Assembly: GCA_964407825.1 (NCBI GenBank)
Contig: CAYOXD010000004.1
Location: 2,784-66,783 of the forward strand
Source: an uncultured Desulfobacterales bacterium
GTDB lineage: Bacteria; Desulfobacterota; Desulfobacteria; Desulfobacterales; JAFDDL01
Reading direction: 5' to 3'
DNA: 64,000 nucleotides
In this document: in pieces, positions 1 to 64,000 of the stretch
Numbering within the stretch: position 1 is the stretch's first letter
Layout of the letters: each line of letters opens with the position of its first letter
The notes under the pieces: generated by a model
The model's database searches: none
What the model saw: only the letters and a program-made list of their open reading frames with translations
What the model was told of the DNA's origin: nothing
Made by a program: the position numbers and the translations under genes

Positions 1-1279
1 GAATCGCGGCCGCGTGCCTTTCAGCCGCACCGACCCGGGACCATACGGCCCGATGGGCCCGGGTGCCAAGGTCGGCGGCGAGTTTGGGGGTGGAAAAAAT
101 ATCCGTCAGTCTTTGGGTCAAATCCGCGCCGTCTGCCACCTCGATTCCCCCGCCGGCTGCCTCGAGCAATTCCCTGGCCTCCCGGAAGTCATCCATGAAG
201 GGGCCATAGAGAACCGGTTTTCCCCACACGGCAGCCTCCAGCACATTCTGCCCCCCCAGGGGCACAAGGCTGCCGCCGCAGAAAACGGCTGCCGCCACAC
301 TGTAGGTCGCCCTCAGTTCCCCCATGGTATCCAAAATCACCACTGAGGCTCGCCGCTGCTGCCCCGCCTCATGGATCTCGGAACGCAACTGGCAGGAAAG
401 ACCGAGGGCTCGAGCCCTGGCCCGGATGCCCGGCACCCGCTCCAAATGCCGGGGTGCCACGATGAGCAGGGCATCTGGAAAACGCGCCTTTATCCCCTTG
501 AAGACCTCCAGCACCAGGGAGGTCTCGGTCCGCCGGACGCTGCCCGCGACCCACACCGGTTGTCCGGGCGCCACCCGGTACAGGAGCGCCATTTTCTCCG
601 CAGTGGCCGGGTCGGCAGCGCCGGGTAAAAGGTCGTATTTGGCGTTCCCTCCCACGGCAACCCGTTCTGTCGGCGCACCCAACCGCCGGATACGCCGGGC
701 GTCATCCTCGTGAATCATGCTGAAGGCATCCACCTGCCCCAGCGTCTCGGCCATGAGGGGCCGGACCCACCGGTACCGCCGGATGGAGCGTTCGGAAAGG
801 CGGCCGTTGACCAGCGCTGTCCGGATGCCCAGGTTGTGGGCGGCCATCAGCCAGTTGGGCCAGATTTCCGTTTCCAGGCAAACAAGCACCTCGGGCCGAA
901 TTGCCGAGAGCGCATTCCGAACGGAGAGGATAAAATCGAGGGGGGCGTAAATGCAGCGCACCCCATCGGCCATCAGCCGTCCCGCAGCGACCTGCCCATG
1001 GTAGGTGCTGGTGGAAAGGAAAATACCGCACTGCGGCTGCATCCGCTTCAGTGCCTGAATGATCGCGGCCCCCACATTCACCTCCCCCACCGACACCGCA
1101 TGAATCCAGATCCGTGGCATACCCTTCAGGTGTCTGAGGGGGGTATCATACACCCCCAACCGCTGGGACAAAAGCGGGATGGGGCGTCCGGAGCACCTGT
1201 AATAGAGGTAATAGAAAGGAAAACCCGATACGAAGAGCCCCGAACTCAGGGCGGCATAGGCGGCATAGGCGGGGAGCAC
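1..1279 (-). CDS. waaA: 3-deoxy-D-manno-octulosonic acid (Kdo) transferase, C-terminus cut by the window edge
   Basis: Absent from the ORF track because it runs off the left edge. My reverse-strand translation from GTG at 1279 reads VLPAYAAYAALSSGLFVSGFPFYYLYY...PRIWIHAVSVGEVNVG...CLETEIWPNW...VNGRLSERS, which is the typical Kdo-transferase N-terminal motif set. Plus-strand ORFs 14-1330 are its antisense shadows. Confidence 0.85.
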   Translation of the reverse strand, partial: MLPAYAAYAALSSGLFVSGFPFYYLYYRCSGRPIPLLSQRLGVYDTPLRHLKGMPRIWIHAVSVGEVNVGAAIIQALKRMQPQCGIFLSTSTYHGQVAAGRLMADGVRCIYAPLDFILSVRNALSAIRPEVLVCLETEIWPNWLMAAHNLGIRTALVNGRLSERSIRRYRWVRPLMAETLGQVDAFSMIHEDDARRIRRLGAPTERVAVGGNAKYDLLPGAADPATAEKMALLYRVAPGQPVWVAGSVRRTETSLVLEVFKGIKARFPDALLIVAPRHLERVPGIRARARALGLSCQLRSEIHEAGQQRRASVVILDTMGELRATYSVAAAVFCGGSLVPLGGQNVLEAAVWGKPVLYGPFMDDFREARELLEAAGGGIEVADGADLTQRLTDIFSTPKLAADLGTRAHRAVWSRVGAAERHAAAI

Positions 1280-1291
1280 CGGACGATCCCC

Positions 1292-3400
1292 CTATCTGCC
1301 CACCGGCAGCGCATGGAAGCGACCGCCTGATATTTTAAGCAGATACAGATCCTTGTTCACATCCCCAGTGGCGGTGAAGGAGGTCCTGCCAGTCACCCCG
1401 GGGTAATCCCGGATGGCAGCGATCTCATCCCGAAGGGCGCTCCTGAACAGAATATTCGGCCGCTTCACCAGTCCCAGCAGCATGTTGGCAGAGTCATAGG
1501 CGACAGCCTCGATGAATCCCGGCGTCTGGGCGTAGGTCCCTTCAAAGGCCTCGACAAATGCCTTCACCCGGGGTTGGGTGCTCTCCTTGAAAAATCCGTC
1601 CGGGAACACGGCCCCCTGGACATACTGTCGGGCCATCTTCATGAGGTCTTTGGAATGCCACAGGTTGGTTCCCAACAGCGTCACATCCGTCACATCGTGA
1701 AAGGCCAGCTGGGGCGCGATCAGCCCGACCATGCTGGGGGCGTCCGGAATGAACACCGCATCGAAATCAACGATGGCCTCGGGCTTCTTTGGCGCCTGTG
1801 CCCCAGAGGGGGCCCCCACCGCGTCTTCCTCGTCACCGGGGGCAGCGGAAGCGTCCGTGCCGTCGAGGTTGCTCTCCGTCAACCGGCTCCCGTCTCCTTT
1901 GGCAGACGAGGCCTTTGCGATGTCCGATAACAGCGAGGCCGGATCACAGAAAACATCCCATTCAGCGGATGTTCCATACGCCCGCTCCTGGGCCTGACGC
2001 AGAGCCTCCTTCAAATCCTCCGGCATCTTGTAATAAAGCCCCACGAGTTTTTCGATGGGATCGGCAAAATCCACCGTCTTGGATCCGTAGGACTCCACTC
2101 CGGTCACAACACCACCGTATTTGACCACCGCGTTCCAGAACAGATTCATCATGGTGGTGCCGTATTTTTCCTCCGGATACAGAATGGCAAACCGCCTGAG
2201 CCCCAAATGGTGGATGGCATAGGGTACAAGCGCCTGAACCTGCATTCGGGGAGTCATGAAATTCCGGAACACGTAGTCGCCCACCTGCGTGATGCCCTCC
2301 CTTCCTGTCAGCGTGATGATCGGAACGCCGTACTGCTGAGCCACCTGTGCCGCCGGAAAGGCCGTCACTATCGGTCCCAGGATGGCCGCCACCTTGTCTT
2401 CGCATAATGCCCGGGCCGCGTCCGCCGAGTGCATAGGATCCGATGCCGTATCCTTGACCACGATACGCAGTCGCGAATCCGCCCCCTTTCCCCCAACCTG
2501 GTCCATGGCCAATTCAATCCCCTCGAGGGCCCGGTGGCCGTATGCCTTATAGGCGCCTGTCAACGGCAGCAGGCATCCGATGGTAAACCGATCGTAATGG
2601 GTCTTCTCAGCCAGCATTCTGAGAAGCTCCTCCGCCTTCGGGACCAGAGGATGGTCCGGGTAGACCTTGACCATGGCCCTAAGAGCCCGGATGCTTTCCC
2701 GATCCTTCTCCAGATCACTCAGCCCGAGTCCGAGCTGATAGAGAAAATATCCACCGAACGGCCCTTCCGGAGGGGAGATCAAAAGCTGATCGATATCCGC
2801 CATGGTGAGCTGTGGGAGCATCGCTTTGAAATGCGTCCAAAGGGAAGGTTGCTCCTGAGCTTCGGCCTTTTGGTAAGCCCGGACATAGGCCTGGGCCGCC
2901 TCCATGGGCCTGGCGGTGGCGGCATAGCTGTCCCCCAGAAGGGAATAAATTCTAACGAGTTGGTTTTGCGACAAAAAGGTATCCTTCAAGAGGGAATCGG
3001 CCCCCTCGATGGCTGCACCGTATTTGTTTTCGCTGTATAGGGATTCCAGCAGGGCTACCCGGGCATCGAGGATCAAGGGACTCTGGGGATAACCGGCCAC
3101 GAGGCGCTGTAGGGCCTGACGCTCTCCGGAAATGTCCCCCTGAGCCAAACGGATCATACCGATCTTCATCAGCGCCGCATCCGCCTTGGGCATGCCGGGA
3201 TATTGCGCCACGTATAACTGGTAAGCCGCAAGCGCTGCATCATAGGATTTGGCCTCAAAGAGCCGCTCGGCCTTGGCAAACAGCAACGCATCCTTTGTCG
3301 CTGGACCCGGCGTGGGCTTGAGTTCCTTCAGGGCACAGGCACTGCAGAAAAGCGCCAGGGCCAGCAGGACCGCGTATGCCACTGCCAAATTTCGTTTCAT
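1292..3400 (-). CDS. Lipoprotein with N-terminal TPR repeats and a C-terminal type-1 periplasmic-binding fold (LpoA-like / Leu-Ile-Val-binding family)
   Basis: Start chosen at MKRNLAVAYAVLLALALFCSAC (signal peptide plus lipobox-like Cys), preceded by GGAG. There are TPR-like helices (YDAALAAYQLYVAQYP, YGAAIEGADSLL), then IGCLLPLTGAYKAYG...ILGPIVT..., typical of the PBP1 family. Confidence 0.75.
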   Translation of the reverse strand: MKRNLAVAYAVLLALALFCSACALKELKPTPGPATKDALLFAKAERLFEAKSYDAALAAYQLYVAQYPGMPKADAALMKIGMIRLAQGDISGERQALQRLVAGYPQSPLILDARVALLESLYSENKYGAAIEGADSLLKDTFLSQNQLVRIYSLLGDSYAATARPMEAAQAYVRAYQKAEAQEQPSLWTHFKAMLPQLTMADIDQLLISPPEGPFGGYFLYQLGLGLSDLEKDRESIRALRAMVKVYPDHPLVPKAEELLRMLAEKTHYDRFTIGCLLPLTGAYKAYGHRALEGIELAMDQVGGKGADSRLRIVVKDTASDPMHSADAARALCEDKVAAILGPIVTAFPAAQVAQQYGVPIITLTGREGITQVGDYVFRNFMTPRMQVQALVPYAIHHLGLRRFAILYPEEKYGTTMMNLFWNAVVKYGGVVTGVESYGSKTVDFADPIEKLVGLYYKMPEDLKEALRQAQERAYGTSAEWDVFCDPASLLSDIAKASSAKGDGSRLTESNLDGTDASAAPGDEEDAVGAPSGAQAPKKPEAIVDFDAVFIPDAPSMVGLIAPQLAFHDVTDVTLLGTNLWHSKDLMKMARQYVQGAVFPDGFFKESTQPRVKAFVEAFEGTYAQTPGFIEAVAYDSANMLLGLVKRPNILFRSALRDEIAAIRDYPGVTGRTSFTATGDVNKDLYLLKISGGRFHALPVGR

Positions 3401-3626
3401 CTCCACCCTCGGCCTCGTATCGGTTTGGCCGGAAGCCTCTGGACCTCCGGCGTGGACACTATCTAACCCAGCCGTACCCCGACGGGCCGGCGTGCTTAGC
3501 CGACACCCTATACGCATCCGCCGACAAAGGCAAGGTTCACCCCCTACCTTTTCCCTTGACTCTTCGCGCTAATGTACTAATGATTAGACAGACCTAGCCG
3601 ATTCGACAGGGGGCCATGTTTCGAAG

Positions 3627-3887
3627 ATGAAGGCCATAGCCAACCATAGCGCGGTGTACCATACCGGATACGAATACCCGGTGACGGCCGCCGGTGGTTC
3701 GGAATATCCCCCCCGATCCTTCGGAAATTTGCGCCAATACTTTTCGGACAGCAATAATTCAAGATATTTTTACCACGACCGATATATCTACCACATCGAC
3801 CCGGGCCCGGGGCTCTACAACACCGGGATGAGGGTAGAGCCGCACCCGATGCAGATGATCGGCAGCCTGATCGATGTGTATGCGTGA
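3627..3887 (+). CDS. Hypothetical small Tyr/Pro-rich protein (86 aa)
   Basis: Only an ORF with GC-rich third codon positions, lying in the 590-bp gap upstream of the RelA/SpoT-like gene. I recognise no homolog. Confidence 0.25.
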   Translation: MKAIANHSAVYHTGYEYPVTAAGGSEYPPRSFGNLRQYFSDSNNSRYFYHDRYIYHIDPGPGLYNTGMRVEPHPMQMIGSLIDVYA

Positions 3888-3990
3888 GGCTCCCCCGGAC
3901 GCCTATAGGGCCCTGACCACCGGGAAGGCAGCGCCAGTCCCCCCGGCGCACACGCACCTGTTGACGATCTGAAACTGGGCCGACGGCAGC

Positions 3991-5145
3991 ATGTACATAT
4001 CCGCGTTTCTGCATAAAAACCAACTTTTTGAGCTGACCAATCGTTGGCTTTCCAACCGCCTGAAAAAGAGCGATCCCCTTCAGATAACCCGGATCATCAC
4101 CTATGACAGCTTTATTGCCTGGGAGCGGCTTCTGCAGTTTGTAGAGGAGCTGAACCGGTTTCTGCCGAATCTGGCGCTCCGCAAAAGAATCACTACGAAA
4201 AGGGAGCTCAAGGACTATATCTGCGCATCGGCTGACAGCACCAGCCCCCGAATCCGAAAAATAATAGAACAATACCGGGCGATGCCAGAGTATTATTATA
4301 TCGGCTCACCCATAACGGCACTGATACTGCACGACGAGGAAGGCCGGTTGACCGGTATGTGCCGTTTCAAACGGGTCAAGCGAATTGCGGAAAAGGCCAG
4401 CCGGTACGCGGCACTTCATATTACGGAGAGGATCAGGGAGGCAGCCCTGAGATCGGCTCCCCCTTCTGGCGCCTGCAAGCAGCCCACCCGGGAAACCATG
4501 GCCCTGGCTGAGAGGGATATAATACTGGAATTCAAGGAAAAAGGCGTCAAGCTCCCCGAAAGGATCATGACCATCAAAGACGTTCTGGGACTCAAGCTTA
4601 TCCAGAACGGTATTTCGGTGGCGGCCCTCGAAGACGTGCTGCACCAGCTTCCGGGAACCACGATCATCGAAAAAGAGGTTCATTCCGGAAATTACAACGC
4701 AACCCACTACGTGGTGGAGCTGACAGTGGATCTGGCGCATATCCGGCAACGGTTCAGCGAGGGCCCCGGAAACGGGGCCTACCGCTACCGCGGTCTCCCT
4801 GCCAGGCACTCGTTCCGGGATTTCGACAGGTTCCTGCGGACCGGCGCTCGAACCGTCCAGTTAGATTTAATATTTACAACAGCCGAGGAAATGATAGAAT
4901 CGGAAATGGGTCGCTCCATGCACGAAACCCGCATTGTCAGGCAACGCCGGCTGCAGGACGGCTGCGGCAACATCACAACCAATATCGAATATATCATCGA
5001 ATTCCTGCTGGCGGTGGGCATGAGCCCGGCGACCCGTATCGATGAAATCCCCATTAAAATATGGGGCCGCTATCTGCCTGACACATTGAGCAACGAGATT
5101 CGAAAGCTCTACCAATTGCCGGAATATACCATTGTGGAACACTGA
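3991..5145 (+). CDS. Divergent RelA/SpoT-like (alarmone-synthetase-fold) nucleotidyltransferase
   Basis: Motif order resembles the RSH synthetase domain: CRFKRVKRIAEK (RxKxxxSxxxK-like), IKDVLGLKLI (DxxGxR-like), YNATHYVVEL (YxSxH-like) and VQLDLIFTTAEEMIESEMGRSMHE (EIQIRT...H-like, with the acidic residue shifted). Confidence 0.6.
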   Translation: MYISAFLHKNQLFELTNRWLSNRLKKSDPLQITRIITYDSFIAWERLLQFVEELNRFLPNLALRKRITTKRELKDYICASADSTSPRIRKIIEQYRAMPEYYYIGSPITALILHDEEGRLTGMCRFKRVKRIAEKASRYAALHITERIREAALRSAPPSGACKQPTRETMALAERDIILEFKEKGVKLPERIMTIKDVLGLKLIQNGISVAALEDVLHQLPGTTIIEKEVHSGNYNATHYVVELTVDLAHIRQRFSEGPGNGAYRYRGLPARHSFRDFDRFLRTGARTVQLDLIFTTAEEMIESEMGRSMHETRIVRQRRLQDGCGNITTNIEYIIEFLLAVGMSPATRIDEIPIKIWGRYLPDTLSNEIRKLYQLPEYTIVEH

Positions 5146-5193
5146 GGCGTTCAGCCGGAAAGGCAGCGCCGCCAATCAGGGGGAGAGGATGTC

Positions 5194-6489
5194 ATGACCG
5201 AATCCAGCACCAGCCAAGCTGCCGATTTCAAAAGGGCCTGCCGCGTCGGCCGTCCGCCCAATGTAACACGACTGTTTCCCAATTCAAACGCCCTCATTGT
5301 CAGCGGCAGGTTCATCGACAGGGCCATGCTGAAAAAGGGCAAGGCTATCGCCATGGCGGCCAATGGCAGAAATTATTTTGTCATGCGCGGCGCCCTGATG
5401 GCCGCCCAGCGGGCCAACGCCGCCATTATCATTGAAATCGCCAAATCCGAGGGGGGCGCCAGCGCGTACTGCGCCACCAATTACTGGAACATCGCCCGAA
5501 CCGTGGATGCCCTGTGCAACGAGCTGGGCATCACGGTCCCCGTGGCTATTCACGCGGACCACTACGGGATCAAATCAGCGGCGGACATCGAGTCAGCCAG
5601 GGATGAAATTCCCTCCATGTTCGATGCAGGGATCACCTCCATTGCCATCGACGCCTCCCATCTGCCTGACGCAGAGAACCTGCTGGCCAGCATCACCCTG
5701 AATCCCTTGGTTCCCAAATGGGCGAGCCTTGAAACGGAGGTGGGGGAGATCAAGGGCAAGGAGGGGCTCTCGACCGTAGAAGAGGCTCTTTTCCTGATTC
5801 AGGGGCTCAACGCCCATGACATTTTCCCGGACTGGATCGCGCTGAATAACGGTACCACCCATGGCATCGAGGAGAGCGGACAGGGGATCCAGGTGGATCT
5901 GACCGCGCAAATCCATGAGGCCATCGCTCCGTACCAGGTCTCCGGCGCCCAGCATGGCACCTCGGGCAACAGTTCCGAGCGGCTCCGGCAGATCGCGGAG
6001 CGCACCCGGACCACCAAGGCCAATGTCGCCACGGCCCTTCAGATGATTTCCTGGGGCGTGGCGGTCAATGATTACGGGAATGCGATCCTGAACGAAGACG
6101 GCAGTTTCAGGAAGGTTCCCGAGGAGGGGATGAACGAGACGCTTTGGCAGGAAATGACCGCCTATGCCCAGGAAAAGGGGTTCAAGGGCGGCAATTACAA
6201 AAAGCTCAACCTGCCCTTCGAAAACCGGCTCTTGGGCCAGCCCAAATCCATCAGGGACCGGATGGCACAGCGGGTGGAAAATTTTGTCTACCACATGCTG
6301 ACCACCGTTCTGAATGCCTCGGATACGGCGCCCCTTGCCATCGAGGCCATTTGTCGGGCGGGCACCTTCGACCCCGGCCCCAAGGTGGACAGGAAGGAGA
6401 ATCCGGCCCAGTGGACCCCGGAAAAAATCAAAGCCAGGGCAGCCCGCATCAATAGTGACAAGGGGCCCGCAGGTAATTTCGAGGACTGA
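5194..6489 (+). CDS. fba: Class II fructose/ketose-bisphosphate aldolase (long form)
   Basis: AIIIEIAKSE, VAIHADHYG, SIAIDASH, ETEVGEIKG and NNGTTHG match the class II aldolase metal- and substrate-binding motifs. Confidence 0.85.
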   Translation: MTESSTSQAADFKRACRVGRPPNVTRLFPNSNALIVSGRFIDRAMLKKGKAIAMAANGRNYFVMRGALMAAQRANAAIIIEIAKSEGGASAYCATNYWNIARTVDALCNELGITVPVAIHADHYGIKSAADIESARDEIPSMFDAGITSIAIDASHLPDAENLLASITLNPLVPKWASLETEVGEIKGKEGLSTVEEALFLIQGLNAHDIFPDWIALNNGTTHGIEESGQGIQVDLTAQIHEAIAPYQVSGAQHGTSGNSSERLRQIAERTRTTKANVATALQMISWGVAVNDYGNAILNEDGSFRKVPEEGMNETLWQEMTAYAQEKGFKGGNYKKLNLPFENRLLGQPKSIRDRMAQRVENFVYHMLTTVLNASDTAPLAIEAICRAGTFDPGPKVDRKENPAQWTPEKIKARAARINSDKGPAGNFED

Positions 6490-6514
6490 GGGTGCCCCTT
6501 GACATATTTTTTTC

Positions 6515-6542
6515 TAAAGTTCAAACAATGGGTACCCGATAC
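6515..6542 (+). promoter_or_regulatory. Candidate sigma28 (FliA) promoter for the flgM operon
   Basis: TAAAGTTC-N12-CCCGATAC compared with the consensus TAAAGTTT-N11/12-GCCGATAA. It lies 90 nt upstream of the first gene of the flgM pair. Confidence 0.45.
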
Positions 6543-6631
6543 GAGAATCAAGTAATAGAACTGAATGGTACCGCAAAGCAGGTTTTTAGGGTACTGTTCA
6601 TAACTAAGGGCTAAGAGCGGAAGTTGCAGCC

Positions 6632-7054
6632 ATGCTTATTCCCAGCCACCAAATACATAATGTATTGAAGGTCTACAGCAAGCAGCTGAGCCAAACCCGG
6701 ATGATAGAGCGGCAAATGGCGTTGGGGCAACAGCAAACTTCTGACAAAATAAATATTTCCGCGGATGCCAAGCGTCAGGCCATCATCGAGAGGGTGGCCG
6801 CGGACATCGTCGACCGGATCACCAGTTCCGGGCCCCAGGATGATGTGGACCAGGAGATTGTCGACAAATTGGAGGGGGAAATGGGCAAGAGCATCTCCTT
6901 CAATGGAAAGCGCCAGAATAAATTCGTATTCAATACCATCGATGAAAATAATGAGAAAACAACCAGCACGCTCGAGATTGGCAATTCGGGCTTTCTGATG
7001 AAACGCCTGGAACAGCTGGCAAAAGAGGTGGTGGACAGAAACATGGAGCAGTAA
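6632..7054 (+). CDS. FlgM-associated small protein (DVU0524-like family, from memory)
   Basis: 140-aa ORF ending 25 nt upstream of flgM on the same strand. The N-terminus MLIPSHQIHNVLKVYSKQL resembles the family that accompanies flgM in Desulfovibrio-like genomes. Confidence 0.65.
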   Translation: MLIPSHQIHNVLKVYSKQLSQTRMIERQMALGQQQTSDKINISADAKRQAIIERVAADIVDRITSSGPQDDVDQEIVDKLEGEMGKSISFNGKRQNKFVFNTIDENNEKTTSTLEIGNSGFLMKRLEQLAKEVVDRNMEQ

Positions 7055-7079
7055 GCCCCTTTTTGAGGGAGGAACCAAA

Positions 7080-7397
7080 ATGAACAATATCGGAAACATC
7101 ACTTATAAGTACGGGCAACAGACAGTCATCAACGAGCCCATGGATAAAACCCGAACCGAGAACCGGGGCAACCAGCCGGTGGAAAAGGGGTCGGACATGG
7201 ATCGGGATGACAAGGTCAGTTTATCTCAGACATCGAAGGCACTTCAGACGGCAAAAGCTGCCGTTGCCGAAACGCCGGATGTACGGGAGGACAAGGTCGG
7301 AGCCTTGCGGCAAGCCATTGAGCAGGGGCAGTATCACGTGGATTCCAATAAGGTTGCCGAGTCCTTTATCGGCAACATCATCAGCGAGGTCGTCTAG
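7080..7397 (+). CDS. flgM: Anti-sigma-28 factor FlgM
   Basis: C-terminal DKVSLS...VREDKVGALRQAIEQGQYHVDSNKVAESFI is the canonical FlgM sigma28-binding region. Confidence 0.85.
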   Translation: MNNIGNITYKYGQQTVINEPMDKTRTENRGNQPVEKGSDMDRDDKVSLSQTSKALQTAKAAVAETPDVREDKVGALRQAIEQGQYHVDSNKVAESFIGNIISEVV

Positions 7398-7487
7398 GGG
7401 GGAACGGCAAAAATTGCCGATCCATGGGGACGGCAACAGATATGAGAATTTTTAAATCCATAATTTCAATATATTATGAAGTTAACC

Positions 7488-7515
7488 GGCCAGACTGAAA
7501 TCTGGCCTCTTTTTT
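7488..7515 (+). terminator. Rho-independent terminator after flgM
   Basis: GGCCAGA-ctgaaa-TCTGGCC stem-loop followed by TCTTTTTT. Confidence 0.7.
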
Positions 7516-7563
7516 GCATTATCATATGGCAATTTACTTGAAGATCTTGGATCCGCCCCTGAA

Positions 7564-7591
7564 GGAAGACCCAATAAGGAAGACCCAATAA
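7564..7591 (+). repeat. Perfect tandem duplication of the 14-mer GGAAGACCCAATAA, directly abutting the Shine-Dalgarno
   Basis: Read directly: ...tgaa GGAAGACCCAATAA GGAAGACCCAATAA GGAGGGatgccccATG. Confidence 0.9.
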
Positions 7592-7604
7592 GGAGGGATG
7601 CCCC

Positions 7605-8045
7605 ATGACCCGCATCACTGCCGTCCCTGAAAGCCAGGCCCTTCACCCGCAGCAGAAACCCGCCAAGACCTCTGCTGGCGGGTTCAGTGAAACGCTGAGC
7701 CGAGCGATGGAAACCGAGAAACCGTCCTCCACCGCGGCCGGATCTCTGGGGGAAATCCAGGCCTGCGGATTTCAGCCCATCGAAACGCCGACGGAAACCC
7801 TCGTCCGCCGTACCGACAGCCTGCTGAATCTGATGGACACCTACGCGCAGGACCTTAGCAATCCTTCGAAATCATTAAAGGAGATTTCACCTGCCCTGGA
7901 CACGATCAACCAGCATGCAACCGAACTCCTCGAGCAGAGCAAAACCCTGTCGCCCAAAGACGACGCCCTCACCGGGATCGCCTCTCAAGTTGCCCTGACC
8001 GCCCGGATGGAAGTGATCAAATTCCAACGGGGAGATTATGTTTAG
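7605..8045 (+). CDS. Hypothetical protein, possibly a flagellar-associated (FlgN-like) helical protein
   Basis: 146-aa ORF with a strong GGAGGG RBS, downstream of flgM. It has a P/A/S-rich N-terminus and a helical C-terminus. I recognise no firm motif. Confidence 0.55.
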   Translation: MTRITAVPESQALHPQQKPAKTSAGGFSETLSRAMETEKPSSTAAGSLGEIQACGFQPIETPTETLVRRTDSLLNLMDTYAQDLSNPSKSLKEISPALDTINQHATELLEQSKTLSPKDDALTGIASQVALTARMEVIKFQRGDYV

Positions 8046-8764
8046 GAGGGCGGGGAAAACCGCTTTTTAAATGCAAGGATCGCATCCCCCAGCGCCATCT
8101 CGGGATGGATCCGGACCATTCGTGCCATATTCGTCAAGGTGAAGAGCAACTCCCCCAGTGCGACGCTGGCACCCCCTCGGTCGCCTTCATCGAGCGCCCC
8201 GCCCGCCAGCCTCTTTCGAACCCCCTGCCACATTTCATCCGCCTTTGACAGGATGCCAGCCAGGGAATCCCACTCACCCCCTGCCGAAGCCGCACGTTCG
8301 CAGATGCGATAGGCGCGCATGAGGCCCGGCAGACCGGCCGGCACGGAATCCAGCGGCGAGCCGGACGGCGTATCGGCTTTCTCCCTGCTCTTGATCTCGT
8401 TCCACTGCCGCCTGACGGCGCCAACCGTTTCAACGGTACTTTCGCCAAAAACGTGAGGATGCCGGCGCACCATCTTTTCGTGAATCCCGCCCATGACATC
8501 GTTGATGTCGAAGCTCCCCTGCTCCTGGAAGAGGCAGGCCACGAACACGATATGAAACAGCAGATCTCCCAGTTCCTCCAGGATCCCGCCGTCATCGGCC
8601 TCCTGAATCGCTTCGGCCAGCTCATGGGCCTCCTCCAGCAGATAGACCGCCATGCTGCGGGCCGTCTGTTTCCTATCCCAAGGGCACCCTGCCCTCAAGG
8701 CCGCCACCAGGGAAACCAGTGCCTCCATACCCGATGCGGCTTGATCTATCGATTTTTTTTCCAA
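8042..8764 (-). CDS. mazG: Nucleoside triphosphate pyrophosphohydrolase MazG
   Basis: CPWDRKQT...YLLEEAHELAEAI...EELGDLLFHIVF...RRHPHVFG. Confidence 0.85.
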   Translation of the reverse strand: MEKKSIDQAASGMEALVSLVAALRAGCPWDRKQTARSMAVYLLEEAHELAEAIQEADDGGILEELGDLLFHIVFVACLFQEQGSFDINDVMGGIHEKMVRRHPHVFGESTVETVGAVRRQWNEIKSREKADTPSGSPLDSVPAGLPGLMRAYRICERAASAGGEWDSLAGILSKADEMWQGVRKRLAGGALDEGDRGGASVALGELLFTLTNMARMVRIHPEMALGDAILAFKKRFSPPS

Positions 8765-9273
8765 ACCTTCCTCAACTCATCCACATTGCGGGAAAACCGT
8801 TGTTTCATCTGCTTTGACACCACGGAAACCATCACCTCGGAGGCCGTGGAAATATGGGGAGACAGCACGGAGTTGCGAATGAAGGGATCACCCTTGGGCA
8901 GGAAACTCGTGAGTGCTATAAAGAGTACGCACACGATCAGCATGGCCTTCACCAGCCCGAAACCGGCCCCCAGAGCCCGATCCAGCCACCCGGAGGATAC
9001 CACATTGAGCAGGTATTTGAGGATCAGGGCCAGTACATTCACCAGGATGAGAATGACACAAAAAATGAGCATGAAACTCAGGATATGCCGATATGCCGCG
9101 TTGGAAACCCAACGTGCCAGGTACCCCCCCACATTGGGGTAATAGGAATAGGCGCCGTAAAAGCCGCCGAGCACCCCCACGATGGCCGCGACCTCCTTGA
9201 CCATGCCTCGAAAGATACCCCGGATGAGGCAAAAACCAAGGATGACGACACAGATAATATCGAAATAATTCAT
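8746..9273 (-). CDS. cvpA: CvpA family membrane protein
   Basis: MNYFDIICVVILGFCLIRGIFRGMVKEV plus multiple TM helices, typical of the CvpA N-terminus. Confidence 0.8.
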   Translation of the reverse strand: MNYFDIICVVILGFCLIRGIFRGMVKEVAAIVGVLGGFYGAYSYYPNVGGYLARWVSNAAYRHILSFMLIFCVILILVNVLALILKYLLNVVSSGWLDRALGAGFGLVKAMLIVCVLFIALTSFLPKGDPFIRNSVLSPHISTASEVMVSVVSKQMKQRFSRNVDELRKVWKKNR

Positions 9274-9505
9274 TATGTTCTCCGCATATAAAACCCATTG
9301 GCGCCCTGGGCCCCCCCGTGGCCCCTGAGCGGCACGCGGTGCAGAATTGACAAAAAAATAAGAGATTCCAATCTCTTAAAATCTGTCTCTGGTATCAAAG
9401 AGCCTCTGGCGAGTCAAGTACTTTTTGCCGTTTGCATTCACTCCTGAAACTGTGATACGGGGTGAATATGTCCCCACCGTCAGGGGGCGAAAGCCGGACA
9501 TCATA

Positions 9506-10555
9506 ATGGGTGTAAAAGACAAACCAGATAATCCAGAACCGCTTCAGTTGGCCTTTACAAATCCAGAGCTTGCCATAAGGCTGTTCGGGGAGCACAACAG
9601 TCACCTGCATCGGCTGGCGGAGGCCACCGGTGTCTCCATCACCACCCGGGGCACCACCGTTTTTATCAGCGGTGAAAAAATTGCCGCCCGCCTTGCCAGC
9701 GACGTGCTGACCCAGCTCTATGGGTTGCTCCAGGAGCAGTACCCCATTTATCCCAATGACATCGACTATGCCTTAGCGGTCCTGAGCGCGGATGACCGGG
9801 TCTCGTTGAAGGACATTTTTCTTGATACGGTCTTTATCACCGCCAAGAAAAGCCCCATTACCCCCAAGAGCCTTGCCCAGAAAAATTATATCGACGCCAT
9901 GCGGACCCATGATATCGTTTTCGGCATCGGCCCGGCGGGCACCGGCAAAACCTACCTGGCCATGGCCATGGCGGTTTCTGCCTTGACAAAGGGCGCCGTT
10001 AGCCGCATCATCCTTACCCGGCCGGCGGTGGAGGCAGGCGAAGCCCTTGGCTTTCTGCCTGGAGATTTGGCCGAGAAAGTCGATCCTTATCTCAGACCGC
10101 TCTATGACGCGCTCCATGACATGATGCGCTTTGAGAAGGTCAGTGGCCTAATGCAGCAGGGGGTCATCGAGGTGGCGCCGCTGGCATTCATGCGGGGCAG
10201 GACTCTGAACGATTCCTTTATCATTCTGGATGAAGCCCAAAATACCACCTCGGAGCAGATGAAGATGTTCCTCACCCGCATCGGTTTCAGATCCAAGGCG
10301 GTCATCACCGGCGACATCACCCAGATCGACCTGCCTCCCGGGAGACCGTCAGGCCTGGTCGAATCCAAGAACATTTTACAGGAAATCGAAGGCATCAAAT
10401 TCATCTTTTTTTCAAAGATGGATGTGGTTCGACACAAACTGGTGCAAGAAATCATTCGAGCCTATGAATGCCTGGACGCCGAGAAGCAGCGCGCCAAACA
10501 AGCCGACCGCGCTCCGGTCACTCCTCCAAGCGAAATCGAAAAGGTCCATTCCTGA
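9506..10555 (+). CDS. PhoH-like ATPase (YbeZ)
   Basis: Walker [12 protein letters not shown]; [19 protein letters not shown]; [10 protein letters not shown]; [12 protein letters not shown]. The start is ambiguous: the ORF track begins at TTG 9425, and I prefer ATG 9506. Confidence 0.85.
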
Positions 10556-10669
10556 AAGCCGCAGATGATGACCGTGGCAGCCATAGCCCCGTCGAATTGT
10601 CAGTTGACCGGTGGGTTTCCATCACAAAAGCTGCTCTGATGGAAGGTGCATTAGGGGAAGCACAGAACC

Positions 10670-13063
10670 ATGTCTATTAAACTGAAAGGAAATTTCCTTC
10701 AGCGGAACGCCGATCAACTGGTGCGATGGGCACTGCTGATCCTGCTGACCGGGATCTTCACCTTTATTCTCTATCCAAACCTGGCTATCCAACATCACGT
10801 CTACAAGTTGGGAGATGTGGCTGATAGAAACGTTAAGGCCACGGAAGATTTCGTTTTCGAAGACAAAATCGCCACCGAAGCCAAGCAGGAGGAGGCAGCC
10901 GCCTCCGTTCTCACGGTCTACGATTATGACAAGCAGTTGGCCTCCAAATTGATGGACCGTGTCAATCAGGCATTTGCCATACTCAATGGCGTATTTACCA
11001 ACGCGGCGGCGGTCTCCTCCCGACACTCGAAATCCTCGTCCAGAAGACATCACCGGGCCCTCCCGTCGGCCGAAGAGAAGGCCCTGTCCATGAAGGCCAC
11101 CTTCGAGGCGGCCCTGGGCCTGAAGTTCACCGACGCGGATTACGCGCTTCTGGTGCAGCAAAAGTTTCAGAAATCCATTGCCGTTGTCATCAACCGGATA
11201 TTGAAAGAAATCCTGGACAACGGCGTCGTCCCGGACAAGGAGTTGCTTTTGAAGGAAATCGATTCGGGAATCACCCTTCGAAGCGTTCCGGGCGGAACCG
11301 AAAGCACCGTGACAAGCCTCAGATCCTTCTATGGGCTTGACCAGGCAAAAACCATGGTCCGGATCGTCGGCGACCCCTTCCTGAAGAATTATCAGTTCAA
11401 TTTGCGGAACCTGATGGTCCAGATGGTCCAAGAGCTCATCGCACCCAACATTACGCTCGACCGCGCACGTACCGAAGCCCGCAGAAAGGCCGCTGAGGCC
11501 GCTGTGAAGCCGATTTTACATCAGATCAAGGCCGGCGAAATGATCCTGAGGGAGGGGGAACGCGTGACCCCGATCCAGCTGATGAAGCTCAATGCCATGC
11601 AATTCAAGGGCCGGCCCCATGAGGTGATCGTTAACGCTGTTGGCGCTGCCCTGGTGCTCATGTGCCTGCTGGTGATCACCTATCATCTGTTTGCGGGCAA
11701 ACTAAAAAAGACCCTCAAGATAAACAACAAGGACCTGCTATTCATGGCCGTGGTGCTCACGAGCCTCTTCATTCTGGCAAAACTTTCCGTGGCCATTACA
11801 AACAACCTGAACCAGAGCGGGGCCTTCGTCGTGTCGGAGGACACGGCCTGCTTCGGGATCCCCATCGCCGCGGGCTCCATGGTGGTGTGCCTTTTCATCG
11901 GGCTCGATTATGCACTCTACTTCAGCATGCTTGCCGCGGTGTGCGTCACGATGCTGTTCCAGAACCGGTTCGAGCTGTTCCTGTACTTCTTCCTCAACAG
12001 CACCCTGGCGGCCTATTGGATCCAGGGATGCCGGGAGAGAAAGATCTTCATCCGGGCGGGCGCCAAGCTGGGGCTGTTAAATGTGCTGCTGGTCACGGCC
12101 ATTCATCTCTTCCGCGCGAATCTGTCCATACTGGGCCTGCTCTGGTCATGGGGATTTGCCCTTATGGGCGGTCTCTTTGTTGGCATCATTTCCCTGGGGC
12201 TGGCCCCCCTGGTGGAGATGGTCTTTGGATACAAAACAGACGTGACCCTCCTGGAACTGGCCAATCTGGATCAACCCATCCTCAAGCGGCTGATGCTCGA
12301 ATCCCCCGGGACCTATCACCATTCGATGGTGGTGGGTTCCCTGGTGGAGGCAGCTGCCGCCCAAATTGGTGCCAATCCCCTCAAGGCGCGGGTTTGCGGC
12401 TATTACCATGACATCGGAAAAATAAACAAGCCGCTGTATTTCATCGAAAACCAGATGGAAGTAAAAAACCGGCACGACAAGCTGGCCCCGTCCATGAGCG
12501 CCCTGATCCTGATTTCCCATATCAAGGACGGGGTGGAAATCGCCAAAACCCACCGCCTCGGCCAGGACATCATTGATGTCATCCGCCAACATCACGGCAC
12601 GAGCCTCATCACCTACTTCTATGACAAGGCCAGGCAACTCAAGGGAGAGGACGCTGTCAACATCGAAAATTTCAGGTATCCCGGTCCCAATCCTCAAACC
12701 CGTGAAGCCGGACTCGTCATGCTGGCGGACGTAGTGGAGGCGGCTTCACGCACCCTGGAAAACCCCACTCCCGCCAGAATTCAAAAGCTGGTTCAGAATC
12801 TGATCAACAGGGTATTCTCGGACGGTCAGCTGGGGAACTGCGAGCTGACCCTTCGGGATCTTCACGAGATCGCCAAATGTTTCAACAAGATCCTGAACGG
12901 AATTCATCATCACCGGATCGAGTATCCGGATGCCGCCGCCACAAGCAATGGAAAAGGGAAAAATGGCAGTACTGATAGACAACAGGCAAAATCGGATCGA
13001 CATGGCGCTGGGTCCCCTTCAGACAATAGCGACCCGCATCTTAAGCGCCTTGGACTGTCCTGA
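10670..13063 (+). CDS. 7TM receptor with intracellular HD/HDIG hydrolase domain (PgpH-like)
   Basis: Large extracellular N-domain, about 7 TM helices, then HHSMVVGSLVEAAA...YYHDIGK...HIKDG...QHHG. Confidence 0.85.
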   Translation: MSIKLKGNFLQRNADQLVRWALLILLTGIFTFILYPNLAIQHHVYKLGDVADRNVKATEDFVFEDKIATEAKQEEAAASVLTVYDYDKQLASKLMDRVNQAFAILNGVFTNAAAVSSRHSKSSSRRHHRALPSAEEKALSMKATFEAALGLKFTDADYALLVQQKFQKSIAVVINRILKEILDNGVVPDKELLLKEIDSGITLRSVPGGTESTVTSLRSFYGLDQAKTMVRIVGDPFLKNYQFNLRNLMVQMVQELIAPNITLDRARTEARRKAAEAAVKPILHQIKAGEMILREGERVTPIQLMKLNAMQFKGRPHEVIVNAVGAALVLMCLLVITYHLFAGKLKKTLKINNKDLLFMAVVLTSLFILAKLSVAITNNLNQSGAFVVSEDTACFGIPIAAGSMVVCLFIGLDYALYFSMLAAVCVTMLFQNRFELFLYFFLNSTLAAYWIQGCRERKIFIRAGAKLGLLNVLLVTAIHLFRANLSILGLLWSWGFALMGGLFVGIISLGLAPLVEMVFGYKTDVTLLELANLDQPILKRLMLESPGTYHHSMVVGSLVEAAAAQIGANPLKARVCGYYHDIGKINKPLYFIENQMEVKNRHDKLAPSMSALILISHIKDGVEIAKTHRLGQDIIDVIRQHHGTSLITYFYDKARQLKGEDAVNIENFRYPGPNPQTREAGLVMLADVVEAASRTLENPTPARIQKLVQNLINRVFSDGQLGNCELTLRDLHEIAKCFNKILNGIHHHRIEYPDAAATSNGKGKNGSTDRQQAKSDRHGAGSPSDNSDPHLKRLGLS

Positions 13064-13424
13064 GGCGGAACTGTCCATTCTGATTGTTGACGACCCCCAG
13101 ATCGCGGAACTGAACCGGCAGTATCTGCAACGGGAAGGCCCCACCAATGTGATCGCCTTCCCTATGCAGGAGGGCGAATTCCCCATGCTCAGCCCGGATC
13201 TTCTGGGAGACGTTGTGGTATCCGTGGATACAGCCGAAAGGGAGGCTTCGGGCGCCGGCATGCGCCTGGAGGACCGGTTCCTGGAGCTGCTCATCCACGG
13301 CATCCTGCATCTGTTGGGCTATGACCACGAGACCGACGAGGCAGAGGCGAAAGTGATGGAGGAAAAGGCCCTGGCGCTGTTTCGTCTTATAAGAGAAGAG
13401 AAAGGAATCCCATGCCCGGATTAG
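12963..13424 (+). CDS. ybeY: rRNA maturation endoribonuclease YbeY
   Basis: HGILHLLGYDHETDEEA zinc-binding motif. Start taken at MAVLIDNRQ. It overlaps the tail of the upstream gene by about 100 nt. Confidence 0.85.
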   Translation: MAVLIDNRQNRIDMALGPLQTIATRILSALDCPEAELSILIVDDPQIAELNRQYLQREGPTNVIAFPMQEGEFPMLSPDLLGDVVVSVDTAEREASGAGMRLEDRFLELLIHGILHLLGYDHETDEAEAKVMEEKALALFRLIREEKGIPCPD

Positions 13425-14131
13425 CCGTCAATGTCGATCATATTGCAACCCTGAGGCAGGCCAGAGGCGTCCGATACCCCGATCCCACGGCGGCAGCCAT
13501 CATCGCCGAGCTGGCGGGCGCCGAAGGAATTGTCGTACATCTGCGGGAAGATCGCCGCCACATTCAGGATCGGGATGTCCGTCTGATGCGGGAAATTGTT
13601 CAAACCAAATTAATTCTGGAGATGGCGGCCACCAGTGAAATGCTCGGTATCGCCATGACCATCAAACCGGATGTGGTCACCCTGGTGCCGGAAAAACGAG
13701 AAGAGTTGACCACCGAGGGCGGATTGGACCTGATGGTCCACAAAAACGTCGTTGCGGAAACCGTGGACACCCTTCAGGACAGCGGCATCCCGGTAAGCAT
13801 CTTTATCGATCCGGACCCCGAACAAATCAAGCTCGCCCACCAGATCAACGCCACCATGGTGGAAATCCATACAGGCATCTTTTGTGATGCGACCTCGCCC
13901 AAAAAGCGGCAGGTGGCCTTCTCCCGGATCGTCGATGCGGTCAAATTCGCCCACCGCCTGAAACTGGGTGTAAACGCCGGCCACGGTCTGTGCTACACCA
14001 GCATCAAGGCCTTCAAGGGGATCAAGGAGATCAACGAGTTCAGCATCGGTCACAGCATTGTGGCAAGGGCGGCCATGGTGGGCATGGACCGGGCCGTCCG
14101 GGAGATGTTCGCCCTTGTGAAGGCGTTGTGA
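13412..14131 (+). CDS. pdxJ: Pyridoxine 5'-phosphate synthase
   Basis: LAVNVDHIATLRQARG..YPDP...VHLREDRRHI...LEMA. Confidence 0.9.
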   Translation: MPGLAVNVDHIATLRQARGVRYPDPTAAAIIAELAGAEGIVVHLREDRRHIQDRDVRLMREIVQTKLILEMAATSEMLGIAMTIKPDVVTLVPEKREELTTEGGLDLMVHKNVVAETVDTLQDSGIPVSIFIDPDPEQIKLAHQINATMVEIHTGIFCDATSPKKRQVAFSRIVDAVKFAHRLKLGVNAGHGLCYTSIKAFKGIKEINEFSIGHSIVARAAMVGMDRAVREMFALVKAL

Positions 14132-14142
14132 GGAGAGGCGAT

Positions 14143-15726
14143 ATGTATGTGGTCACCGCATCGGAAATGAGGCGGATGGATGAGGCCACCATCACCGAAT
14201 TCGGTCTGCCCGGCAGGGTCCTGATGGAAAATGCGGGACGCGGGGCCGTCCGCCTGCTGCTGAGACGCTTCCCCGCCCTGTCGAGCCTTCGCATCGGGGT
14301 GCTGGCCGGCCGCGGCAACAACGGCGGGGACGGATTCGTGATCGCCCGGTACCTGGTCCAGAGAGGCCTGGCCGTGACACCCTATCTCTTTGCGCGCAGG
14401 GAGGAGGTCCGCGGCGATGCCGCGGCCAACCTGACCCTTTTGGAGTCCCTGGGAGTACCGGTTATAGAGGTGCCGGATACGGATCGGTTCGGGGAGGCAC
14501 TGGCCCATTTGCAATGCCAGGACCTGTGGGTGGATGCCCTCTTGGGGACCGGGCTTACCTCCCAGGTCCGCCCCTTTTACCATGAGGTCATCGACTTCAT
14601 CAATGACACGAAAAAGCCGGTTCTGGCAGTGGACATTCCCTCGGGCCTTAGCAGCGACACGGCCCGGCCCTGCGGGACCGCCATCCGCGCCCGGGCCACC
14701 GCCACCTTCGGTTTCCCGAAACTGGGACACGTGCTTTACCCGGGTGCTGCCTATACGGCGGACCTGGAGATCATCGATATCGGTATCCCGCCGCATATCG
14801 CCCGCGCCGTGGCACCACTGCACCGACTTCTGGATGGGGAGACCGTCCGGGGTCTGCTCCCGGACCGGCGTGCCGATACCCACAAGGGGCAAACAGGCCA
14901 TCTGCTCGTCATCGCCGGTTCACCGGGGAAAACCGGGGCCGCGGCCATGAGCGCCGAATCGGCCCTGCGCTCCGGCGCGGGTCTGGTAACCCTCGGCGTT
15001 GCCGAGAGCCTCAATCCCATCATGGAGGCCAAGGTCACCGAAGCGATGACATGTCCCCTGCCGGAGTCTTTCCCGGGCGTCCTTGGCGAAGGCGCAGAAG
15101 CCCCTGTCCTCACCCTGTTGAAGGGCAAACAATGCCTTGCCATCGGTCCAGGCATCGGTACGGCGGAGGGGACGGCCCGTCTGGTGCGGCAGCTGCTCCC
15201 CAGGGTCACGGTCCCCATGGTGATCGATGCTGACGGTCTCAACTGTCTGGCTGAATCAACCGGGATTCTGGACCGATGCACCGCACCGGTGGTCATCACC
15301 CCCCATCCCGGAGAAATGGCGCGTCTCACCGGCACCACATCGGCTGAGATTCAATCCGACCGTCCGGGTTATGCCCGGAAGTTTGCCGTGTCCCACGGGG
15401 TCCATGTGGTGCTCAAGGGAGCAAGAACCGTGGTGGCCTTTCCGGACGGGCAAGTATTCATCAACCCTACCGGCAATGCGGGGATGGCCGCGGGCGGCAT
15501 GGGAGATGTCCTCACCGGGATCATCGCCGGTCTCATCTGTCAGGGGGCCTCGGCCGCCGAAGCCGCCTTGGCGGGTGTCTACCTGCACGGGGCCGCCGCC
15601 GACACGCTGGCAGATACGGTCGGTTCCGTTGGATTTCTGGCAGGTGAGGTCGCAAGGGCGATCCCGGGCCAGTTGGCCGCCTGCCGCCGGGGAAACGCGC
15701 CAGACCTGCCGCCCATGGAATACTGA
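14143..15726 (+). CDS. nnr: Bifunctional NAD(P)H-hydrate epimerase / ADP-dependent dehydratase
   Basis: YjeF-N motif GRGNNGGDGFV and a C-terminal HKGQTGHLLVIAGS...GGMGDVLTG kinase-like domain. Start at MYVVTASEM with an AGGAGAGG RBS. Confidence 0.85.
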   Translation: MYVVTASEMRRMDEATITEFGLPGRVLMENAGRGAVRLLLRRFPALSSLRIGVLAGRGNNGGDGFVIARYLVQRGLAVTPYLFARREEVRGDAAANLTLLESLGVPVIEVPDTDRFGEALAHLQCQDLWVDALLGTGLTSQVRPFYHEVIDFINDTKKPVLAVDIPSGLSSDTARPCGTAIRARATATFGFPKLGHVLYPGAAYTADLEIIDIGIPPHIARAVAPLHRLLDGETVRGLLPDRRADTHKGQTGHLLVIAGSPGKTGAAAMSAESALRSGAGLVTLGVAESLNPIMEAKVTEAMTCPLPESFPGVLGEGAEAPVLTLLKGKQCLAIGPGIGTAEGTARLVRQLLPRVTVPMVIDADGLNCLAESTGILDRCTAPVVITPHPGEMARLTGTTSAEIQSDRPGYARKFAVSHGVHVVLKGARTVVAFPDGQVFINPTGNAGMAAGGMGDVLTGIIAGLICQGASAAEAALAGVYLHGAAADTLADTVGSVGFLAGEVARAIPGQLAACRRGNAPDLPPMEY

Positions 15727-15735
15727 GACCCGGTC

Positions 15736-16257
15736 ATGGAGACTCCCGACTCAGTCCTTGAGATCACCTCCCGTTCGGCCGAGGACACGTACGAAGCGGG
15801 ACGGAGGACCGGCGAAGCGCTCACTCAGGGCCTCGTCCTGGCCCTGAGGGGGGATCTTGGCAGCGGGAAGACGACCTTTGTCCAGGGTCTGGCAAGGGGG
15901 CTCGGCGTGCCCGCATCCTACTACGTCACCAGCCCCACCTACACGATCGTCAACGAGTATCCAGGCCGGATCCGTCTTTTCCATATCGATCTTTACCGCC
16001 TGGGAAGTCCGGAGGAACTGGAGGACATCGGCCTGCTTGAACTCCTTCAGCCCGACGCGGTTGTCGCCATCGAATGGCCCGAAATCACGGTAGGAGCCCT
16101 GCCGAAGGATCACCTGGCCGTTACCTTCCGTATCCGGAAGGCCGATACCCGCAGAATTTGCCTTCACGCATATGGACTTCAAGCCGGTAGTGTGATAGGC
16201 AGGCTCGATTTAAGTCGACAAGCATCTATCCGCACAGGAGCACAACGATGGCACTGA
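15736..16257 (+). CDS. tsaE: tRNA t6A biosynthesis ATPase TsaE
   Basis: LRGDLGSGKTTFVQGLARGLG...SPTYTIVNEY...HIDLYRL. Confidence 0.85.
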   Translation: METPDSVLEITSRSAEDTYEAGRRTGEALTQGLVLALRGDLGSGKTTFVQGLARGLGVPASYYVTSPTYTIVNEYPGRIRLFHIDLYRLGSPEELEDIGLLELLQPDAVVAIEWPEITVGALPKDHLAVTFRIRKADTRRICLHAYGLQAGSVIGRLDLSRQASIRTGAQRWH

Positions 16258-17468
16258 TCGTACAGAAGTTCGGCGGCACCTCGGTGGCCGACCTGGACCG
16301 GATTCAAAACGTCGCCCGCCGTGTGGTGAAAACCTATGATCAGGGCAACGATGTGGTGGTGGTCCTCTCGGCCATGGCGGGCATTACGGACCGACTGATC
16401 GATATGGCCCACCGAATTTCCGATCTTCCGGAAAAACGGGAACTCGATGTCCTTCTGGCCACCGGAGAGCAGACCACTGTGGCCCTGTTGGCCATGACGC
16501 TCACCGCCATGGGGTACCGGGCCCAGTCCCTCCTGGGACATCAGGCCGAGGTGAATACGGATTGCTCCTTTGGCAGCGCCAGGATAATGGATATCGGCGC
16601 CACCCGAATCCGCGAACTCCTCAAGGATAGAAGCATCGTGGTGGTGGCCGGATTTCAGGGAAGCGACATCGATGGGAATATCACCACCCTGGGTCGGGGC
16701 GGCTCAGACACCTCCGCCGTGGCCATCGCCGCGGCCCTGCAGGCTGACATGTGCGAAATTTATACGGACGTGGACGGAATCTACACCACGGATCCCAACA
16801 TCTGTGAGAAGGCACGCAAACTGGACCGCATCACCTATGACGAAATCCTAGAAATGGCGAGCCTGGGCGCGAAGGTCCTCCAGATCCGTTCCGTGGAGTT
16901 CGCGAAAAAATACAATGTTCCGGTCCATGTCCGCTCATCGTTTTCCGAGGAGGAGGGTACCATGCTGGTCAACGAAGAACACCATATGGAGCGCCCCGTG
17001 GTCATCGGCGTTACCTGTAGCAAGAACGAAGCGCGCATCACCATCCGGAAGGTGCCGGACCAGCCGGGGATCAGCGCCAAGATTTTCGGACTTCTGGCCA
17101 AGGCCGGCATCGTGGTGGACATGATCCTCCAGAACACCCGCTTCGACGGTCTCACGGATGTAACCTTCACCGTTCCGAAACCGGATCTTAAAGAGGCGGA
17201 AAAGCTGGCCCACCAGGCGGCGGCGGAGATCAGGGCCGAGGATGTCTGGACAGCCGACGACATCGCCAAGGTATCCATCACCGGGGTGGGAATGAAGAGC
17301 CACGCCGGCGTGGCCGCTACCATGTTTTCCGCACTTGCGGCGGAAAACATCAACATTCGAATGATCAGCACCTCTGAAATCAGGATCTCCTGCGTGATCG
17401 ACCTGCGCTACGCCGAACTGGCCGTCCGGGCCCTCCACAAGGCCTTCGGACTGGACCAGCAGGACTAG
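16248..17468 (+). CDS. lysC: Aspartate kinase
   Basis: MALIVQKFGGTSV...VVVLSAM...GRGGSDTSAV and two C-terminal ACT-like regions. Confidence 0.9.
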   Translation: MALIVQKFGGTSVADLDRIQNVARRVVKTYDQGNDVVVVLSAMAGITDRLIDMAHRISDLPEKRELDVLLATGEQTTVALLAMTLTAMGYRAQSLLGHQAEVNTDCSFGSARIMDIGATRIRELLKDRSIVVVAGFQGSDIDGNITTLGRGGSDTSAVAIAAALQADMCEIYTDVDGIYTTDPNICEKARKLDRITYDEILEMASLGAKVLQIRSVEFAKKYNVPVHVRSSFSEEEGTMLVNEEHHMERPVVIGVTCSKNEARITIRKVPDQPGISAKIFGLLAKAGIVVDMILQNTRFDGLTDVTFTVPKPDLKEAEKLAHQAAAEIRAEDVWTADDIAKVSITGVGMKSHAGVAATMFSALAAENINIRMISTSEIRISCVIDLRYAELAVRALHKAFGLDQQD

Positions 17469-17573
17469 GCGCCGCCGCGTGTCCCCCAGGCGCTTCGACA
17501 CCGACCAGCAGATCGCCATCGTCCTTCTGGCGGTGGCCATCGTGGCGGTGATCCTTCTCAGAGAGTTTTTAAT

Positions 17574-18290
17574 TTAGGCGATCTCCGCCGCTATGCGCCT
17601 GGCTGCCGCCACGGGATCCTTGGCATCCCGTATGGGACGGCCGATGACCAGGTAATCGGCGCCGTCGCGAACGGCGTCGGCAGGGGTGACGATCCGGCGC
17701 TGGTCGTCCGCCGTCCCCGCCTCCCAGGCCGGGCGAATGCCCGGGGTAACGCAGAGAAAATCGTTCCCGAACCGCTTTTTGACCTCTCCCACCTCGAGAC
17801 CCGAGCAGACGATGCCGGCAGCTCCTGCCGCCTTGGCGGCGGCCGCCCGTTTCATCACCAGTCTGGACACATCCGCCCCGAACTCCCCCGCGAATCCCGC
17901 GGTACGAATATCCTCCCCGGAAACGCTGGTCAACACCGTCACCCCCAGCACCTTGACCGCTCCGGCCGCGCCGGCCACGGCCGCCCTTAGCATGGCATCG
18001 GATTCCCCGCAGTGCACCGTGGCCAGCGCCACCCCCAGATCGGCCACCACCCGCATGGCCCGCTCGACGGTTGCGGGGATATCGTGAAGTTTGAGATCCA
18101 AAAAGATCCCTGCGCCCCCCCCCGCTTGCCGGATAATATCGACGATCCCGGGGCCTGAGCGGATAAAGAGCTCAAGGCCCACCTTGAACATCCCCACATG
18201 CCCGCCCAGAAGCCCAACGTAGCGCCGCGCCTCCGCCACCGTGGCCACATCCAATGGAAAAATAAGATACTTCCTTGCCTCCCGCATCAT
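17574..18290 (-). CDS. pyrF: Orotidine 5'-phosphate decarboxylase
   Basis: LIFPLDV...FKVGLELF...DLKLHDIPATV...VIGRPI. Confidence 0.9.
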   Translation of the reverse strand: MMREARKYLIFPLDVATVAEARRYVGLLGGHVGMFKVGLELFIRSGPGIVDIIRQAGGGAGIFLDLKLHDIPATVERAMRVVADLGVALATVHCGESDAMLRAAVAGAAGAVKVLGVTVLTSVSGEDIRTAGFAGEFGADVSRLVMKRAAAAKAAGAAGIVCSGLEVGEVKKRFGNDFLCVTPGIRPAWEAGTADDQRRIVTPADAVRDGADYLVIGRPIRDAKDPVAAARRIAAEIA

Positions 18291-18332
18291 TCTCCCCTAT
18301 CCCAATCCGGCTTCGCCGGAAGCCGTTGGCTG

Positions 18333-19403
18333 TTAGCCGTCTTCATCGTTATCCATCCCATACTGCCGCGCCATCCAAGCTGCATACGCCCCACTCTGGA
18401 CTCGCTTTACCCAGTGGCCGTGTTCGAGGTACCACCGGATTGTCCGTCGCAGCCCGGATTCGAAGCTCTCCGCAGGACGCCAGGACAGCTCCCGGTTCAG
18501 CTTGGAAAAATCGATGGCGTAGCGTCGGTCGTGTCCGGGCCTGTCCTTGACAGGGGTAATGAGCTCCCTTCGGGGGGCCGCGCCGGGTCGGGGAACCATC
18601 TCGTCAAGAAGATCGCAGATCCGCTCCACCACCTCGATATTGCGTCTTTCCCCATCCCCCCCGATATTATAGGTCTCCCCCACCCGCCCCTCGTTCATGA
18701 TCCGCCAGACGGCCCGGCAGTGATCCGTTACGAACAGCCAGTCTCGGATGTTTTGCCCGTCGCCGTAAAGGGGCAGCGGTTTCCCGGCCAGGGCGTTGAG
18801 GATCATCAGGGGAATCAGCTTTTCGGGAAATTGATAGGGACCGTAGTTGTTCGAGCAGTTGGAAATCGTTACCGGCAGCCCATAGGTCCTTTGGTAGGCC
18901 CGTACCAGGTGATCCGATGACGCCTTGGAGGCGGCATAGGGGCTGTTGGGCCGATAGGCGGAATTTTCCGTAAAGAGGCCATCTGCGCCCAGAGAACCAT
19001 ACACCTCGTCCGTGCTGATGTGATGAAAGCGGTACAGGCGCTCCCGGTGCTTCCGGGCCTGCTCCAGCAGAACGAAGGTGCCGGTGATGTTGGTCTGAAT
19101 GAAGGCGGCCGGTGCCTCGATGGAACGGTCCACATGGGATTCGGCCGCGAAATGACAGACAGAATCGATCTCGTACCGATCGAATAGCGCCGCCATGGCG
19201 GCCTGATCGCAGATATCCGCCCGGACGAAAATATACCGCTCCGGTTGCGCCGTCAGCAGATCTGAGAGATTTTCCGCGTTACCGGCATAGGTGAGGAGAT
19301 CCACATTGACGATGCGTCCGCGGAATTCCGGCGCAGAGAGCAGATAGCGAATGAAGTTCGTCCCAATGAAACCGCACCCGCCGGTCACCAAAAGGTTCTT
19401 CAT
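18333..19403 (-). CDS. rfbB: dTDP-glucose 4,6-dehydratase
   Basis: [17 protein letters not shown]...STDEVYG...[11 protein letters not shown]. Start at MKNL with a GGAGGAG RBS. Confidence 0.9.
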
Positions 19404-19489
19404 AATCTCCTCCACGGACGAGACGCCCATTTTGTCGTATGCGCCAGGCGCAGGGTCCAGGGGGCGTCCGGCGAAGTCTGGTTAGACTA

Positions 19490-19518
19490 TTGAATCTTTT
19501 TGAAATTTACTGTATAAT
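19490..19518 (+). promoter_or_regulatory. Candidate sigma70 promoter for the CheD-HDOD gene
   Basis: TTGAAT-N17-TATAAT read directly in the A/T-rich divergent intergenic region. Confidence 0.4.
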
Positions 19519-19588
19519 TTTTTGTTGTCACGCCATAGGCTAAAATGCTATGAATGCCTCTAATCCTGAAGGTACGAGTTAACATAGA

Positions 19589-20953
19589 ATGCCGATATTG
19601 GAAAGATGTCATATCCCCGCGGGTGCAAGCTACGTCTCGCAGGCTAAGCCCCTGGTGGTGAACGCCGCATTGGGAACCTGCGTCGGGGCTGCGCTGTTCG
19701 ACCTGGAAAACCGCGTGGGAGGGCTGATCCATCTACTGCTGCCCGAGCCGGTTACCTCGACGGGAGAGTTGTATCCTGAAAAATATGCCAGTACCGCGCT
19801 GCCGATTTTTATCCGATCCCTTCTGAGCCATGGGGCAGTCATTGAAAACCTTCAGGCGGTGATCGCCGGTGGCGCTTTGGTGGGCCCCCTGATGGCGCAG
19901 GACCTGTCGCTGGACATCGGCGGGAGAACCACCGAAATCACCCAGAGAATCCTGCAAAAGGCCGGCATTCCCATCGTCAAATCAGAGACGGGTGGTTTTT
20001 TCACCTGTCGGCTGAGCTTGAATCTATTGAACTTTGAGGCGGAAATCGAACCACTTTTCATGGAGCCAGCTTCCAGCCCTGACAGAACACAGGTTCCCTC
20101 CCTTCGACAGATCACCCAGGCCATGGATCGCATCGTTCCCATCCCCCAGGTGGCTTTAAAAATTTTGCGGCTGGTGGACGAAGACGAATACAGCCTGGAT
20201 GCCATCGCCGAGGAGGTCAGAAAAGACCAGGTTATCAGCGCTAAAACCCTTCAACTGGCCAATTCCGCGCTATTCTTCAGGGGGGTCCCCATCGAGACCC
20301 TGGACGACGCCCTGTTTCTCCTGGGCCAGGACTTTCTGGTACAACTGGTGGTATCAGCGGCGGTAAAGGGGTTTTTCGATATAAAGGGACATGGATACTC
20401 CCTGTGCAAGGGCGGTCTCTTCCATCATTCCCTCGCAACGGCTCAGATGGCTGCCATCCTCGCCGCCAAGACAGAAAAGATTTCCGGCGCGCTGGCCTAT
20501 ACGGCGGGACTTCTCCATGACATCGGAAAGGTCGTTTTGGATCAGTTTATCAGTGCCACCTATCCCCTCTTCTATCGCAATCTGAGCAATCCGGAAAAAA
20601 GCGTTCTCACAGCCGAGCAGGAAATTTTGGGAATCACGCACACCCAGATAGGCTTTTTGCTGGCAAAGCGCTGGAATTTCCCGGCATCGTTGGTCCACGC
20701 CATCCAGTACCATCACGAGCCGGAAAGGGAGACTGACTACTCGGAATTGACCCATATTCTGCACGTGTCCGATCTCATCATCAGCCGTTTTCATCCGGGC
20801 CTGGAATTAGAACGGATGGACGGCCGACACCTGGACGCCCGGCTGCGACGGATCGGCCTGTCCACCGACATACTGCCCCAGATGGTGGACGCGCTTCCCG
20901 CCGGCATTTTTCGAAGTCTGTCCAATACCTCCCAAGAGGTCGGATTCTCCTGA
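19589..20953 (+). CDS. CheD-like deamidase domain fused to an HDOD domain
   Basis: N-terminal VVNAALGTCVGAALFD...GGLIHLLLPEP (CheD catalytic Cys/His context). C-terminal PIPQVALKILRLVDEDEYSLDAIAEEVRKDQVISAKTLQLANSA...LLHDIGK...HHE (HDOD). Confidence 0.75.
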   Translation: MPILERCHIPAGASYVSQAKPLVVNAALGTCVGAALFDLENRVGGLIHLLLPEPVTSTGELYPEKYASTALPIFIRSLLSHGAVIENLQAVIAGGALVGPLMAQDLSLDIGGRTTEITQRILQKAGIPIVKSETGGFFTCRLSLNLLNFEAEIEPLFMEPASSPDRTQVPSLRQITQAMDRIVPIPQVALKILRLVDEDEYSLDAIAEEVRKDQVISAKTLQLANSALFFRGVPIETLDDALFLLGQDFLVQLVVSAAVKGFFDIKGHGYSLCKGGLFHHSLATAQMAAILAAKTEKISGALAYTAGLLHDIGKVVLDQFISATYPLFYRNLSNPEKSVLTAEQEILGITHTQIGFLLAKRWNFPASLVHAIQYHHEPERETDYSELTHILHVSDLIISRFHPGLELERMDGRHLDARLRRIGLSTDILPQMVDALPAGIFRSLSNTSQEVGFS

Positions 20954-22428
20954 TGTCTTCCCTGAGTGAACAACAACAGCATGCCCTGAAATCCATCCCT
21001 GGGGTCGACCGTCTGCTGGAGCTGGCCAGGAGGAAAATTCCGCCCGCCAGCCTCGTCCCCCGGCGCATCCTGGTCCAGGCCATACGGGAGACCCTGGAGG
21101 GGGCCAGATCGCTCATCCTGAGCAATTTCACGTCAGAGGCGGAGCCGGAAGCGCTTCCGGATTTGGACGAAACGATCCTGCTCGGCCTGGTGCTGAAGCG
21201 GGTGAAACAGGCCCTTGCGCCCAACCTCCGTCGGGTGATCAACGCCACTGGTGTTGTGGTCCACACCAACCTGGGCCGCTCGCCCCTTGCCAGGGCGGCC
21301 CTGGACCACATGAACACAATCGCCAGCGGCTATTCCAACCTGGAATTCGACCTGGACCGGGGCACCCGCGGCTCACGATACAGTGCAGTGGAAACGCTCC
21401 TTTGCGAATTGAGCGGTGCACCCGCGGCCATGGTGGTGAACAACAACGCGGCGGCGGTTCTCCTTTGCCTCAATACCCTTGCCCGGGGCCGGCAGGTGGT
21501 GGTCTCCAGGGGCGAGTTGGTGGAGATCGGCGGCGCCTTTCGGGTGCCGGACGTCATGGCCAAGAGCGGCGCGATCCTCAAGGAGGTGGGCACCACCAAC
21601 AGGACTCACCTCAGGGACTATGAGGCGGCCATCGGACCGGACACGGGACTCCTTCTGAAGGTGCATACCAGCAATTTCAGCGTGGTGGGCTTTACGGCCG
21701 CCGTGACGCTCAAGGACCTGGCCGACCTCGGCAAAGCCCGCCGCATTCCGGTGATGGAGGACCTCGGCAGTGGCAGCTTCATCGACTTTTCCAGATACGG
21801 GCTCCCCGGCAGGGAGCCGACTGCCGGCGAATCGGTAGCCGCCGGCGCGGACCTGGTCACCTTCAGCGGCGACAAACTGCTGGGCGGCCCCCAGGCCGGC
21901 ATCATCCTGGGAAAGGCCTTCCTCATCGAGGCAATCCGGCAAAACTCCCTCACCCGCGCCCTTCGGATCGACAAGTTGACCCTGACCGCCCTGGAAGCCA
22001 CCCTGCGTCTCTACCGGGATGAGCGCATGGCAATCGCTGAAATTCCAACCCTCCGGATGTTGACCCAGCCCTTGGGGCAAGTGGAGGCCCGGGCCCATTC
22101 TTTGGCCGGAGCCCTGAACGCTCTGGAGGATTCCCGGCTCACGGTTGACCTGCTGAACGGCGCCTCCAAGGCAGGCGGAGGAGCCCTTCCGCTGATGGAG
22201 CTGCCTACCGTCTGTGTCGGTGTCCGGGTGAAGGGACTGCCGGTCAAGGCCCTGGAGGAGGCGATGCGCCGGCACAGGCCACCGATCATTGGACGAATCG
22301 AAGCAGACACGTTTCTGATGGACCCACGGACTCTCCAGGAGCAGGACATCCCTCTGGTGGAGCAGGCCGTTCAAACCCTTCTGAGTTCCCTTGGACAGGA
22401 AATGGACCATGACCCCCAAAACACCTGA
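20953..22428 (+). CDS. selA: L-seryl-tRNA(Sec) selenium transferase
   Basis: RVINATGVVVHTNLGRSPL...FSGDKLLGGPQAG (PLP lysine context). Confidence 0.9.
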   Translation: MSSLSEQQQHALKSIPGVDRLLELARRKIPPASLVPRRILVQAIRETLEGARSLILSNFTSEAEPEALPDLDETILLGLVLKRVKQALAPNLRRVINATGVVVHTNLGRSPLARAALDHMNTIASGYSNLEFDLDRGTRGSRYSAVETLLCELSGAPAAMVVNNNAAAVLLCLNTLARGRQVVVSRGELVEIGGAFRVPDVMAKSGAILKEVGTTNRTHLRDYEAAIGPDTGLLLKVHTSNFSVVGFTAAVTLKDLADLGKARRIPVMEDLGSGSFIDFSRYGLPGREPTAGESVAAGADLVTFSGDKLLGGPQAGIILGKAFLIEAIRQNSLTRALRIDKLTLTALEATLRLYRDERMAIAEIPTLRMLTQPLGQVEARAHSLAGALNALEDSRLTVDLLNGASKAGGGALPLMELPTVCVGVRVKGLPVKALEEAMRRHRPPIIGRIEADTFLMDPRTLQEQDIPLVEQAVQTLLSSLGQEMDHDPQNT

Positions 22429-23761
22429 ATTGTACCATAACATCAGCACCGAGAATCAATTTCTACTGTCCAGCACGGACTGCCCTCAGTGCGGTCGGCC
22501 TGACCGGGAGCTCGGAGGCCCGCCCGCGGGCGCCCTCGATCGAGATCTGATCCTGGCGTCCTTCCCGGAGGTGCAAACGGGATCCCTGCTTCTCACCCGC
22601 TCCCTTGAGAAGCTGGACGCGGAGGATCTTTTCAGCATTATGGTGGTGCGCAGCGATCCCGCCCAGCCCCCGGAAACCGAAAATGACGCCGGTGGCCTGG
22701 ACATTGCCAGGGCCATCGAAACCGTCTGCGCCGAAGAGACGGGCTGGTGGGGAATCGTCGAACCCGATCTCTTTGTCTGCTTTTTCCCGGAACGTCATGA
22801 CCCCGTCTGCGGCCAGACAGCCGAACGGCTCCAAAAGTGCATCCGGGATGCCGGTCGCGCCACGGTCTCAGTGGGAATCGCCTCCTTCCCGACGGCCGGA
22901 TTCGCCAGGGACGAGACTTTGGCCAATGCCTACAAGGCCCTGGACCACGCCGCCTTTTTCGGCCCTGACAGCCAGATGATCTTCGATGATGTCAGCTTGA
23001 ATATCAGCGGGGATCATCTCTTTCAAAAGGGGGATATCGCTGGCGCCATGGCGGAATTTACGGCGGCTGTGGAGATGGAGCCGGGCAACGTGAACGTCCG
23101 CAACAGCCTTGGGGTCTGCCACAGCCTCCTGGGGCAGTTCCATCAAGCCATAGACGCCTTTGAAACCGTGCTTCGGCTGGCGCCGGCGGAATTCATGGCC
23201 CATTACAACCTGGGACTCGTGCACCTGCTCATGGAAAACCGGGCCGAGGCCCTGGAACATCTCCTGGAAGCCTCTCGGCTCGATGGAGATGTCTATGAGG
23301 TGGCGCTGCAAACGGCGAAGGTATACCTGGAGATGGAGCAACCCGAAAACGGGCTCGCGCATATCCAAACCGCCATCCAGCTGAAACCCACGGCCCTTGC
23401 CTACCGGCTCTCGGCGGATGCCTATACCGCCCTCGGCCGCACGGACGAGGCCATTGACGCCTATCGCCAGGCCATCAAGCAGAATCCCAACGATGCGGCC
23501 GCCCTGTCCTCCCTGGGACTTCTCTTTGCGGACCGGGGGGAGAACGCCGAAATTTCGCTGATTTTCTGTGAGAAGAGCGTTGAAATAGCGCCCGATGAGG
23601 GCAAGTACCGGCACCAGCTGGGAAGGCTTTATTTCATGCAGAACCGGCTGGATGAGGCACTCGATGCGTTCAGGCAGGCCGAGGACCGGGGATTCGATTC
23701 CGGCGCATATATCGACCAGATCGAAGCACGCCAGCGACCACCCGAGGATCAGGCCTGTTGA
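22391..23761 (+). CDS. Degenerate GGDEF-like domain protein with C-terminal TPR repeats
   Basis: N-terminal CPQCG, then FSIMVV...DLFVCFFPE...VSVGIASFP...ANAYKALDHAAFFG (cyclase-like fold, with no GGDEF/GGEEF signature seen), then about 6 TPR units. The start is ambiguous (22391 or 22409). Confidence 0.65.
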   Translation: MDRKWTMTPKTPELYHNISTENQFLLSSTDCPQCGRPDRELGGPPAGALDRDLILASFPEVQTGSLLLTRSLEKLDAEDLFSIMVVRSDPAQPPETENDAGGLDIARAIETVCAEETGWWGIVEPDLFVCFFPERHDPVCGQTAERLQKCIRDAGRATVSVGIASFPTAGFARDETLANAYKALDHAAFFGPDSQMIFDDVSLNISGDHLFQKGDIAGAMAEFTAAVEMEPGNVNVRNSLGVCHSLLGQFHQAIDAFETVLRLAPAEFMAHYNLGLVHLLMENRAEALEHLLEASRLDGDVYEVALQTAKVYLEMEQPENGLAHIQTAIQLKPTALAYRLSADAYTALGRTDEAIDAYRQAIKQNPNDAAALSSLGLLFADRGENAEISLIFCEKSVEIAPDEGKYRHQLGRLYFMQNRLDEALDAFRQAEDRGFDSGAYIDQIEARQRPPEDQAC

Positions 23762-23918
23762 AGCCCCTTTTTACCAATAATTCTCGGCGAAAAATCCGGT
23801 GCGGAAATAAAAGGCCGTTCACCGAAAATTGCTACTTTTTGCGGTTGATTTTGCACTCCGGATGGTTATGATGGTAAGATCATAACCGGTGAAAGTGCCA
23901 TTACGGGAGTAGAACCAT

Positions 23919-24149
23919 ATGCCTATTTATGAATACCACTGCGAGGTCTGTGATCAGAACTTTGAATGTCTGGTTCTGGGCAGCGATATCCCCACCTGCC
24001 CCAAATGCAACGGGGAAAACGTCAACCGACTCATGTCCATCTGCGGCTTTGTGAGCAAAACCGGCAGCGGCGAAACCGCCACCCGCTCGGCCGGCACCTC
24101 CGGCTGCGGCGGATGCGCCGCCACCAACTGCGGAAGCTGCGGCCATTGA
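23919..24149 (+). CDS. FmdB-family zinc-ribbon protein
   Basis: MPIYEYHCEVCDQNFE...CPKCNG plus a Cys/Gly-rich tail. Confidence 0.8.
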   Translation: MPIYEYHCEVCDQNFECLVLGSDIPTCPKCNGENVNRLMSICGFVSKTGSGETATRSAGTSGCGGCAATNCGSCGH

Positions 24150-25123
24150 TGCCGGCCCGCCTACGAATCGGCACCCGGGGCAGTCAGCTAGCCCTGTGGC
24201 AGGCCAACTGGGTGAAGGATGCCCTCCTTCGACACCACCCCGGCCTCGCGGTGGAACTCGTCATCATCAAGACCAAGGGCGACATCATCCAGGATGTGCC
24301 GCTGGCCAGGATCGGCAGCAGCGCCCTTTTCGTCAAGGAGATTGAAGCCTGTCTCCTCAACGACACCGTGGATGTGGCCGTTCACAGCATGAAGGATATG
24401 CCCTCCCTCCTGGGCGAAGGGCTGGCCATCGCCGCCGTGCCGGTGCGCGAGGACCCGCGGGATGTCCTTATCTCAAAGGATGCCAAAGGCTTCTTCGAGC
24501 TGCCCCCAGGTGCCAGGATCGGCACCAGCAGCCTTCGCAGGGGCGCTCAGCTGATGCATGCGAGGAAGGATATCGAGCTGGTCTCCATTCGTGGCAACCT
24601 GGATACGCGGATCAGAAAACTCCACACCGACGCCCTGGATGCCATCGTGGTGGCGGCTGCAGGCGTCAGACGCCTCGGACTTTCCGGGCACATCACGGAA
24701 ACCATCACGCCAGAGCTGATGCTGCCCGCCGTGGGGCAGGGGGCCCTGTGTATCGAGGTGCGCGGAAACGACGAACGGAGCAGGGAGACGGTATCGGTTC
24801 TCGATGACCCACCCACCCGGAGGGTGGTCACGGCTGAGCGTGCGTTTCTGGGACAGCTGGGCGGCACCTGCCAGGTGCCCCTTGCGTCCCACGGTCGGAT
24901 CGAGGAAGGCACCCTGACCCTGGACGGCCTGGCGGCCTCTCTGGACGGCCGAAAGGTCCTGCGGGACCAGGTCGCCGGCCCCGTCGAAGAGGCGGAGACC
25001 ATCGGCATCCGTCTGGCCAGTCGCCTGGCCGGCTTGGGTGCCCTGGACATATTGAAGGACATCTTACCACCGGAGCAGTTTGAAGCGGTTGAGATTCGGA
25101 TCGGTACAAAAAATGTTGGGTAA
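24149..25123 (+). CDS. hemC: Hydroxymethylbilane synthase
   Basis: LRIGTRGSQLALWQA...IKTKGD...SSLRR. The ATGA overlap with the upstream stop defines the start. The 5' extension in ORF 23966 is spurious. Confidence 0.9.
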   Translation: MPARLRIGTRGSQLALWQANWVKDALLRHHPGLAVELVIIKTKGDIIQDVPLARIGSSALFVKEIEACLLNDTVDVAVHSMKDMPSLLGEGLAIAAVPVREDPRDVLISKDAKGFFELPPGARIGTSSLRRGAQLMHARKDIELVSIRGNLDTRIRKLHTDALDAIVVAAAGVRRLGLSGHITETITPELMLPAVGQGALCIEVRGNDERSRETVSVLDDPPTRRVVTAERAFLGQLGGTCQVPLASHGRIEEGTLTLDGLAASLDGRKVLRDQVAGPVEEAETIGIRLASRLAGLGALDILKDILPPEQFEAVEIRIGTKNVG

Positions 25124-26654
25124 AGTCTATCTCGTGGGTGCGGGTCCCGGCGACCCGGGACTCATTACGGTCAAGGGCCGTCAGTGCATCGAAAAGGCCG
25201 ATGTGGTGATCTACGATTATCTGGCCGCCCCCTTTCTTCTGACATACGCTCCTGAGACGGCGGAGCGGATCTACGTAGGGAAAAAGGGCGGGGACCACAC
25301 CCTCTCCCAGGAGGGAATCAACGAGCTGATCATGCAGAAGGCCGCCGCAGGCGCCACGGTCACCCGGCTCAAGGGGGGCGACCCCACCATCTTCGGCAGG
25401 GGAGGCGAGGAGGCTCAGGTGCTGGCGGAAAGGGGCATCCCCTTTGAAATCGTGCCAGGCATCACCTCCGCCATCGCCGCGGCCGCCTACGCCGGCATTC
25501 CCCTCACCCACCGGGATTACACTTCGACCCTGGCCTTTGTAACAGGGCACGAAAACCCGGAAAAGGATACCTCCAGCATCGACTGGGCCGCCCTGGCCAG
25601 GGGCATCGGCACCCTCGTGTTCTTCATGGGCGTCAAGAACCTGCCCCAGATCACCCGGCGCCTCATGGAAAACGGCAAACCGGCCGATACGCCGGTGGCC
25701 CTGGTGCGCTGGGGGACCACCGCCCGGCAGAGAACGGTCACCGGCACCCTGGAGACCATCGTGGAGGCTGTTGCGCAGGCGAAGCTCTCGGCGCCGGCCA
25801 TCACTATCGTAGGGGATGTGGTGGGACTGCGAGGCAGCCTGGCATGGTTCGAAAACCGGCCACTCTTCGGAAAGACCATCGTGGTGACGCGCTCCAGGGA
25901 GCAGGCCAGCGATCTGGTCCAGCGCCTCACCGATCTGGGCGCCGAGTGCCTGGAGTGTCCGACCATCAAGATCGCGCCCCCCGAGGACGCGGCTCCCCTG
26001 GAGGCCGCCCTGGACCGCCTTGCCGAGTATGACTGGCTGGTGTTCACAAGCGTGAACGGCGTCAAACGCTTCTTCGAGCGTTTATTTGAAAGCGGCAGGG
26101 ATGCCCGGGCCCTGGGATCACTCCGCACGGCGGCCATCGGACCGGCCACGGCCCAGTGCCTTCTGGCCCACGGTATCCGAACCGATATCCTTCCGGCCAG
26201 CTACCGTGCGGAATCGGTCATCGAGGCCTTCTCCGAACGGGACATGAGGGGGAAGCGGATCCTTCTTCCCAGGGCACTGGAGGCAAGGCCCATCCTACCC
26301 GTGGAGCTGCGCCGAATGGGCGCCCGGGTGGATGAGGTGGCGGTCTACCGCACCCTTCAGGACCGGCGGAACGCCGCCGATCTTCTGGACCGCCTGAAAG
26401 CGGGTACCATAGATCTCATCACCTTCACCAGCTCCTCCACGGCCCGAAATTTCAAGGCCATGATCCCCAAGGACGAGTTTGCCGGTCTTGTCTCCGGGAC
26501 GACCATCGCGGCCATCGGCCCCATCACCGCCGAGACCGCCGAAACGTTGGGGATGCCCGCTCGGATCGTTGCACCGGCCTATACCATCGACGGGCTCTGT
26601 GATGCGATTCTGGCGTATTATGCGGACAGGAGCAGGGATGATGGGCCCCACTGA
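25113..26654 (+). CDS. Uroporphyrinogen-III C-methyltransferase / uroporphyrinogen-III synthase fusion
   Basis: VYLVGAGPGDPGLITVKG...RLKGGDP (SUMT), followed by a HemD-like half (TIVVTRSREQASDL...FTSSST). Confidence 0.9.
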   Translation: MLGKVYLVGAGPGDPGLITVKGRQCIEKADVVIYDYLAAPFLLTYAPETAERIYVGKKGGDHTLSQEGINELIMQKAAAGATVTRLKGGDPTIFGRGGEEAQVLAERGIPFEIVPGITSAIAAAAYAGIPLTHRDYTSTLAFVTGHENPEKDTSSIDWAALARGIGTLVFFMGVKNLPQITRRLMENGKPADTPVALVRWGTTARQRTVTGTLETIVEAVAQAKLSAPAITIVGDVVGLRGSLAWFENRPLFGKTIVVTRSREQASDLVQRLTDLGAECLECPTIKIAPPEDAAPLEAALDRLAEYDWLVFTSVNGVKRFFERLFESGRDARALGSLRTAAIGPATAQCLLAHGIRTDILPASYRAESVIEAFSERDMRGKRILLPRALEARPILPVELRRMGARVDEVAVYRTLQDRRNAADLLDRLKAGTIDLITFTSSSTARNFKAMIPKDEFAGLVSGTTIAAIGPITAETAETLGMPARIVAPAYTIDGLCDAILAYYADRSRDDGPH

Positions 26655-27654
26655 ACAGCATCCATCCGGCTCGAAACTGATCGACAAGTATGATCGATGC
26701 CTGAACTATATGCGCATCTCCATTACGGATCAGTGCAACCTCAAGTGCATCTACTGCGACCCCTTCGCCCGAACCCCCAAGCTGACCCATGACGATATCC
26801 TGCGCTATGAGGAAATCCTGCGCCTGGTGCGGATCGGGGCGACCCTCGGCCTCTCCAAGGTACGGGTCACCGGCGGAGAACCCCTGGCCCGCAAGGGCGT
26901 TTACCATTTTCTGGATCAGCTGACCACTATTGAGCCGATCAGGGACGTCTCCCTGACCACCAACGCCGTCCTTCTGAAGGACAACCTGGAGAAAATAAGA
27001 TCTGCCGGGATCAAACGGATCAACATCAGTCTCGACAGCCTGAAGCGCGAAAAAGTCCAGCGAATCACCGGCCGGGATGCGTTTTCAGAGGTCTGGGAAG
27101 CCATTATGGGGGCCCATGACATGGGGTTCGCCCCCATCAAGATCAACATGGTGCCCCTTCGGGGCATCAACGACGACGAGCTGGTGGACTTCGCCGAACT
27201 GTCTCTGAAGTACCCCTTTCATATCCGCTTTATCGAATACATGCCCATCGGCAAAACGATCGTGGGCAGCGGCCAGCAGATCCTGGCCGATGAAATCAAG
27301 ACCAAAATCGAATCCATCGGCCCGTTGCTGCCCGTTCAGGACGGCGCCCTCCAGGGGCCAGCGGTCCGGTACCGCTACCAGGGCGCTCCCGGCGAAATTG
27401 GACTGATCCGGCCTATCAGCCAGCATTTTTGCGGTTCCTGCAACCGACTGCGCCTCACTGCGAACGGTCAGCTCAGGGTGTGCCTCCTGTCCGACCTGCA
27501 GGTGGATCTCAAGACACCCATGCGCCAGGGACTGCTGGACGAGGACCTGAAGGCGCTCTTCCTCAAGGCCGTGGGTCTCAAGCCCATGAGCCACCGGCTC
27601 AATGACAGCTGCTCCGGCCAGCCGGCGGGGCAAATGTCGGCTATTGGGGGGTAA
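26638..27654 (+). CDS. moaA: GTP 3',8-cyclase (Moco biosynthesis)
   Basis: ISITDQCNLKCIYC radical-SAM cluster, GGEPL, and C-terminal CGSCNRLRLTANGQLRVCL. Confidence 0.9.
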   Translation: MMGPTEQHPSGSKLIDKYDRCLNYMRISITDQCNLKCIYCDPFARTPKLTHDDILRYEEILRLVRIGATLGLSKVRVTGGEPLARKGVYHFLDQLTTIEPIRDVSLTTNAVLLKDNLEKIRSAGIKRINISLDSLKREKVQRITGRDAFSEVWEAIMGAHDMGFAPIKINMVPLRGINDDELVDFAELSLKYPFHIRFIEYMPIGKTIVGSGQQILADEIKTKIESIGPLLPVQDGALQGPAVRYRYQGAPGEIGLIRPISQHFCGSCNRLRLTANGQLRVCLLSDLQVDLKTPMRQGLLDEDLKALFLKAVGLKPMSHRLNDSCSGQPAGQMSAIGG

Positions 27655-27786
27655 GAGGGGCCGTGACCGTTGAACAGAGGGCGCGGTGCGTGGGGGGGGC
27701 GCTCCGGCACGCCTCACCGGTCGATTCTCCGGGAATTGCTGATCGGCCGGGCGGAGATCCGGCATCAGTTATATAGGGCCTGGTTG

Positions 27787-28257
27787 TCAAGACCGCAGGG
27801 TCGCCACCAGCCGCAACGGATGGGTCAGAAGATCCAGGGCGGACTGGATACTGGTGCAAACCACATCCGCCGCCGAAACAGTGACCCCGGCTGCCCCCTC
27901 CTCCAGGATCACCGCAATGCCCAGAACCGCCGCCCTTAGCATTCGGTTGTCGTTCCGGCCGTTTCCGATGCAAACCGTATGGTGACTGCCCAGTCTTTCC
28001 ACCACAGTCAGCTTGCCCGCATCCTGGGCCTCCACAGGCAATACGGTGAGCTCACAGGGGATATCCTTCAATTCGTCCGCGGCCCGTCCGAAGGTGTCGG
28101 CCGTCAGCACCACCACCTGGAGGGTCTCCGACAACCGCTTCAGGCGCTCGGCCACCCCCGGCAGCAACCCGCCGTCGCAAGCCAACGTACCGTTAAAATC
28201 CAGGACCAGGTGACGTAGCGACAATCTCCCATATCCCGGGATGTCCACCTCTATCAT
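27787..28257 (-). CDS. HAD-superfamily hydrolase (soluble P-type-ATPase-like, COG4087-type)
   Basis: LVLDFNGTLA...VLTADTFG...IGNGRNDNRML. Start at MIEVDIPG. Confidence 0.7.
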   Translation of the reverse strand: MIEVDIPGYGRLSLRHLVLDFNGTLACDGGLLPGVAERLKRLSETLQVVVLTADTFGRAADELKDIPCELTVLPVEAQDAGKLTVVERLGSHHTVCIGNGRNDNRMLRAAVLGIAVILEEGAAGVTVSAADVVCTSIQSALDLLTHPLRLVATLRS

Positions 28258-28300
28258 GGTTCCTCCTCGCACAGCGTGTTCACCCAAAAACAATGGTTCG

Positions 28301-29188
28301 TCACAGGGCAAAGGGGGTCAGGCTCTCGTACCCCTCCTCCGTGACCAGAATCGTTTGCTCGAACTGCGCGGACAGGGAGCCGTCCCGGGTCACCGCCGTC
28401 CAGTGATCCTCCAGGACATAAAGCTCCTTGTTCCCCAAATTGATCATGGGCTCGATGGTAAACACCATGCCGGGCAGCAACCGTAAGCCGTCCCCCTTGC
28501 GCCCGAAATGGGGTATCTGTGGGGGTTCATGAAAATCGTTTCCCACCCCATGGCCCACGAACTCACGGACCACCGAGCAGCCCTCCCCCTCGGCATACCG
28601 CTGGATGGCCCACCCGATGTCTCCGATGGTGTTGCCCGGGCTGACCATCTCCATCCCCCGAACCAGGGACTGCCGAGCGACATCGACGATCTTTTCAGCA
28701 TCCACCCCAGGGGTTCCCACGAAGAACATCTTGGATGCATCCGCGTAGTAACCGTTCAGGATCGGGGTCACATCCACATTCACGATATCGCCGTCCCTCA
28801 GGACCCTTGAGCCCGGTATCCCGTGGCAGATCACCTCGTTCACCGATACACAAACGCTCTTGGGAAACCCACGATAGCCGAGGGGCGCCGGAACGGCACT
28901 GTGCTTGAGGGTATAGTCATGAACAAGGGTATTGATCGTCTCGGTGGTGATGCCGGGCTTGATGGCATCGGCCACCAGATCCAGGATTTCCAGAACGAGC
29001 CGACCAGCCTGGCGGATGCCGTCGATATCCCGCTCGCTCTTGAACCGGACCTGATATTTCTGGGTATAGACCTGCTTGATGACCTCCAGGGGAAGTTCCT
29101 TCTTGCCGAGGCAACACCTTTTGTATTTTCGCCCGCTGCCGCAGGGACAAGGCTCGTTTCGGCCGATCTTCTCTGCAAAAATCTTCAT
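28301..29188 (-). CDS. map: Type I methionine aminopeptidase with an N-terminal SEC-C zinc motif
   Basis: [16 protein letters not shown], then VCHGIP...DIVNVDV...GHGVG...FTIEP...EQT. Confidence 0.9.
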
Positions 29189-29465
29189 CTGTATCCTGTC
29201 TCAAGTAGCTGTCATGTCAGTGCCCGCGGCCCATGCCACCTTGGATGTCTCACTGGTACTACCGGGTTTAATTAAGAATATTCAATCTAAAAGCAACGGC
29301 TGAATCTGTCAAGAAAGAAACACCAGGGCCTGCCATTGGACGGGTGGGCAGTCCCGGGGAGCTTGTCAATCCAGACGTTCATGTTTACACTTATCGCACG
29401 GAAGCAGGACGTATCACCATCTTCAGTTCCTCGTAACTTTCGATAGAGGGAGGAGGGCTAGATAT

Positions 29466-29888
29466 ATGAAGGATAATAGTAATTTACACCAAAAAGTGCA
29501 GGAGATGTGTGATTGTTACACCACCACCGATCCCTTGCCGGAGATGGCCAGGCTGGCCGATGATACCGATCCCCAGGAGGCCGCAACCAAATGGCTCGCC
29601 CTGGCGGTCCTCCATGGCATCAATGCCGGGGCCAACAAGATTTCCCTTCGTCTGGACAGGAATGGCAGCGTCGAGGTGACGGCCCGGTACAACGAGGCGC
29701 AGCTGCCCTCCCCGGGTAAGGCCGTGGGAGAAAAGATCTTTGAATCCATCCGAGAGATCACCCATATCGAAGGGGAAAAGGGCAAGCTGAATTTGGCCCT
29801 GGGAGTTCGAGACAGCTCCGTCGATCTGAGGGTCAAATTGAAATCGGATGAAGAACGGAAAAAACTGACCATCGCCTTCCCGGATTGA
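29466..29888 (+). CDS. Hypothetical protein resembling a stand-alone GspE/PilB N-terminal (N2-like) domain
   Basis: GANKISLRLDRNGSVEVTARYNE...IFESIREITHIEGEKGKLNLALGVRDSSVDLRVKLKS follows the pattern GASDIHIEP..v.vR.RiDG...RiK.la.ld...GR......vDlRVs. It ends 7 nt before the helicase gene. Confidence 0.5.
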   Translation: MKDNSNLHQKVQEMCDCYTTTDPLPEMARLADDTDPQEAATKWLALAVLHGINAGANKISLRLDRNGSVEVTARYNEAQLPSPGKAVGEKIFESIREITHIEGEKGKLNLALGVRDSSVDLRVKLKSDEERKKLTIAFPD

Positions 29889-29894
29889 TTCAGG

Positions 29895-32333
29895 TTGAAG
29901 CCGAGGCGCCGCATTGCCGTCCGTGAACTGGTGGCCCACACCCTTCGCACGGGCGATCTGGACCGGACCTTCTCGGCAGCTGGCCGCACCACCGAGGCCA
30001 TCCGCGCCCACCAGAGGGTCCAGCGGTCCCGGCCCGCCGGCTACGAGCCGGAGGTCCGGGTGAACCACCTGGTGGAAGCAGATGCGTTGGTGCTGGAAAT
30101 TTCGGGACGGGTGGACGGTGTCTACATGGAATCCGCCGATCCGGCGTCACCCACGAGACCAAGAGGGGTCGAGGAAATCAAGACCACGGCGCTCGATCCG
30201 GACGACATCACCGACGACCAATACCCCCTCCACTGGGGCCAGGCCAAGGCCTACGCATACATGCTTGCGGCCGCCCACGATCTGTCGGTCATGGAGGTCC
30301 AGCTCACCTACTACCAGCTGGAGACCGGAAAGACGCGGGAGATTCGAAGACGCTTCGAGCGCGGGGATCTGGCCGTTTTTTTCGACGACATGGTTTCGGC
30401 CTACCTCGCCTGGGCCGCCACCTTGGCGGCCTGGGACCTCACCCGCAAAGAGAGTGTTGCCGCCACTGGATTTCCTTTTCCGTCCTTCCGACCGGGACAA
30501 CGGGACATGGCGGTCCAGGTCTACCGGGCCATCGGGCTCGGGGCCCAGCTCCTGATCCAGGCCCCGACCGGGATTGGTAAAACCATGGCGGCCCTCTTCC
30601 CGGCCATCAAGGCGCTGGAAGGCCAGGGCGGGGAAAAACTCTTTTATCTGACCGCCCGCACCACCGCCCAGGGGATGGCGCAAGGCGCCGTGGCCCGCCT
30701 GGCCCAAGAGGGGCTTCGATTGAAGAGCCTCCTGTTGACGGCAAAGGACAAGATCTGCTTCACTCCTGAAGGTGCCTGCACCGGCGAGGGCTGCCCCTTC
30801 GCAAGGGGATACTATGACCGCATCCGTGCCGCCATCGAGGAGATATTCACCACCCATGACCGGTTCACCCGTCCCGTCATCGAGGCGCACGCCCGGGCCC
30901 ACCGGGTCTGCCCCTTTGAATTTTCCCTGGACCTGACGCTCGTTTCGGACCTCGTCATCTGCGATTACAACTATGCCTTTGACCCGCGGGTGCATCTTCG
31001 CCGGCTCTTCTCTGAGGAGGCGGCCGCGTGGTGCTTCCTTGTGGATGAGGCCCACAACCTCGTGGACCGGGCAAGGGAAATGTTCTCCGCGGAAATCGAA
31101 AAGCAGCCCCTGCTCGATCTTCGCCGCCAATTGGCAGGCCACCTCCCGGGCCTCCACCGGGCGCTCGGCCGGATCAACGCACACCTGGCGAAAATCCGGA
31201 AGCGATGCCATAACGCCGGCGGCAGCCTCTCGGACCCGGAGCCCCCGTCAGATCTCGGGAAGCTTCTTTTCTCGTTTCACGCTCAGGCCCAGCGATGGCT
31301 GGCCCAGAACATCGAGGCCGATTTCCGGGAAGTGTTGCTCGATAGATACTTCGAGGTGGGCAGATTCCTGGGGACCCTGGAAGGCTATGACGAGCGCTAC
31401 GCCACCCTGATGGAATCCGGCGGGAAGGATCTTCGCGTCAAGCTCTTTTGCATGAACCCGGCTGAGGATATGGCCGAAGCGCTCACCCGGTGCCGGAGCG
31501 CGGTCTTTTTCTCCGCCACCCTGATGCCCCTGGATTACTTCAAGCAGCTCTTCGGCTGCAAAGAAAATGCAGCCGCCCTGACGCTTTCCTCGCCCTTCCC
31601 CAAGGAAAATTTTCACCTGTTGGTGGCACCGGCCGTCTCCACCCGCTACCACCACAGGGAGGCCAGCCTTGGCCTCCTTACGCGATTCCTGGCCGCCATG
31701 GTGTCCGCCGTCCCTGGAAATCAACTGATCTTTTTTCCCTCCTACCAGTACCTGGAGATGGCCCGGGAGCCCCTCAGCCGCGCCTGTCCGGAGTCGCACC
31801 TGCTGGTCCAGAGCCCAGGTATGACGGAAGCGGACCGCGAGGGCTTCCTGGAGCGCTTCTCCAGCGACAGCGCTCCGCCCGTGGTGGGTCTCGCCGTCAT
31901 GGGCGGCATCTTCGGCGAAGGAATCGATCTTGCGGGGGAGCGCCTCAACGCCGCCGTCATCGTGGGCGTGGGGCTTCCGGGGATTTCGCTGGAAAACGAT
32001 CTCATCCGGGACCACTTCGATCAAAGCACCGGCCACGGTTTCGAATATGCCTACCTCTACCCGGGCATCAACCGGGTGCTCCAGGCCGCGGGCCGGGTCA
32101 TCCGCTCGGAAACCGACCGGGGCACCGTGATGCTCCTGGACGAACGCTATGCCACGGCCCGCTACCGCTCACTGCTTCCCGGCCACTGGCATCCTATCCG
32201 GGTCACCACCGAGGCCCAGATGATCCGCCAGCTGCACGCTTTCTGGGAGTCCCCCGCCCGGTCATCCCAGGAGGGCGACCGGCAGGTCGCCCCTACGGTC
32301 AAATGTCCGCCGGCTGCCGCGTCAAAAGGATAA
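29895..32333 (+). CDS. PD-(D/E)xK nuclease domain fused to a DinG/XPD-type Fe-S helicase
   Basis: N-terminal GRVDGVY...VEEIKT...QAKAYAYML nuclease motifs. APTGIGKT Walker A, four Cys (CFTPEGAC..C...C), DEAHNL, and a C-terminal helicase domain. Confidence 0.8.
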   Translation: MKPRRRIAVRELVAHTLRTGDLDRTFSAAGRTTEAIRAHQRVQRSRPAGYEPEVRVNHLVEADALVLEISGRVDGVYMESADPASPTRPRGVEEIKTTALDPDDITDDQYPLHWGQAKAYAYMLAAAHDLSVMEVQLTYYQLETGKTREIRRRFERGDLAVFFDDMVSAYLAWAATLAAWDLTRKESVAATGFPFPSFRPGQRDMAVQVYRAIGLGAQLLIQAPTGIGKTMAALFPAIKALEGQGGEKLFYLTARTTAQGMAQGAVARLAQEGLRLKSLLLTAKDKICFTPEGACTGEGCPFARGYYDRIRAAIEEIFTTHDRFTRPVIEAHARAHRVCPFEFSLDLTLVSDLVICDYNYAFDPRVHLRRLFSEEAAAWCFLVDEAHNLVDRAREMFSAEIEKQPLLDLRRQLAGHLPGLHRALGRINAHLAKIRKRCHNAGGSLSDPEPPSDLGKLLFSFHAQAQRWLAQNIEADFREVLLDRYFEVGRFLGTLEGYDERYATLMESGGKDLRVKLFCMNPAEDMAEALTRCRSAVFFSATLMPLDYFKQLFGCKENAAALTLSSPFPKENFHLLVAPAVSTRYHHREASLGLLTRFLAAMVSAVPGNQLIFFPSYQYLEMAREPLSRACPESHLLVQSPGMTEADREGFLERFSSDSAPPVVGLAVMGGIFGEGIDLAGERLNAAVIVGVGLPGISLENDLIRDHFDQSTGHGFEYAYLYPGINRVLQAAGRVIRSETDRGTVMLLDERYATARYRSLLPGHWHPIRVTTEAQMIRQLHAFWESPARSSQEGDRQVAPTVKCPPAAASKG

Positions 32334-32397
32334 ACCCAATGGGATCCTTCAGAGTGGGTTGATTATTGTTATTTTATGTCTGGAATTTAAATTGACC

Positions 32398-32426
32398 TTG
32401 ACAAGGATTCCTTATTTCGGTATAAA
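32398..32426 (+). promoter_or_regulatory. Near-consensus sigma70 promoter of the aldehyde-oxidoreductase operon
   Basis: TTGACA (32398-32403), a 17-nt spacer, then TATAAA (32421-32426), all read directly. Confidence 0.55.
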
Positions 32427-32436
32427 ATTACCGAAA
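32415..32436. promoter_or_regulatory. Perfect palindrome overlapping the -10 element (candidate repressor operator)
   Basis: TTTCGGTA-taaaat-TACCGAAA, 8-bp arms with a 6-bp spacer. Confidence 0.35.
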
Positions 32437-32469
32437 ATGACGGCTATGGTAGTAAATAATTGATTCTAA

Positions 32470-32625
32470 AGAATATTTTTCAGACCAAAGTCCCCTTTCC
32501 GCCAGGCGGCAGTTCGGGAAACCGGTCCCAACAAACCTGAAAAACAACCTGAGACGATCCAGCCCACCACGCGTGCCAGGTTGTTTTAGATGGTAGGAAG
32601 GAAAGGTTTTTTCATTGTATCAGGT
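32470..32625 (+). ncRNA. Structured 5' leader; candidate Moco/Tuco-type riboswitch (unverified)
   Basis: About 330-nt leader. It shows a long-range pairing CCTTTCC (about 32494) with GGAAAGG followed by TTTTTT (about 32609-32621). Internal hairpins are CCGCC-a-GGCGG and CGG-GAAA-CCG (GNRA loop), and AACAACCTG pairs with CAGGTTGTT. Downstream genes are Moco-related. I could not align it to the RF01055 consensus from memory. Confidence 0.3.
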
Positions 32626-32763
32626 TCGATATAATTCAGCCTAACAACACCTTAAAATAACCAATAACGAGCAGAGATTCCGCATACCGCTTTTTTAACC
32701 GCATAGGCATAAACAATGGGTGAGCCGCAAGGGTACCACCGGCGTATCCATGGAAACGACTGA

Positions 32764-33789
32764 ATGAAAAGAAGTGTTCCCGTTCGACAGGCCGTGGGGA
32801 TGGTGCTGGGCCATGATGTCACCCGGATCGTACCCGGCAAATTCAAAGGAAGGGCCTTTAAGAGGGGCCATGTCATCACCGAGGAGGATATTCCCCTGCT
32901 CCTGGATATCGGAAAGGAGCATATTTACGTCCTTGATCTCGACGACGGATTTGTTCACGAAGACGAGGCGGCCAATCGGATCGCCCGGGCGGCGCTCGGG
33001 CCCGGCCTGAAACTGACGGATGTTTCAGAGGGGAAAGTCAATATCGTGGCAGCCCATGCCGGCCTTCTCAAGGTCGATGCGGAAGCCCTGGCCAGGGTGA
33101 ACGCCCTTGGAGAAATCGTTTTTGCCACCCTTCACGCCAACCAGCCGGTCAAGGCGGATCAGCCGGTTGCCGGAACCCGGATTATTCCCCTGGTCATCGA
33201 GAGGGAAAAGATCGAGGCTGCGGAGGTCCTCTGCCGGGCCGACAACCCCGTAGTCCAGGTCAAACCCCTGGCAGCCCGCAATGTGGGGCTGATCACCACA
33301 GGCAGCGAGGTCTACCACGGTCGCATCGAAGACAAGTTCGGACCGGTGGTGGCCCGCAAATTCGAGGATCTGGGGAGCCGGATCCTGCGTCAGATCTTCG
33401 TCCTCGACGACGTGGACATGACAGTGGCAGCCATTCATACCCTGCTCGATGAGGGGGCGGAAATGATTGTCATGACCGGCGGCATGTCCGTGGACCCGGA
33501 CGATCTGACGCCTGCCTCCATTCGTGCGGCCGGGGCCAGAGTCGTCGGTTACGGCGCCCCCGTCTTTCCGGGGGCCATGTTCATGCTGGCCTATATCGAC
33601 GACATTCCTGTAATGGGGCTGCCCGGATGTGTCATGTACCACAAGGCCACCATCTTCGAGCTGGTGGTGCCCCGCATTCTCGCGGGGGAAACCGTTCCCT
33701 ACGAAGAGATCACGAGGCTTGGCTACGGCGGATTCTGCGCAGGCTGCAAGGAATGCCGCTACCCGTTGTGTGGTTTCGGAAAAGGATAA
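32764..33789 (+). CDS. Molybdopterin-binding (MogA/MoeA-fold) protein with a C-terminal Cys cluster
   Basis: VGLITTGSEV...IVMTGGMSVDPDDLTP, typical of the MoCF-biosynthesis domain. C-terminal CAGCKECRYPLC. Confidence 0.75.
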   Translation: MKRSVPVRQAVGMVLGHDVTRIVPGKFKGRAFKRGHVITEEDIPLLLDIGKEHIYVLDLDDGFVHEDEAANRIARAALGPGLKLTDVSEGKVNIVAAHAGLLKVDAEALARVNALGEIVFATLHANQPVKADQPVAGTRIIPLVIEREKIEAAEVLCRADNPVVQVKPLAARNVGLITTGSEVYHGRIEDKFGPVVARKFEDLGSRILRQIFVLDDVDMTVAAIHTLLDEGAEMIVMTGGMSVDPDDLTPASIRAAGARVVGYGAPVFPGAMFMLAYIDDIPVMGLPGCVMYHKATIFELVVPRILAGETVPYEEITRLGYGGFCAGCKECRYPLCGFGKG

Positions 33790-33852
33790 CTGCTCGTTAC
33801 CTGTTTATCCGACAACTCAAAATCGAAGGAATAATGAAAGGAGAAAACCGGC

Positions 33853-36567
33853 ATGATCAAAAAGAATCTCACCATCAATGGCGTTGCCCGGATGGTCGTT
33901 GCGCCTCCGGATGCGATGCTGGCCAACGTAATCCGTGAGCAGCTGGGACTGACGGGAACGAAGATCGGGTGCGGCCAGGCGCAGTGCGGTGCCTGCAACG
34001 TGATCCTGAACAACAAACTGATCAAATCCTGCATCACCAAGATGTCCCGGGTTCCCAACGAGTCCACCGTCATCACCGTTGAAGGCGTCGGCAATCCCGA
34101 CAACCTCCATCCGCTTCAGCTGGCCTGGGCGGTGCACGGCGGCGCCCAGTGCGGCTTCTGTACCCCGGGGTTTATCGTTTCGTCAAAGGCGCTTCTGGAT
34201 TCCAATGCCAATCCCACCCGCGAAGACGTGCGCGAGTGGTTCCAAAAGAACAAAAACGCCTGCCGCTGCACCGGTTACAAACAGCTCGTGGACGCGGTCA
34301 TGGACGCCGCCAAGGTTCTGCGCGGCGAAATGAAGGCAGATGAGCTCTTCTTCAAGATTCCTGTGGACGGTGAAATCTGGGGCGGCAACATGCCCAGACC
34401 CACCGCTATCGCCAAGGTCACCGGCACCCTGGATTACGGCGCCGACCTGGGCGCCAAGATGCCTGCCGGCACCCTGCAGCTGGCCCTGGTTCAGGCCGAA
34501 GTGTCCCACGCCAATATCAAAGGCATCGACACCTCCGAGGCGGAAAAAATGCCCGGCGTGGAAAAGATCGTCACCTGCAAGGACATCAAGGGCAAGAACC
34601 GCATCACGGGTCTCATCACCTTCCCCACCAATAAGGGCGACGGTTGGGATCGGCCCATCCTCTGCGATGAGAAGGTCTTTCAGTACGGCGACGCCATCGC
34701 CATCGTCTGCGCGGACACCATCGAGAACGCCAAGGCAGCCGCAGCCAAGGTCAAGGTCGATATGGAAGTGCTGCCCGCCTATATGGGCGCGCCGGCCGCC
34801 ATGGCCGATGACGCCATGGAAATCCATCCGGGTACGCCAAACGTCTATTTCACCCAGAACATCAAAAAGGGTGCGGACACCAAACCCATTTTTGACAGTG
34901 CAGCCGTCGTGGTCGAAGATGATTTCTTCGTCGGCCGTCAGCCCCACATGCCCATTGAGCCGGATGTCGGATTGGCATACATGGACGATGGCAAGCTGAT
35001 CATCCAGTCCAAGTCCATCGCCCTGAACCTGCATCGCATGATGATCGCGCCGGGCCTCGGCATTGAGCTGGACGACCTGGTCATGATACAGAACCCCACG
35101 GGCGGCACCTTCGGCTACAAGTTCTCCCCCACCATGGAAGCCCTGGTGGGCGCGGCCTGCATGGCCACCGGCAAGCCGGTCTACCTCTGCTATGATTACC
35201 ATCAGCAGCAGACCTACACCGGGAAGCGCTCCCCCTTCCATGTCCATATGCGCCTCGCCGCTGACAAGGATGGAAAGCTCCTGGGAATGGAGACGGACTT
35301 CAATGTGGACCATGGCCCCTACTCCGAGTTCGGCGACCTACTGACCACCCGCGGCTTCCAGTTCATGGGCGCCGGCTACGACATCAAGAACATCCGCGGT
35401 ATCGGCCGCACAGTCTGCACCAACCACTCCTGGGGATCGGCCTTCCGCGCCTACGGCTCCCCCCAGAGTTTCTACCCCACTGAAGTTCTGATGGACCGCA
35501 TCGCCGCCAAGCTGGGCATGGATCCGCTGGAACTTCGGTACAAGAACGTCTACCGCGATGGGTCCACCACCCCCACGGGCCAGACGCCGGAAGTTCTGTC
35601 CCTGCCGGAAATTCTAGAGACCCTGCGGCCCAAGTACAAGGCCGCCATGGATAAGGCCAAGGCCAACTCCACGGCCACCGTCAAACGCGGTGTGGGCGTC
35701 TCCGTCGGCATCTACGGCTGCGGTTTGGACGGCCCCGACACCTCCGGCGCCAAGATCGAACTGAACCCGGACAACTCGGTCACCGTCTACAACACCTGGG
35801 AAGATCACGGACAGGGCGCGGATATCGGCACTCTGACCACCGCCCACAAGGCCCTCCGTCCCTTGGGACTGAGTCCGGATCAGATTCACCTGAACCTGAA
35901 CGACACCAGCCTGGCCCCGGATTCGGGTCCCTCGGGCGGAAGCCGTCAGCAGGTGGTCACGGGGCGTGCCATCAAGGCCACCGCCGAAATCATGATCGAA
36001 GCCCGCAAGAAGGCGGACGGGACCTTCATGACCTACGACGAGATGAAAGAGGCTGGAAAGCCCCTGGCTTACGAAGGCAAATGGAGCGCGCCTGCCACCC
36101 TGCTGGATGAAAACTCCCAGGGCAGCCCCTTCAGCGTGTACATGTATGGTGTGTTCATGGCGGAAGTGGCCGTTGACACCACCACCGGTGTCACCACGGT
36201 CGAGAAAATTTCCCAGGTGGCCGACATCGGAAAGGTTTGCAACATGCTGTGCACCGATGGCCAGATCTACGGCGGCATGGCCCAAGGTATCGGCCTGGCC
36301 CTCACCGAGGATTTCGAGGACATCAAGAAGCACTCCACCCTCGTGGGCGCCGGCTTCCCATACTGCAAGCAGATTCCCGATGACATGGAAATCATCTACG
36401 TCCAGACCCCGCGGCCCGAAGGTCCCTTTGGCGCCGCCGGTGTTGGTGAGCTGCCCCTGACCAGCCCCCATGCGGCGATCATGAACGCCATGACCAACGC
36501 ATGCGGCGTCTGCGTCACGAAGCTGCCGGCCCTGCCCGAGAAGGTCCTTGCCGCACTGAAAGGTTGA
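33853..36567 (+). CDS. mop: Mop-type aldehyde oxidoreductase (xanthine-oxidase family, 2x[2Fe-2S] plus Mo-MCD, no FAD domain)
   Basis: 904 aa. N-terminal LTINGV...GCGQAQCGACNVILN...CIT...TVEGVG...QCGFCTPGFI...CRCTGY, followed by large Mo-pterin domains. Size and architecture match the D. gigas MOP. Confidence 0.9.
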   Translation: MIKKNLTINGVARMVVAPPDAMLANVIREQLGLTGTKIGCGQAQCGACNVILNNKLIKSCITKMSRVPNESTVITVEGVGNPDNLHPLQLAWAVHGGAQCGFCTPGFIVSSKALLDSNANPTREDVREWFQKNKNACRCTGYKQLVDAVMDAAKVLRGEMKADELFFKIPVDGEIWGGNMPRPTAIAKVTGTLDYGADLGAKMPAGTLQLALVQAEVSHANIKGIDTSEAEKMPGVEKIVTCKDIKGKNRITGLITFPTNKGDGWDRPILCDEKVFQYGDAIAIVCADTIENAKAAAAKVKVDMEVLPAYMGAPAAMADDAMEIHPGTPNVYFTQNIKKGADTKPIFDSAAVVVEDDFFVGRQPHMPIEPDVGLAYMDDGKLIIQSKSIALNLHRMMIAPGLGIELDDLVMIQNPTGGTFGYKFSPTMEALVGAACMATGKPVYLCYDYHQQQTYTGKRSPFHVHMRLAADKDGKLLGMETDFNVDHGPYSEFGDLLTTRGFQFMGAGYDIKNIRGIGRTVCTNHSWGSAFRAYGSPQSFYPTEVLMDRIAAKLGMDPLELRYKNVYRDGSTTPTGQTPEVLSLPEILETLRPKYKAAMDKAKANSTATVKRGVGVSVGIYGCGLDGPDTSGAKIELNPDNSVTVYNTWEDHGQGADIGTLTTAHKALRPLGLSPDQIHLNLNDTSLAPDSGPSGGSRQQVVTGRAIKATAEIMIEARKKADGTFMTYDEMKEAGKPLAYEGKWSAPATLLDENSQGSPFSVYMYGVFMAEVAVDTTTGVTTVEKISQVADIGKVCNMLCTDGQIYGGMAQGIGLALTEDFEDIKKHSTLVGAGFPYCKQIPDDMEIIYVQTPRPEGPFGAAGVGELPLTSPHAAIMNAMTNACGVCVTKLPALPEKVLAALKG

Positions 36568-36617
36568 TCTTGGGTTGAAGTTGAAGCTGTAAATTGCTGA
36601 ATGTTGAATATGCTCGA

Positions 36618-36654
36618 GGGGCGGGTCCTGATGGTTGTTAACAGGACCCGCCCC
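36618..36654 (+). other. Perfect 13-bp GC-rich stem-loop after mop, with no U-tract
   Basis: GGGGCGGGTCCTG-atggttgttaa-CAGGACCCGCCCC. Confidence 0.6.
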
Positions 36655-36737
36655 CATTCTCTGCTGAACAGGGCCGGTAATCGTTGTCGTAATCGCAGTC
36701 GACATGAAAAACGGTATCATCATCAAGCCAGGATGTT

Positions 36738-39038
36738 ATGGATCAAAAAGAACTCAAGGCGATAGAACACAAATGCATCCAGGAGGAACCGCCCGAATGC
36801 GTAGCCGCCTGCCCTATTCACGTGAATGCTCGGAGCCTCATGGGTTCCGTTGCTGCGGGTAAATGGGACAACGCTTTTAAGATATTAGAAAAAACAATGC
36901 CGATCCCGGCCATTCTCGGACGCGTCTGCGATGCGCCTTGCCGGGCGCGGTGCAAGCGCGGCGAGGTTGAAGATCCCATCGAAATCGGCGCCCTTGAGCG
37001 CGCCTGCCTGGAATTCGGCACCCCCCCCCGGCTTCTGCCGCCCATTCCCCATAAGGATCAACGGGTGGCCGTGGTGGGCACCGGTGTGAGCAGTTTGACC
37101 GTGGCATGGGATCTTTCCAAGAAGGGCTATGCCGTCACCCTTTACGAGCCGTCGTCGGACTTTGCCGATAAGCTGCTCCAGGCCTGGCCTGACCGGCTTA
37201 CCCCGGAGCATCTGGACAATACCTTGACGGTGCTGGAAAAGCGCCGCGTTGCGGTGGAGCGGCAGGCTGCCGTGGAAGACCCGGGCTTCCCAGACCATTT
37301 GGACGGGTTCGACGCCGTCTACCTCGGACTGGATGCCGTATCCGGGAAACAGTGGCCTCTTGACCAGATTGATGAGGCCCTTCAGACCACCTCCCAGGAG
37401 GGGGTGTTTGCCGGCGGGAACTCGCCTCGAAGCATCCCGTCGGTCATCTGGCGGGCCGCGGAAGGCCGTTTTGCCGCCATCTCCATGGACCGCTTTCTTC
37501 AGGGCGTTTCCCTCAGCGCGGGACGAAAAGCCGAGGGATCCTACCCCACCCGACTCTTTACCAGCATAGAGGGCATTTCCCCCAAAGCCGCGGTCCAGGC
37601 CACCGATCCCACGGGGAGCTACAGCGCCTCCGAGGCCGTTTCAGAGGCCGAGCGCTGCCTTCAGTGCGAGTGCCTCGAATGCGTGAAGGTGTGCCCGTAC
37701 CTGGAGCATTTTCGCGGTTATCCGAAAAAATATGCCAGGGAGATTTACAACAACGAGGCCATTGTGATGGGGGTACGTCAGGCCAACACCCTCATCAATT
37801 CGTGCAGTCTCTGCGGGCTCTGTGAACAGGTCTGTCCCGAGGACTTCGCCATGCAGGATGTCTGTCTGGAGGCACGCCGCTCCATGGTCCAGCGAGCCAA
37901 GATGCCCGATCGCGCCCACGAATTCGCCCTTTTGGATATGGCTTTCTCCCAGAGCGATAAATTTGCCATGATACGCCATGAGCCCGGGTCCGATAAGAGC
38001 CGCTATGCCTTTTTCCCGGGCTGCCAGCTGTGCGCCTCCTCCCCCAGCCAGGTGATGGACACTTACGCTCATCTCAGAAGCTGTATCTCCGACGGTATCG
38101 GTTTGATGCTCGGCTGTTGCACCGCCCCCGCATACTGGGCCGGCCGGGAGGATCTCTTCCAGGAGGGCCTCGACACCTTCAAGGGCAACTGGGAAAGGCT
38201 TGGGAAACCGGAGGTGGTTCTGGCCTGTTCCACCTGCCTGCGCACCTTCCGGGACCACCTGAAGGAGGTGCCGGTGGTGTCCCTGTGGCAGGTACTTGAG
38301 GAAAAGGGACTGCCTATTCCTGAAAAGTCTCCAACTCAGAATACGGTAGTGGCCATCCACGACCCTTGCACCACCCGGCATGAACCTGAAATCCAGGAGG
38401 TCGTGCGGCGCCTGGCCGGCCGGCTCGGGGTCACCGTCGCTGAACTGCCCCTGTCAAAGGACCTCACCGAGTGCTGCGGATTCGGCGGGCTCATGAGAAA
38501 CGCGAATCCTGCCCTCGCAAAGGAAGTGATCCGCAGGCGGTCCCGGCAAAGCGAAGCAGACTACCTGGCTTACTGCGCCATGTGCCGGGACAATCTGGCC
38601 GGCGCCGGAAAGCGTGCCCTTCACTTGCTGGACCTGGTGTTTCCATCGTCGGCGGATAGCGACCCGGCGGACCGGGAACGGCCCGGCTGGTCCCTGCGGC
38701 TGGACAACCGGGAGCACCTGAATCTACGGATGCGAACGGAAATTTGGGGGGAAACCATGCCGAACAACAGCGAAGCCCATCGCGACATCGAGCTTGTCAT
38801 GACCCGCGAGGTGGAGGTTCGATTGGAAAACCGGCGTATCCTTAAGCAAGACGTCCAAAAGGTCCTCCATCATGCGGCCCAAACCGCAAAAACCTTCGTG
38901 AACGAGGAAACCGGGCATTATCTTGCCTCGTTCAAGCCCAGCCGGGTTACCTTTTGGGTGGAATATTCGCCGGAAGGGGAAGGCAAATATGTCATTCACA
39001 ACGCCTATGCGCACCGGATGGAGGCTCGACCCGCATGA
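36738..39038 (+). CDS. Multidomain flavo-FeS oxidoreductase: GltD-like N-terminus, 2x[4Fe-4S] ferredoxin, two CCG (HdrB/D, GlpC-like) domains and a C-terminal extension
   Basis: CVAACPIHV...GRVCDAPCRARC...RVAVVGTGVSSLTVAWDL (GltD-like); CLQCECLECVKVCP and CSLCGLCEQVCP; FFPGCQL...CCTAP and IHDPCTTRH...TECCGFGG (CCG motifs). Confidence 0.8.
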   Translation: MDQKELKAIEHKCIQEEPPECVAACPIHVNARSLMGSVAAGKWDNAFKILEKTMPIPAILGRVCDAPCRARCKRGEVEDPIEIGALERACLEFGTPPRLLPPIPHKDQRVAVVGTGVSSLTVAWDLSKKGYAVTLYEPSSDFADKLLQAWPDRLTPEHLDNTLTVLEKRRVAVERQAAVEDPGFPDHLDGFDAVYLGLDAVSGKQWPLDQIDEALQTTSQEGVFAGGNSPRSIPSVIWRAAEGRFAAISMDRFLQGVSLSAGRKAEGSYPTRLFTSIEGISPKAAVQATDPTGSYSASEAVSEAERCLQCECLECVKVCPYLEHFRGYPKKYAREIYNNEAIVMGVRQANTLINSCSLCGLCEQVCPEDFAMQDVCLEARRSMVQRAKMPDRAHEFALLDMAFSQSDKFAMIRHEPGSDKSRYAFFPGCQLCASSPSQVMDTYAHLRSCISDGIGLMLGCCTAPAYWAGREDLFQEGLDTFKGNWERLGKPEVVLACSTCLRTFRDHLKEVPVVSLWQVLEEKGLPIPEKSPTQNTVVAIHDPCTTRHEPEIQEVVRRLAGRLGVTVAELPLSKDLTECCGFGGLMRNANPALAKEVIRRRSRQSEADYLAYCAMCRDNLAGAGKRALHLLDLVFPSSADSDPADRERPGWSLRLDNREHLNLRMRTEIWGETMPNNSEAHRDIELVMTREVEVRLENRRILKQDVQKVLHHAAQTAKTFVNEETGHYLASFKPSRVTFWVEYSPEGEGKYVIHNAYAHRMEARPA

Positions 39039-39247
39039 CTGAACAGCACATAGACCCCGAGGATCTGAAATGGCGTTGCTCCAAGTGTGGGGAAAAACTC
39101 GTCGCCGCACCGGCCGTCGTGGAATATATGGGAAACCGCTTCACCAACGATCTTCCCCAATGCCCAAAATGCGGATGGGTTCTCGTAACCGAGAAGATCG
39201 CCAAAGGCAGGATGGGGGAGGTGGAGCGCATTCTTGAAGACAAGTAG
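39035..39247 (+). CDS. 70-aa four-cysteine zinc-ribbon protein (DVU1557-like redox protein, from memory)
   Basis: MTEQHIDPEDLKWRCSKCGEKL...LPQCPKCGWVL. The ATGA overlap with the upstream stop indicates translational coupling. Confidence 0.7.
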   Translation: MTEQHIDPEDLKWRCSKCGEKLVAAPAVVEYMGNRFTNDLPQCPKCGWVLVTEKIAKGRMGEVERILEDK

Positions 39248-39956
39248 CCTGGCGGCAGCATGGCCTGTGAATCTCTACGAATCCAAACGGCTCCAGGGGG
39301 TGACAGGCCCCGCCATCAGGCCCGGGGACCTGGCCCTGACGCAGCGCGCCCTGACGCTCCTGCCGCTGGCCGAAAAGGCCACGGTGCTCGATATCGGGTG
39401 CGGACTGGGCGCTACCGTGAGCTACCTCCGGGAAAAGGGCCTGAGCGCCATCGGGCTTGACCTGTCTACGGTGCTGCTGAGGGATGCCCGAGCCGCCGGA
39501 ACGCAGCCCCCCATGGCCCGGGCCGACGCCCACAGGCTGCCGATGAGGAATGAAAGCGTATCCGCCGTTTTTATGGAATGCACCCTCTCTCTCATGGCCC
39601 GCCCCGCCAGGGTTCTTGAGGAGTGCAGCCGGGTGCTTCGAAGTGAGGGGCACCTGGTGGTAACAGACATGTACTGGCGGGGAGAGGCCCCCCGGCTGAA
39701 GGCCGAACCCTCTGCCGGTTGCTGCATATTCGGAGCCGTTGAGCGCCAGGTGATGGAAAGACGGGCGAAGGATGCTGGATTTACCGTTACCCTTTGGGAG
39801 GACCACACGGCCCAGCTCAAGTACCTGGCCGCCAAGCTTGTATTCGAATACGGATCCTTAAAGGATTTCTGGGCCGCCTTTGGCATCTCGGAAGAGGAGA
39901 ATTGGTGCTGCGTCAAACCTGGGTATTGCCTGATGGTGGCTCGCAAGGACCTTTAA
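39234..39956 (+). CDS. Class I SAM-dependent methyltransferase
   Basis: VLDIGCGLGATVSYL...GLDLS motif I and post-I. TTG start with GGAG 7 nt upstream (alternative GTG at 39267). Confidence 0.8.
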   Translation: MKTSSLAAAWPVNLYESKRLQGVTGPAIRPGDLALTQRALTLLPLAEKATVLDIGCGLGATVSYLREKGLSAIGLDLSTVLLRDARAAGTQPPMARADAHRLPMRNESVSAVFMECTLSLMARPARVLEECSRVLRSEGHLVVTDMYWRGEAPRLKAEPSAGCCIFGAVERQVMERRAKDAGFTVTLWEDHTAQLKYLAAKLVFEYGSLKDFWAAFGISEEENWCCVKPGYCLMVARKDL

Positions 39957-40014
39957 CTGTGGGGTCAGCTATTAGCCATTAGCTAACAGCTGAAAACAAC
40001 GGATGTGTTGGTAG

Positions 40015-40449
40015 ATGGATGATACGAGCATAGAGATGATGCGGCTTGCCGCAAAGGGCTACTCCTGCAGCCAGATCCTTATCAGGATGGCCCTGGATGC
40101 CAGGGGAGAAGAAAATCCCGATCTGGTCCGGGCCATGGGGGGGCTGGCCTACGGCTGCGGCAGCGGGTGCGGCACCTGCGGCGTGCTGACCGGTGGAAGC
40201 TGCTTGATCGCGCTCTATTCGGCAAAGGGCAGCGATGAGGAAACGGCCTCCGAGCGATTCATGTTAATGCTAAATGAACTGACGGACTGGTTTTCACAGA
40301 CCTATGGCAACCAGTATGGCGGCATCACCTGTGACGTCATCGTGGGGGATGAGGGCCCCCGGAGTGCCATGGCCCGCTGCGGCCAGATGGTGGCGGAAAC
40401 CTATAACAAGACCATCGAGATCCTGATGGCAAACGATTTCGAGATATAG
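40015..40449 (+). CDS. C_GCAxxG_C_C family protein
   Basis: YSCSQ...GTCGVLTGG...ITCDVI...ARCGQMV reproduces the C-GCAxxG-C-C cysteine pattern. Confidence 0.8.
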   Translation: MDDTSIEMMRLAAKGYSCSQILIRMALDARGEENPDLVRAMGGLAYGCGSGCGTCGVLTGGSCLIALYSAKGSDEETASERFMLMLNELTDWFSQTYGNQYGGITCDVIVGDEGPRSAMARCGQMVAETYNKTIEILMANDFEI

Positions 40450-40460
40450 CTGCGAAGACA

Positions 40461-41831
40461 GTGGAGCCAGATGTTACACAGAGCCTCTGCCCGGTGTGCC
40501 TCGAGCGCATAGCGGCGCGGCGGATTCAGCGGGGTGATGCCACATACCTCCTTAAGACATGCCCCGCTCACGGGACCTACGAAACCTTGATATGGAAGGG
40601 TGCGCCCCCTTTTCATGATTGGAAGCGTCCCAAGAAACCGACCGGCCCCGGCGTCTCGAAAGAGACGCCGGGGAGAGGCTGCCCCTTTGATTGCGGGCTA
40701 TGCCCGGACCACCGGCAACGGTCCTGCACGGTGGTCATGGAAGTCACCCAGCGCTGCAACCTTCGCTGTCCGGTCTGCTATGCGGACTCGGGGGATACGG
40801 ACGGCGGGGATGAGGCCATCGAGAGTCTAATTACCCGAATCCGTCAGATACGCCAGAAGGCGGGCGACTGCCATATTCAGCTCTCCGGGGGAGAGCCCAC
40901 CGTCAGGGAGGACCTGCCGGAACTCGTCTCCGCCAGCCGGGAGGCCGGGTTCTCCTTTGTTCAAATCAATACCAACGGCATCCGTCTGGCGCGGAAATCC
41001 GCCTATGCCAAGACACTGAAGGCGGCAGGTCTCTCCTCGGTCTTTCTCCAGTTCGACGGCACCGACGATGGGGTCCATCGGCGCCTGCGGGGTCAGCCCC
41101 TGATGAAGGAAAAACTGGCAGCCATCGCCGCCTGTGAAGGGGCCGGCATCGGTGTTGTGCTCGTGTCCACCCTGGTGCCGGGGGTGAATACGAACCAGGT
41201 GGGAAAAATCCTGGAAACCGGCCTCTCCCATTCCCCCACGGTGCGGGGGGTGCATTTCCAACCCATTAGCTACTTCGGACGCTTTGGGGGCGAGCCCACC
41301 GAAGAGATGCGCCTGAGCCTGCCCCAACTGATGCGGCAGTTGGAGAGGCAAAGCGGCGGCAAGGTCAAGGTATCCCATTTCAAACCGCCGGGATGCGAAA
41401 ACCCCCGGTGCTCCTTCCATGCGAACTACGTGCTGACGGCGGCGTCCGCCCTGTTGCCCCTCTCAAGGGGAGGTTGCTGCGGGGAGCCCGAAACGGCGGA
41501 AACGGGCGCAAAGCGCGCCATTTCCTATGTCGCCAGGCAGTGGGCGGCCCCCCGGGTCACGGCGCCCGCGGCCACCGAGCCTCTCGGCAGCAGCTCCCCG
41601 GACGGCGCATGGCGGCTGGAGAGCTTCATCGATCGGGCAGCCACCCACACCTTTACCATCTCCGCCATGGCGTTCATGGACGCCTGGAACATCGATCTCG
41701 AAAGACTCAGGGATTGCTGCATCCATGTGGCATCGCCCCAGGGGAACCTGATTCCCTTTTGCGCCTATAACCTGACGGCAACAAACGGTCGGGGCCTCTA
41801 CAGAACCAAAACACCGCCTCCCGGAGCATAA
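40461..41831 (+). CDS. Radical SAM enzyme with an N-terminal zinc ribbon and a large C-terminal domain
   Basis: LCPVCLERI...CPAHG zinc ribbon; VTQRCNLRCPVCYA (CxxxCxxC); LSGGEPT. GTG start 11 nt after the upstream stop. Confidence 0.85.
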   Translation: MEPDVTQSLCPVCLERIAARRIQRGDATYLLKTCPAHGTYETLIWKGAPPFHDWKRPKKPTGPGVSKETPGRGCPFDCGLCPDHRQRSCTVVMEVTQRCNLRCPVCYADSGDTDGGDEAIESLITRIRQIRQKAGDCHIQLSGGEPTVREDLPELVSASREAGFSFVQINTNGIRLARKSAYAKTLKAAGLSSVFLQFDGTDDGVHRRLRGQPLMKEKLAAIAACEGAGIGVVLVSTLVPGVNTNQVGKILETGLSHSPTVRGVHFQPISYFGRFGGEPTEEMRLSLPQLMRQLERQSGGKVKVSHFKPPGCENPRCSFHANYVLTAASALLPLSRGGCCGEPETAETGAKRAISYVARQWAAPRVTAPAATEPLGSSSPDGAWRLESFIDRAATHTFTISAMAFMDAWNIDLERLRDCCIHVASPQGNLIPFCAYNLTATNGRGLYRTKTPPPGA

Positions 41832-41840
41832 GGAGATGCC

Positions 41841-43193
41841 GTGACCAGAACGCCCCTGGACAGCTGGATACGCGGAAAAATCGGCCTCCAGCCCGATTCT
41901 CCGTTGACCCGCTGGGCCCTGGATGCGTTCCAGCTCGAAAAGCTGCGGCAAATTCTGACCTATGTGCGGGAGAAAAGCCCCTTCTACCGGCGCCTCATGG
42001 CGGGTCTGCCGGAGCACGCCTTGACCTGCCTTTCCGATATGGCAATGCTTCCTTTTACCGCACCCGAGGACATTCGATCCGCCCCCCTGCAGTTCCTGTG
42101 TCTGTCCCAGGACGAGGTCGCACGGGTGGTAACCCTCCAAACCTCCGGCACCACCCGGGCACCCAAACGGATCTTTTTCACTGAGGAGGACCTGGAGCTC
42201 ACCATCGACTTCTACCACCACGGCATGTCCACCATGGTCTCGCCCGGTGACCGGGTGTTGATTCTCATGCCCGGGGAAACGCCCTTCAGCGTGGGAGACC
42301 TCCTGGTCCAGGGGCTGGCCCGAATGGGGGTCGAAGGCATCGTGCACGGGCCGGTTCATGACACGGAAGCGGCGCTGCGCACCATTCTGGACCGCCGGAT
42401 CGACTGCCTGGTGGGCATACCCATCCAGGTCTTTCATATGGCGAAGGACCTGCTGGCCGGAAAAATCTTCCCGGGCAGGCTGAAGAGTATCCTCCTCAGT
42501 GCCGATCACGTATCGGACGCGCTGGTGGAAGCCCTCACCCAAGCCTTTCGCTGCCCGGTTTACCAGCATTACGGGATGACGGAGACCGGCCTTGCCGGCG
42601 GGGTCGAGTGTGCGGCCTTGGCGGGCTATCACCCCAGGGAGGCGGATCTTTATTTCGAAATCATTGACCCGGATACCGCTCTGCCGGTAAAGGAAGGAGA
42701 GACGGGCGAGCTGGTCGTCACCACCCTGACCCAGCGGGCCATGCCGCTCATCCGCTACCGGACCGGGGATCTGGGCCGATTTATACCCGGCCCCTGCCCC
42801 TGCGGTACCATTTTGAAGCGCCTGGGCCGGGTTCAGGCCCGCAGAAAGGGCATCTTCCCTATAACGCCGGCCTTTTCCCTGTCCGTTCCCCAACTGGACA
42901 GCGCTCTTCTGGCCGTGCCGGCGGTGGTGAATTATGAGGCACGCCTTGACGAGAACCAGGGAAAGCCCCGACTGACCCTGTCGGCCTATGCGATCGATGG
43001 GGCCGGGGAACCCGTCCGCAGGCAGATCCTCAAAGCCCTGCGCCACATTCCGGGCCTGCGAGAAACGGCGGAGGCGGGCCATCTGGCCCTTGCGGTAAAC
43101 CTGGCGGCCGGGAAACCGCCGGTTTCCACCGGCCCCCAAAAACGCCGGATCATCGACCAGCGCAGCCAGACTCCCTACACCCTGAAACTTTAA
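41841..43193 (+). CDS. PaaK / coenzyme-F390-synthetase-like adenylate-forming enzyme
   Basis: LQTSGTTRAPKRIFFT (P-loop-like AMP motif), YGMTE, YRTGD. GTG start with a GGAG RBS. Confidence 0.8.
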   Translation: MTRTPLDSWIRGKIGLQPDSPLTRWALDAFQLEKLRQILTYVREKSPFYRRLMAGLPEHALTCLSDMAMLPFTAPEDIRSAPLQFLCLSQDEVARVVTLQTSGTTRAPKRIFFTEEDLELTIDFYHHGMSTMVSPGDRVLILMPGETPFSVGDLLVQGLARMGVEGIVHGPVHDTEAALRTILDRRIDCLVGIPIQVFHMAKDLLAGKIFPGRLKSILLSADHVSDALVEALTQAFRCPVYQHYGMTETGLAGGVECAALAGYHPREADLYFEIIDPDTALPVKEGETGELVVTTLTQRAMPLIRYRTGDLGRFIPGPCPCGTILKRLGRVQARRKGIFPITPAFSLSVPQLDSALLAVPAVVNYEARLDENQGKPRLTLSAYAIDGAGEPVRRQILKALRHIPGLRETAEAGHLALAVNLAAGKPPVSTGPQKRRIIDQRSQTPYTLKL

Positions 43194-43213
43194 CCAATGC
43201 AACAGGAAATCCC

Positions 43214-44266
43214 ATGAGAGAACTGACGTCCCATATATGTGACTGTATCGATAAAAGCGAAAGCATCGTTCTGGCCTCGATCATCAGCCGCTCCGGTTCG
43301 GCCCCCAGGACCGCCGGCACCCGCATGCTGATCGACCGGGAGGGCAAGGGAATCGGCACCATCGGCGGCGGGCTGCTGGAGGGGCGCAGCATGAATAAGG
43401 CCGTCGAGCTGTTCGAAACCGGGCACTCCTACCTGCTCCCCTTTGACCTGACCCACATGGACGTGGCTGCCATGGACATGATCTGCGGCGGAGAGGTGGA
43501 GGTGCTTCTGGACCTGGTGCTGCCCACCCCTGAAAACCGCAAGGTCTTCACGCGGTATCGGGCCGCCTTGGAAAACGGAGAAAAGGCGCTGCTCTTAACC
43601 GCCGCACGGCAAGGCGGTGGGCAGGGCGTTCAAACGGATCACTGCGTGATCACCAGGGACGGCGAGGTCACCGGCTCGGTTCACCTGTCCCCCGAGACCC
43701 TGGACGAACTGCTGTCCGGCAGCCAGGCCTTCTCCATCCAGCAGGTGATCACGCAACCGGAGGTCCTGCTCATCACCGCCCCCACCTCGCAGCCCAAGAC
43801 CGTATATCTTTTCGGTGGCGGACACGTGTCGCTTCCCACCGGATATTTTGCCTCCAGGGTGGGTTTCGACGTGGTGATTTTGGATGATCGGGAGGAATTC
43901 GCCAATTCCCGACGCTTCCCCTTTGCCAGGGAAGTCAGGCTCCTTCCCGACTTCCACAGCCCCTTTTCCGACCTGTCGCCAGTGGATGAAAACGCCTTCG
44001 TGGTTATCGTCACCCGGGGTCACCTTCATGACAAGACGGTTCTGGCCCAGGCCTTGAGGACCCGCGCCGCCTATATCGGCATGATCGGCAGCCGCACGAA
44101 GCGCAACAAGATCTATAGGGCCCTGTTGGATCAAGGATTTACCCAGGAGGATCTGGGCCGGGTGCACGCGCCCATCGGGATCGAGATCGAGGCCGAGACA
44201 CCTGAGGAAATCGCCATTTCCATCGTGGCGGAGCTGATCCATGAGCGAGCCAAGTTGACCCCATGA
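43214..44266 (+). CDS. XdhC/CoxI-family Moco insertion chaperone
   Basis: VLASIISRSGSAPRTAGTRMLI...IGTIGGG and a C-terminal Rossmann-like VYLFGGGHVS. Confidence 0.85.
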   Translation: MRELTSHICDCIDKSESIVLASIISRSGSAPRTAGTRMLIDREGKGIGTIGGGLLEGRSMNKAVELFETGHSYLLPFDLTHMDVAAMDMICGGEVEVLLDLVLPTPENRKVFTRYRAALENGEKALLLTAARQGGGQGVQTDHCVITRDGEVTGSVHLSPETLDELLSGSQAFSIQQVITQPEVLLITAPTSQPKTVYLFGGGHVSLPTGYFASRVGFDVVILDDREEFANSRRFPFAREVRLLPDFHSPFSDLSPVDENAFVVIVTRGHLHDKTVLAQALRTRAAYIGMIGSRTKRNKIYRALLDQGFTQEDLGRVHAPIGIEIEAETPEEIAISIVAELIHERAKLTP

Positions 44267-45393
44267 GCCTGGAAAACCTGTCCGCCATCATTCTGGCCGC
44301 CGGATTCAGTTCCCGGATGGGGAGGTTCAAGCCGCTGCTGCCCCTGGGAGACACCACCGTGGTGGAACGGACCATCGCGATCTTTCTGCAAAACAGGATT
44401 CCGGATATCCGCGTGGTGGTGGGGCATGACAGCGACAGACTGATTCCTGTTCTGCGCCCATACCCGGTCTCCATCGTCATGAATCCGGATTATCCGGAGG
44501 GCATGTTCTCGTCCGTCCGCGCGGGGGTCGGTTCCTTGGGACCGGCCGCGGCCGCATTTTTCCTCCTTCCGGTGGATGTGCCCCTGGTCCGGCCCTTTAC
44601 GGTCAAGAGGCTCCTGGACCAATACCGGTCAACCCCCGGTCGTATCCTCATCCCCTCCTTCAAGGGAAAATCCGGGCATCCGCCCCTGATTCCCGCCTCA
44701 TTAGCCGATACCATCGTCACCGCCGAGGGGGGCCATGGGTTGCGGGGCGTCCTGTCCTCCCACCGTCACCTGATCCACCGGGTGGAGGTGCCCGATGCGC
44801 ATATGCGCTTTGATCTGGACACCCCCAAGGACTATGCTGGGTTCCTCGCCCGCCTGGCCCGCTACGATATCCCCACACTCCGTGAAATCGAAATCATCAT
44901 GGAACATATCCATCCGGTATCCGAGAAAATCCGCCTGCATTGCCGGATGGTTTCGCAGATCGCCGACAGGATTTCCCGGGCCCTTGGCCGCAAGGGCATC
45001 CCCCTCAATCGCCGGCGCCTGCGGGCCGCCGCGCTGCTTCATGATCTTGCCAGGGGAGAAAAACATCATGCCCTTGTGGCGGCACGCTGGCTTGAAGAGA
45101 TGGGATTTTCTTCCCTGTGCGGGATGGTTGCCTCTCATATGGATCTTCAACCCGATGAGACAAACGGCATTACCGAAGCTGAAATCCTCTTCATTTCGGA
45201 CAAACTGGTCCTGGAAGATCGACCGGTATCCCTGGCCCAGAGGTACGAAGCGGCCCTGCGCCGTTATGCAGGCTCCCCAGGATCCGCCCAAAACATCGCC
45301 TTGCGCCTGGACAAGGCAGTCAAAATCAAGACCAGAATAGAGGGGGCCCTCGGCACCCCCCTGGAAGATTTCCTGGCCACCCAGCCCCCCTGA
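44263..45393 (+). CDS. MocA/MobA-like nucleotidyltransferase fused to a C-terminal HD domain
   Basis: LSAIILAAGFSSRMG.FKPLLPLG...LLPVDVP (MobA-like NTP transferase). C-terminal AALLHDLARGE...ASHMD (HD). ATGA overlap with xdhC. Confidence 0.8.
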   Translation: MSLENLSAIILAAGFSSRMGRFKPLLPLGDTTVVERTIAIFLQNRIPDIRVVVGHDSDRLIPVLRPYPVSIVMNPDYPEGMFSSVRAGVGSLGPAAAAFFLLPVDVPLVRPFTVKRLLDQYRSTPGRILIPSFKGKSGHPPLIPASLADTIVTAEGGHGLRGVLSSHRHLIHRVEVPDAHMRFDLDTPKDYAGFLARLARYDIPTLREIEIIMEHIHPVSEKIRLHCRMVSQIADRISRALGRKGIPLNRRRLRAAALLHDLARGEKHHALVAARWLEEMGFSSLCGMVASHMDLQPDETNGITEAEILFISDKLVLEDRPVSLAQRYEAALRRYAGSPGSAQNIALRLDKAVKIKTRIEGALGTPLEDFLATQPP

Positions 45394-45686
45394 ACGCTTC
45401 AGGCAATCCAAAAGTCCGCCTTGGTCCGCCCCCCCGCACTCCCCTGCCGTACCATCATCCTTTGATACCTGGCGCATCTCCGGTTATCGCCACGGGCCCC
45501 ATTGGGTACTGGGAGCAGAAAACCGTGGTGGGAGACATTCGATCGCCTTGAAAATATTCCAAAACGCGGTTGCATATCCGTCTCAAAAACGCTATAAGCA
45601 AGGCGGTACGTGGGACGTGGCGGCCAAATATTGTGAAATAATCCTTAAGATTCAAAGAAATACAGTTGTTCGCATCAAGGGGGAAG

Positions 45687-46568
45687 ATGAAAGGAATTGT
45701 GCTGGCAGGCGGCTCCGGGACCCGCCTGCATCCCATCACCCGGGTCGTGAGCAAGCAGCTGCTGCCGCTGTATGACAAACCGATGGTCTACTATCCGATC
45801 TCGGTGCTGATGCTGGCAGGAATTCGGGAAATACTCGTCATATCAACGCCTCATGACCTGCCGCTGTTTCGGACCCTGCTCGGGGACGGAAGCCGGTGGG
45901 GTCTTTCCCTTGAATACGCCGAACAACCCCGACCCGAGGGCCTCGCCCAGGCCTTTCTGATCGGAAGGGAATTCATCGGCAGCGATAAGGTCTGCATGAT
46001 TCTGGGGGACAACGTCTTCTACGGTCATGGACTTACGGAAACCCTCGTCCGCGTCTGCGACACCCACCGGAACGCCACCGTTTTCGGCTACTGGGTCAAG
46101 GACCCGGAGCGCTATGGGGTTGTGGAGTTCAATGACGCCGGGCAGGCCATCTCCATCGAAGAGAAACCCACCATCCCGAAATCCAATTACGCCATCACCG
46201 GTCTCTACTTTTACGACAATCAGGTGCTCGACATAGCGGCCCGTCTGAAACCATCGGCCCGCGGCGAGCTGGAAATAACGGATGTCAATCTGGCCTACCT
46301 GAACATGGGGCGTCTCCGGGTGGAAAAAATGGGCCGCGGTATCGCCTGGCTCGATACGGGCACCCACGAGTCGCTCATGCAGGCGGCCGACTTCATTCGG
46401 GTCATCGAAGAGCGCCAGGGCCTCAAGATCGCCTGTCCGGAGGAAATCGCCTTCCGAAAGGGATACATCGATGCGGCGAAGGTGGAAGAACTGGCGGCCC
46501 CCCTCCTGAAAAGCGGCTATGGGAAGTATTTGATGGATTTGCTCACCTATGAAAAGAAGAGGCCATGA
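45687..46568 (+). CDS. rfbA: Glucose-1-phosphate thymidylyltransferase
   Basis: [18 protein letters not shown]...SKQLLP.YDKPM. Confidence 0.9.
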
Positions 46569-47122
46569 AAGTAATTACCACGCCCCTGCAAGGTCTTCTC
46601 ATCGTGGAACCGGACGTGTATGGTGATGAACGCGGGTACTTCACCGAATGCTATCACCGGGCACGATACCGGCACATCGGCATCGCTCACACCTTTGTCC
46701 AGGACAACCTCTCCCTGTCGGTCAAGCACACCTTGCGCGGATTGCACTATCAGATCCATCGTCCCCAGGCCAAACTGGTGCAGGTGATTCTGGGGGAGGT
46801 ATTCGATGCCGTGGTGGACCTGAGGCAGGGCTCGAGCACCTTCGGGAAATGGGAGGGTATCCACCTGTCCTCGGAAAACATGCGCCAGCTCTTCATTCCC
46901 GAAGGGTATGCCCACGGCTTTTGCGTCCTGAGCGAAAAGGCTATTTTCTCCTATAAATGCGCTGACTTCTATGCCCCTGACGACGAGGGGGGAGTGTGCT
47001 GGTCCGATCCGGACATCGGTATCCAGTGGCCCCTGAGCGACCCCATCATATCGGATAAGGACAGCCAATATCCGAACCTCAGGGATCTGTCCCCCGGGCA
47101 ACTGCCAAGAATCAGAGGCTGA
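46565..47122 (+). CDS. rfbC: dTDP-4-dehydrorhamnose 3,5-epimerase
   Basis: DERGYFTE...RGLHYQ...KLV.V..GEVFDVAVDLR-like motifs. Confidence 0.9.
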
Positions 47123-47125
47123 ACC

Positions 47126-48010
47126 ATGGGCATCCTGCTGGCGGGTGCAAAGGGTCAGGTGGGCTGGGAACTCACCCGGCAGGCCCGCCACGCCGGTCTT
47201 CCGCTCCTCCCCCTGGATCGCCATCAGCTGGACATCACCGATCGGGCGAATGTCGAAGCCCTGTTAGAGGCGGAATCCCCCCGCCTGCTGATCAATGCCG
47301 CGGCTTACACCCAGGTGGATCGCGCGGAGAAGGAGGAGGCCCAAGCCTTCCAGGTCAACTGCCACGGCCCCGGCCACCTGGCCGAGTGCTGCCGAAAGGC
47401 GCAAATCCCCCTGATCCACCTCTCCACGGATTATGTTTTCGACGGCACCAAGGGACAACCTTACACGGAAACCGATCCCGTCTCACCAACGGGTGCCTAC
47501 GGCCGGAGCAAGGCGGCGGGCGAGGAACGGGTCCGGCAGGCCCTGGCCTCCCACCTCATCGTCAGAACATCGTGGGTCTATGGCGTGCATGGCCGCAATT
47601 TCGTCAAAACCATGCTGGCCTTGGGAAGGACAAAAGAGAAGATAGCCGTGATCGCCGATCAGCAGGGGTGCCCCACCGCGGCGTCCGATATCGCAGGCGT
47701 GCTGCTGACGCTGGCCCGAAGCTTTCTGGAAAAGGGCTCCCTGCGCTGGGGGACCTATCATTACTGCGGCCATGGCATCACGAGCTGGCACGGGTTCGCC
47801 GAAACCATCTTCCATACCGCCCGCCGTTTCGGCTACCCGCACCGGCCCGTCATTTCAGCGATTTCCACTGCCCAATATCCCACTCTGGCCCGCAGACCCC
47901 CTTACTCGGCACTGGATTGTTCGAAAATTTCACGGCACTTGGGAATTCAACCGGTTCTCTGGCAGGACAGTCTGGAGGCGGTCGTGGAGGAACTCCTGCG
48001 GCGGCCATAG
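47126..48010 (+). CDS. rfbD: dTDP-4-dehydrorhamnose reductase
   Basis: GQVG.EL...NAAAYT.VD.AE...STDYVFDG...YG.SK. Confidence 0.9.
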   Translation: MGILLAGAKGQVGWELTRQARHAGLPLLPLDRHQLDITDRANVEALLEAESPRLLINAAAYTQVDRAEKEEAQAFQVNCHGPGHLAECCRKAQIPLIHLSTDYVFDGTKGQPYTETDPVSPTGAYGRSKAAGEERVRQALASHLIVRTSWVYGVHGRNFVKTMLALGRTKEKIAVIADQQGCPTAASDIAGVLLTLARSFLEKGSLRWGTYHYCGHGITSWHGFAETIFHTARRFGYPHRPVISAISTAQYPTLARRPPYSALDCSKISRHLGIQPVLWQDSLEAVVEELLRRP

Positions 48011-48035
48011 GCCACCCCCCATCAACTATTCATCC

Positions 48036-48308
48036 TCACGGGCAGGGCCCGGCATCTGCGTTTCGGAGCAGTTCCAGAGCCTCCTCGAATTTCGCGCTTA
48101 CCCCCCGCGTCTGATCCGCCGCCTCGCACAACAAGCGGGCGATATCCGTCAGGTTCGAGGCCTCGGCCTTCCGTGCCCATTCAACGCAGCTGCCCACATG
48201 CCCCTCGTTGTGGCGGATCCAATGCTCGAGGAGTTTAATGAGTTTACCCTCGAATGACAGGGGAGCGGCCGCCCCCCCGCCCTGGGGATACGCGTGATCA
48301 TGCTGCAT
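48036..48308 (-). CDS. Small His-rich helical protein (hypothetical, possible metal-binding)
   Basis: MQHDHAYP...LIKLLEHWIRHNEGHVGSCVEWARKAE. I assign no family. Confidence 0.45.
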   Translation of the reverse strand: MQHDHAYPQGGGAAAPLSFEGKLIKLLEHWIRHNEGHVGSCVEWARKAEASNLTDIARLLCEAADQTRGVSAKFEEALELLRNADAGPCP

Positions 48309-48408
48309 GGAGTGCTCCTTAAAAAAATGAGACGGACGCCCTTGGGGGACATCCCTCAGTTAATCCTGTCCCATCTGATACCTAAAAATGAATCCAAAAA
48401 CAAGGCTG

Positions 48409-49563
48409 TCACGTATATACGATATTCCACTTGAGGGGAGGGGCTCGCCAGATACCGGGCGCAGGAAGGATGTGCTGGTAACACACGGTCAGCCAGTAGG
48501 GATCGGCCTTAATCTCCCTCAGACGCCCATCCTCGGGCGCTCTGGCGGGGATGGTATGGGCATAGGTGGTTTGAAAAATGCAGATGGAAGTGCCGTTTTT
48601 CTTGAAAACGGCATAATTTTTCTGAAACCGTCTCAGGGACAGGTTGTGGGCCTCGATGATCTGGTTGACCTCTTCACGGGAAAACGACACCAGGATGGCC
48701 TTGCTGACCCCTCGCTCACTGATCCGGATGAGCGCACGCGATTCACTGCTCCCCGCATAGACGGTGGTAATGAAGGGCAGGCGTTTCAGGTACTGGGCGG
48801 CCACAATGGCGGCGGTTCTCCTTCCCCCGGCCATGACAGGCAATCCATAGTATTCAAAAAATTTCTTCTGGATATCCTCGGCATACTTATCTCCCTTTTC
48901 ATAGATATCCTTTGAAATATAGCGCAGCTTCTGGGCCATGTCCTCCGCCGCATCGGCAATGGGCCAATCGATCCGGACATGGAAGTGCGACAGGTTGTAT
49001 CGGTCCCTGGATTGGGAGGTTGTATCCCGCTGGATGAGAAGGGCATAGTCCACGGGCAACAGTTCATGCAGAAAATCAAAAAATTTCACCGAGTCCAGAC
49101 ACTTTTGATTCCGGTCAAAGGCGCCGTTCAGGAGCAGGGTCTTGGCCTGGAGCAGGTTGGTCTTGGTGGTCTTGTTGACTTCGAAGAAACGGATGTATTT
49201 CTTATGGATTTCGGGTATGCTTTCTTCTGAAAAAATGACAAGAAAGGCATTCTGCTCGCTGTATTCCTGGCTTGGGATTCTCGCCCTGGGCTTCAGTTCG
49301 CGCTTTTCCACAAAGGGGTATGGGATGTTCTTTCCCTTGAACTGTTGATAGGATTCCATCAGGGCATATTGCAGCAGGTATTGATCCAGCTGGTCCCGCA
49401 GCAGCTCGTAGTAGGATCGCTTTATCCTGTCCCTCAGACTCAGCTCTTCACGGATACTCCAGAATGTCAACGTTGCGTCCCCCTTCCCTGCAGACAGATC
49501 CGTCCTGGACAGCAAACCAACGCATATCGGACATAAGTTACCATTATCCGAAGGAATCGTCAA
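48409..49563 (-). CDS. Hypothetical 384-aa protein (orphan)
   Basis: Long ORF in a visibly A/T-richer stretch. It shows codon-like periodicity and a single N-terminal CPIC. I recognise no motif. Confidence 0.6.
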   Translation of the reverse strand: MTIPSDNGNLCPICVGLLSRTDLSAGKGDATLTFWSIREELSLRDRIKRSYYELLRDQLDQYLLQYALMESYQQFKGKNIPYPFVEKRELKPRARIPSQEYSEQNAFLVIFSEESIPEIHKKYIRFFEVNKTTKTNLLQAKTLLLNGAFDRNQKCLDSVKFFDFLHELLPVDYALLIQRDTTSQSRDRYNLSHFHVRIDWPIADAAEDMAQKLRYISKDIYEKGDKYAEDIQKKFFEYYGLPVMAGGRRTAAIVAAQYLKRLPFITTVYAGSSESRALIRISERGVSKAILVSFSREEVNQIIEAHNLSLRRFQKNYAVFKKNGTSICIFQTTYAHTIPARAPEDGRLREIKADPYWLTVCYQHILPAPGIWRAPPLKWNIVYT

Positions 49564-49606
49564 CTGTCTATCCGGGGACGTTCGTGATAGTTGAACGACA
49601 TTCCTG

Positions 49607-49636
49607 TTGACAGGAATTCCCGATCCGGCCTATAAG
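49607..49636 (+). promoter_or_regulatory. Candidate promoter upstream of tRNA-Leu, with its -35 embedded in a palindrome
   Basis: TTGACA-N18-TATAAG. The palindrome is ATTCCTG-ttga-CAGGAAT (49600-49617). Confidence 0.3.
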
Positions 49637-49745
49637 GGCAACATTCGGCTTCGCCGGAAACTTTACATTCTGAGTGTCAGTTTTCCGGACCCTCCCCCAA
49701 CACGCTCCTCAAGCAGGTATGTTGCGGATAAAAGGTCCAACTTCT

Positions 49746-49832
49746 GCCGGAGTGGTGAAATTGGTAGACGCACGGGACTCAAAATCCCGCGGGGGCAACC
49801 CCATGTCGGTTCGATTCCGACCTCCGGCACCA
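49746..49832 (+). tRNA. tRNA-Leu (anticodon CAA), encoded CCA end
   Basis: GCCGGAG acceptor pairs with CTCCGGC. D-arm GTGGTGAAATTGGTAGAC; anticodon loop CTCAAAA; long variable arm; GGTTCGATTCC T-loop; ACCA tail. Confidence 0.9.
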
Positions 49833-49842
49833 CAGAACATCA

Positions 49843-49877
49843 AGGGGCTACGGATAATGCCGGGCCCCTCTTTTTTT
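49843..49877 (+). terminator. Rho-independent terminator after the tRNA
   Basis: AGGGGC..CGG-ataatg-CCG.GCCCCT followed by CTTTTTTT. Confidence 0.7.
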
Positions 49878-49883
49878 GTCTCA

Positions 49884-50279
49884 TCAGTCATTGATATCAT
49901 GATTTTTTCCGATGGGTTCAAGGCGGGAGGACAGCAGCTCTTCGAAAAGCTTATCGGATTCTTCCGCCACGAGGCGGTGTAATTTGCGAAATCGTTCCAT
50001 CAGTTCCAATGCAAAGGAGGTGAGCTGGGATCCGCCGCCGGTTTTCCCGCCAATATTGCGCGTAAGAAGGGGGTATCCAAGACGATCTTCCGTCGCCTTA
50101 ATTCGACCCCATACGGCCCGATAACTCATCCCCAACTCTTTTGACGCCGCGAGGATCGAGCCATTCCGTTTGATAGCATCCAGGATTTTCAGGCGTCCAA
50201 GTCCAAACACCACCTTTCCTGACCCATCTGCGACCCATATCTTTGAGCGAATGGACAGGTAATTAGTTTTCTTTTTCAT
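49884..50279 (-). CDS. ModE N-terminal-domain-only winged-helix regulator (no Mop/di-Mop molybdate-binding domains)
   Basis: LGRLKILDAIKRNGSILAASKELGMSYRAVWGRIKATEDRLGYPLLTRNIGGKTGGGSQLT matches the ModE/LysR-type HTH N-domain. The protein is only 131 aa. Confidence 0.75.
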   Translation of the reverse strand: MKKKTNYLSIRSKIWVADGSGKVVFGLGRLKILDAIKRNGSILAASKELGMSYRAVWGRIKATEDRLGYPLLTRNIGGKTGGGSQLTSFALELMERFRKLHRLVAEESDKLFEELLSSRLEPIGKNHDIND

Positions 50280-50379
50280 ATTGGATAATTACCATGACAT
50301 AAAATAGGATTTCAAGTCTGATTCTACGTTATAGGGGCCACAATCTATAGTCCCTGGATGAGCATCGCCACAGCTGTAG

Positions 50380-50703
50380 CGGGGTCCAAGCGACTGGATG
50401 CCCCCTAATGGATCTAAGGAAAACGGGCAGTTCAGAGAGGCCTCCTGGGATGAAGCCCTGGACCTGGTGGTTGATAAATTCAAGGAGATCATCGCGCAGG
50501 ACGGCCCCGATGCCCTTGCTGGCGTCAGCTGCGCCCGCACCTGACATGCCCCGACGGTCGCCGGGCTGGCGACCACGTTTGGTTCGGGTGCCATGACGAA
50601 TTCGTTTTCCGAATTCTCAAAATTGAGGGGGATGACCAGCTGCATATGCGTTATATCATTATTGACACAACGCAAAATAAAATCTATGAGAGCTCCTATC
50701 TGA
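50380..50703 (+). pseudogene. Remnant of a selenocysteine-type formate dehydrogenase alpha subunit (molybdopterin oxidoreductase)
   Basis: My translation gives ...GQFREASWDEALDLVVDKFKEIIAQDGPDALAGVSCART-TGA-HAPTVAGLATTFGSGAMTNSFSEF, then unrelated sequence and a stop. For comparison, E. coli FdhF reads VSWDEAL...GPDAI...CARVUHGPSVAGL...GNGAMSN. The N-terminal Fe-S region, about 30 internal residues and the whole C-terminus are missing. Confidence 0.65.
50556..50574 (+). other. SECIS-like hairpin 11 nt downstream of the in-frame TGA of the FDH remnant
   Basis: GGTCGCC-gggct-GGCGACC. The TGA is at 50542-50544. Confidence 0.45.
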
Positions 50704-50786
50704 AAGCCCATGCTTCTATTACTTTTGCGGGGTAAATTCGGCCATGGCGCTGGAAGCGGACGGCCTCCCTGCGGAAAGGCGAAAAT

Positions 50787-51554
50787 ATGGACCTCACATT
50801 CCTGCCATCCAACCGAACGGTTCCCGAAGCGGTTCATTTTCCCCGGACAGTCCCCCCCCTGGCAAACGAACTGGAACGGTATCATCGAAAGCTTCAGCGC
50901 GGCATTGATGAGTTTCTATTGAATGAAAGGTTTCTGGAACAAAGGTGGACCGAACTCCAGGAAATACCCCTTCATCGTGGCAGGATATACTGGCTGACGA
51001 CAGCCAGGCTGGCGGAGCTGGCCCTATTATGTGCGGGCAACTACGCAGACAATCTGGAAACCCAAGCCGCGGGGGATCTGCTGGTGAATCCCAGAACGAT
51101 TTGCATCCATGTCAGGGGCAAACATGCCCCCCTCAAAAAGGAGCGGCATATCAGCCTGACTGAGCAATTCGCCATTCCAAAGGCTCCTCCCTGCGAGACG
51201 ATTGAGTGGTTTAAAACCCAGACATGTTTGGAAATCAAAAAAAAAGCGCTGCTGCCATCATGCTACGATGCGTTGAAGCGTTCCGGATATATCTCGCTGG
51301 CGTATCTTGACTCCTTTGACCGCCGCATGAAGCGGGTCGCCGAGGTAATCGGCTTTCTGGCCGCATGGCAGGTAATCGGCAGCGCGGAATTTTGCGCACG
51401 CATGCAAGCCCTGAGTTCCACCCAAAGGGAGTTTATCGAATCGAACCTCTGCCGGTTCGATCGGCGCATATTTGATGAAATCGGATCGGATATCCAGAGG
51501 ATGATGGAAAAGAAGGCATGCCGCAGCAGATTCATCGCCGTCGGTTTGACATGA
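50787..51554 (+). CDS. Hypothetical 255-aa protein (orphan)
   Basis: ORF with a GGAAAGG RBS-like element. I recognise no motifs. Confidence 0.5.
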   Translation: MDLTFLPSNRTVPEAVHFPRTVPPLANELERYHRKLQRGIDEFLLNERFLEQRWTELQEIPLHRGRIYWLTTARLAELALLCAGNYADNLETQAAGDLLVNPRTICIHVRGKHAPLKKERHISLTEQFAIPKAPPCETIEWFKTQTCLEIKKKALLPSCYDALKRSGYISLAYLDSFDRRMKRVAEVIGFLAAWQVIGSAEFCARMQALSSTQREFIESNLCRFDRRIFDEIGSDIQRMMEKKACRSRFIAVGLT

Positions 51555-51582
51555 TCGGCAGCGACAAGAGCCCTCTTATTTA

Positions 51583-51750
51583 TCAAGGCAGATCGCCAGG
51601 TCGCCACCGTTTCGGCAGATCCTGCCCATCTGGGGCAAGGGGGTCGATGGCCTTACGGCACAGAAAGGCCAGGCAGACCGGGCTCTTGTGGCTTTTGAGA
51701 ATGCAGCCGTGTTCCGGGTCGTGATACGCGCAGGGGGATGGGGACGGCAT
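51583..51750 (-). CDS. Possible 55-aa Cys-rich mini-protein (below the ORF-track cutoff)
   Basis: My translation: MPSPSPCAYHDPEHGCILKSHKSPVCLAFLCRKAIDPLAPDGQDLPKRWRPGDLP. It starts 17 nt downstream of the Sm-like gene's stop on the same strand. The C..(H)..GC.....P.C..F.C pattern resembles the C-terminal half of YkgJ-type cysteine-cluster proteins. Confidence 0.25.
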   Translation of the reverse strand: MPSPSPCAYHDPEHGCILKSHKSPVCLAFLCRKAIDPLAPDGQDLPKRWRPGDLP

Positions 51751-51766
51751 CAAGGCACCCCCTACC

Positions 51767-52042
51767 TTAAAACGCTTTCACATCCTCGAGCAGTGAAAAA
51801 CTGATCACGTGAGCCATATCGACGAATACGGATTTACGGTTTGACTTAACGCCGGTGGCGCGGGTGTCAAAGATATAGAGCTCCTTGGAGGTCGAAGAAT
51901 CCGTGCCGTCATGCACATCCACATCCGTCAGTACAACGCAGTTTCCCGTAATTTTCTCGAGGGTCCCTATATAGATCCACGAGGATCGGGTATCCAGGAC
52001 GATTCTTTGATTGAGAAAGGCTTCAAGCGCTTTTTTCATCAT
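51767..52042 (-). CDS. Sm-like (LSm-fold) small protein
   Basis: LNQRIVLDTRSSWIYIGTLEKITGNCVVLTDVDV (Sm1-like) and VFVDMAHVISFSLL (Sm2-like). Confidence 0.55.
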   Translation of the reverse strand: MMKKALEAFLNQRIVLDTRSSWIYIGTLEKITGNCVVLTDVDVHDGTDSSTSKELYIFDTRATGVKSNRKSVFVDMAHVISFSLLEDVKAF

Positions 52043-52246
52043 CGCTCATCGGGGCTGTCTGTTATCTCGTATGGGTTGTACCTGTCTTACACCAACGCAT
52101 CGGCCTTGTTAAGCGCTTTCTTAGAATCTCAGGCGGCGGCACTGCGTTCAGGGGGCAAGCTATTTTTCCATTTCTTCCCAGCCGAAATCCGTGTAATCTA
52201 GAAAACCCATAAGATCCAAGGATCAAACCTATCAGGGAGAATCACC

Positions 52247-52447
52247 ATGCAAAAATGGCTCATCCTAGCGGGACTCATTCTGGTGGCAACGGGCGTCCTG
52301 TGGCCCATCCTGGGAAAACTTCCCCTGGGCCGCCTTCCGGGCGATATCGTCATCAGCCGTCCGGGGCTCAAGGTCTTTTTCCCTGTGACCACCATGATTC
52401 TTTTAAGCCTTGTGATCTCCCTTATCCTCTGGCTCTTGAGAAGATGA
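52247..52447 (+). CDS. DUF2905-family small membrane protein
   Basis: LGRLPGDIVISRPGLKVFFPVTTMILLS is the family signature as I recall it. Confidence 0.75.
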   Translation: MQKWLILAGLILVATGVLWPILGKLPLGRLPGDIVISRPGLKVFFPVTTMILLSLVISLILWLLRR

Positions 52448-52490
52448 CGGAGATGAATCGGGCCGAGAGGAGACGAAAGGAGGAGGCATC

Positions 52491-52805
52491 ATGAGCGTTC
52501 TGATCGACTTTGCCATCTTTCCGGTGGACAAGGGAACAAGCGTCAGCCCCTACGTGGCACGGGCGCTCTCCATCATCCGGGAAAGCGGACTTGCCCATCA
52601 GCTAGGCCCCATGGGAACCAGCATCGAGGGGGAATGGTCAGCCGTCATGTCCGTGGTGGACCGTTGCTTCAGGGCCCTTGAGAAGGACTGCGAACGGATC
52701 TATTTCACCATCAAAGCGGACTACCGAAAGGGCACCGCCGACCGGATCCATGGGAAGGTCGCCTCGGTCGAGGAAAAGACACAAGAGCTGAGCGGCTACC
52801 CTTGA
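52491..52805 (+). CDS. MTH1187/YkoF-family (thiamine-binding-like) protein
   Basis: IDFAIFPVDKGTSVSPYVA...GPMGT.IEGEW...V matches the family pattern. Confidence 0.8.
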   Translation: MSVLIDFAIFPVDKGTSVSPYVARALSIIRESGLAHQLGPMGTSIEGEWSAVMSVVDRCFRALEKDCERIYFTIKADYRKGTADRIHGKVASVEEKTQELSGYP

Positions 52806-53081
52806 CATTCAATAAGTTATTTGATTTAAGATGTTATCTTGATGGTTCTCATACGACTTTGAGGCTACCTCATGCAGCACCACATTCACTGGATCCACCG
52901 CCAAGGTGTTTTACTTCCCGACTTCGACAAGGTGCAACGTAATTTACCCCTCTATGCATCAATCCGGCAGCGCCGCCCTTTCGTTCCCAGGAGACAGTCC
53001 GGACGGAGGAGAGGTCTATGAAGCAAGAGCGGCATATTCGGAAGTGGAAGCTCCAACCTAGGGGGAACAAGGCGGCAAGAG

Positions 53082-54341
53082 ATGAAAGTTCTAATCGTAG
53101 ATGACCAGCTTGTCAGCAGAAAAAAAGTACAGAAAATCTTCGAGGGATTCTGCACGCCCGACGCCGTCGACTGTGGTCAGGCGGCCTTGGACGCCTACCG
53201 AAAATCCTGGGAGGACGAGGCCCCCTACCAATTGATCACCCTGGACATTTCCATGCCGGATATGAACGGCATGGAGGTGCTGCAGACCATTCGGGAGCAG
53301 GAGACGGCACAGGGCATCTCAAAGGATCAGCAGGTCAAGGTCCTGATGGTCACCTCCACCTCGGACAAGGATACGGTCGTCACCTGCATCCAGGCGGGCT
53401 GCGACGATTACCTGGTCAAGCCCCTCAACAAGGAGGCGATCTCAGCCAAGCTCGAAAAATTCGGGCTCATAGTGGCCAAGGAGACCCAGTCGGAAAGCAC
53501 CCTGCGCAAAATGGTGGAAACCACCATCGAACGCTTCAACAGGGGAGATATCGAGCTGCCGGTCATGCCCCAGGTGGTCCGGGAAATTCAAAGCGCCATC
53601 GACAACGCGGCATCGACCATCGATGCCATCTCCCAGGTCATCGAGAAGGATCCATCGATTTCCCTCAAGCTAATCGCCACCGCCAACTCCCCGATCTTTC
53701 GCGGCGTCGACAAGATCGAAACCGTAACCCAGGCCATATCGCGAATCGGCCTGAAGGACGTTCAGGATCTCGTCACCGCCATTGCCAATAAGAGCCTCTA
53801 CGAGACGAAAAACCGGCAGCTCAAGCAACTGCTGGATAAGCTCTGGCTCCACTCCCTGGCCTGCGGGCATGCCGCAAGGCTCATCTCCGAGAAAACGGTC
53901 CGGCAGTTCATTCCCAGGGCGTTTCTGGCCGGTCTCGTCCATGACATCGGCAGCGTGCTGTTGCTCAAGAGCCTGGGAGAGATCATTTCCCCCAAAATGG
54001 AACTCGATCAAGCCGAACTCGTCAACAGTGTCTGGGAGGTACATACCAGTTTCGGCTCGGCCCTTCTCGACAAGTGGGATTATTCGGAGGATCTGGTCAA
54101 ACTGGCCCGGCTTCACGAATGGACCCGGTTCGAGCCAGACACGGAAAAGCCGGTCCTGATCATCAACCTGGCGGACAACCTGACCCATTCCATCGGCTTT
54201 GGGTTCTTCGACAAGGGGGAAATGGACCTCACGGCGCTGGACTCGACCCGCCTGCTGGAAATCGATGCCGACACCCTGGATGCCATTGGCCAGGAGGTTT
54301 CGGCGCTGATGTCCGAGTCGGCTAAAAGGATCGCTGATTAG
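53082..54341 (+). CDS. Response-regulator receiver fused to an HDOD domain
   Basis: MKVLIVDDQ...TLDISMPDMNG...K receiver motifs, then ELPVMPQVVREIQSAIDNAAS...KLIATANSPIF...GLVHDIG. Confidence 0.85.
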   Translation: MKVLIVDDQLVSRKKVQKIFEGFCTPDAVDCGQAALDAYRKSWEDEAPYQLITLDISMPDMNGMEVLQTIREQETAQGISKDQQVKVLMVTSTSDKDTVVTCIQAGCDDYLVKPLNKEAISAKLEKFGLIVAKETQSESTLRKMVETTIERFNRGDIELPVMPQVVREIQSAIDNAASTIDAISQVIEKDPSISLKLIATANSPIFRGVDKIETVTQAISRIGLKDVQDLVTAIANKSLYETKNRQLKQLLDKLWLHSLACGHAARLISEKTVRQFIPRAFLAGLVHDIGSVLLLKSLGEIISPKMELDQAELVNSVWEVHTSFGSALLDKWDYSEDLVKLARLHEWTRFEPDTEKPVLIINLADNLTHSIGFGFFDKGEMDLTALDSTRLLEIDADTLDAIGQEVSALMSESAKRIAD

Positions 54342-54354
54342 GGACAATCCCAAA

Positions 54355-57270
54355 TCATGAGGCCCCGTTGAAAATCGCCGGGTAGCGGGCCGCGGCGAAT
54401 TTTTCCAGGGCCGCCAGGGCCGAAGTCAGCTCCACGAGGGCCTCCCGGCCTCCCTCGAGGGCGTTTGCCTTTCCCATCTTTTCCAGCTCGAAGGCCAGCT
54501 CCGAGAGCCTGAGGGCCGTCAGATCCGCCGCACCTCCCTTGATGGAATGGGCCTCCCTTCGGACCGCCTCGGCATCCCCCTCCGAGAGGGCCCCGGCGAT
54601 GACCTCGATTTGCCGCTTCACATTTCCGATGAACGCTACCAACACCTCAAGGACTAGCGCCTCGTCGCCCTCGAATTCCTCGATGGCCCGTTCAAAGGTG
54701 ATGGGGTCGGCCCCCTGTAAGGGCACGTCCGCTGGGGTCATCCCGGCAGGTTCCGGGCCGCCCTGCCCCGTATCGGCCTGCTCCCAACCGATAATGGAGA
54801 CCCATTTCTCCACCATGGCCAGGAGCTTCGCCTTGCGCAGGGGCTTGGTGATATAATCGTCCATCCCCGCCTGGAGGCAAAGCTCCCGGTCTCCCTCCAT
54901 GGCATGGGCCGTTGTGGCGACAATGGGTATCCTGGGTCGCCTGCCGGGCGAAGACGCCGATGTCCCCTGCTTTTCCTCCAGCGCCCGGATGGCTCCGGCA
55001 GCCCTGTAGCCATCCATGACCGGCATCTGCATATCCATGAGAATGAGATCATAGGACTGCCTCTCGAAGGCGGTCACCGCTTCCCGGCCGTTTTCAGCCA
55101 GGTCCACCTCATAACCGGCCCTTCGCAGATGGTGCATGGCCAACTGCTGATTCGTGGGGTAGTCCTCCGCCAGCAGGATGCGCACCTGCCGCCGATGGGG
55201 CACCGATTCGGACAGGGTATATCGGGTGACCAGGCTGCGGTCCCCCCCGGTCCCGCCCCTCCTGGATTGCACCAGGATCAGCCGGATTGCCCGCTTCAAG
55301 CTCTCCGATTCGATGGGTCCCGTGAGATAGCCGTCAATGCCGATCTTCTTGCATGTTTCCGCATCTCCCGGCATCCCCTTGGACAGCAGAATCATGACGC
55401 CCAGCCTCTCGAATTCCGGCATACTCCTGATTTTTCTTGACAACTCAAATGCATCGATATCCGATGTCAGATTGCCGGTCACCACCACCGAAAAAGGATC
55501 GCCGGCCGCCACCGCCTCCTTGAGGGCCGTCAGGGCACGGGAGCCGCTGTCCATCGTCTTGAATCGACACCCCCATGAGGACAGATGCCGAACCAGCCCC
55601 GATCGCTTTGAAGAATCGACGTAGATCAGCAGAACCTTCAGGTTCTCGAAGGCAAGCGCATCCATCTCCGGGGCCACCGCCCGGCGGGCATCTTTTCCCG
55701 CCACCACGGTGAACCAGAACAGACTTCCCTTTCCAGGTTCACTCTCGACACCGATCCGGCCCCCCATCAGTTCGACCAGCTGTTTGGAAATGGTGGTCCC
55801 CAGACCCGTCCCGCCGTATTTCCGGGTGGTGGACCCATCGGCCTGGGTAAACCGCTCGAAGATAAGCGCCTTTTTATCCGAAGCGATGCCGATGCCCGTG
55901 TCCTTGACCTGGAATTTCACCACCACTTCATCCCCCCGGTCCTCCACCAGGTCCACACGCAGGGAAATGCTCCCCTCGTGGGTGAACTTCATCGCATTGA
56001 CCAGGAGGTTGTTGAGAATCTGCCGCAGCCTCGCCGGATCCCCCACCAGCCGGCGAGGGACCTTTGTCGACAGGGAAAAATGGAAATCCAACCCCTTTCG
56101 TTTTGCCCGCATCCCCATGTTGTTGGAAAGATCCTCGATCAGGACACCGAGGTTGAAGGCCACCTGCTCGAGTTCCATCCGCTTGGCCTCGATCTTGGAC
56201 AGGTCGAGAATGTTGTTGATCAGTTCGTAGAGGGAGTTGGCCTCCGACTCGATGGTCTTGAGCAGCTTCGAGAGGCCCTGGTCCCGGCAGGTTTCCCTGG
56301 CCAGCTCGTTCATGCCGATGATGCCGTTCAAGGGGGTCCTGATTTCGTGGCTCAGATTGGCCAGAAATTCGCTTTTGGCCCGGTTGGCCTTCTCGGCAAG
56401 TTCTCTTTTTTCGATGAGCTCGTTTTCCAGTTCCCGTCGCTCCGTCACATCCCGGATCATGCCCCTGAAGCCGCAGGGCCTGCCGCCGGCATCCCGCATG
56501 AGGGAAACGGAATTTTCCAGAAAGCGGATCTCCCCGGATTTACACTGGAGGGGCCACTCGATCCGCTTTACCGGATGTCCCGTGGCAAAAACCCGCCGGT
56601 ATTCCGCGTACAGCTTTTGGGCCGATTCCCTGTTAGTGAGCGACCTCGAGTTCATCCCCATCAATTCATCCCTGTCGTACCCGGTGATATGGCAGGTGGC
56701 GTCGTTGAAAAACCGCAGCCTTCCGGACAGATCCGCCTCGTAATAGCCGTCTTCGATACTCTCCAGAATCGTGCGATACTTCTCCTCCGAGTTCCGGAGT
56801 TGCTCGGTCCTTTCCAGGGCCATCGCCTCCAGGCCTTCGCTGTATTGCCGGATTTCCTTCTCGGCCTTGCGCCTGGACATCTCGAGATTTAGAATCCGTT
56901 TGCCGGTATTGAGACGCGCGATCAGTTCACTGGCATTGATGGGTTTGGTCAGGTAATCGTCAACACCCGCCTCAAAGCCTAAAACGATATCCTCCAGGGA
57001 GTCTTTACCCGTCAGCAGAATGACAAAAACGTAACCCTCCGTCACCGTCTCCCGGATGGCACGGCACAGGGCAAGGCCATCCAGTCCGGGCATCAACCAA
57101 TCGGTCAGCACAATGGGGTAAAATTGGTCCTCGAAGGCCCTCAGGGCCTCCTGACCGTCGCTGACACTGGTGACGTTGTAGCCGGCATTTGCAAGGGGCT
57201 TTTCCAACAGCCTGCGCGAAAGGGGGTCATCCTCGACGATCAAGACATTGAAGGGTTCATTCATTGGCAT
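54355..57270 (-). CDS. Hybrid sensor histidine kinase: REC-PAS-HisKA-HATPase-(degenerate REC)-REC-HPt
   Basis: N-terminal VLIVEDDP...[10 protein letters not shown]; PAS; [16 protein letters not shown]; DTGIGI...GGTGLGT; [11 protein letters not shown]...[10 protein letters not shown]; [10 protein letters not shown]. Confidence 0.9.
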
Positions 57271-57289
57271 TCCTGTGCGGAAAGGATAC

Positions 57290-58060
57290 CTATTCCGTTG
57301 TGTCCCTCGCGACGATGACCACCTGTATGATGCGGTTTTGATCGTCTATCACCGGCAGAAACTGGATCTGCTTTCGCCGCTGGTTTTCCCCCTGCTGGGT
57401 GAGCAGATCGTTTATCACCACCGGCTTACCCGTCTCCAGGACACTCTTGAGGGAGGTTTTGAAAAGGGATTGATGAAACTTTTGCATAAAGTAGAGCGTT
57501 TCGGCCTGAATCTCCTGTTGCCATAGGTCCGAATAGCTGGAATCCCGGTTCGTTACATAGGAGCGATTGAGGGAGACAATTTTGCCCTGGCGGTCAACCG
57601 AGACGATCTCCTCCGGCAGCGAATCGAAGACGATCCTCAGCTTGTTCCGGCTCGCCGTCAGGGTATCCTGGAGCTCCTTGCATTTTTCAATGGCCTGGTT
57701 GGCTCTCTCGCAGCTCCTGATGCGTGCCTTTAAAAGCAGGGGATTCACGGGTTTTATCAGACAATCGTCAACACCGCCCTCAAAAATCTTCCTGAGGTAA
57801 GAGGTTTCATCCCTTTCGATCAAGACCATGAAATACGTAAATGCGATCCGCCTGAGGGATCTCACCTTTTTGCAAAGCTGAAGGCCGCTCAAACGGGGCA
57901 AAGCCCATTGGCTGATAACCAGATGCACCTCATGGGCCAAGAACAGCTCCCATGCCTCCATGCCGTTTCTGGCGGTGTAAGGATGGTGCGACATGTCCTT
58001 CAAAAGGCCTGCCATGCTCTGGGCCGCCTCGTGATCAGAGTCTGCGATAAGAACGTGCAT
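57290..58060 (-). CDS. Response-regulator receiver with a C-terminal PAS-like domain
   Basis: MHVLIADSD...ISQWALPRLSG...; start at ATG 58060 with an AAGGGA RBS (the ORF track begins at TTG 58147). Confidence 0.75.
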   Translation of the reverse strand: MHVLIADSDHEAAQSMAGLLKDMSHHPYTARNGMEAWELFLAHEVHLVISQWALPRLSGLQLCKKVRSLRRIAFTYFMVLIERDETSYLRKIFEGGVDDCLIKPVNPLLLKARIRSCERANQAIEKCKELQDTLTASRNKLRIVFDSLPEEIVSVDRQGKIVSLNRSYVTNRDSSYSDLWQQEIQAETLYFMQKFHQSLFKTSLKSVLETGKPVVINDLLTQQGENQRRKQIQFLPVIDDQNRIIQVVIVARDTTE

Positions 58061-58331
58061 CCGAGCCAATCCCTTCGTTTTCAGGGGGTCTTCGCGTGAC
58101 CCGCCGCTCTGTGATGGTGGATCCCCCGTATTCCCTTTATATTTCAAATGGGAAGCCTTATGTAAAGAGATTAGCTTGTCGGGACTGCGATTGCCCTGTG
58201 CCTATGGGGCTTCCCATATTGACCCCTCGGCCCCGAACGGATATAGTACAGGTGCGTTGCACGCGACACCGGCACGGACCGGGATCGAGAAAAATCGACC
58301 ATCTGAACGGTTTCCGGAAAGAGAACATAGC

Positions 58332-59069
58332 ATGTACCCCCGCACACATCGCGCAACATTCGGATTGGGAGGCTCCCTGACTCCCTTGGGCAAGGGGATG
58401 CTGGTGGTCTACGTGTCGGTCTATATTTTGGAATTGATCGGGGAAAAATGGATGGGCATGCCGCTTTACCACTGGCTGGCGCTCAACCCGATCGCAAGCG
58501 GCCAGTTTCACCCGTGGCAGTTGGTCACCCACCCGCTGGTTCACGACCCGGCCGCACCCCTGGGGTTCCTGATCAACTGCGTGGTGTTCTATTTTTTTTC
58601 CGGTCCCCTGGAGGCGGCTCTCGGCACCAGCGGCTTTCTCCGGCTCTACCTCGGTGCGGCCGCCGGCGGGGCCATTGCCGGTCTGACCTTCAGCAGTCTG
58701 GTGGGCTGGAGCTTCCCCTATGCCGGCATGATGCCGAGCCTGCTGGCCCTGATTGTAACATTCGGCCTTCTGCGGCCCGAAGCCACCATCCTGCTCATGT
58801 TCATTCTTCCCGTAAGGGCCAAATACATCAGCTACGGCACCATCCTCATCACCGCCCTGACCTTCCTGGCCAGAACCAATGCTTACGGGGCCTACCACCT
58901 GGGGGGGATAGCCCTGGGCTATCTCTTCTTCCGTTCATCAGGCCGGTGGTTTGACGTCAATTGGTGGAAGTTGAAATATTTCGAATATACCCTGAGAAAG
59001 AAGCGTTCCCGATTCACCGTCATCGACGGCAAAAAGCATGATAAAAAGGGAAAACCGACCCTTCATTGA
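58332..59069 (+). CDS. Rhomboid-family membrane protein, catalytic motif atypical
   Basis: PWQLVTHPLVH...LINC...GPLEAALG and YHLGG are rhomboid-like, but the GxSG position reads YAGMMPS. Start at MYPRTH. Confidence 0.6.
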   Translation: MYPRTHRATFGLGGSLTPLGKGMLVVYVSVYILELIGEKWMGMPLYHWLALNPIASGQFHPWQLVTHPLVHDPAAPLGFLINCVVFYFFSGPLEAALGTSGFLRLYLGAAAGGAIAGLTFSSLVGWSFPYAGMMPSLLALIVTFGLLRPEATILLMFILPVRAKYISYGTILITALTFLARTNAYGAYHLGGIALGYLFFRSSGRWFDVNWWKLKYFEYTLRKKRSRFTVIDGKKHDKKGKPTLH

Positions 59070-59212
59070 TCCGCCCTGCCGTCCGCTTTTCCATCTGCGC
59101 GCTGCGCGGGGACGAGGCCACATCGATCTTAGAACCATTCATGCCTATCCGTTTAGCTCCCAAGGAGGTGTGTCCTTCGGTGGGGAGATAACCGGATAGG
59201 CAGGAAATGATT

Positions 59213-59719
59213 CTAGCGGGTGCGCCTGGTGTTCTTCCTGAATTTTACGAAGAACCCAAGGCCCCACACCACCGTAAATCCGATGTAGAGTCCGAGGCTG
59301 AGCCTGGGATGCGTCAGGGCGTCTGCTTTTCCAAGGGCCACTTGAAAGGTCTGGCTGAACAGGTCCATCAGAAGAAGAAGCGTTGCTGAAGCGAACCAGA
59401 GGTTATAGGAAAACATGAAATCGAATGTTTCCTGCTTTCGCTCACCGGACAACCAGTGTTCCTTATTGGGCATGTTGATCAAGGACAGGGGGATCTTCGA
59501 GATGCCAAAGCTGATACCAAGAAATAGCAGGGCACAGATCCCTGTGGTGACAAGGTAGACACTGATCAGGGACTCTTTTGTGGCCCATGCGTCCGGCTTT
59601 CCCGACGCTCCGAAATGGGAGGCGACCCGCTCGGGCAGCAGGGGGTAGTAGCTCACCGCCTGCACCACACAGAGCGCACACAGCGTAAGAAACAGGATAA
59701 GCGATATCTTTCGCATCAT
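59213..59719 (-). CDS. DUF1648 / SdpI-like membrane protein
   Basis: YYPLLPERVASHFGASGKPDAW plus four TM helices. Confidence 0.7.
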   Translation of the reverse strand: MMRKISLILFLTLCALCVVQAVSYYPLLPERVASHFGASGKPDAWATKESLISVYLVTTGICALLFLGISFGISKIPLSLINMPNKEHWLSGERKQETFDFMFSYNLWFASATLLLLMDLFSQTFQVALGKADALTHPRLSLGLYIGFTVVWGLGFFVKFRKNTRRTR

Positions 59720-59764
59720 TCACCTTCTCTTTAGAGGTAGGTTCAAAACCTCTCCTCGGGCGCC

Positions 59765-60538
59765 ATGTCTGCGTTGAACTTGATTTACTTTACTGCGAAG
59801 GAGGGAAATTTGTCAAGAAGGACCTCCAAGAACACAGCGAAGAAACACACGGTTTTTCTCACTAACGCTGAAGCGATCGATGCCGTTTGCCGGGACCTTC
59901 GGCAGTACCCTTCCCAGCCGCTGCTGCTCCGCGCACTGACCCAACTGGTCCTGGGGGATGAAACGATCGTCTCCTGGCAGAAAGATGGAAGCGGCCTTTC
60001 CCTGATGGACCCGGCCTGTCGAAAGCCTCGTTTCCTGTCCCCGGATCAGCTCGCCGAATTGCTCTGCACCGAGCTCACACGAAGCCCCCCCTCGATTCAC
60101 CTTCTGGCAAGGATCTGCGGCTGTGTCTTCCATGAACGCACCCGTCCCCTCAGGGGGGAGGCAGATGCCGGAGGCGGTATCCTCCTTGAGACCGGGATGG
60201 AACATTTCCAGTGCCGCCGGTGCGCTCGGTGCTGCCGCCACCTTGATTACCACGGCGAGCTGTCGGATGCGGATTACCGGCTTTGGCAGCGTCTGGGGCG
60301 AGCAGACATTTTGCGATATGTCAGGGTCATACGCAAGAATGACGACATCGTCGCCTACCGAATCTGGCTGGATCCGGCCAGGGGGCAACTCATGGATGGA
60401 TGCCCATGGCTCGAGCGTGTCCCCGACAAGAACCAGTACCGATGCCTCATATACGATGTCAGACCGGGCATCTGCCACCAGTACCCCGGAAGCCGGAAAC
60501 ACGGTCGCATGACCGGCTGCCCCGGATTCGAGAAGTGA
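59765..60538 (+). CDS. YkgJ-family (CxxCxxCC) cysteine-cluster protein with an N-terminal extension
   Basis: FQCRRCARCCRH...CPWL...RCLIYDVRPGICHQYP. The start is uncertain. Confidence 0.6.
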   Translation: MSALNLIYFTAKEGNLSRRTSKNTAKKHTVFLTNAEAIDAVCRDLRQYPSQPLLLRALTQLVLGDETIVSWQKDGSGLSLMDPACRKPRFLSPDQLAELLCTELTRSPPSIHLLARICGCVFHERTRPLRGEADAGGGILLETGMEHFQCRRCARCCRHLDYHGELSDADYRLWQRLGRADILRYVRVIRKNDDIVAYRIWLDPARGQLMDGCPWLERVPDKNQYRCLIYDVRPGICHQYPGSRKHGRMTGCPGFEK

Positions 60539-60643
60539 AAGCAGGCGCATGGGGCAATAGGCCCCAAGGGAATCAAATCCGCCCCTCCTGCCCCCTGTGT
60601 GCTATCGCTTGAGGCCATGTCGGATAGGGTCTGATAACTGCGA

Positions 60644-61321
60644 TCAGGAAGTGATGGATCTGCCTCGAAGGAAGGCAACAACCGGTCCTTCCCAAATTCT
60701 GTCGGCCTCGACGACCTCGAACCCGTTGGTCTGTAGCAGATCGACAAGCTGTGTGAACTTGAAGCTCTGCCATACCGCCTGGGCCCCGTACTTTAGCGCC
60801 CAGTTAATCAAAAATTCATTATCTGATGCACTAGAATCGCCGTAACAATAGGTGATGAGCAGCAGTTCGCCGCCGGGTTTGAGAACACGGCTCATCTCCA
60901 TGAGGGCCATTGCTGGCTGGGTCATTGTCTGCAGGGCATTAACACTCATTACAGTGTCAAAGCTGTGGTTTTCAAATGGCAGATCACAGGCATCAGCCTG
61001 TTGGAAATAAACATTTGCAGGCTCGGATGCCAGCTTTTCCTCTGCGATCTGTATCATCTCGGGTGTCACGTCCACACCCCATACTTCCTCGCAATGCTGT
61101 GAAATACGGATACTCAGGTCCCCCGGTCCGCAACCGACATCGAGGAGCCGGAGGGTGGAATCAATGTATTTTGTAAGGATGTTCCAGTTAACCTCGTACT
61201 GGTCCTGAAAGTCATTGGATATCCACTCGTCATAATCTTCGGCGGCTGCCTTCCAAAAACGCTGCTCCATTTCAAGCCAGCCCTCATTGCAATTAGTATA
61301 TGTATCGTAAGTCATGTTCAC
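60644..61321 (-). CDS. Class I SAM-dependent methyltransferase
   Basis: LLDVGCGPGDLS...GVDVTPEM...ADACDLPFENHSFD...LKPGG. Confidence 0.8.
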   Translation of the reverse strand: MNMTYDTYTNCNEGWLEMEQRFWKAAAEDYDEWISNDFQDQYEVNWNILTKYIDSTLRLLDVGCGPGDLSIRISQHCEEVWGVDVTPEMIQIAEEKLASEPANVYFQQADACDLPFENHSFDTVMSVNALQTMTQPAMALMEMSRVLKPGGELLLITYCYGDSSASDNEFLINWALKYGAQAVWQSFKFTQLVDLLQTNGFEVVEADRIWEGPVVAFLRGRSITS

Positions 61322-61671
61322 TTTCCGGTAGTCGGGGTCTTTCCATGCCTCATCTTCGGATGCTCCGCCATAAAGCAGATTATGGCCACAACCCTGTGGA
61401 GCGCATTAACATAACGTTCAAAAGCGCCATCATCAGCAAATGTGGCGTGATATAGGATAGGGACTCGTCTTATGTCAATATAAATATAACTAAAAGAGTC
61501 ACTTGACGCTGTTGCGTGTGGCGCAGAACGCCTGGCCGATCACGGCCGGGTTTAATGGACCTTGTTCGGCTATAATCGCCGCAGGCACAGGCGTTCAGTT
61601 GCGGTCAGTTGAACCTGCTGATACAATACCGTATCGAAGTGACCCTAATGGGGATATATTGGAGTTTACCT

Positions 61672-62745
61672 ATGAAGAACACGATGCTATTCAGCCCGCT
61701 CCATCTCAAAGGAATCGTTTTTCGCAACCGGATTTTCGTGTCCCCCATGTGCCAGTATTCGAGCGAGGACGGAATCCCGACGGACTGGCACCTGGTCCAT
61801 CTGGGCAGCCGCGCCGTTGGCGGGGCCGCGCTGGTGATGGTGGAGGCATCGGCGGTATCGCCCGCCGGGCGGATCAGCCGTGGGGATTCGGGCATCTGGT
61901 CCCTGGATCACAGCGACGCGTTTCGGCGCATCACCGCATTCATCAAATCCCAGGGGGCGGTTCCAGGCATGCAGATCGCCCACGCGGGCCGCAAAGCGTC
62001 CACAGAGGTACCATGGAAAGGTGGCCGCCCCCTCGGCGAAGAGGCCGGCGGCTGGCAGCCCCTGGCCCCGAGTGCGATCCCCTTCGATGAGGGCTGGCCG
62101 GAGCCGCTCGAAATGTCACCTGCCGACATGGAACGCGTTGTGGGCGAATTCGAGGCAGCCGCCCGTTACAGTCTCGAAGCAGGCTTTGAAGTTCTGGAGA
62201 TCCACATGGCCCATGGCTACCTGGCGCATGAGTTTCTCTCTCCGCTTTCCAACCACCGCGGCGATGAATATGGCGGCAGCCTGGAGAATCGAATACGATT
62301 TCCGCTGCGGATCGCGCGCGCCGTTCGGGCGGTATGGCCGGATCATCTGCCTCTTTTTGTCCGAATCTCCTGCACGGACTGGGTCGAGGGGGGCTGGGAC
62401 CTGCCCCAATCCATCGCTCTGTGCCGTGAACTGGCGGCCCTGGGGGTGGACCTCATCGACTGCTCGAGCGCTGCCCTGGTACCTTATGCCACCATTCCGA
62501 TCGCACCCGGCTTCCAGGTACCTTTTTCCGCTGCCATCCGCGAAAGCCTCGGCATCGCAACCGCCGCCGTGGGCCTGATCACCCACCCGGTGCAGGCCGA
62601 GCAGATCCTCGCGACCGGTCAGGCCGATGCCGTACTGATGGCGAGAGAATTCCTGCGTCAGCCCTATTGGCCGCTGCACGCCGCAAAAACCCTGGGTGTG
62701 GAATTCCCCTGGCCCCGCCAGTATGAACGCGCCAAACCGGAATAA
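61672..62745 (+). CDS. Old-Yellow-Enzyme family NADH:flavin oxidoreductase (YqjM/NamA-like)
   Basis: FSPLHLKGIVFRNRIFVSPMCQYS...HLGSRAVGGAAL...QIAHAGRK...HMAHGYL. Start at ATG 61672 after GGAG. Confidence 0.85.
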   Translation: MKNTMLFSPLHLKGIVFRNRIFVSPMCQYSSEDGIPTDWHLVHLGSRAVGGAALVMVEASAVSPAGRISRGDSGIWSLDHSDAFRRITAFIKSQGAVPGMQIAHAGRKASTEVPWKGGRPLGEEAGGWQPLAPSAIPFDEGWPEPLEMSPADMERVVGEFEAAARYSLEAGFEVLEIHMAHGYLAHEFLSPLSNHRGDEYGGSLENRIRFPLRIARAVRAVWPDHLPLFVRISCTDWVEGGWDLPQSIALCRELAALGVDLIDCSSAALVPYATIPIAPGFQVPFSAAIRESLGIATAAVGLITHPVQAEQILATGQADAVLMAREFLRQPYWPLHAAKTLGVEFPWPRQYERAKPE

Positions 62746-62824
62746 AAGGAGAGAATGGGCTCGACGTCTGGACGGGTGCCATGGGAGGAGCACAGCGTTA
62801 CATACAGTACTCAAATGGAGAAAA

Positions 62825-63358
62825 ATGTGGCGCGGAAGAAATGGATATCTTCGTATGCTGAAAAATAAAGCGAGAAAATACAGGTTACTCCTGGCGCTGT
62901 TAATATCGTTTTCATGCATCGTCTGCGATCAGGCGACAAAAGACATTGCCACCAGGGCACTCGAGGACGCGCCGCCAAAATCATTTCTTGCCGATACCAT
63001 AAGGCTTGATTATTCCCTGAATCCAGGGGGGTTTCTGAGTCTTGGAAGCAGCTTGCCGCCCGATGCCCGGAGGTGGATATTCATTTCGTTCACCTCATGC
63101 ACGATTCTGGCACTCTTCATATTCCTTTGCCTGAAACCCGATATCCCGCTCCCCCTGTTCACGGCGTTTGTTCTTATACTCGCTGGCGGTATCGGGAACC
63201 TGATCGACCGGGTGTGGAACCACGGACTCGTTCGAGATTTCATCAATATCGGAATCGGTCCTGTGCGTACCGGAATTTTCAACCTTGCCGATATTGCTGT
63301 CACGGTGGGTGCTGCCGCGCTTTTGTACCTGTCCTTCCGAAACAATACGGACCGCTAA
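62825..63358 (+). CDS. lspA: Lipoprotein signal peptidase II
   Basis: DQATK...NPGGFLSLG...GGIGNLIDR...VRDFI...FNLADIAV. Start at ATG 62825 after GGAG. Confidence 0.85.
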   Translation: MWRGRNGYLRMLKNKARKYRLLLALLISFSCIVCDQATKDIATRALEDAPPKSFLADTIRLDYSLNPGGFLSLGSSLPPDARRWIFISFTSCTILALFIFLCLKPDIPLPLFTAFVLILAGGIGNLIDRVWNHGLVRDFINIGIGPVRTGIFNLADIAVTVGAAALLYLSFRNNTDR

Positions 63359-63423
63359 GGGGCCACGCCGACTTCACCACCTGCGCCGAATAAGCTTTCC
63401 ATGCCGTTCACCGAGAATTGCTG

Positions 63424-63795
63424 CTACAGCCCGTGGTGGTGGCCACCGCCGCAGGGGCTCGATCCGTCCACGGTCCGGATAAACGTCAGCTGCCTGCTCT
63501 CCATGGCATCCAGGGCTTCCCGGGCCGTCATGCCCCCCGCCGCGTAACGGGTCACGCCATCGTCGGCCAGCAGGTCGAAGGCTTTCTCGCTCAACCTGCC
63601 GGTGATGACGGCCTCGCATCGGTGTTCCAGGACCACCCGGGCAAGCTCCTGGTCGGAACCTGCCGTGACGCAGTGCGCAACAGGCGTGTACGCCATGGTG
63701 TCGACATTGACAATGAGCAGATAGGGACTCTGGGCGAAATCGTAAAACACCGAGCTGTCCAGCGTGGCATCCGAGGTGGTGATGGCAATGTTCAT
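63424..63795 (-). CDS. NifB/NifX-family (dinitrogenase FeMo-cofactor-binding-domain) protein
   Basis: MNIAITT...FAQSPYLLIV...CEAVITGRLSEKAFDLLADDGVTRY, with a GGGHHHG tail. Confidence 0.7.
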   Translation of the reverse strand: MNIAITTSDATLDSSVFYDFAQSPYLLIVNVDTMAYTPVAHCVTAGSDQELARVVLEHRCEAVITGRLSEKAFDLLADDGVTRYAAGGMTAREALDAMESRQLTFIRTVDGSSPCGGGHHHGL

Positions 63796-63839
63796 GAACG
63801 CAGCTTCCCTTTCAGAATGCATGAGGTGAGTGTTGCAGC

Positions 63840-64000
63840 CTAACCCGCCGCCGCCTGCCTGTCCGGCTTGAAGGCGCGGTAGAGGGAGCGGTCCACGACG
63901 GCCTCGTAGCCCGTGAAGGTGGCGATCACACCGCCCCGCTCGTCGATGAAGGTAAAATCGCCGGTCATCTTGTGGGGCAGTCTTTCCATCACCTCCAGGA
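63840..64000 (-). CDS. C-terminal fragment of an unidentified protein (window edge)
   Basis: My translation: ...LEVMERLPHKMTGDFTFIDERGGVIATFTGYEAVVDRSLYRAFKPDRQAAAG-stop. No assignment. Confidence 0.35.
   Translation of the reverse strand, partial: LEVMERLPHKMTGDFTFIDERGGVIATFTGYEAVVDRSLYRAFKPDRQAAAG

Follow-up and report, generated by a model that had tools for sequence, protein, structure and literature searches.

The window analysed here, a 64,000-nucleotide stretch of DNA from an uncultured Desulfobacterales bacterium, contains a nine-gene operon on the forward (+) strand in the order MoCF, AOR, HdrD-like reductase, methyltransferase, C-GCAxxG-C-C protein, TrsS, PaaK-like ligase, XdhC and MocA-HD. 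The first gene encodes a MoCF_biosynth (MogA/MoeA-type) domain protein (positions 32764-33789; PF00994, 9.8e-23) and the second a Mop-type molybdopterin aldehyde oxidoreductase (AOR; 2x[2Fe-2S] plus Mo-MCD) at 33853-36567 (NF045668, 1647 bits). The latter aligns end to end with the D. gigas AOR (1SIJ/1VLB) at 1427 bits and is its orthologue. Downstream, at 36738-39038, lies a gene for a fused protein composed of a GltD-like FAD/NAD(P) oxidoreductase, a ferredoxin dicluster and two HdrD-like CCG domains (NF045663, 1036 bits; Pfam Fer4_20, Fer4_17 and CCG twice), in which every cluster cysteine is conserved. It is followed by genes for a class I SAM methyltransferase of the DVU_1556 family (39234-39956; NF045667, 233 bits) and a C-GCAxxG-C-C protein of the DVU_1555 family (40015-40449; NF045669, 176 bits). 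The C-GCAxxG-C-C protein has four invariant cysteines (18, 55, 106 and 122) and no relative among solved structures, and its single-sequence AlphaFold model (pLDDT 52) was too poor for use.

The sixth gene, trsS (40461-41831), starts with GTG and encodes a radical SAM protein of 456 residues. Beyond it are genes for a PaaK-like adenylate-forming ligase of the DVU_1553 family (41841-43193; NF045666, 472.6 bits), whose nearest solved structures are phenylacetate-CoA and other aryl-acid ligases, for an XdhC-family AOR maturation factor (43214-44266; NF045664, 406 bits), and for a MocA-type Moco cytidylyltransferase fused to an HD domain (DVU_1551 family; 44263-45393; NF045665, 417 bits), which also matches TIGR03310 at 154 bits over residues 7-192. 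From the C-GCAxxG-C-C gene through the MocA-HD gene the intergenic gaps are 12, 10, 21 and -4 bp, the first of these separating the end of the C-GCAxxG-C-C gene from trsS. The neighbours of TrsS all score above the cutoffs of their own NCBIfam models (NF045663-NF045669). The molybdopterin context that an earlier note on this DNA had described was thus borne out, both by these matches to curated AOR, XdhC-family, MocA-HD and MoCF_biosynth models and by conservation of the genes across phyla. Scanning the whole window with Rfam returned only a tRNA-Leu and no Moco riboswitch, and a scan for promoters and terminators performed no better than on shuffled sequence.

Family membership and predicted metal sites of TrsS

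The ORF list, Pfam and NCBIfam agree that the radical SAM ORF with a CxxC...CxxH ribbon, as the earlier note had described it, is real. Against NF045646, "radical SAM (seleno)protein TrsS", the protein scores 653.9 bits (cutoff 490; 9e-197), and the match is full-length, protein residues 6-448 aligning with positions 3-441 of the 441 in the model. The only Pfam domains found in the ORF at E <= 0.01 were Radical_SAM (6.4e-23), Zn_ribbon_HMPTM (2.5e-18) and Fer4_12. These matches exclude an ORF arising by chance. The GTG at 40461 is the preferable start, because the public gene call (P0001; 445 residues) begins at Val12 and thereby drops the family-invariant Cys10. A public protein 100% identical to the window TrsS exists and homologues number in the thousands; identity of the window protein to every database cluster but one is at most 59%. 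The possibility that the short proteins in the homologue clusters are selenocysteine-truncated forms was rejected; their sequences break near residue 280 or are cut at the N-terminus, never at residue 312, and are therefore frameshifts or fragments.

On sequence grounds, the window protein is assigned to the catalogued family TrsS, a bacterial sister family of archaeal Tes/GDGT-MAS. Both the family and its gene neighbourhood are already known. A table entry in PMC13188914 attributes the name TrsS to Haft & Tolstoy (2025, mSystems 10:e01417-24), and no functional experiments were found in the literature on TrsS, on DVU_1551-1559 or on AOR together with radical SAM enzymes.

Both sequence strings quoted in the earlier note are present in the translation, LCPVCLERIAARRIQRGDATYLLKTCPAHGTYETLIW at residues 9-45 and VTQRCNLRCPVCYA at residues 95-108, as is the long C-terminal domain. 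The N-terminal rubredoxin-like ribbon (residues 4-46; 40470-40598; PF23545 Zn_ribbon_HMPTM) carries Cys10, Cys13, Cys34 and His37, which are invariant in 28/28 TrsS sequences and have the spacing of the GDGT-MAS iron site, C9X2C12X20C33X2H36. An N-terminal auxiliary [4Fe-4S] motif, Cys74-X3-Cys78-X2-Cys81 with His84 and Cys89 (40680-40727), is predicted from invariant residues and aligns with C73, C77, C80 and the His of GDGT-MAS. The radical SAM core (residues 93-252; 40737-41216; PF04055) includes the predicted cluster ligands Cys99-X3-Cys103-X2-Cys106 (40755-40778) and a GGEP SAM-binding motif; C99, C103, C106 and G143-P146 are invariant in the alignment of 28 TrsS sequences. Further on, the motif PPG-Cys312-E-N-x-x-Cys317 (41394-41411) supplies a predicted C-terminal cluster ligand, Cys317, which hhalign pairs with the invariant Tes Cys338. 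The remaining C-terminal auxiliary-cluster region (residues 395-438; 41643-41774) contains Met403, Cys419, Cys420, Val423 and Cys434 and aligns with residues 451-494 of 7TOL; M403, C419 and C434 pair with M439, C455 and C470 of Tes, all of them invariant. By sequence, TrsS accordingly keeps all of the GDGT-MAS metal ligands, those of the rubredoxin-like iron site, the N-terminal [4Fe-4S] cluster, the radical SAM cluster and the C-terminal [4Fe-4S] cluster, the last being putatively coordinated by C317, C419 and C434 with a labile Met403.

The window TrsS is the Cys form of the family, with cysteine at residue 312, the position occupied by selenocysteine in the selenoprotein members, although the host encodes SelA. 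Both Cys312 and Cys317, five residues on, are invariant among the 28 members aligned. At another locus (L014) an in-frame TGA aligns with Cys312 and is flanked by conserved sequence on either side; a clear SECIS hairpin was not seen in a simple fold downstream of this TGA. The Cys338-Cys339 pair was rejected as the selenocysteine site, as it is only partly conserved, being absent in several members, and the TGA falls at 312.

Relationship of TrsS to Tes and other radical SAM families

The closest solved structure to TrsS, and the only close one, is MJ0619 (7TOL, E 5.6e-79), and the second-best NCBIfam model is Tes (NF045702). An AF2 model of TrsS (pTM 0.83, with pLDDT below 50 around Cys312 and over residues 337-381) gave TM scores of 0.70-0.72 to 7TOL/7TOM in Foldseek. 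Together with the HMPTM ribbon identified by Pfam, these results, with 7TOL/7TOM best by both sequence and fold, uphold the MJ0619/Tes-like layout that the earlier note had proposed. The kinship itself stands; what had been taken for two precedents, a pterin-methylating MJ0619 and a lipid-coupling Tes, is a single enzyme, GDGT-MAS. MJ0619, GDGT-MAS and Tes are names of one lipid C-C coupling enzyme; Lloyd et al. (2022, PMC9433317) showed its lipid tunnel to be narrow, hydrophobic and unsuited to pterin and were unable to corroborate the pterin C-methylase activity proposed for it. The label 'HMPTM' (7,8-dihydro-6-hydroxymethylpterin dimethyltransferase, a class D radical SAM methylase) is a legacy label for this same protein and should not serve as a functional precedent for TrsS.

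Comparison by hhalign paired TrsS with Tes at a probability of 100 and 35% identity over 435 columns, ligand with ligand. By sequence, the two proteins appear to share a four-domain, four-metallocofactor architecture whose predicted centres are the CxxC...CxxH iron site, a Cys3His cluster, the radical SAM cluster and a Cys3Met cluster. Nevertheless, TrsS scores 331.7 bits against the Tes cutoff of 450, with its best stretch covering model positions 2-322 of 486, and the two are separate families because identity is 51-92% among TrsS proteins and 30-40% between TrsS and Tes. Three features in the region of the C-terminal cluster set them apart. [quoted passage not shown] The segment before the C-terminal cluster ligand (Y309-C338) is 28 residues long in every Tes and 9 in every TrsS, which thus lacks 19 residues that Tes has there. 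Unlike Tes, TrsS has two additional invariant positions by this cluster, Cys/Sec312 and Cys420. Bulk hydropathy between the cluster ligands (-0.14 for TrsS vs 0.02 for Tes) fails to separate the families and is therefore silent on a lipid versus a non-lipid substrate. TrsS also differs in being bacterial and in lying in a molybdoenzyme operon rather than in a lipid context. These comparisons point to TrsS as distinct from Tes, with a curated family of its own.

The top profile matches do not lie in an unrelated subfamily. A SPASM/twitch maturase identity was rejected on scores far under the cutoffs: PqqE, StsB, SkfB, mycofactocin and similar models matched TrsS at 42-68 bits against cutoffs of 265-650, over the radical SAM core only. 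TIGR04317, the tungsten cofactor oxidoreductase radical SAM maturase, likewise matched only the radical SAM core (47 bits against a cutoff of 380); going by its name, this is another uncharacterised family that NCBI curators connect with tungsten-cofactor oxidoreductases, and as a precedent it counts for annotation alone. MoaA (GTP 3',8-cyclase), the radical SAM enzyme of Moco synthesis, is the next solved fold after GDGT-MAS (1.7e-11 in Foldseek), but its models gave TrsS 76-83 bits against cutoffs of 231-325, and the window carries a separate gene for a true MoaA (26479-27654; 336 bits). Pfam found no B12-binding domain (PF02310) in TrsS, which settles the cobalamin question raised in the earlier note and excludes a cobalamin-dependent (class B) radical SAM methylase.

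Conservation of the gene neighbourhood

Synteny was surveyed at 80 TrsS genome loci and, reciprocally, at 42 AOR loci with enough flanking sequence. The same gene order recurs in Thermodesulfobacteriota, Chloroflexota, Bacillota, Campylobacterota, Acidobacteriota, Nitrospirota and Synergistota. At the TrsS loci, the ligase was present in 69/80, the C-GCAxxG-C-C protein in 68/80, the methyltransferase in 63/80, the HdrD-like reductase in 60/80 and AOR in 52/80, while TrsS was found at 36 of the 42 AOR loci. A MoCF protein was co-located at 22/80 TrsS loci and 23/42 AOR loci. In several phyla, the methyltransferase/C-GCAxxG-C-C pair is separated from the TrsS/ligase pair by XdhC and MocA. Neither transporters nor regulators nor additional catabolic enzymes were conserved with the module among the TrsS and AOR loci surveyed, and no lipid gene was conserved near TrsS, the setting in at least 7 phyla being a molybdoenzyme operon. 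At one locus (L050) a TrsS-like protein is fused to DUF5714, the similarity of which to the C-GCAxxG-C-C protein was not significant (hhalign E 0.059 over 16 columns).

Loci without AOR show rare variants in which the partner is another pyranopterin enzyme with cofactor genes of its own, either tungsten-type AFOR or a DMSO-reductase-type enzyme. The module adjoins AFOR and MoeA at L025 and L046, AFOR without a MoeA match but with an NAD-type aldehyde dehydrogenase at L019, a DMSO-reductase-type enzyme with MoeA and MOSC at L023, and a DMSO-reductase-type enzyme at L065. Conversely, TrsS is missing from within 10 kb of some AOR orthologues: AOR is accompanied by XdhC and MocA only at L094 and by no module gene at L139 and L148, and at L087 and L121 the reductase, C-GCAxxG-C-C protein and ligase are kept while TrsS and the methyltransferase are both missing. 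The linkage of TrsS to AOR is strong across phyla but not obligate. It ties TrsS, in hundreds of anaerobes, to the operon of the D. gigas-type AOR, which is among the best-studied molybdoenzymes. To judge from the DVU_ family names and from DVU_1559 being its Aor, the cluster, with DVU_1554 as the trsS orthologue by position, is carried by D. vulgaris Hildenborough, a long-studied laboratory model in which mutants are obtainable, and the role of TrsS is therefore directly testable.

Possible roles of TrsS

TrsS is predicted to be a radical enzyme that contains four metal centres and shares the build of the one Csp3-Csp3 lipid-coupling enzyme known so far. The best overall explanation of its sequence and setting is that it is a Tes-like radical enzyme serving pyranopterin aldehyde oxidoreductases, a reading to which we assign somewhat less than an even chance. 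By analogy with Tes, TrsS would reduce SAM to yield a 5'-deoxyadenosyl radical, which would take hydrogen from an unactivated C-H of the substrate. The resulting substrate radical might then be held on the C-terminal cluster or on Cys/Sec312, and the reaction would end with formation of a C-S, C-Se or C-C bond in a substrate other than a membrane lipid. Probable partners of TrsS are the methyltransferase with which it co-varies and the C-GCAxxG-C-C protein encoded next to it. We suggest, tentatively, that TrsS takes part in an accessory step, as opposed to a housekeeping Moco step, which makes, finishes or reactivates something that pyranopterin aldehyde oxidoreductases need, the candidate targets being the cofactor, the active site or a dedicated thiol/redox partner. 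Oxidation of the cofactor dithiolene inactivates the D. gigas AOR, and strong reductants alone reactivate it (PMC3877041), which makes an accessory system of this kind plausible in vivo.

A more specific proposal, that TrsS acts with the methyltransferase, C-GCAxxG-C-C protein, ligase and HdrD-like flavoprotein in a novel radical reaction whose target is the pyranopterin cofactor, its dithiolene or its metal ligand sphere, is decidedly doubtful. Such a step could take the form of installing, repairing or reductively reactivating an S- or Se-bearing group. If true, a pyranopterin radical step common to three Mo/W enzyme families with no other relationship, Mop-type AOR, AFOR and a DMSO-reductase type, would add a new branch to the maturation or repair of Moco/Wco in anaerobes.

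The evidence of aldehyde oxidoreductases in two of the three partner enzyme families, of the aldehyde dehydrogenase at L019 and of the PaaK-like ligase fits a small-molecule pathway equally well. In such a pathway, TrsS, the methyltransferase, the C-GCAxxG-C-C protein and the ligase would build or degrade a carboxylate or aldehyde metabolite, AOR or AFOR would interconvert aldehyde and acid, the HdrD-like flavoprotein would be the electron partner, and XdhC and MocA would serve only to mature AOR. This alternative is possible, if on the whole unlikely. It is favoured by the aryl-acid relatives of the ligase, by the fact that the partners at L019, L025 and L046 are also aldehyde oxidoreductases and that the NAD-type aldehyde dehydrogenase at L019 has no pterin, by the AOR orthologues lacking the module, as expected of an optional pathway, and by the ordinary cofactor of the D. 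gigas AOR. However, the module's partners at L023 and L065 are DMSO-reductase-type enzymes, a group not known to act as aldehyde oxidoreductases, the XdhC and MocA genes sit among those of the module in several phyla, no transporter, regulator or extra catabolic enzyme is conserved with the module, and there is no known candidate metabolite.

The earlier note had argued from a pterin-directed enzyme beside Moco-handling genes to a modified molybdopterin. That TrsS is a C-methylase of the molybdopterin of the adjoining enzyme, as was once annotated for MJ0619, is very improbable. The Pfam name of the ribbon, the location of TrsS amid Moco-handling genes, its co-variation with a SAM methyltransferase and the association of the module with three different pyranopterin enzyme families are in keeping with this idea. 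On the other hand, TrsS has no cobalamin or other methyl-carrier domain by Pfam, native crystal structures of the D. gigas AOR show a standard, unmodified pyranopterin cytidine dinucleotide (PMC3877041), and AOR orthologues exist without TrsS. Because MJ0619 has turned out to be GDGT-MAS, whose tunnel does not suit a pterin and whose supposed pterin activity could not be corroborated (PMC9433317), the step to a modified molybdopterin is left baseless.

Least probable of all is that TrsS is a bacterial Tes joining the tails of two membrane lipids into membrane-spanning lipids such as brGDGT precursors, for although no bacterial protein is more closely related to GDGT-MAS, whose metal-site residues TrsS keeps in full, and Tes homologues in bacteria have been proposed as brGDGT synthases (PMC8941075), TrsS falls under the Tes cutoff, lacks Tyr459 and most of the Y309-C338 segment and has no conserved lipid gene nearby, and Tes homologues were found in only 3/14 iso-diabolic-acid-producing acidobacteria and in none of the screened diabolic- or iso-diabolic-acid producers outside Acidobacteria (PMC13159169). 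The public labels attached to members of the TrsS family in some databases, "tetraether lipid synthase" and "7,8-dihydro-6-hydroxymethylpterin dimethyltransferase", are both wrong for TrsS. In surveys of "bacterial Tes homologues" as markers for brGDGT producers, hits were accepted at E < 1e-50 and identity > 20% (PMC8941075), thresholds that TrsS would pass on its sequence. Since TrsS adjoins a molybdoenzyme and not lipid genes in Acidobacteriota, Chloroflexota and Desulfobacterota, counts of Tes in bacteria may be inflated.

Family assignment and metal sites of TrsS

The ORF at 40461-41831 on the forward strand (456 aa, GTG start in the ORF listing of the window) encodes a protein that matches the NCBIfam model NF045646, "radical SAM (seleno)protein TrsS", over its full length (653.9 bits, cutoff 490). 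The second model was the tetraether lipid synthase Tes, which fell below its cutoff (331.7 against 450 bits) and was covered only at model positions 2-322 of 486. The sole close solved structure is that of M. jannaschii GDGT-MAS (PDB 7TOL and 7TOM), matched by sequence over residues 6-310 and 395-438 (E = 5.6e-79). In a fold search, an AlphaFold model built from 28 homologues (pLDDT 77.7, pTM 0.83) retrieved the same structures (E = 6e-36, TM 0.70-0.72), with MoaA next at 1.7e-11. Because Tes was the second NCBIfam model and GDGT-MAS the only close structure, the resemblance to MJ0619 and Tes proposed in an earlier note on this DNA proved right, and both of the strings it cited are present in the translation (residues 9-45 and 95-108). 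That note had treated MJ0619 and Tes as two precedents, but they are one and the same enzyme (PMC9433317). The pterin-methylase activity with which MJ0619 was originally credited could not be confirmed by Lloyd et al. (2022), whose work included its structure and showed the enzyme to be one that joins lipid tails; they considered its active site, a narrow hydrophobic tunnel, unsuited to a pterin (PMC9433317). Within the ORF, Pfam matches were limited to Radical_SAM (6.4e-23, residues 93-252), Zn_ribbon_HMPTM (2.5e-18, residues 4-46) and Fer4_12, and the cobalamin-binding domain that the earlier note had proposed looking for was absent from these matches. MoaA, the SPASM maturases and every other NCBIfam model scored below 85 bits.

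Profiles of 28 TrsS sequences and 25 archaeal Tes sequences (MJ0619 among them) were aligned with each other by hhalign (probability 100, 35% identity, 435 aligned columns). All metal ligands of GDGT-MAS (PMC9433317) are invariant in the 28 TrsS sequences. The rubredoxin-like iron site (C9X2C12X20C33X2H36 in GDGT-MAS) corresponds to Cys10, Cys13, Cys34 and His37, the N-terminal [4Fe-4S] cluster (C73, C77, C80 and a His) to Cys74, Cys78, Cys81 and His84, and the radical SAM cluster (CX3CX2C) to Cys99, Cys103 and Cys106, while the predicted ligands of the C-terminal [4Fe-4S] cluster are Cys317, Cys419, Cys434 and Met403 (Cys338, Cys455, Cys470 and Met439 in GDGT-MAS). The two groups also differ. 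[quoted passage not shown] The segment preceding Cys338 has 28 residues in Tes and 9 in every TrsS, and TrsS has additional invariant cysteines, Cys312 and Cys420, beside its C-terminal cluster ligands, the Cys420-equivalent position being variable in Tes. Identities are 51-92% within TrsS, 47-84% within Tes and 30-40% between them; by sequence, TrsS is a family separate from Tes.

In locus L014, from a Desulfobacterium MAG, an in-frame TGA aligns with Cys312 and is flanked on either side by conserved sequence (FRPPG*ENALCSFHGN), which marks position 312 as the selenocysteine site of the family. Such alternation between Cys and Sec suggests that the residue is chemically active. Five residues further on is Cys317, a predicted ligand of the C-terminal cluster, the one on which GDGT-MAS holds its substrate radical as a C-S intermediate (PMC9433317). 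SelA, the L-seryl-tRNA(Sec) selenium transferase, is encoded at 20953-22428 (+, 592 bits), 18 kb upstream of trsS; the host thus appears equipped with selenocysteine machinery, though its own TrsS has Cys at the Sec position. Another ORF, at 19589-20953 (+), joins a CheD-like chemoreceptor deamidase region (residues 11-137) to an HDIG phosphohydrolase domain (residues 274-377).

Public data contain thousands of homologues and one 100% identical protein, P0001. At window 40461-40496 the latter is annotated as starting from Val12 (as Met), which gives 445 aa and removes Cys10 from the invariant CxxC...CxxH iron site. Because Thr6, Ser8, Cys10, Pro11 and Cys13 are invariant in the 28-sequence alignment, the GTG at 40461 is taken as the correct start, and Cys10 is regained.

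The gene cluster and its conservation

The trsS gene is the sixth of a cluster of nine, all on the forward strand, extending from 32764 to 45393 between a DinG-type helicase upstream and rmlACD downstream. The first gene encodes a MoCF_biosynth protein, recognized by Pfam alone (PF00994, 9.8e-23); each of the others exceeds the cutoff of a dedicated NCBIfam model. The second (33853-36567) encodes a 904-aa aldehyde oxidoreductase (AOR) that matches D. gigas AOR (1SIJ/1VLB) in an end-to-end alignment (1427 bits), and the third an HdrD-like reductase that combines a GltD-like flavoprotein, a ferredoxin dicluster and two HdrD-type CCG domains in one fusion. A DVU_1556-family methyltransferase and a DVU_1555-family C-GCAxxG-C-C protein precede TrsS, and a DVU_1553-family PaaK-like ligase (41841-43193), an XdhC-family AOR maturation factor and a MocA-type cytidylyltransferase fused to an HD domain (MocA-HD) follow it. 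From the C-GCAxxG-C-C gene through MocA-HD the intergenic gaps are 12, 10, 21 and -4 bp. The molybdopterin context claimed earlier is borne out by these matches to AOR, XdhC, MocA-HD and MoCF_biosynth. The C-terminal part of the reductase (window ~38500-39038) corresponds to Pfam DUF7479.

Each GTDB species was represented by one genome in a scan that yielded at least 588 relatives; 80 of the loci were fetched and searched by tblastn with the window proteins. The PaaK-like ligase was found in 69/80, C-GCAxxG-C-C in 68/80, the methyltransferase in 63/80, the HdrD-like reductase in 60/80, AOR in 52/80, MocA-HD in 41/80 and XdhC in 39/80, mostly in the order seen in the window. These loci come from Thermodesulfobacteriota, Chloroflexota, Bacillota, Campylobacterota, Acidobacteriota, Nitrospirota, Synergistota and others, and in several phyla XdhC and MocA are interposed between the methyltransferase/C-GCAxxG-C-C pair and the TrsS/ligase pair. 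Across the 69 loci, the ligase has an invariant Cys257 and a Cys319-x-Cys321 pair, which may bind a metal or provide reactive thiols.

The reciprocal test used 80 metagenome loci with AOR orthologues (64-77% identity); genuine TrsS was present in 36 of the 42 with at least 5.8 kb downstream of AOR. The linkage is strong but not obligate, since some AOR loci lack TrsS: L094 has XdhC and MocA only, L139 and L148 have no module gene, and L087 and the shorter L121 retain AOR, the HdrD-like reductase, C-GCAxxG-C-C and the ligase (XdhC also in L087). Because TrsS and the methyltransferase are both missing from the last two, they tend to be gained or lost as a pair.

Where the Mop-type AOR is absent, the module adjoins other pyranopterin enzymes (L019, L025, L046, L023, L065). 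An AFOR-family tungsten-type aldehyde:ferredoxin oxidoreductase takes its place in L019 (2293-11419), L025 (~12898) and L046 (~8211), the three being 80-82% identical to one another; MoeA also occurs in L025 and L046, and an NAD-type aldehyde dehydrogenase in L019. DUF7479 is a free-standing 160-aa protein in L019 (8267-8749), from which the remainder of the reductase is missing. In L023 (4298-16238), the methyltransferase/C-GCAxxG-C-C/TrsS/ligase module lies beside an unusual enzyme whose FAD subunit is CoxM-like and whose catalytic subunit joins a Fer2 domain ([2Fe-2S]) with a molybdopterin domain of the DMSO-reductase family; MoeA, a MOSC protein and a DUF3641 radical SAM protein come next. 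L065 carries a DMSO-reductase-type enzyme beside the module.

Both the usual neighbours and the alternative pyranopterin enzymes are missing near the relatives in L034, L050, L069 and L078. The L050 gene (9971-12148) encodes a TrsS-like protein (46% identity) with a C-terminal DUF5714 fusion, 725 aa in total, near CbiM/CbiQ cobalt-transporter genes; this DUF5714 has a CGAxxG-like motif, yet its homology to C-GCAxxG-C-C is not significant. In L078 (4478-15307) and L069 (8343-13623), from Clostridia/Oscillospiraceae MAGs, large ORFs beside the orphan homologues have no Pfam match at E < 1e-5; either the simple ORF calls are wrong or the neighbourhoods are uncharacterised.

Since dedicated NCBIfam models match all cluster genes but the first above cutoff, the family and the genes around it had already been modelled by NCBI curators; a review (PMC13188914) credits the name TrsS to Haft and Tolstoy (2025). 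Thus the family was already catalogued, as were its neighbourhood and its alternation of Sec and Cys, and the window copy is a known, canonical Cys-type member. This analysis adds a comparison with Tes at the level of single ligands, the placing of the Sec site beside a predicted cluster ligand, the start-codon correction, the graded cluster variants, and the alternative AFOR and DMSO-reductase-type partners.

Possible roles of TrsS

The sequence comparisons show the architecture and context of TrsS, and its chemistry is inferred by analogy with GDGT-MAS. On this model, TrsS would carry out reductive cleavage of SAM and take a hydrogen from an unactivated carbon; the substrate radical would then be stabilised on the C-terminal cluster or on Cys/Sec312, giving a C-S, C-Se or C-C bond.

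Our leading, though tentative, proposal is that TrsS is accessory to pyranopterin aldehyde oxidoreductases, either by maturing, completing or reactivating their cofactor or active site, or by supplying a dedicated redox partner. It is favoured because the module is interleaved with XdhC and MocA, because three unrelated pyranopterin enzyme families partner it, two with their own cofactor genes, and because D. gigas AOR is inactivated by dithiolene oxidation and requires strong reductants for recovery (PMC3877041). Somewhat less likely is a small-molecule pathway with AOR or AFOR at its aldehyde/acid step, a role consistent with the PaaK-like ligase, the aldehyde theme shared by two partner families, the aldehyde dehydrogenase of L019, and the AOR orthologues that exist without the module. 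The methylated molybdopterin suggested by the earlier note is improbable: the MJ0619 pterin-methylase precedent has been withdrawn, TrsS has no methyl-carrier domain, and native structures of AOR from D. gigas, which may or may not carry trsS, describe a standard pyranopterin cytidine dinucleotide (PMC3877041). A membrane lipid is an unlikely substrate, given that TrsS lacks Tyr459 and a segment specific to Tes and that its conserved neighbours include no lipid gene; a bacterial lipid-coupling activity is very improbable.

Among the JGI names of the homologues are "7,8-dihydro-6-hydroxymethylpterin dimethyltransferase" and "tetraether lipid synthase", labels inherited from MJ0619 and inappropriate for TrsS. 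Public data thus mislabel TrsS as Tes or a pterin dimethyltransferase, and it would be expected to pass the thresholds by which "bacterial Tes homologues" are counted in brGDGT work.
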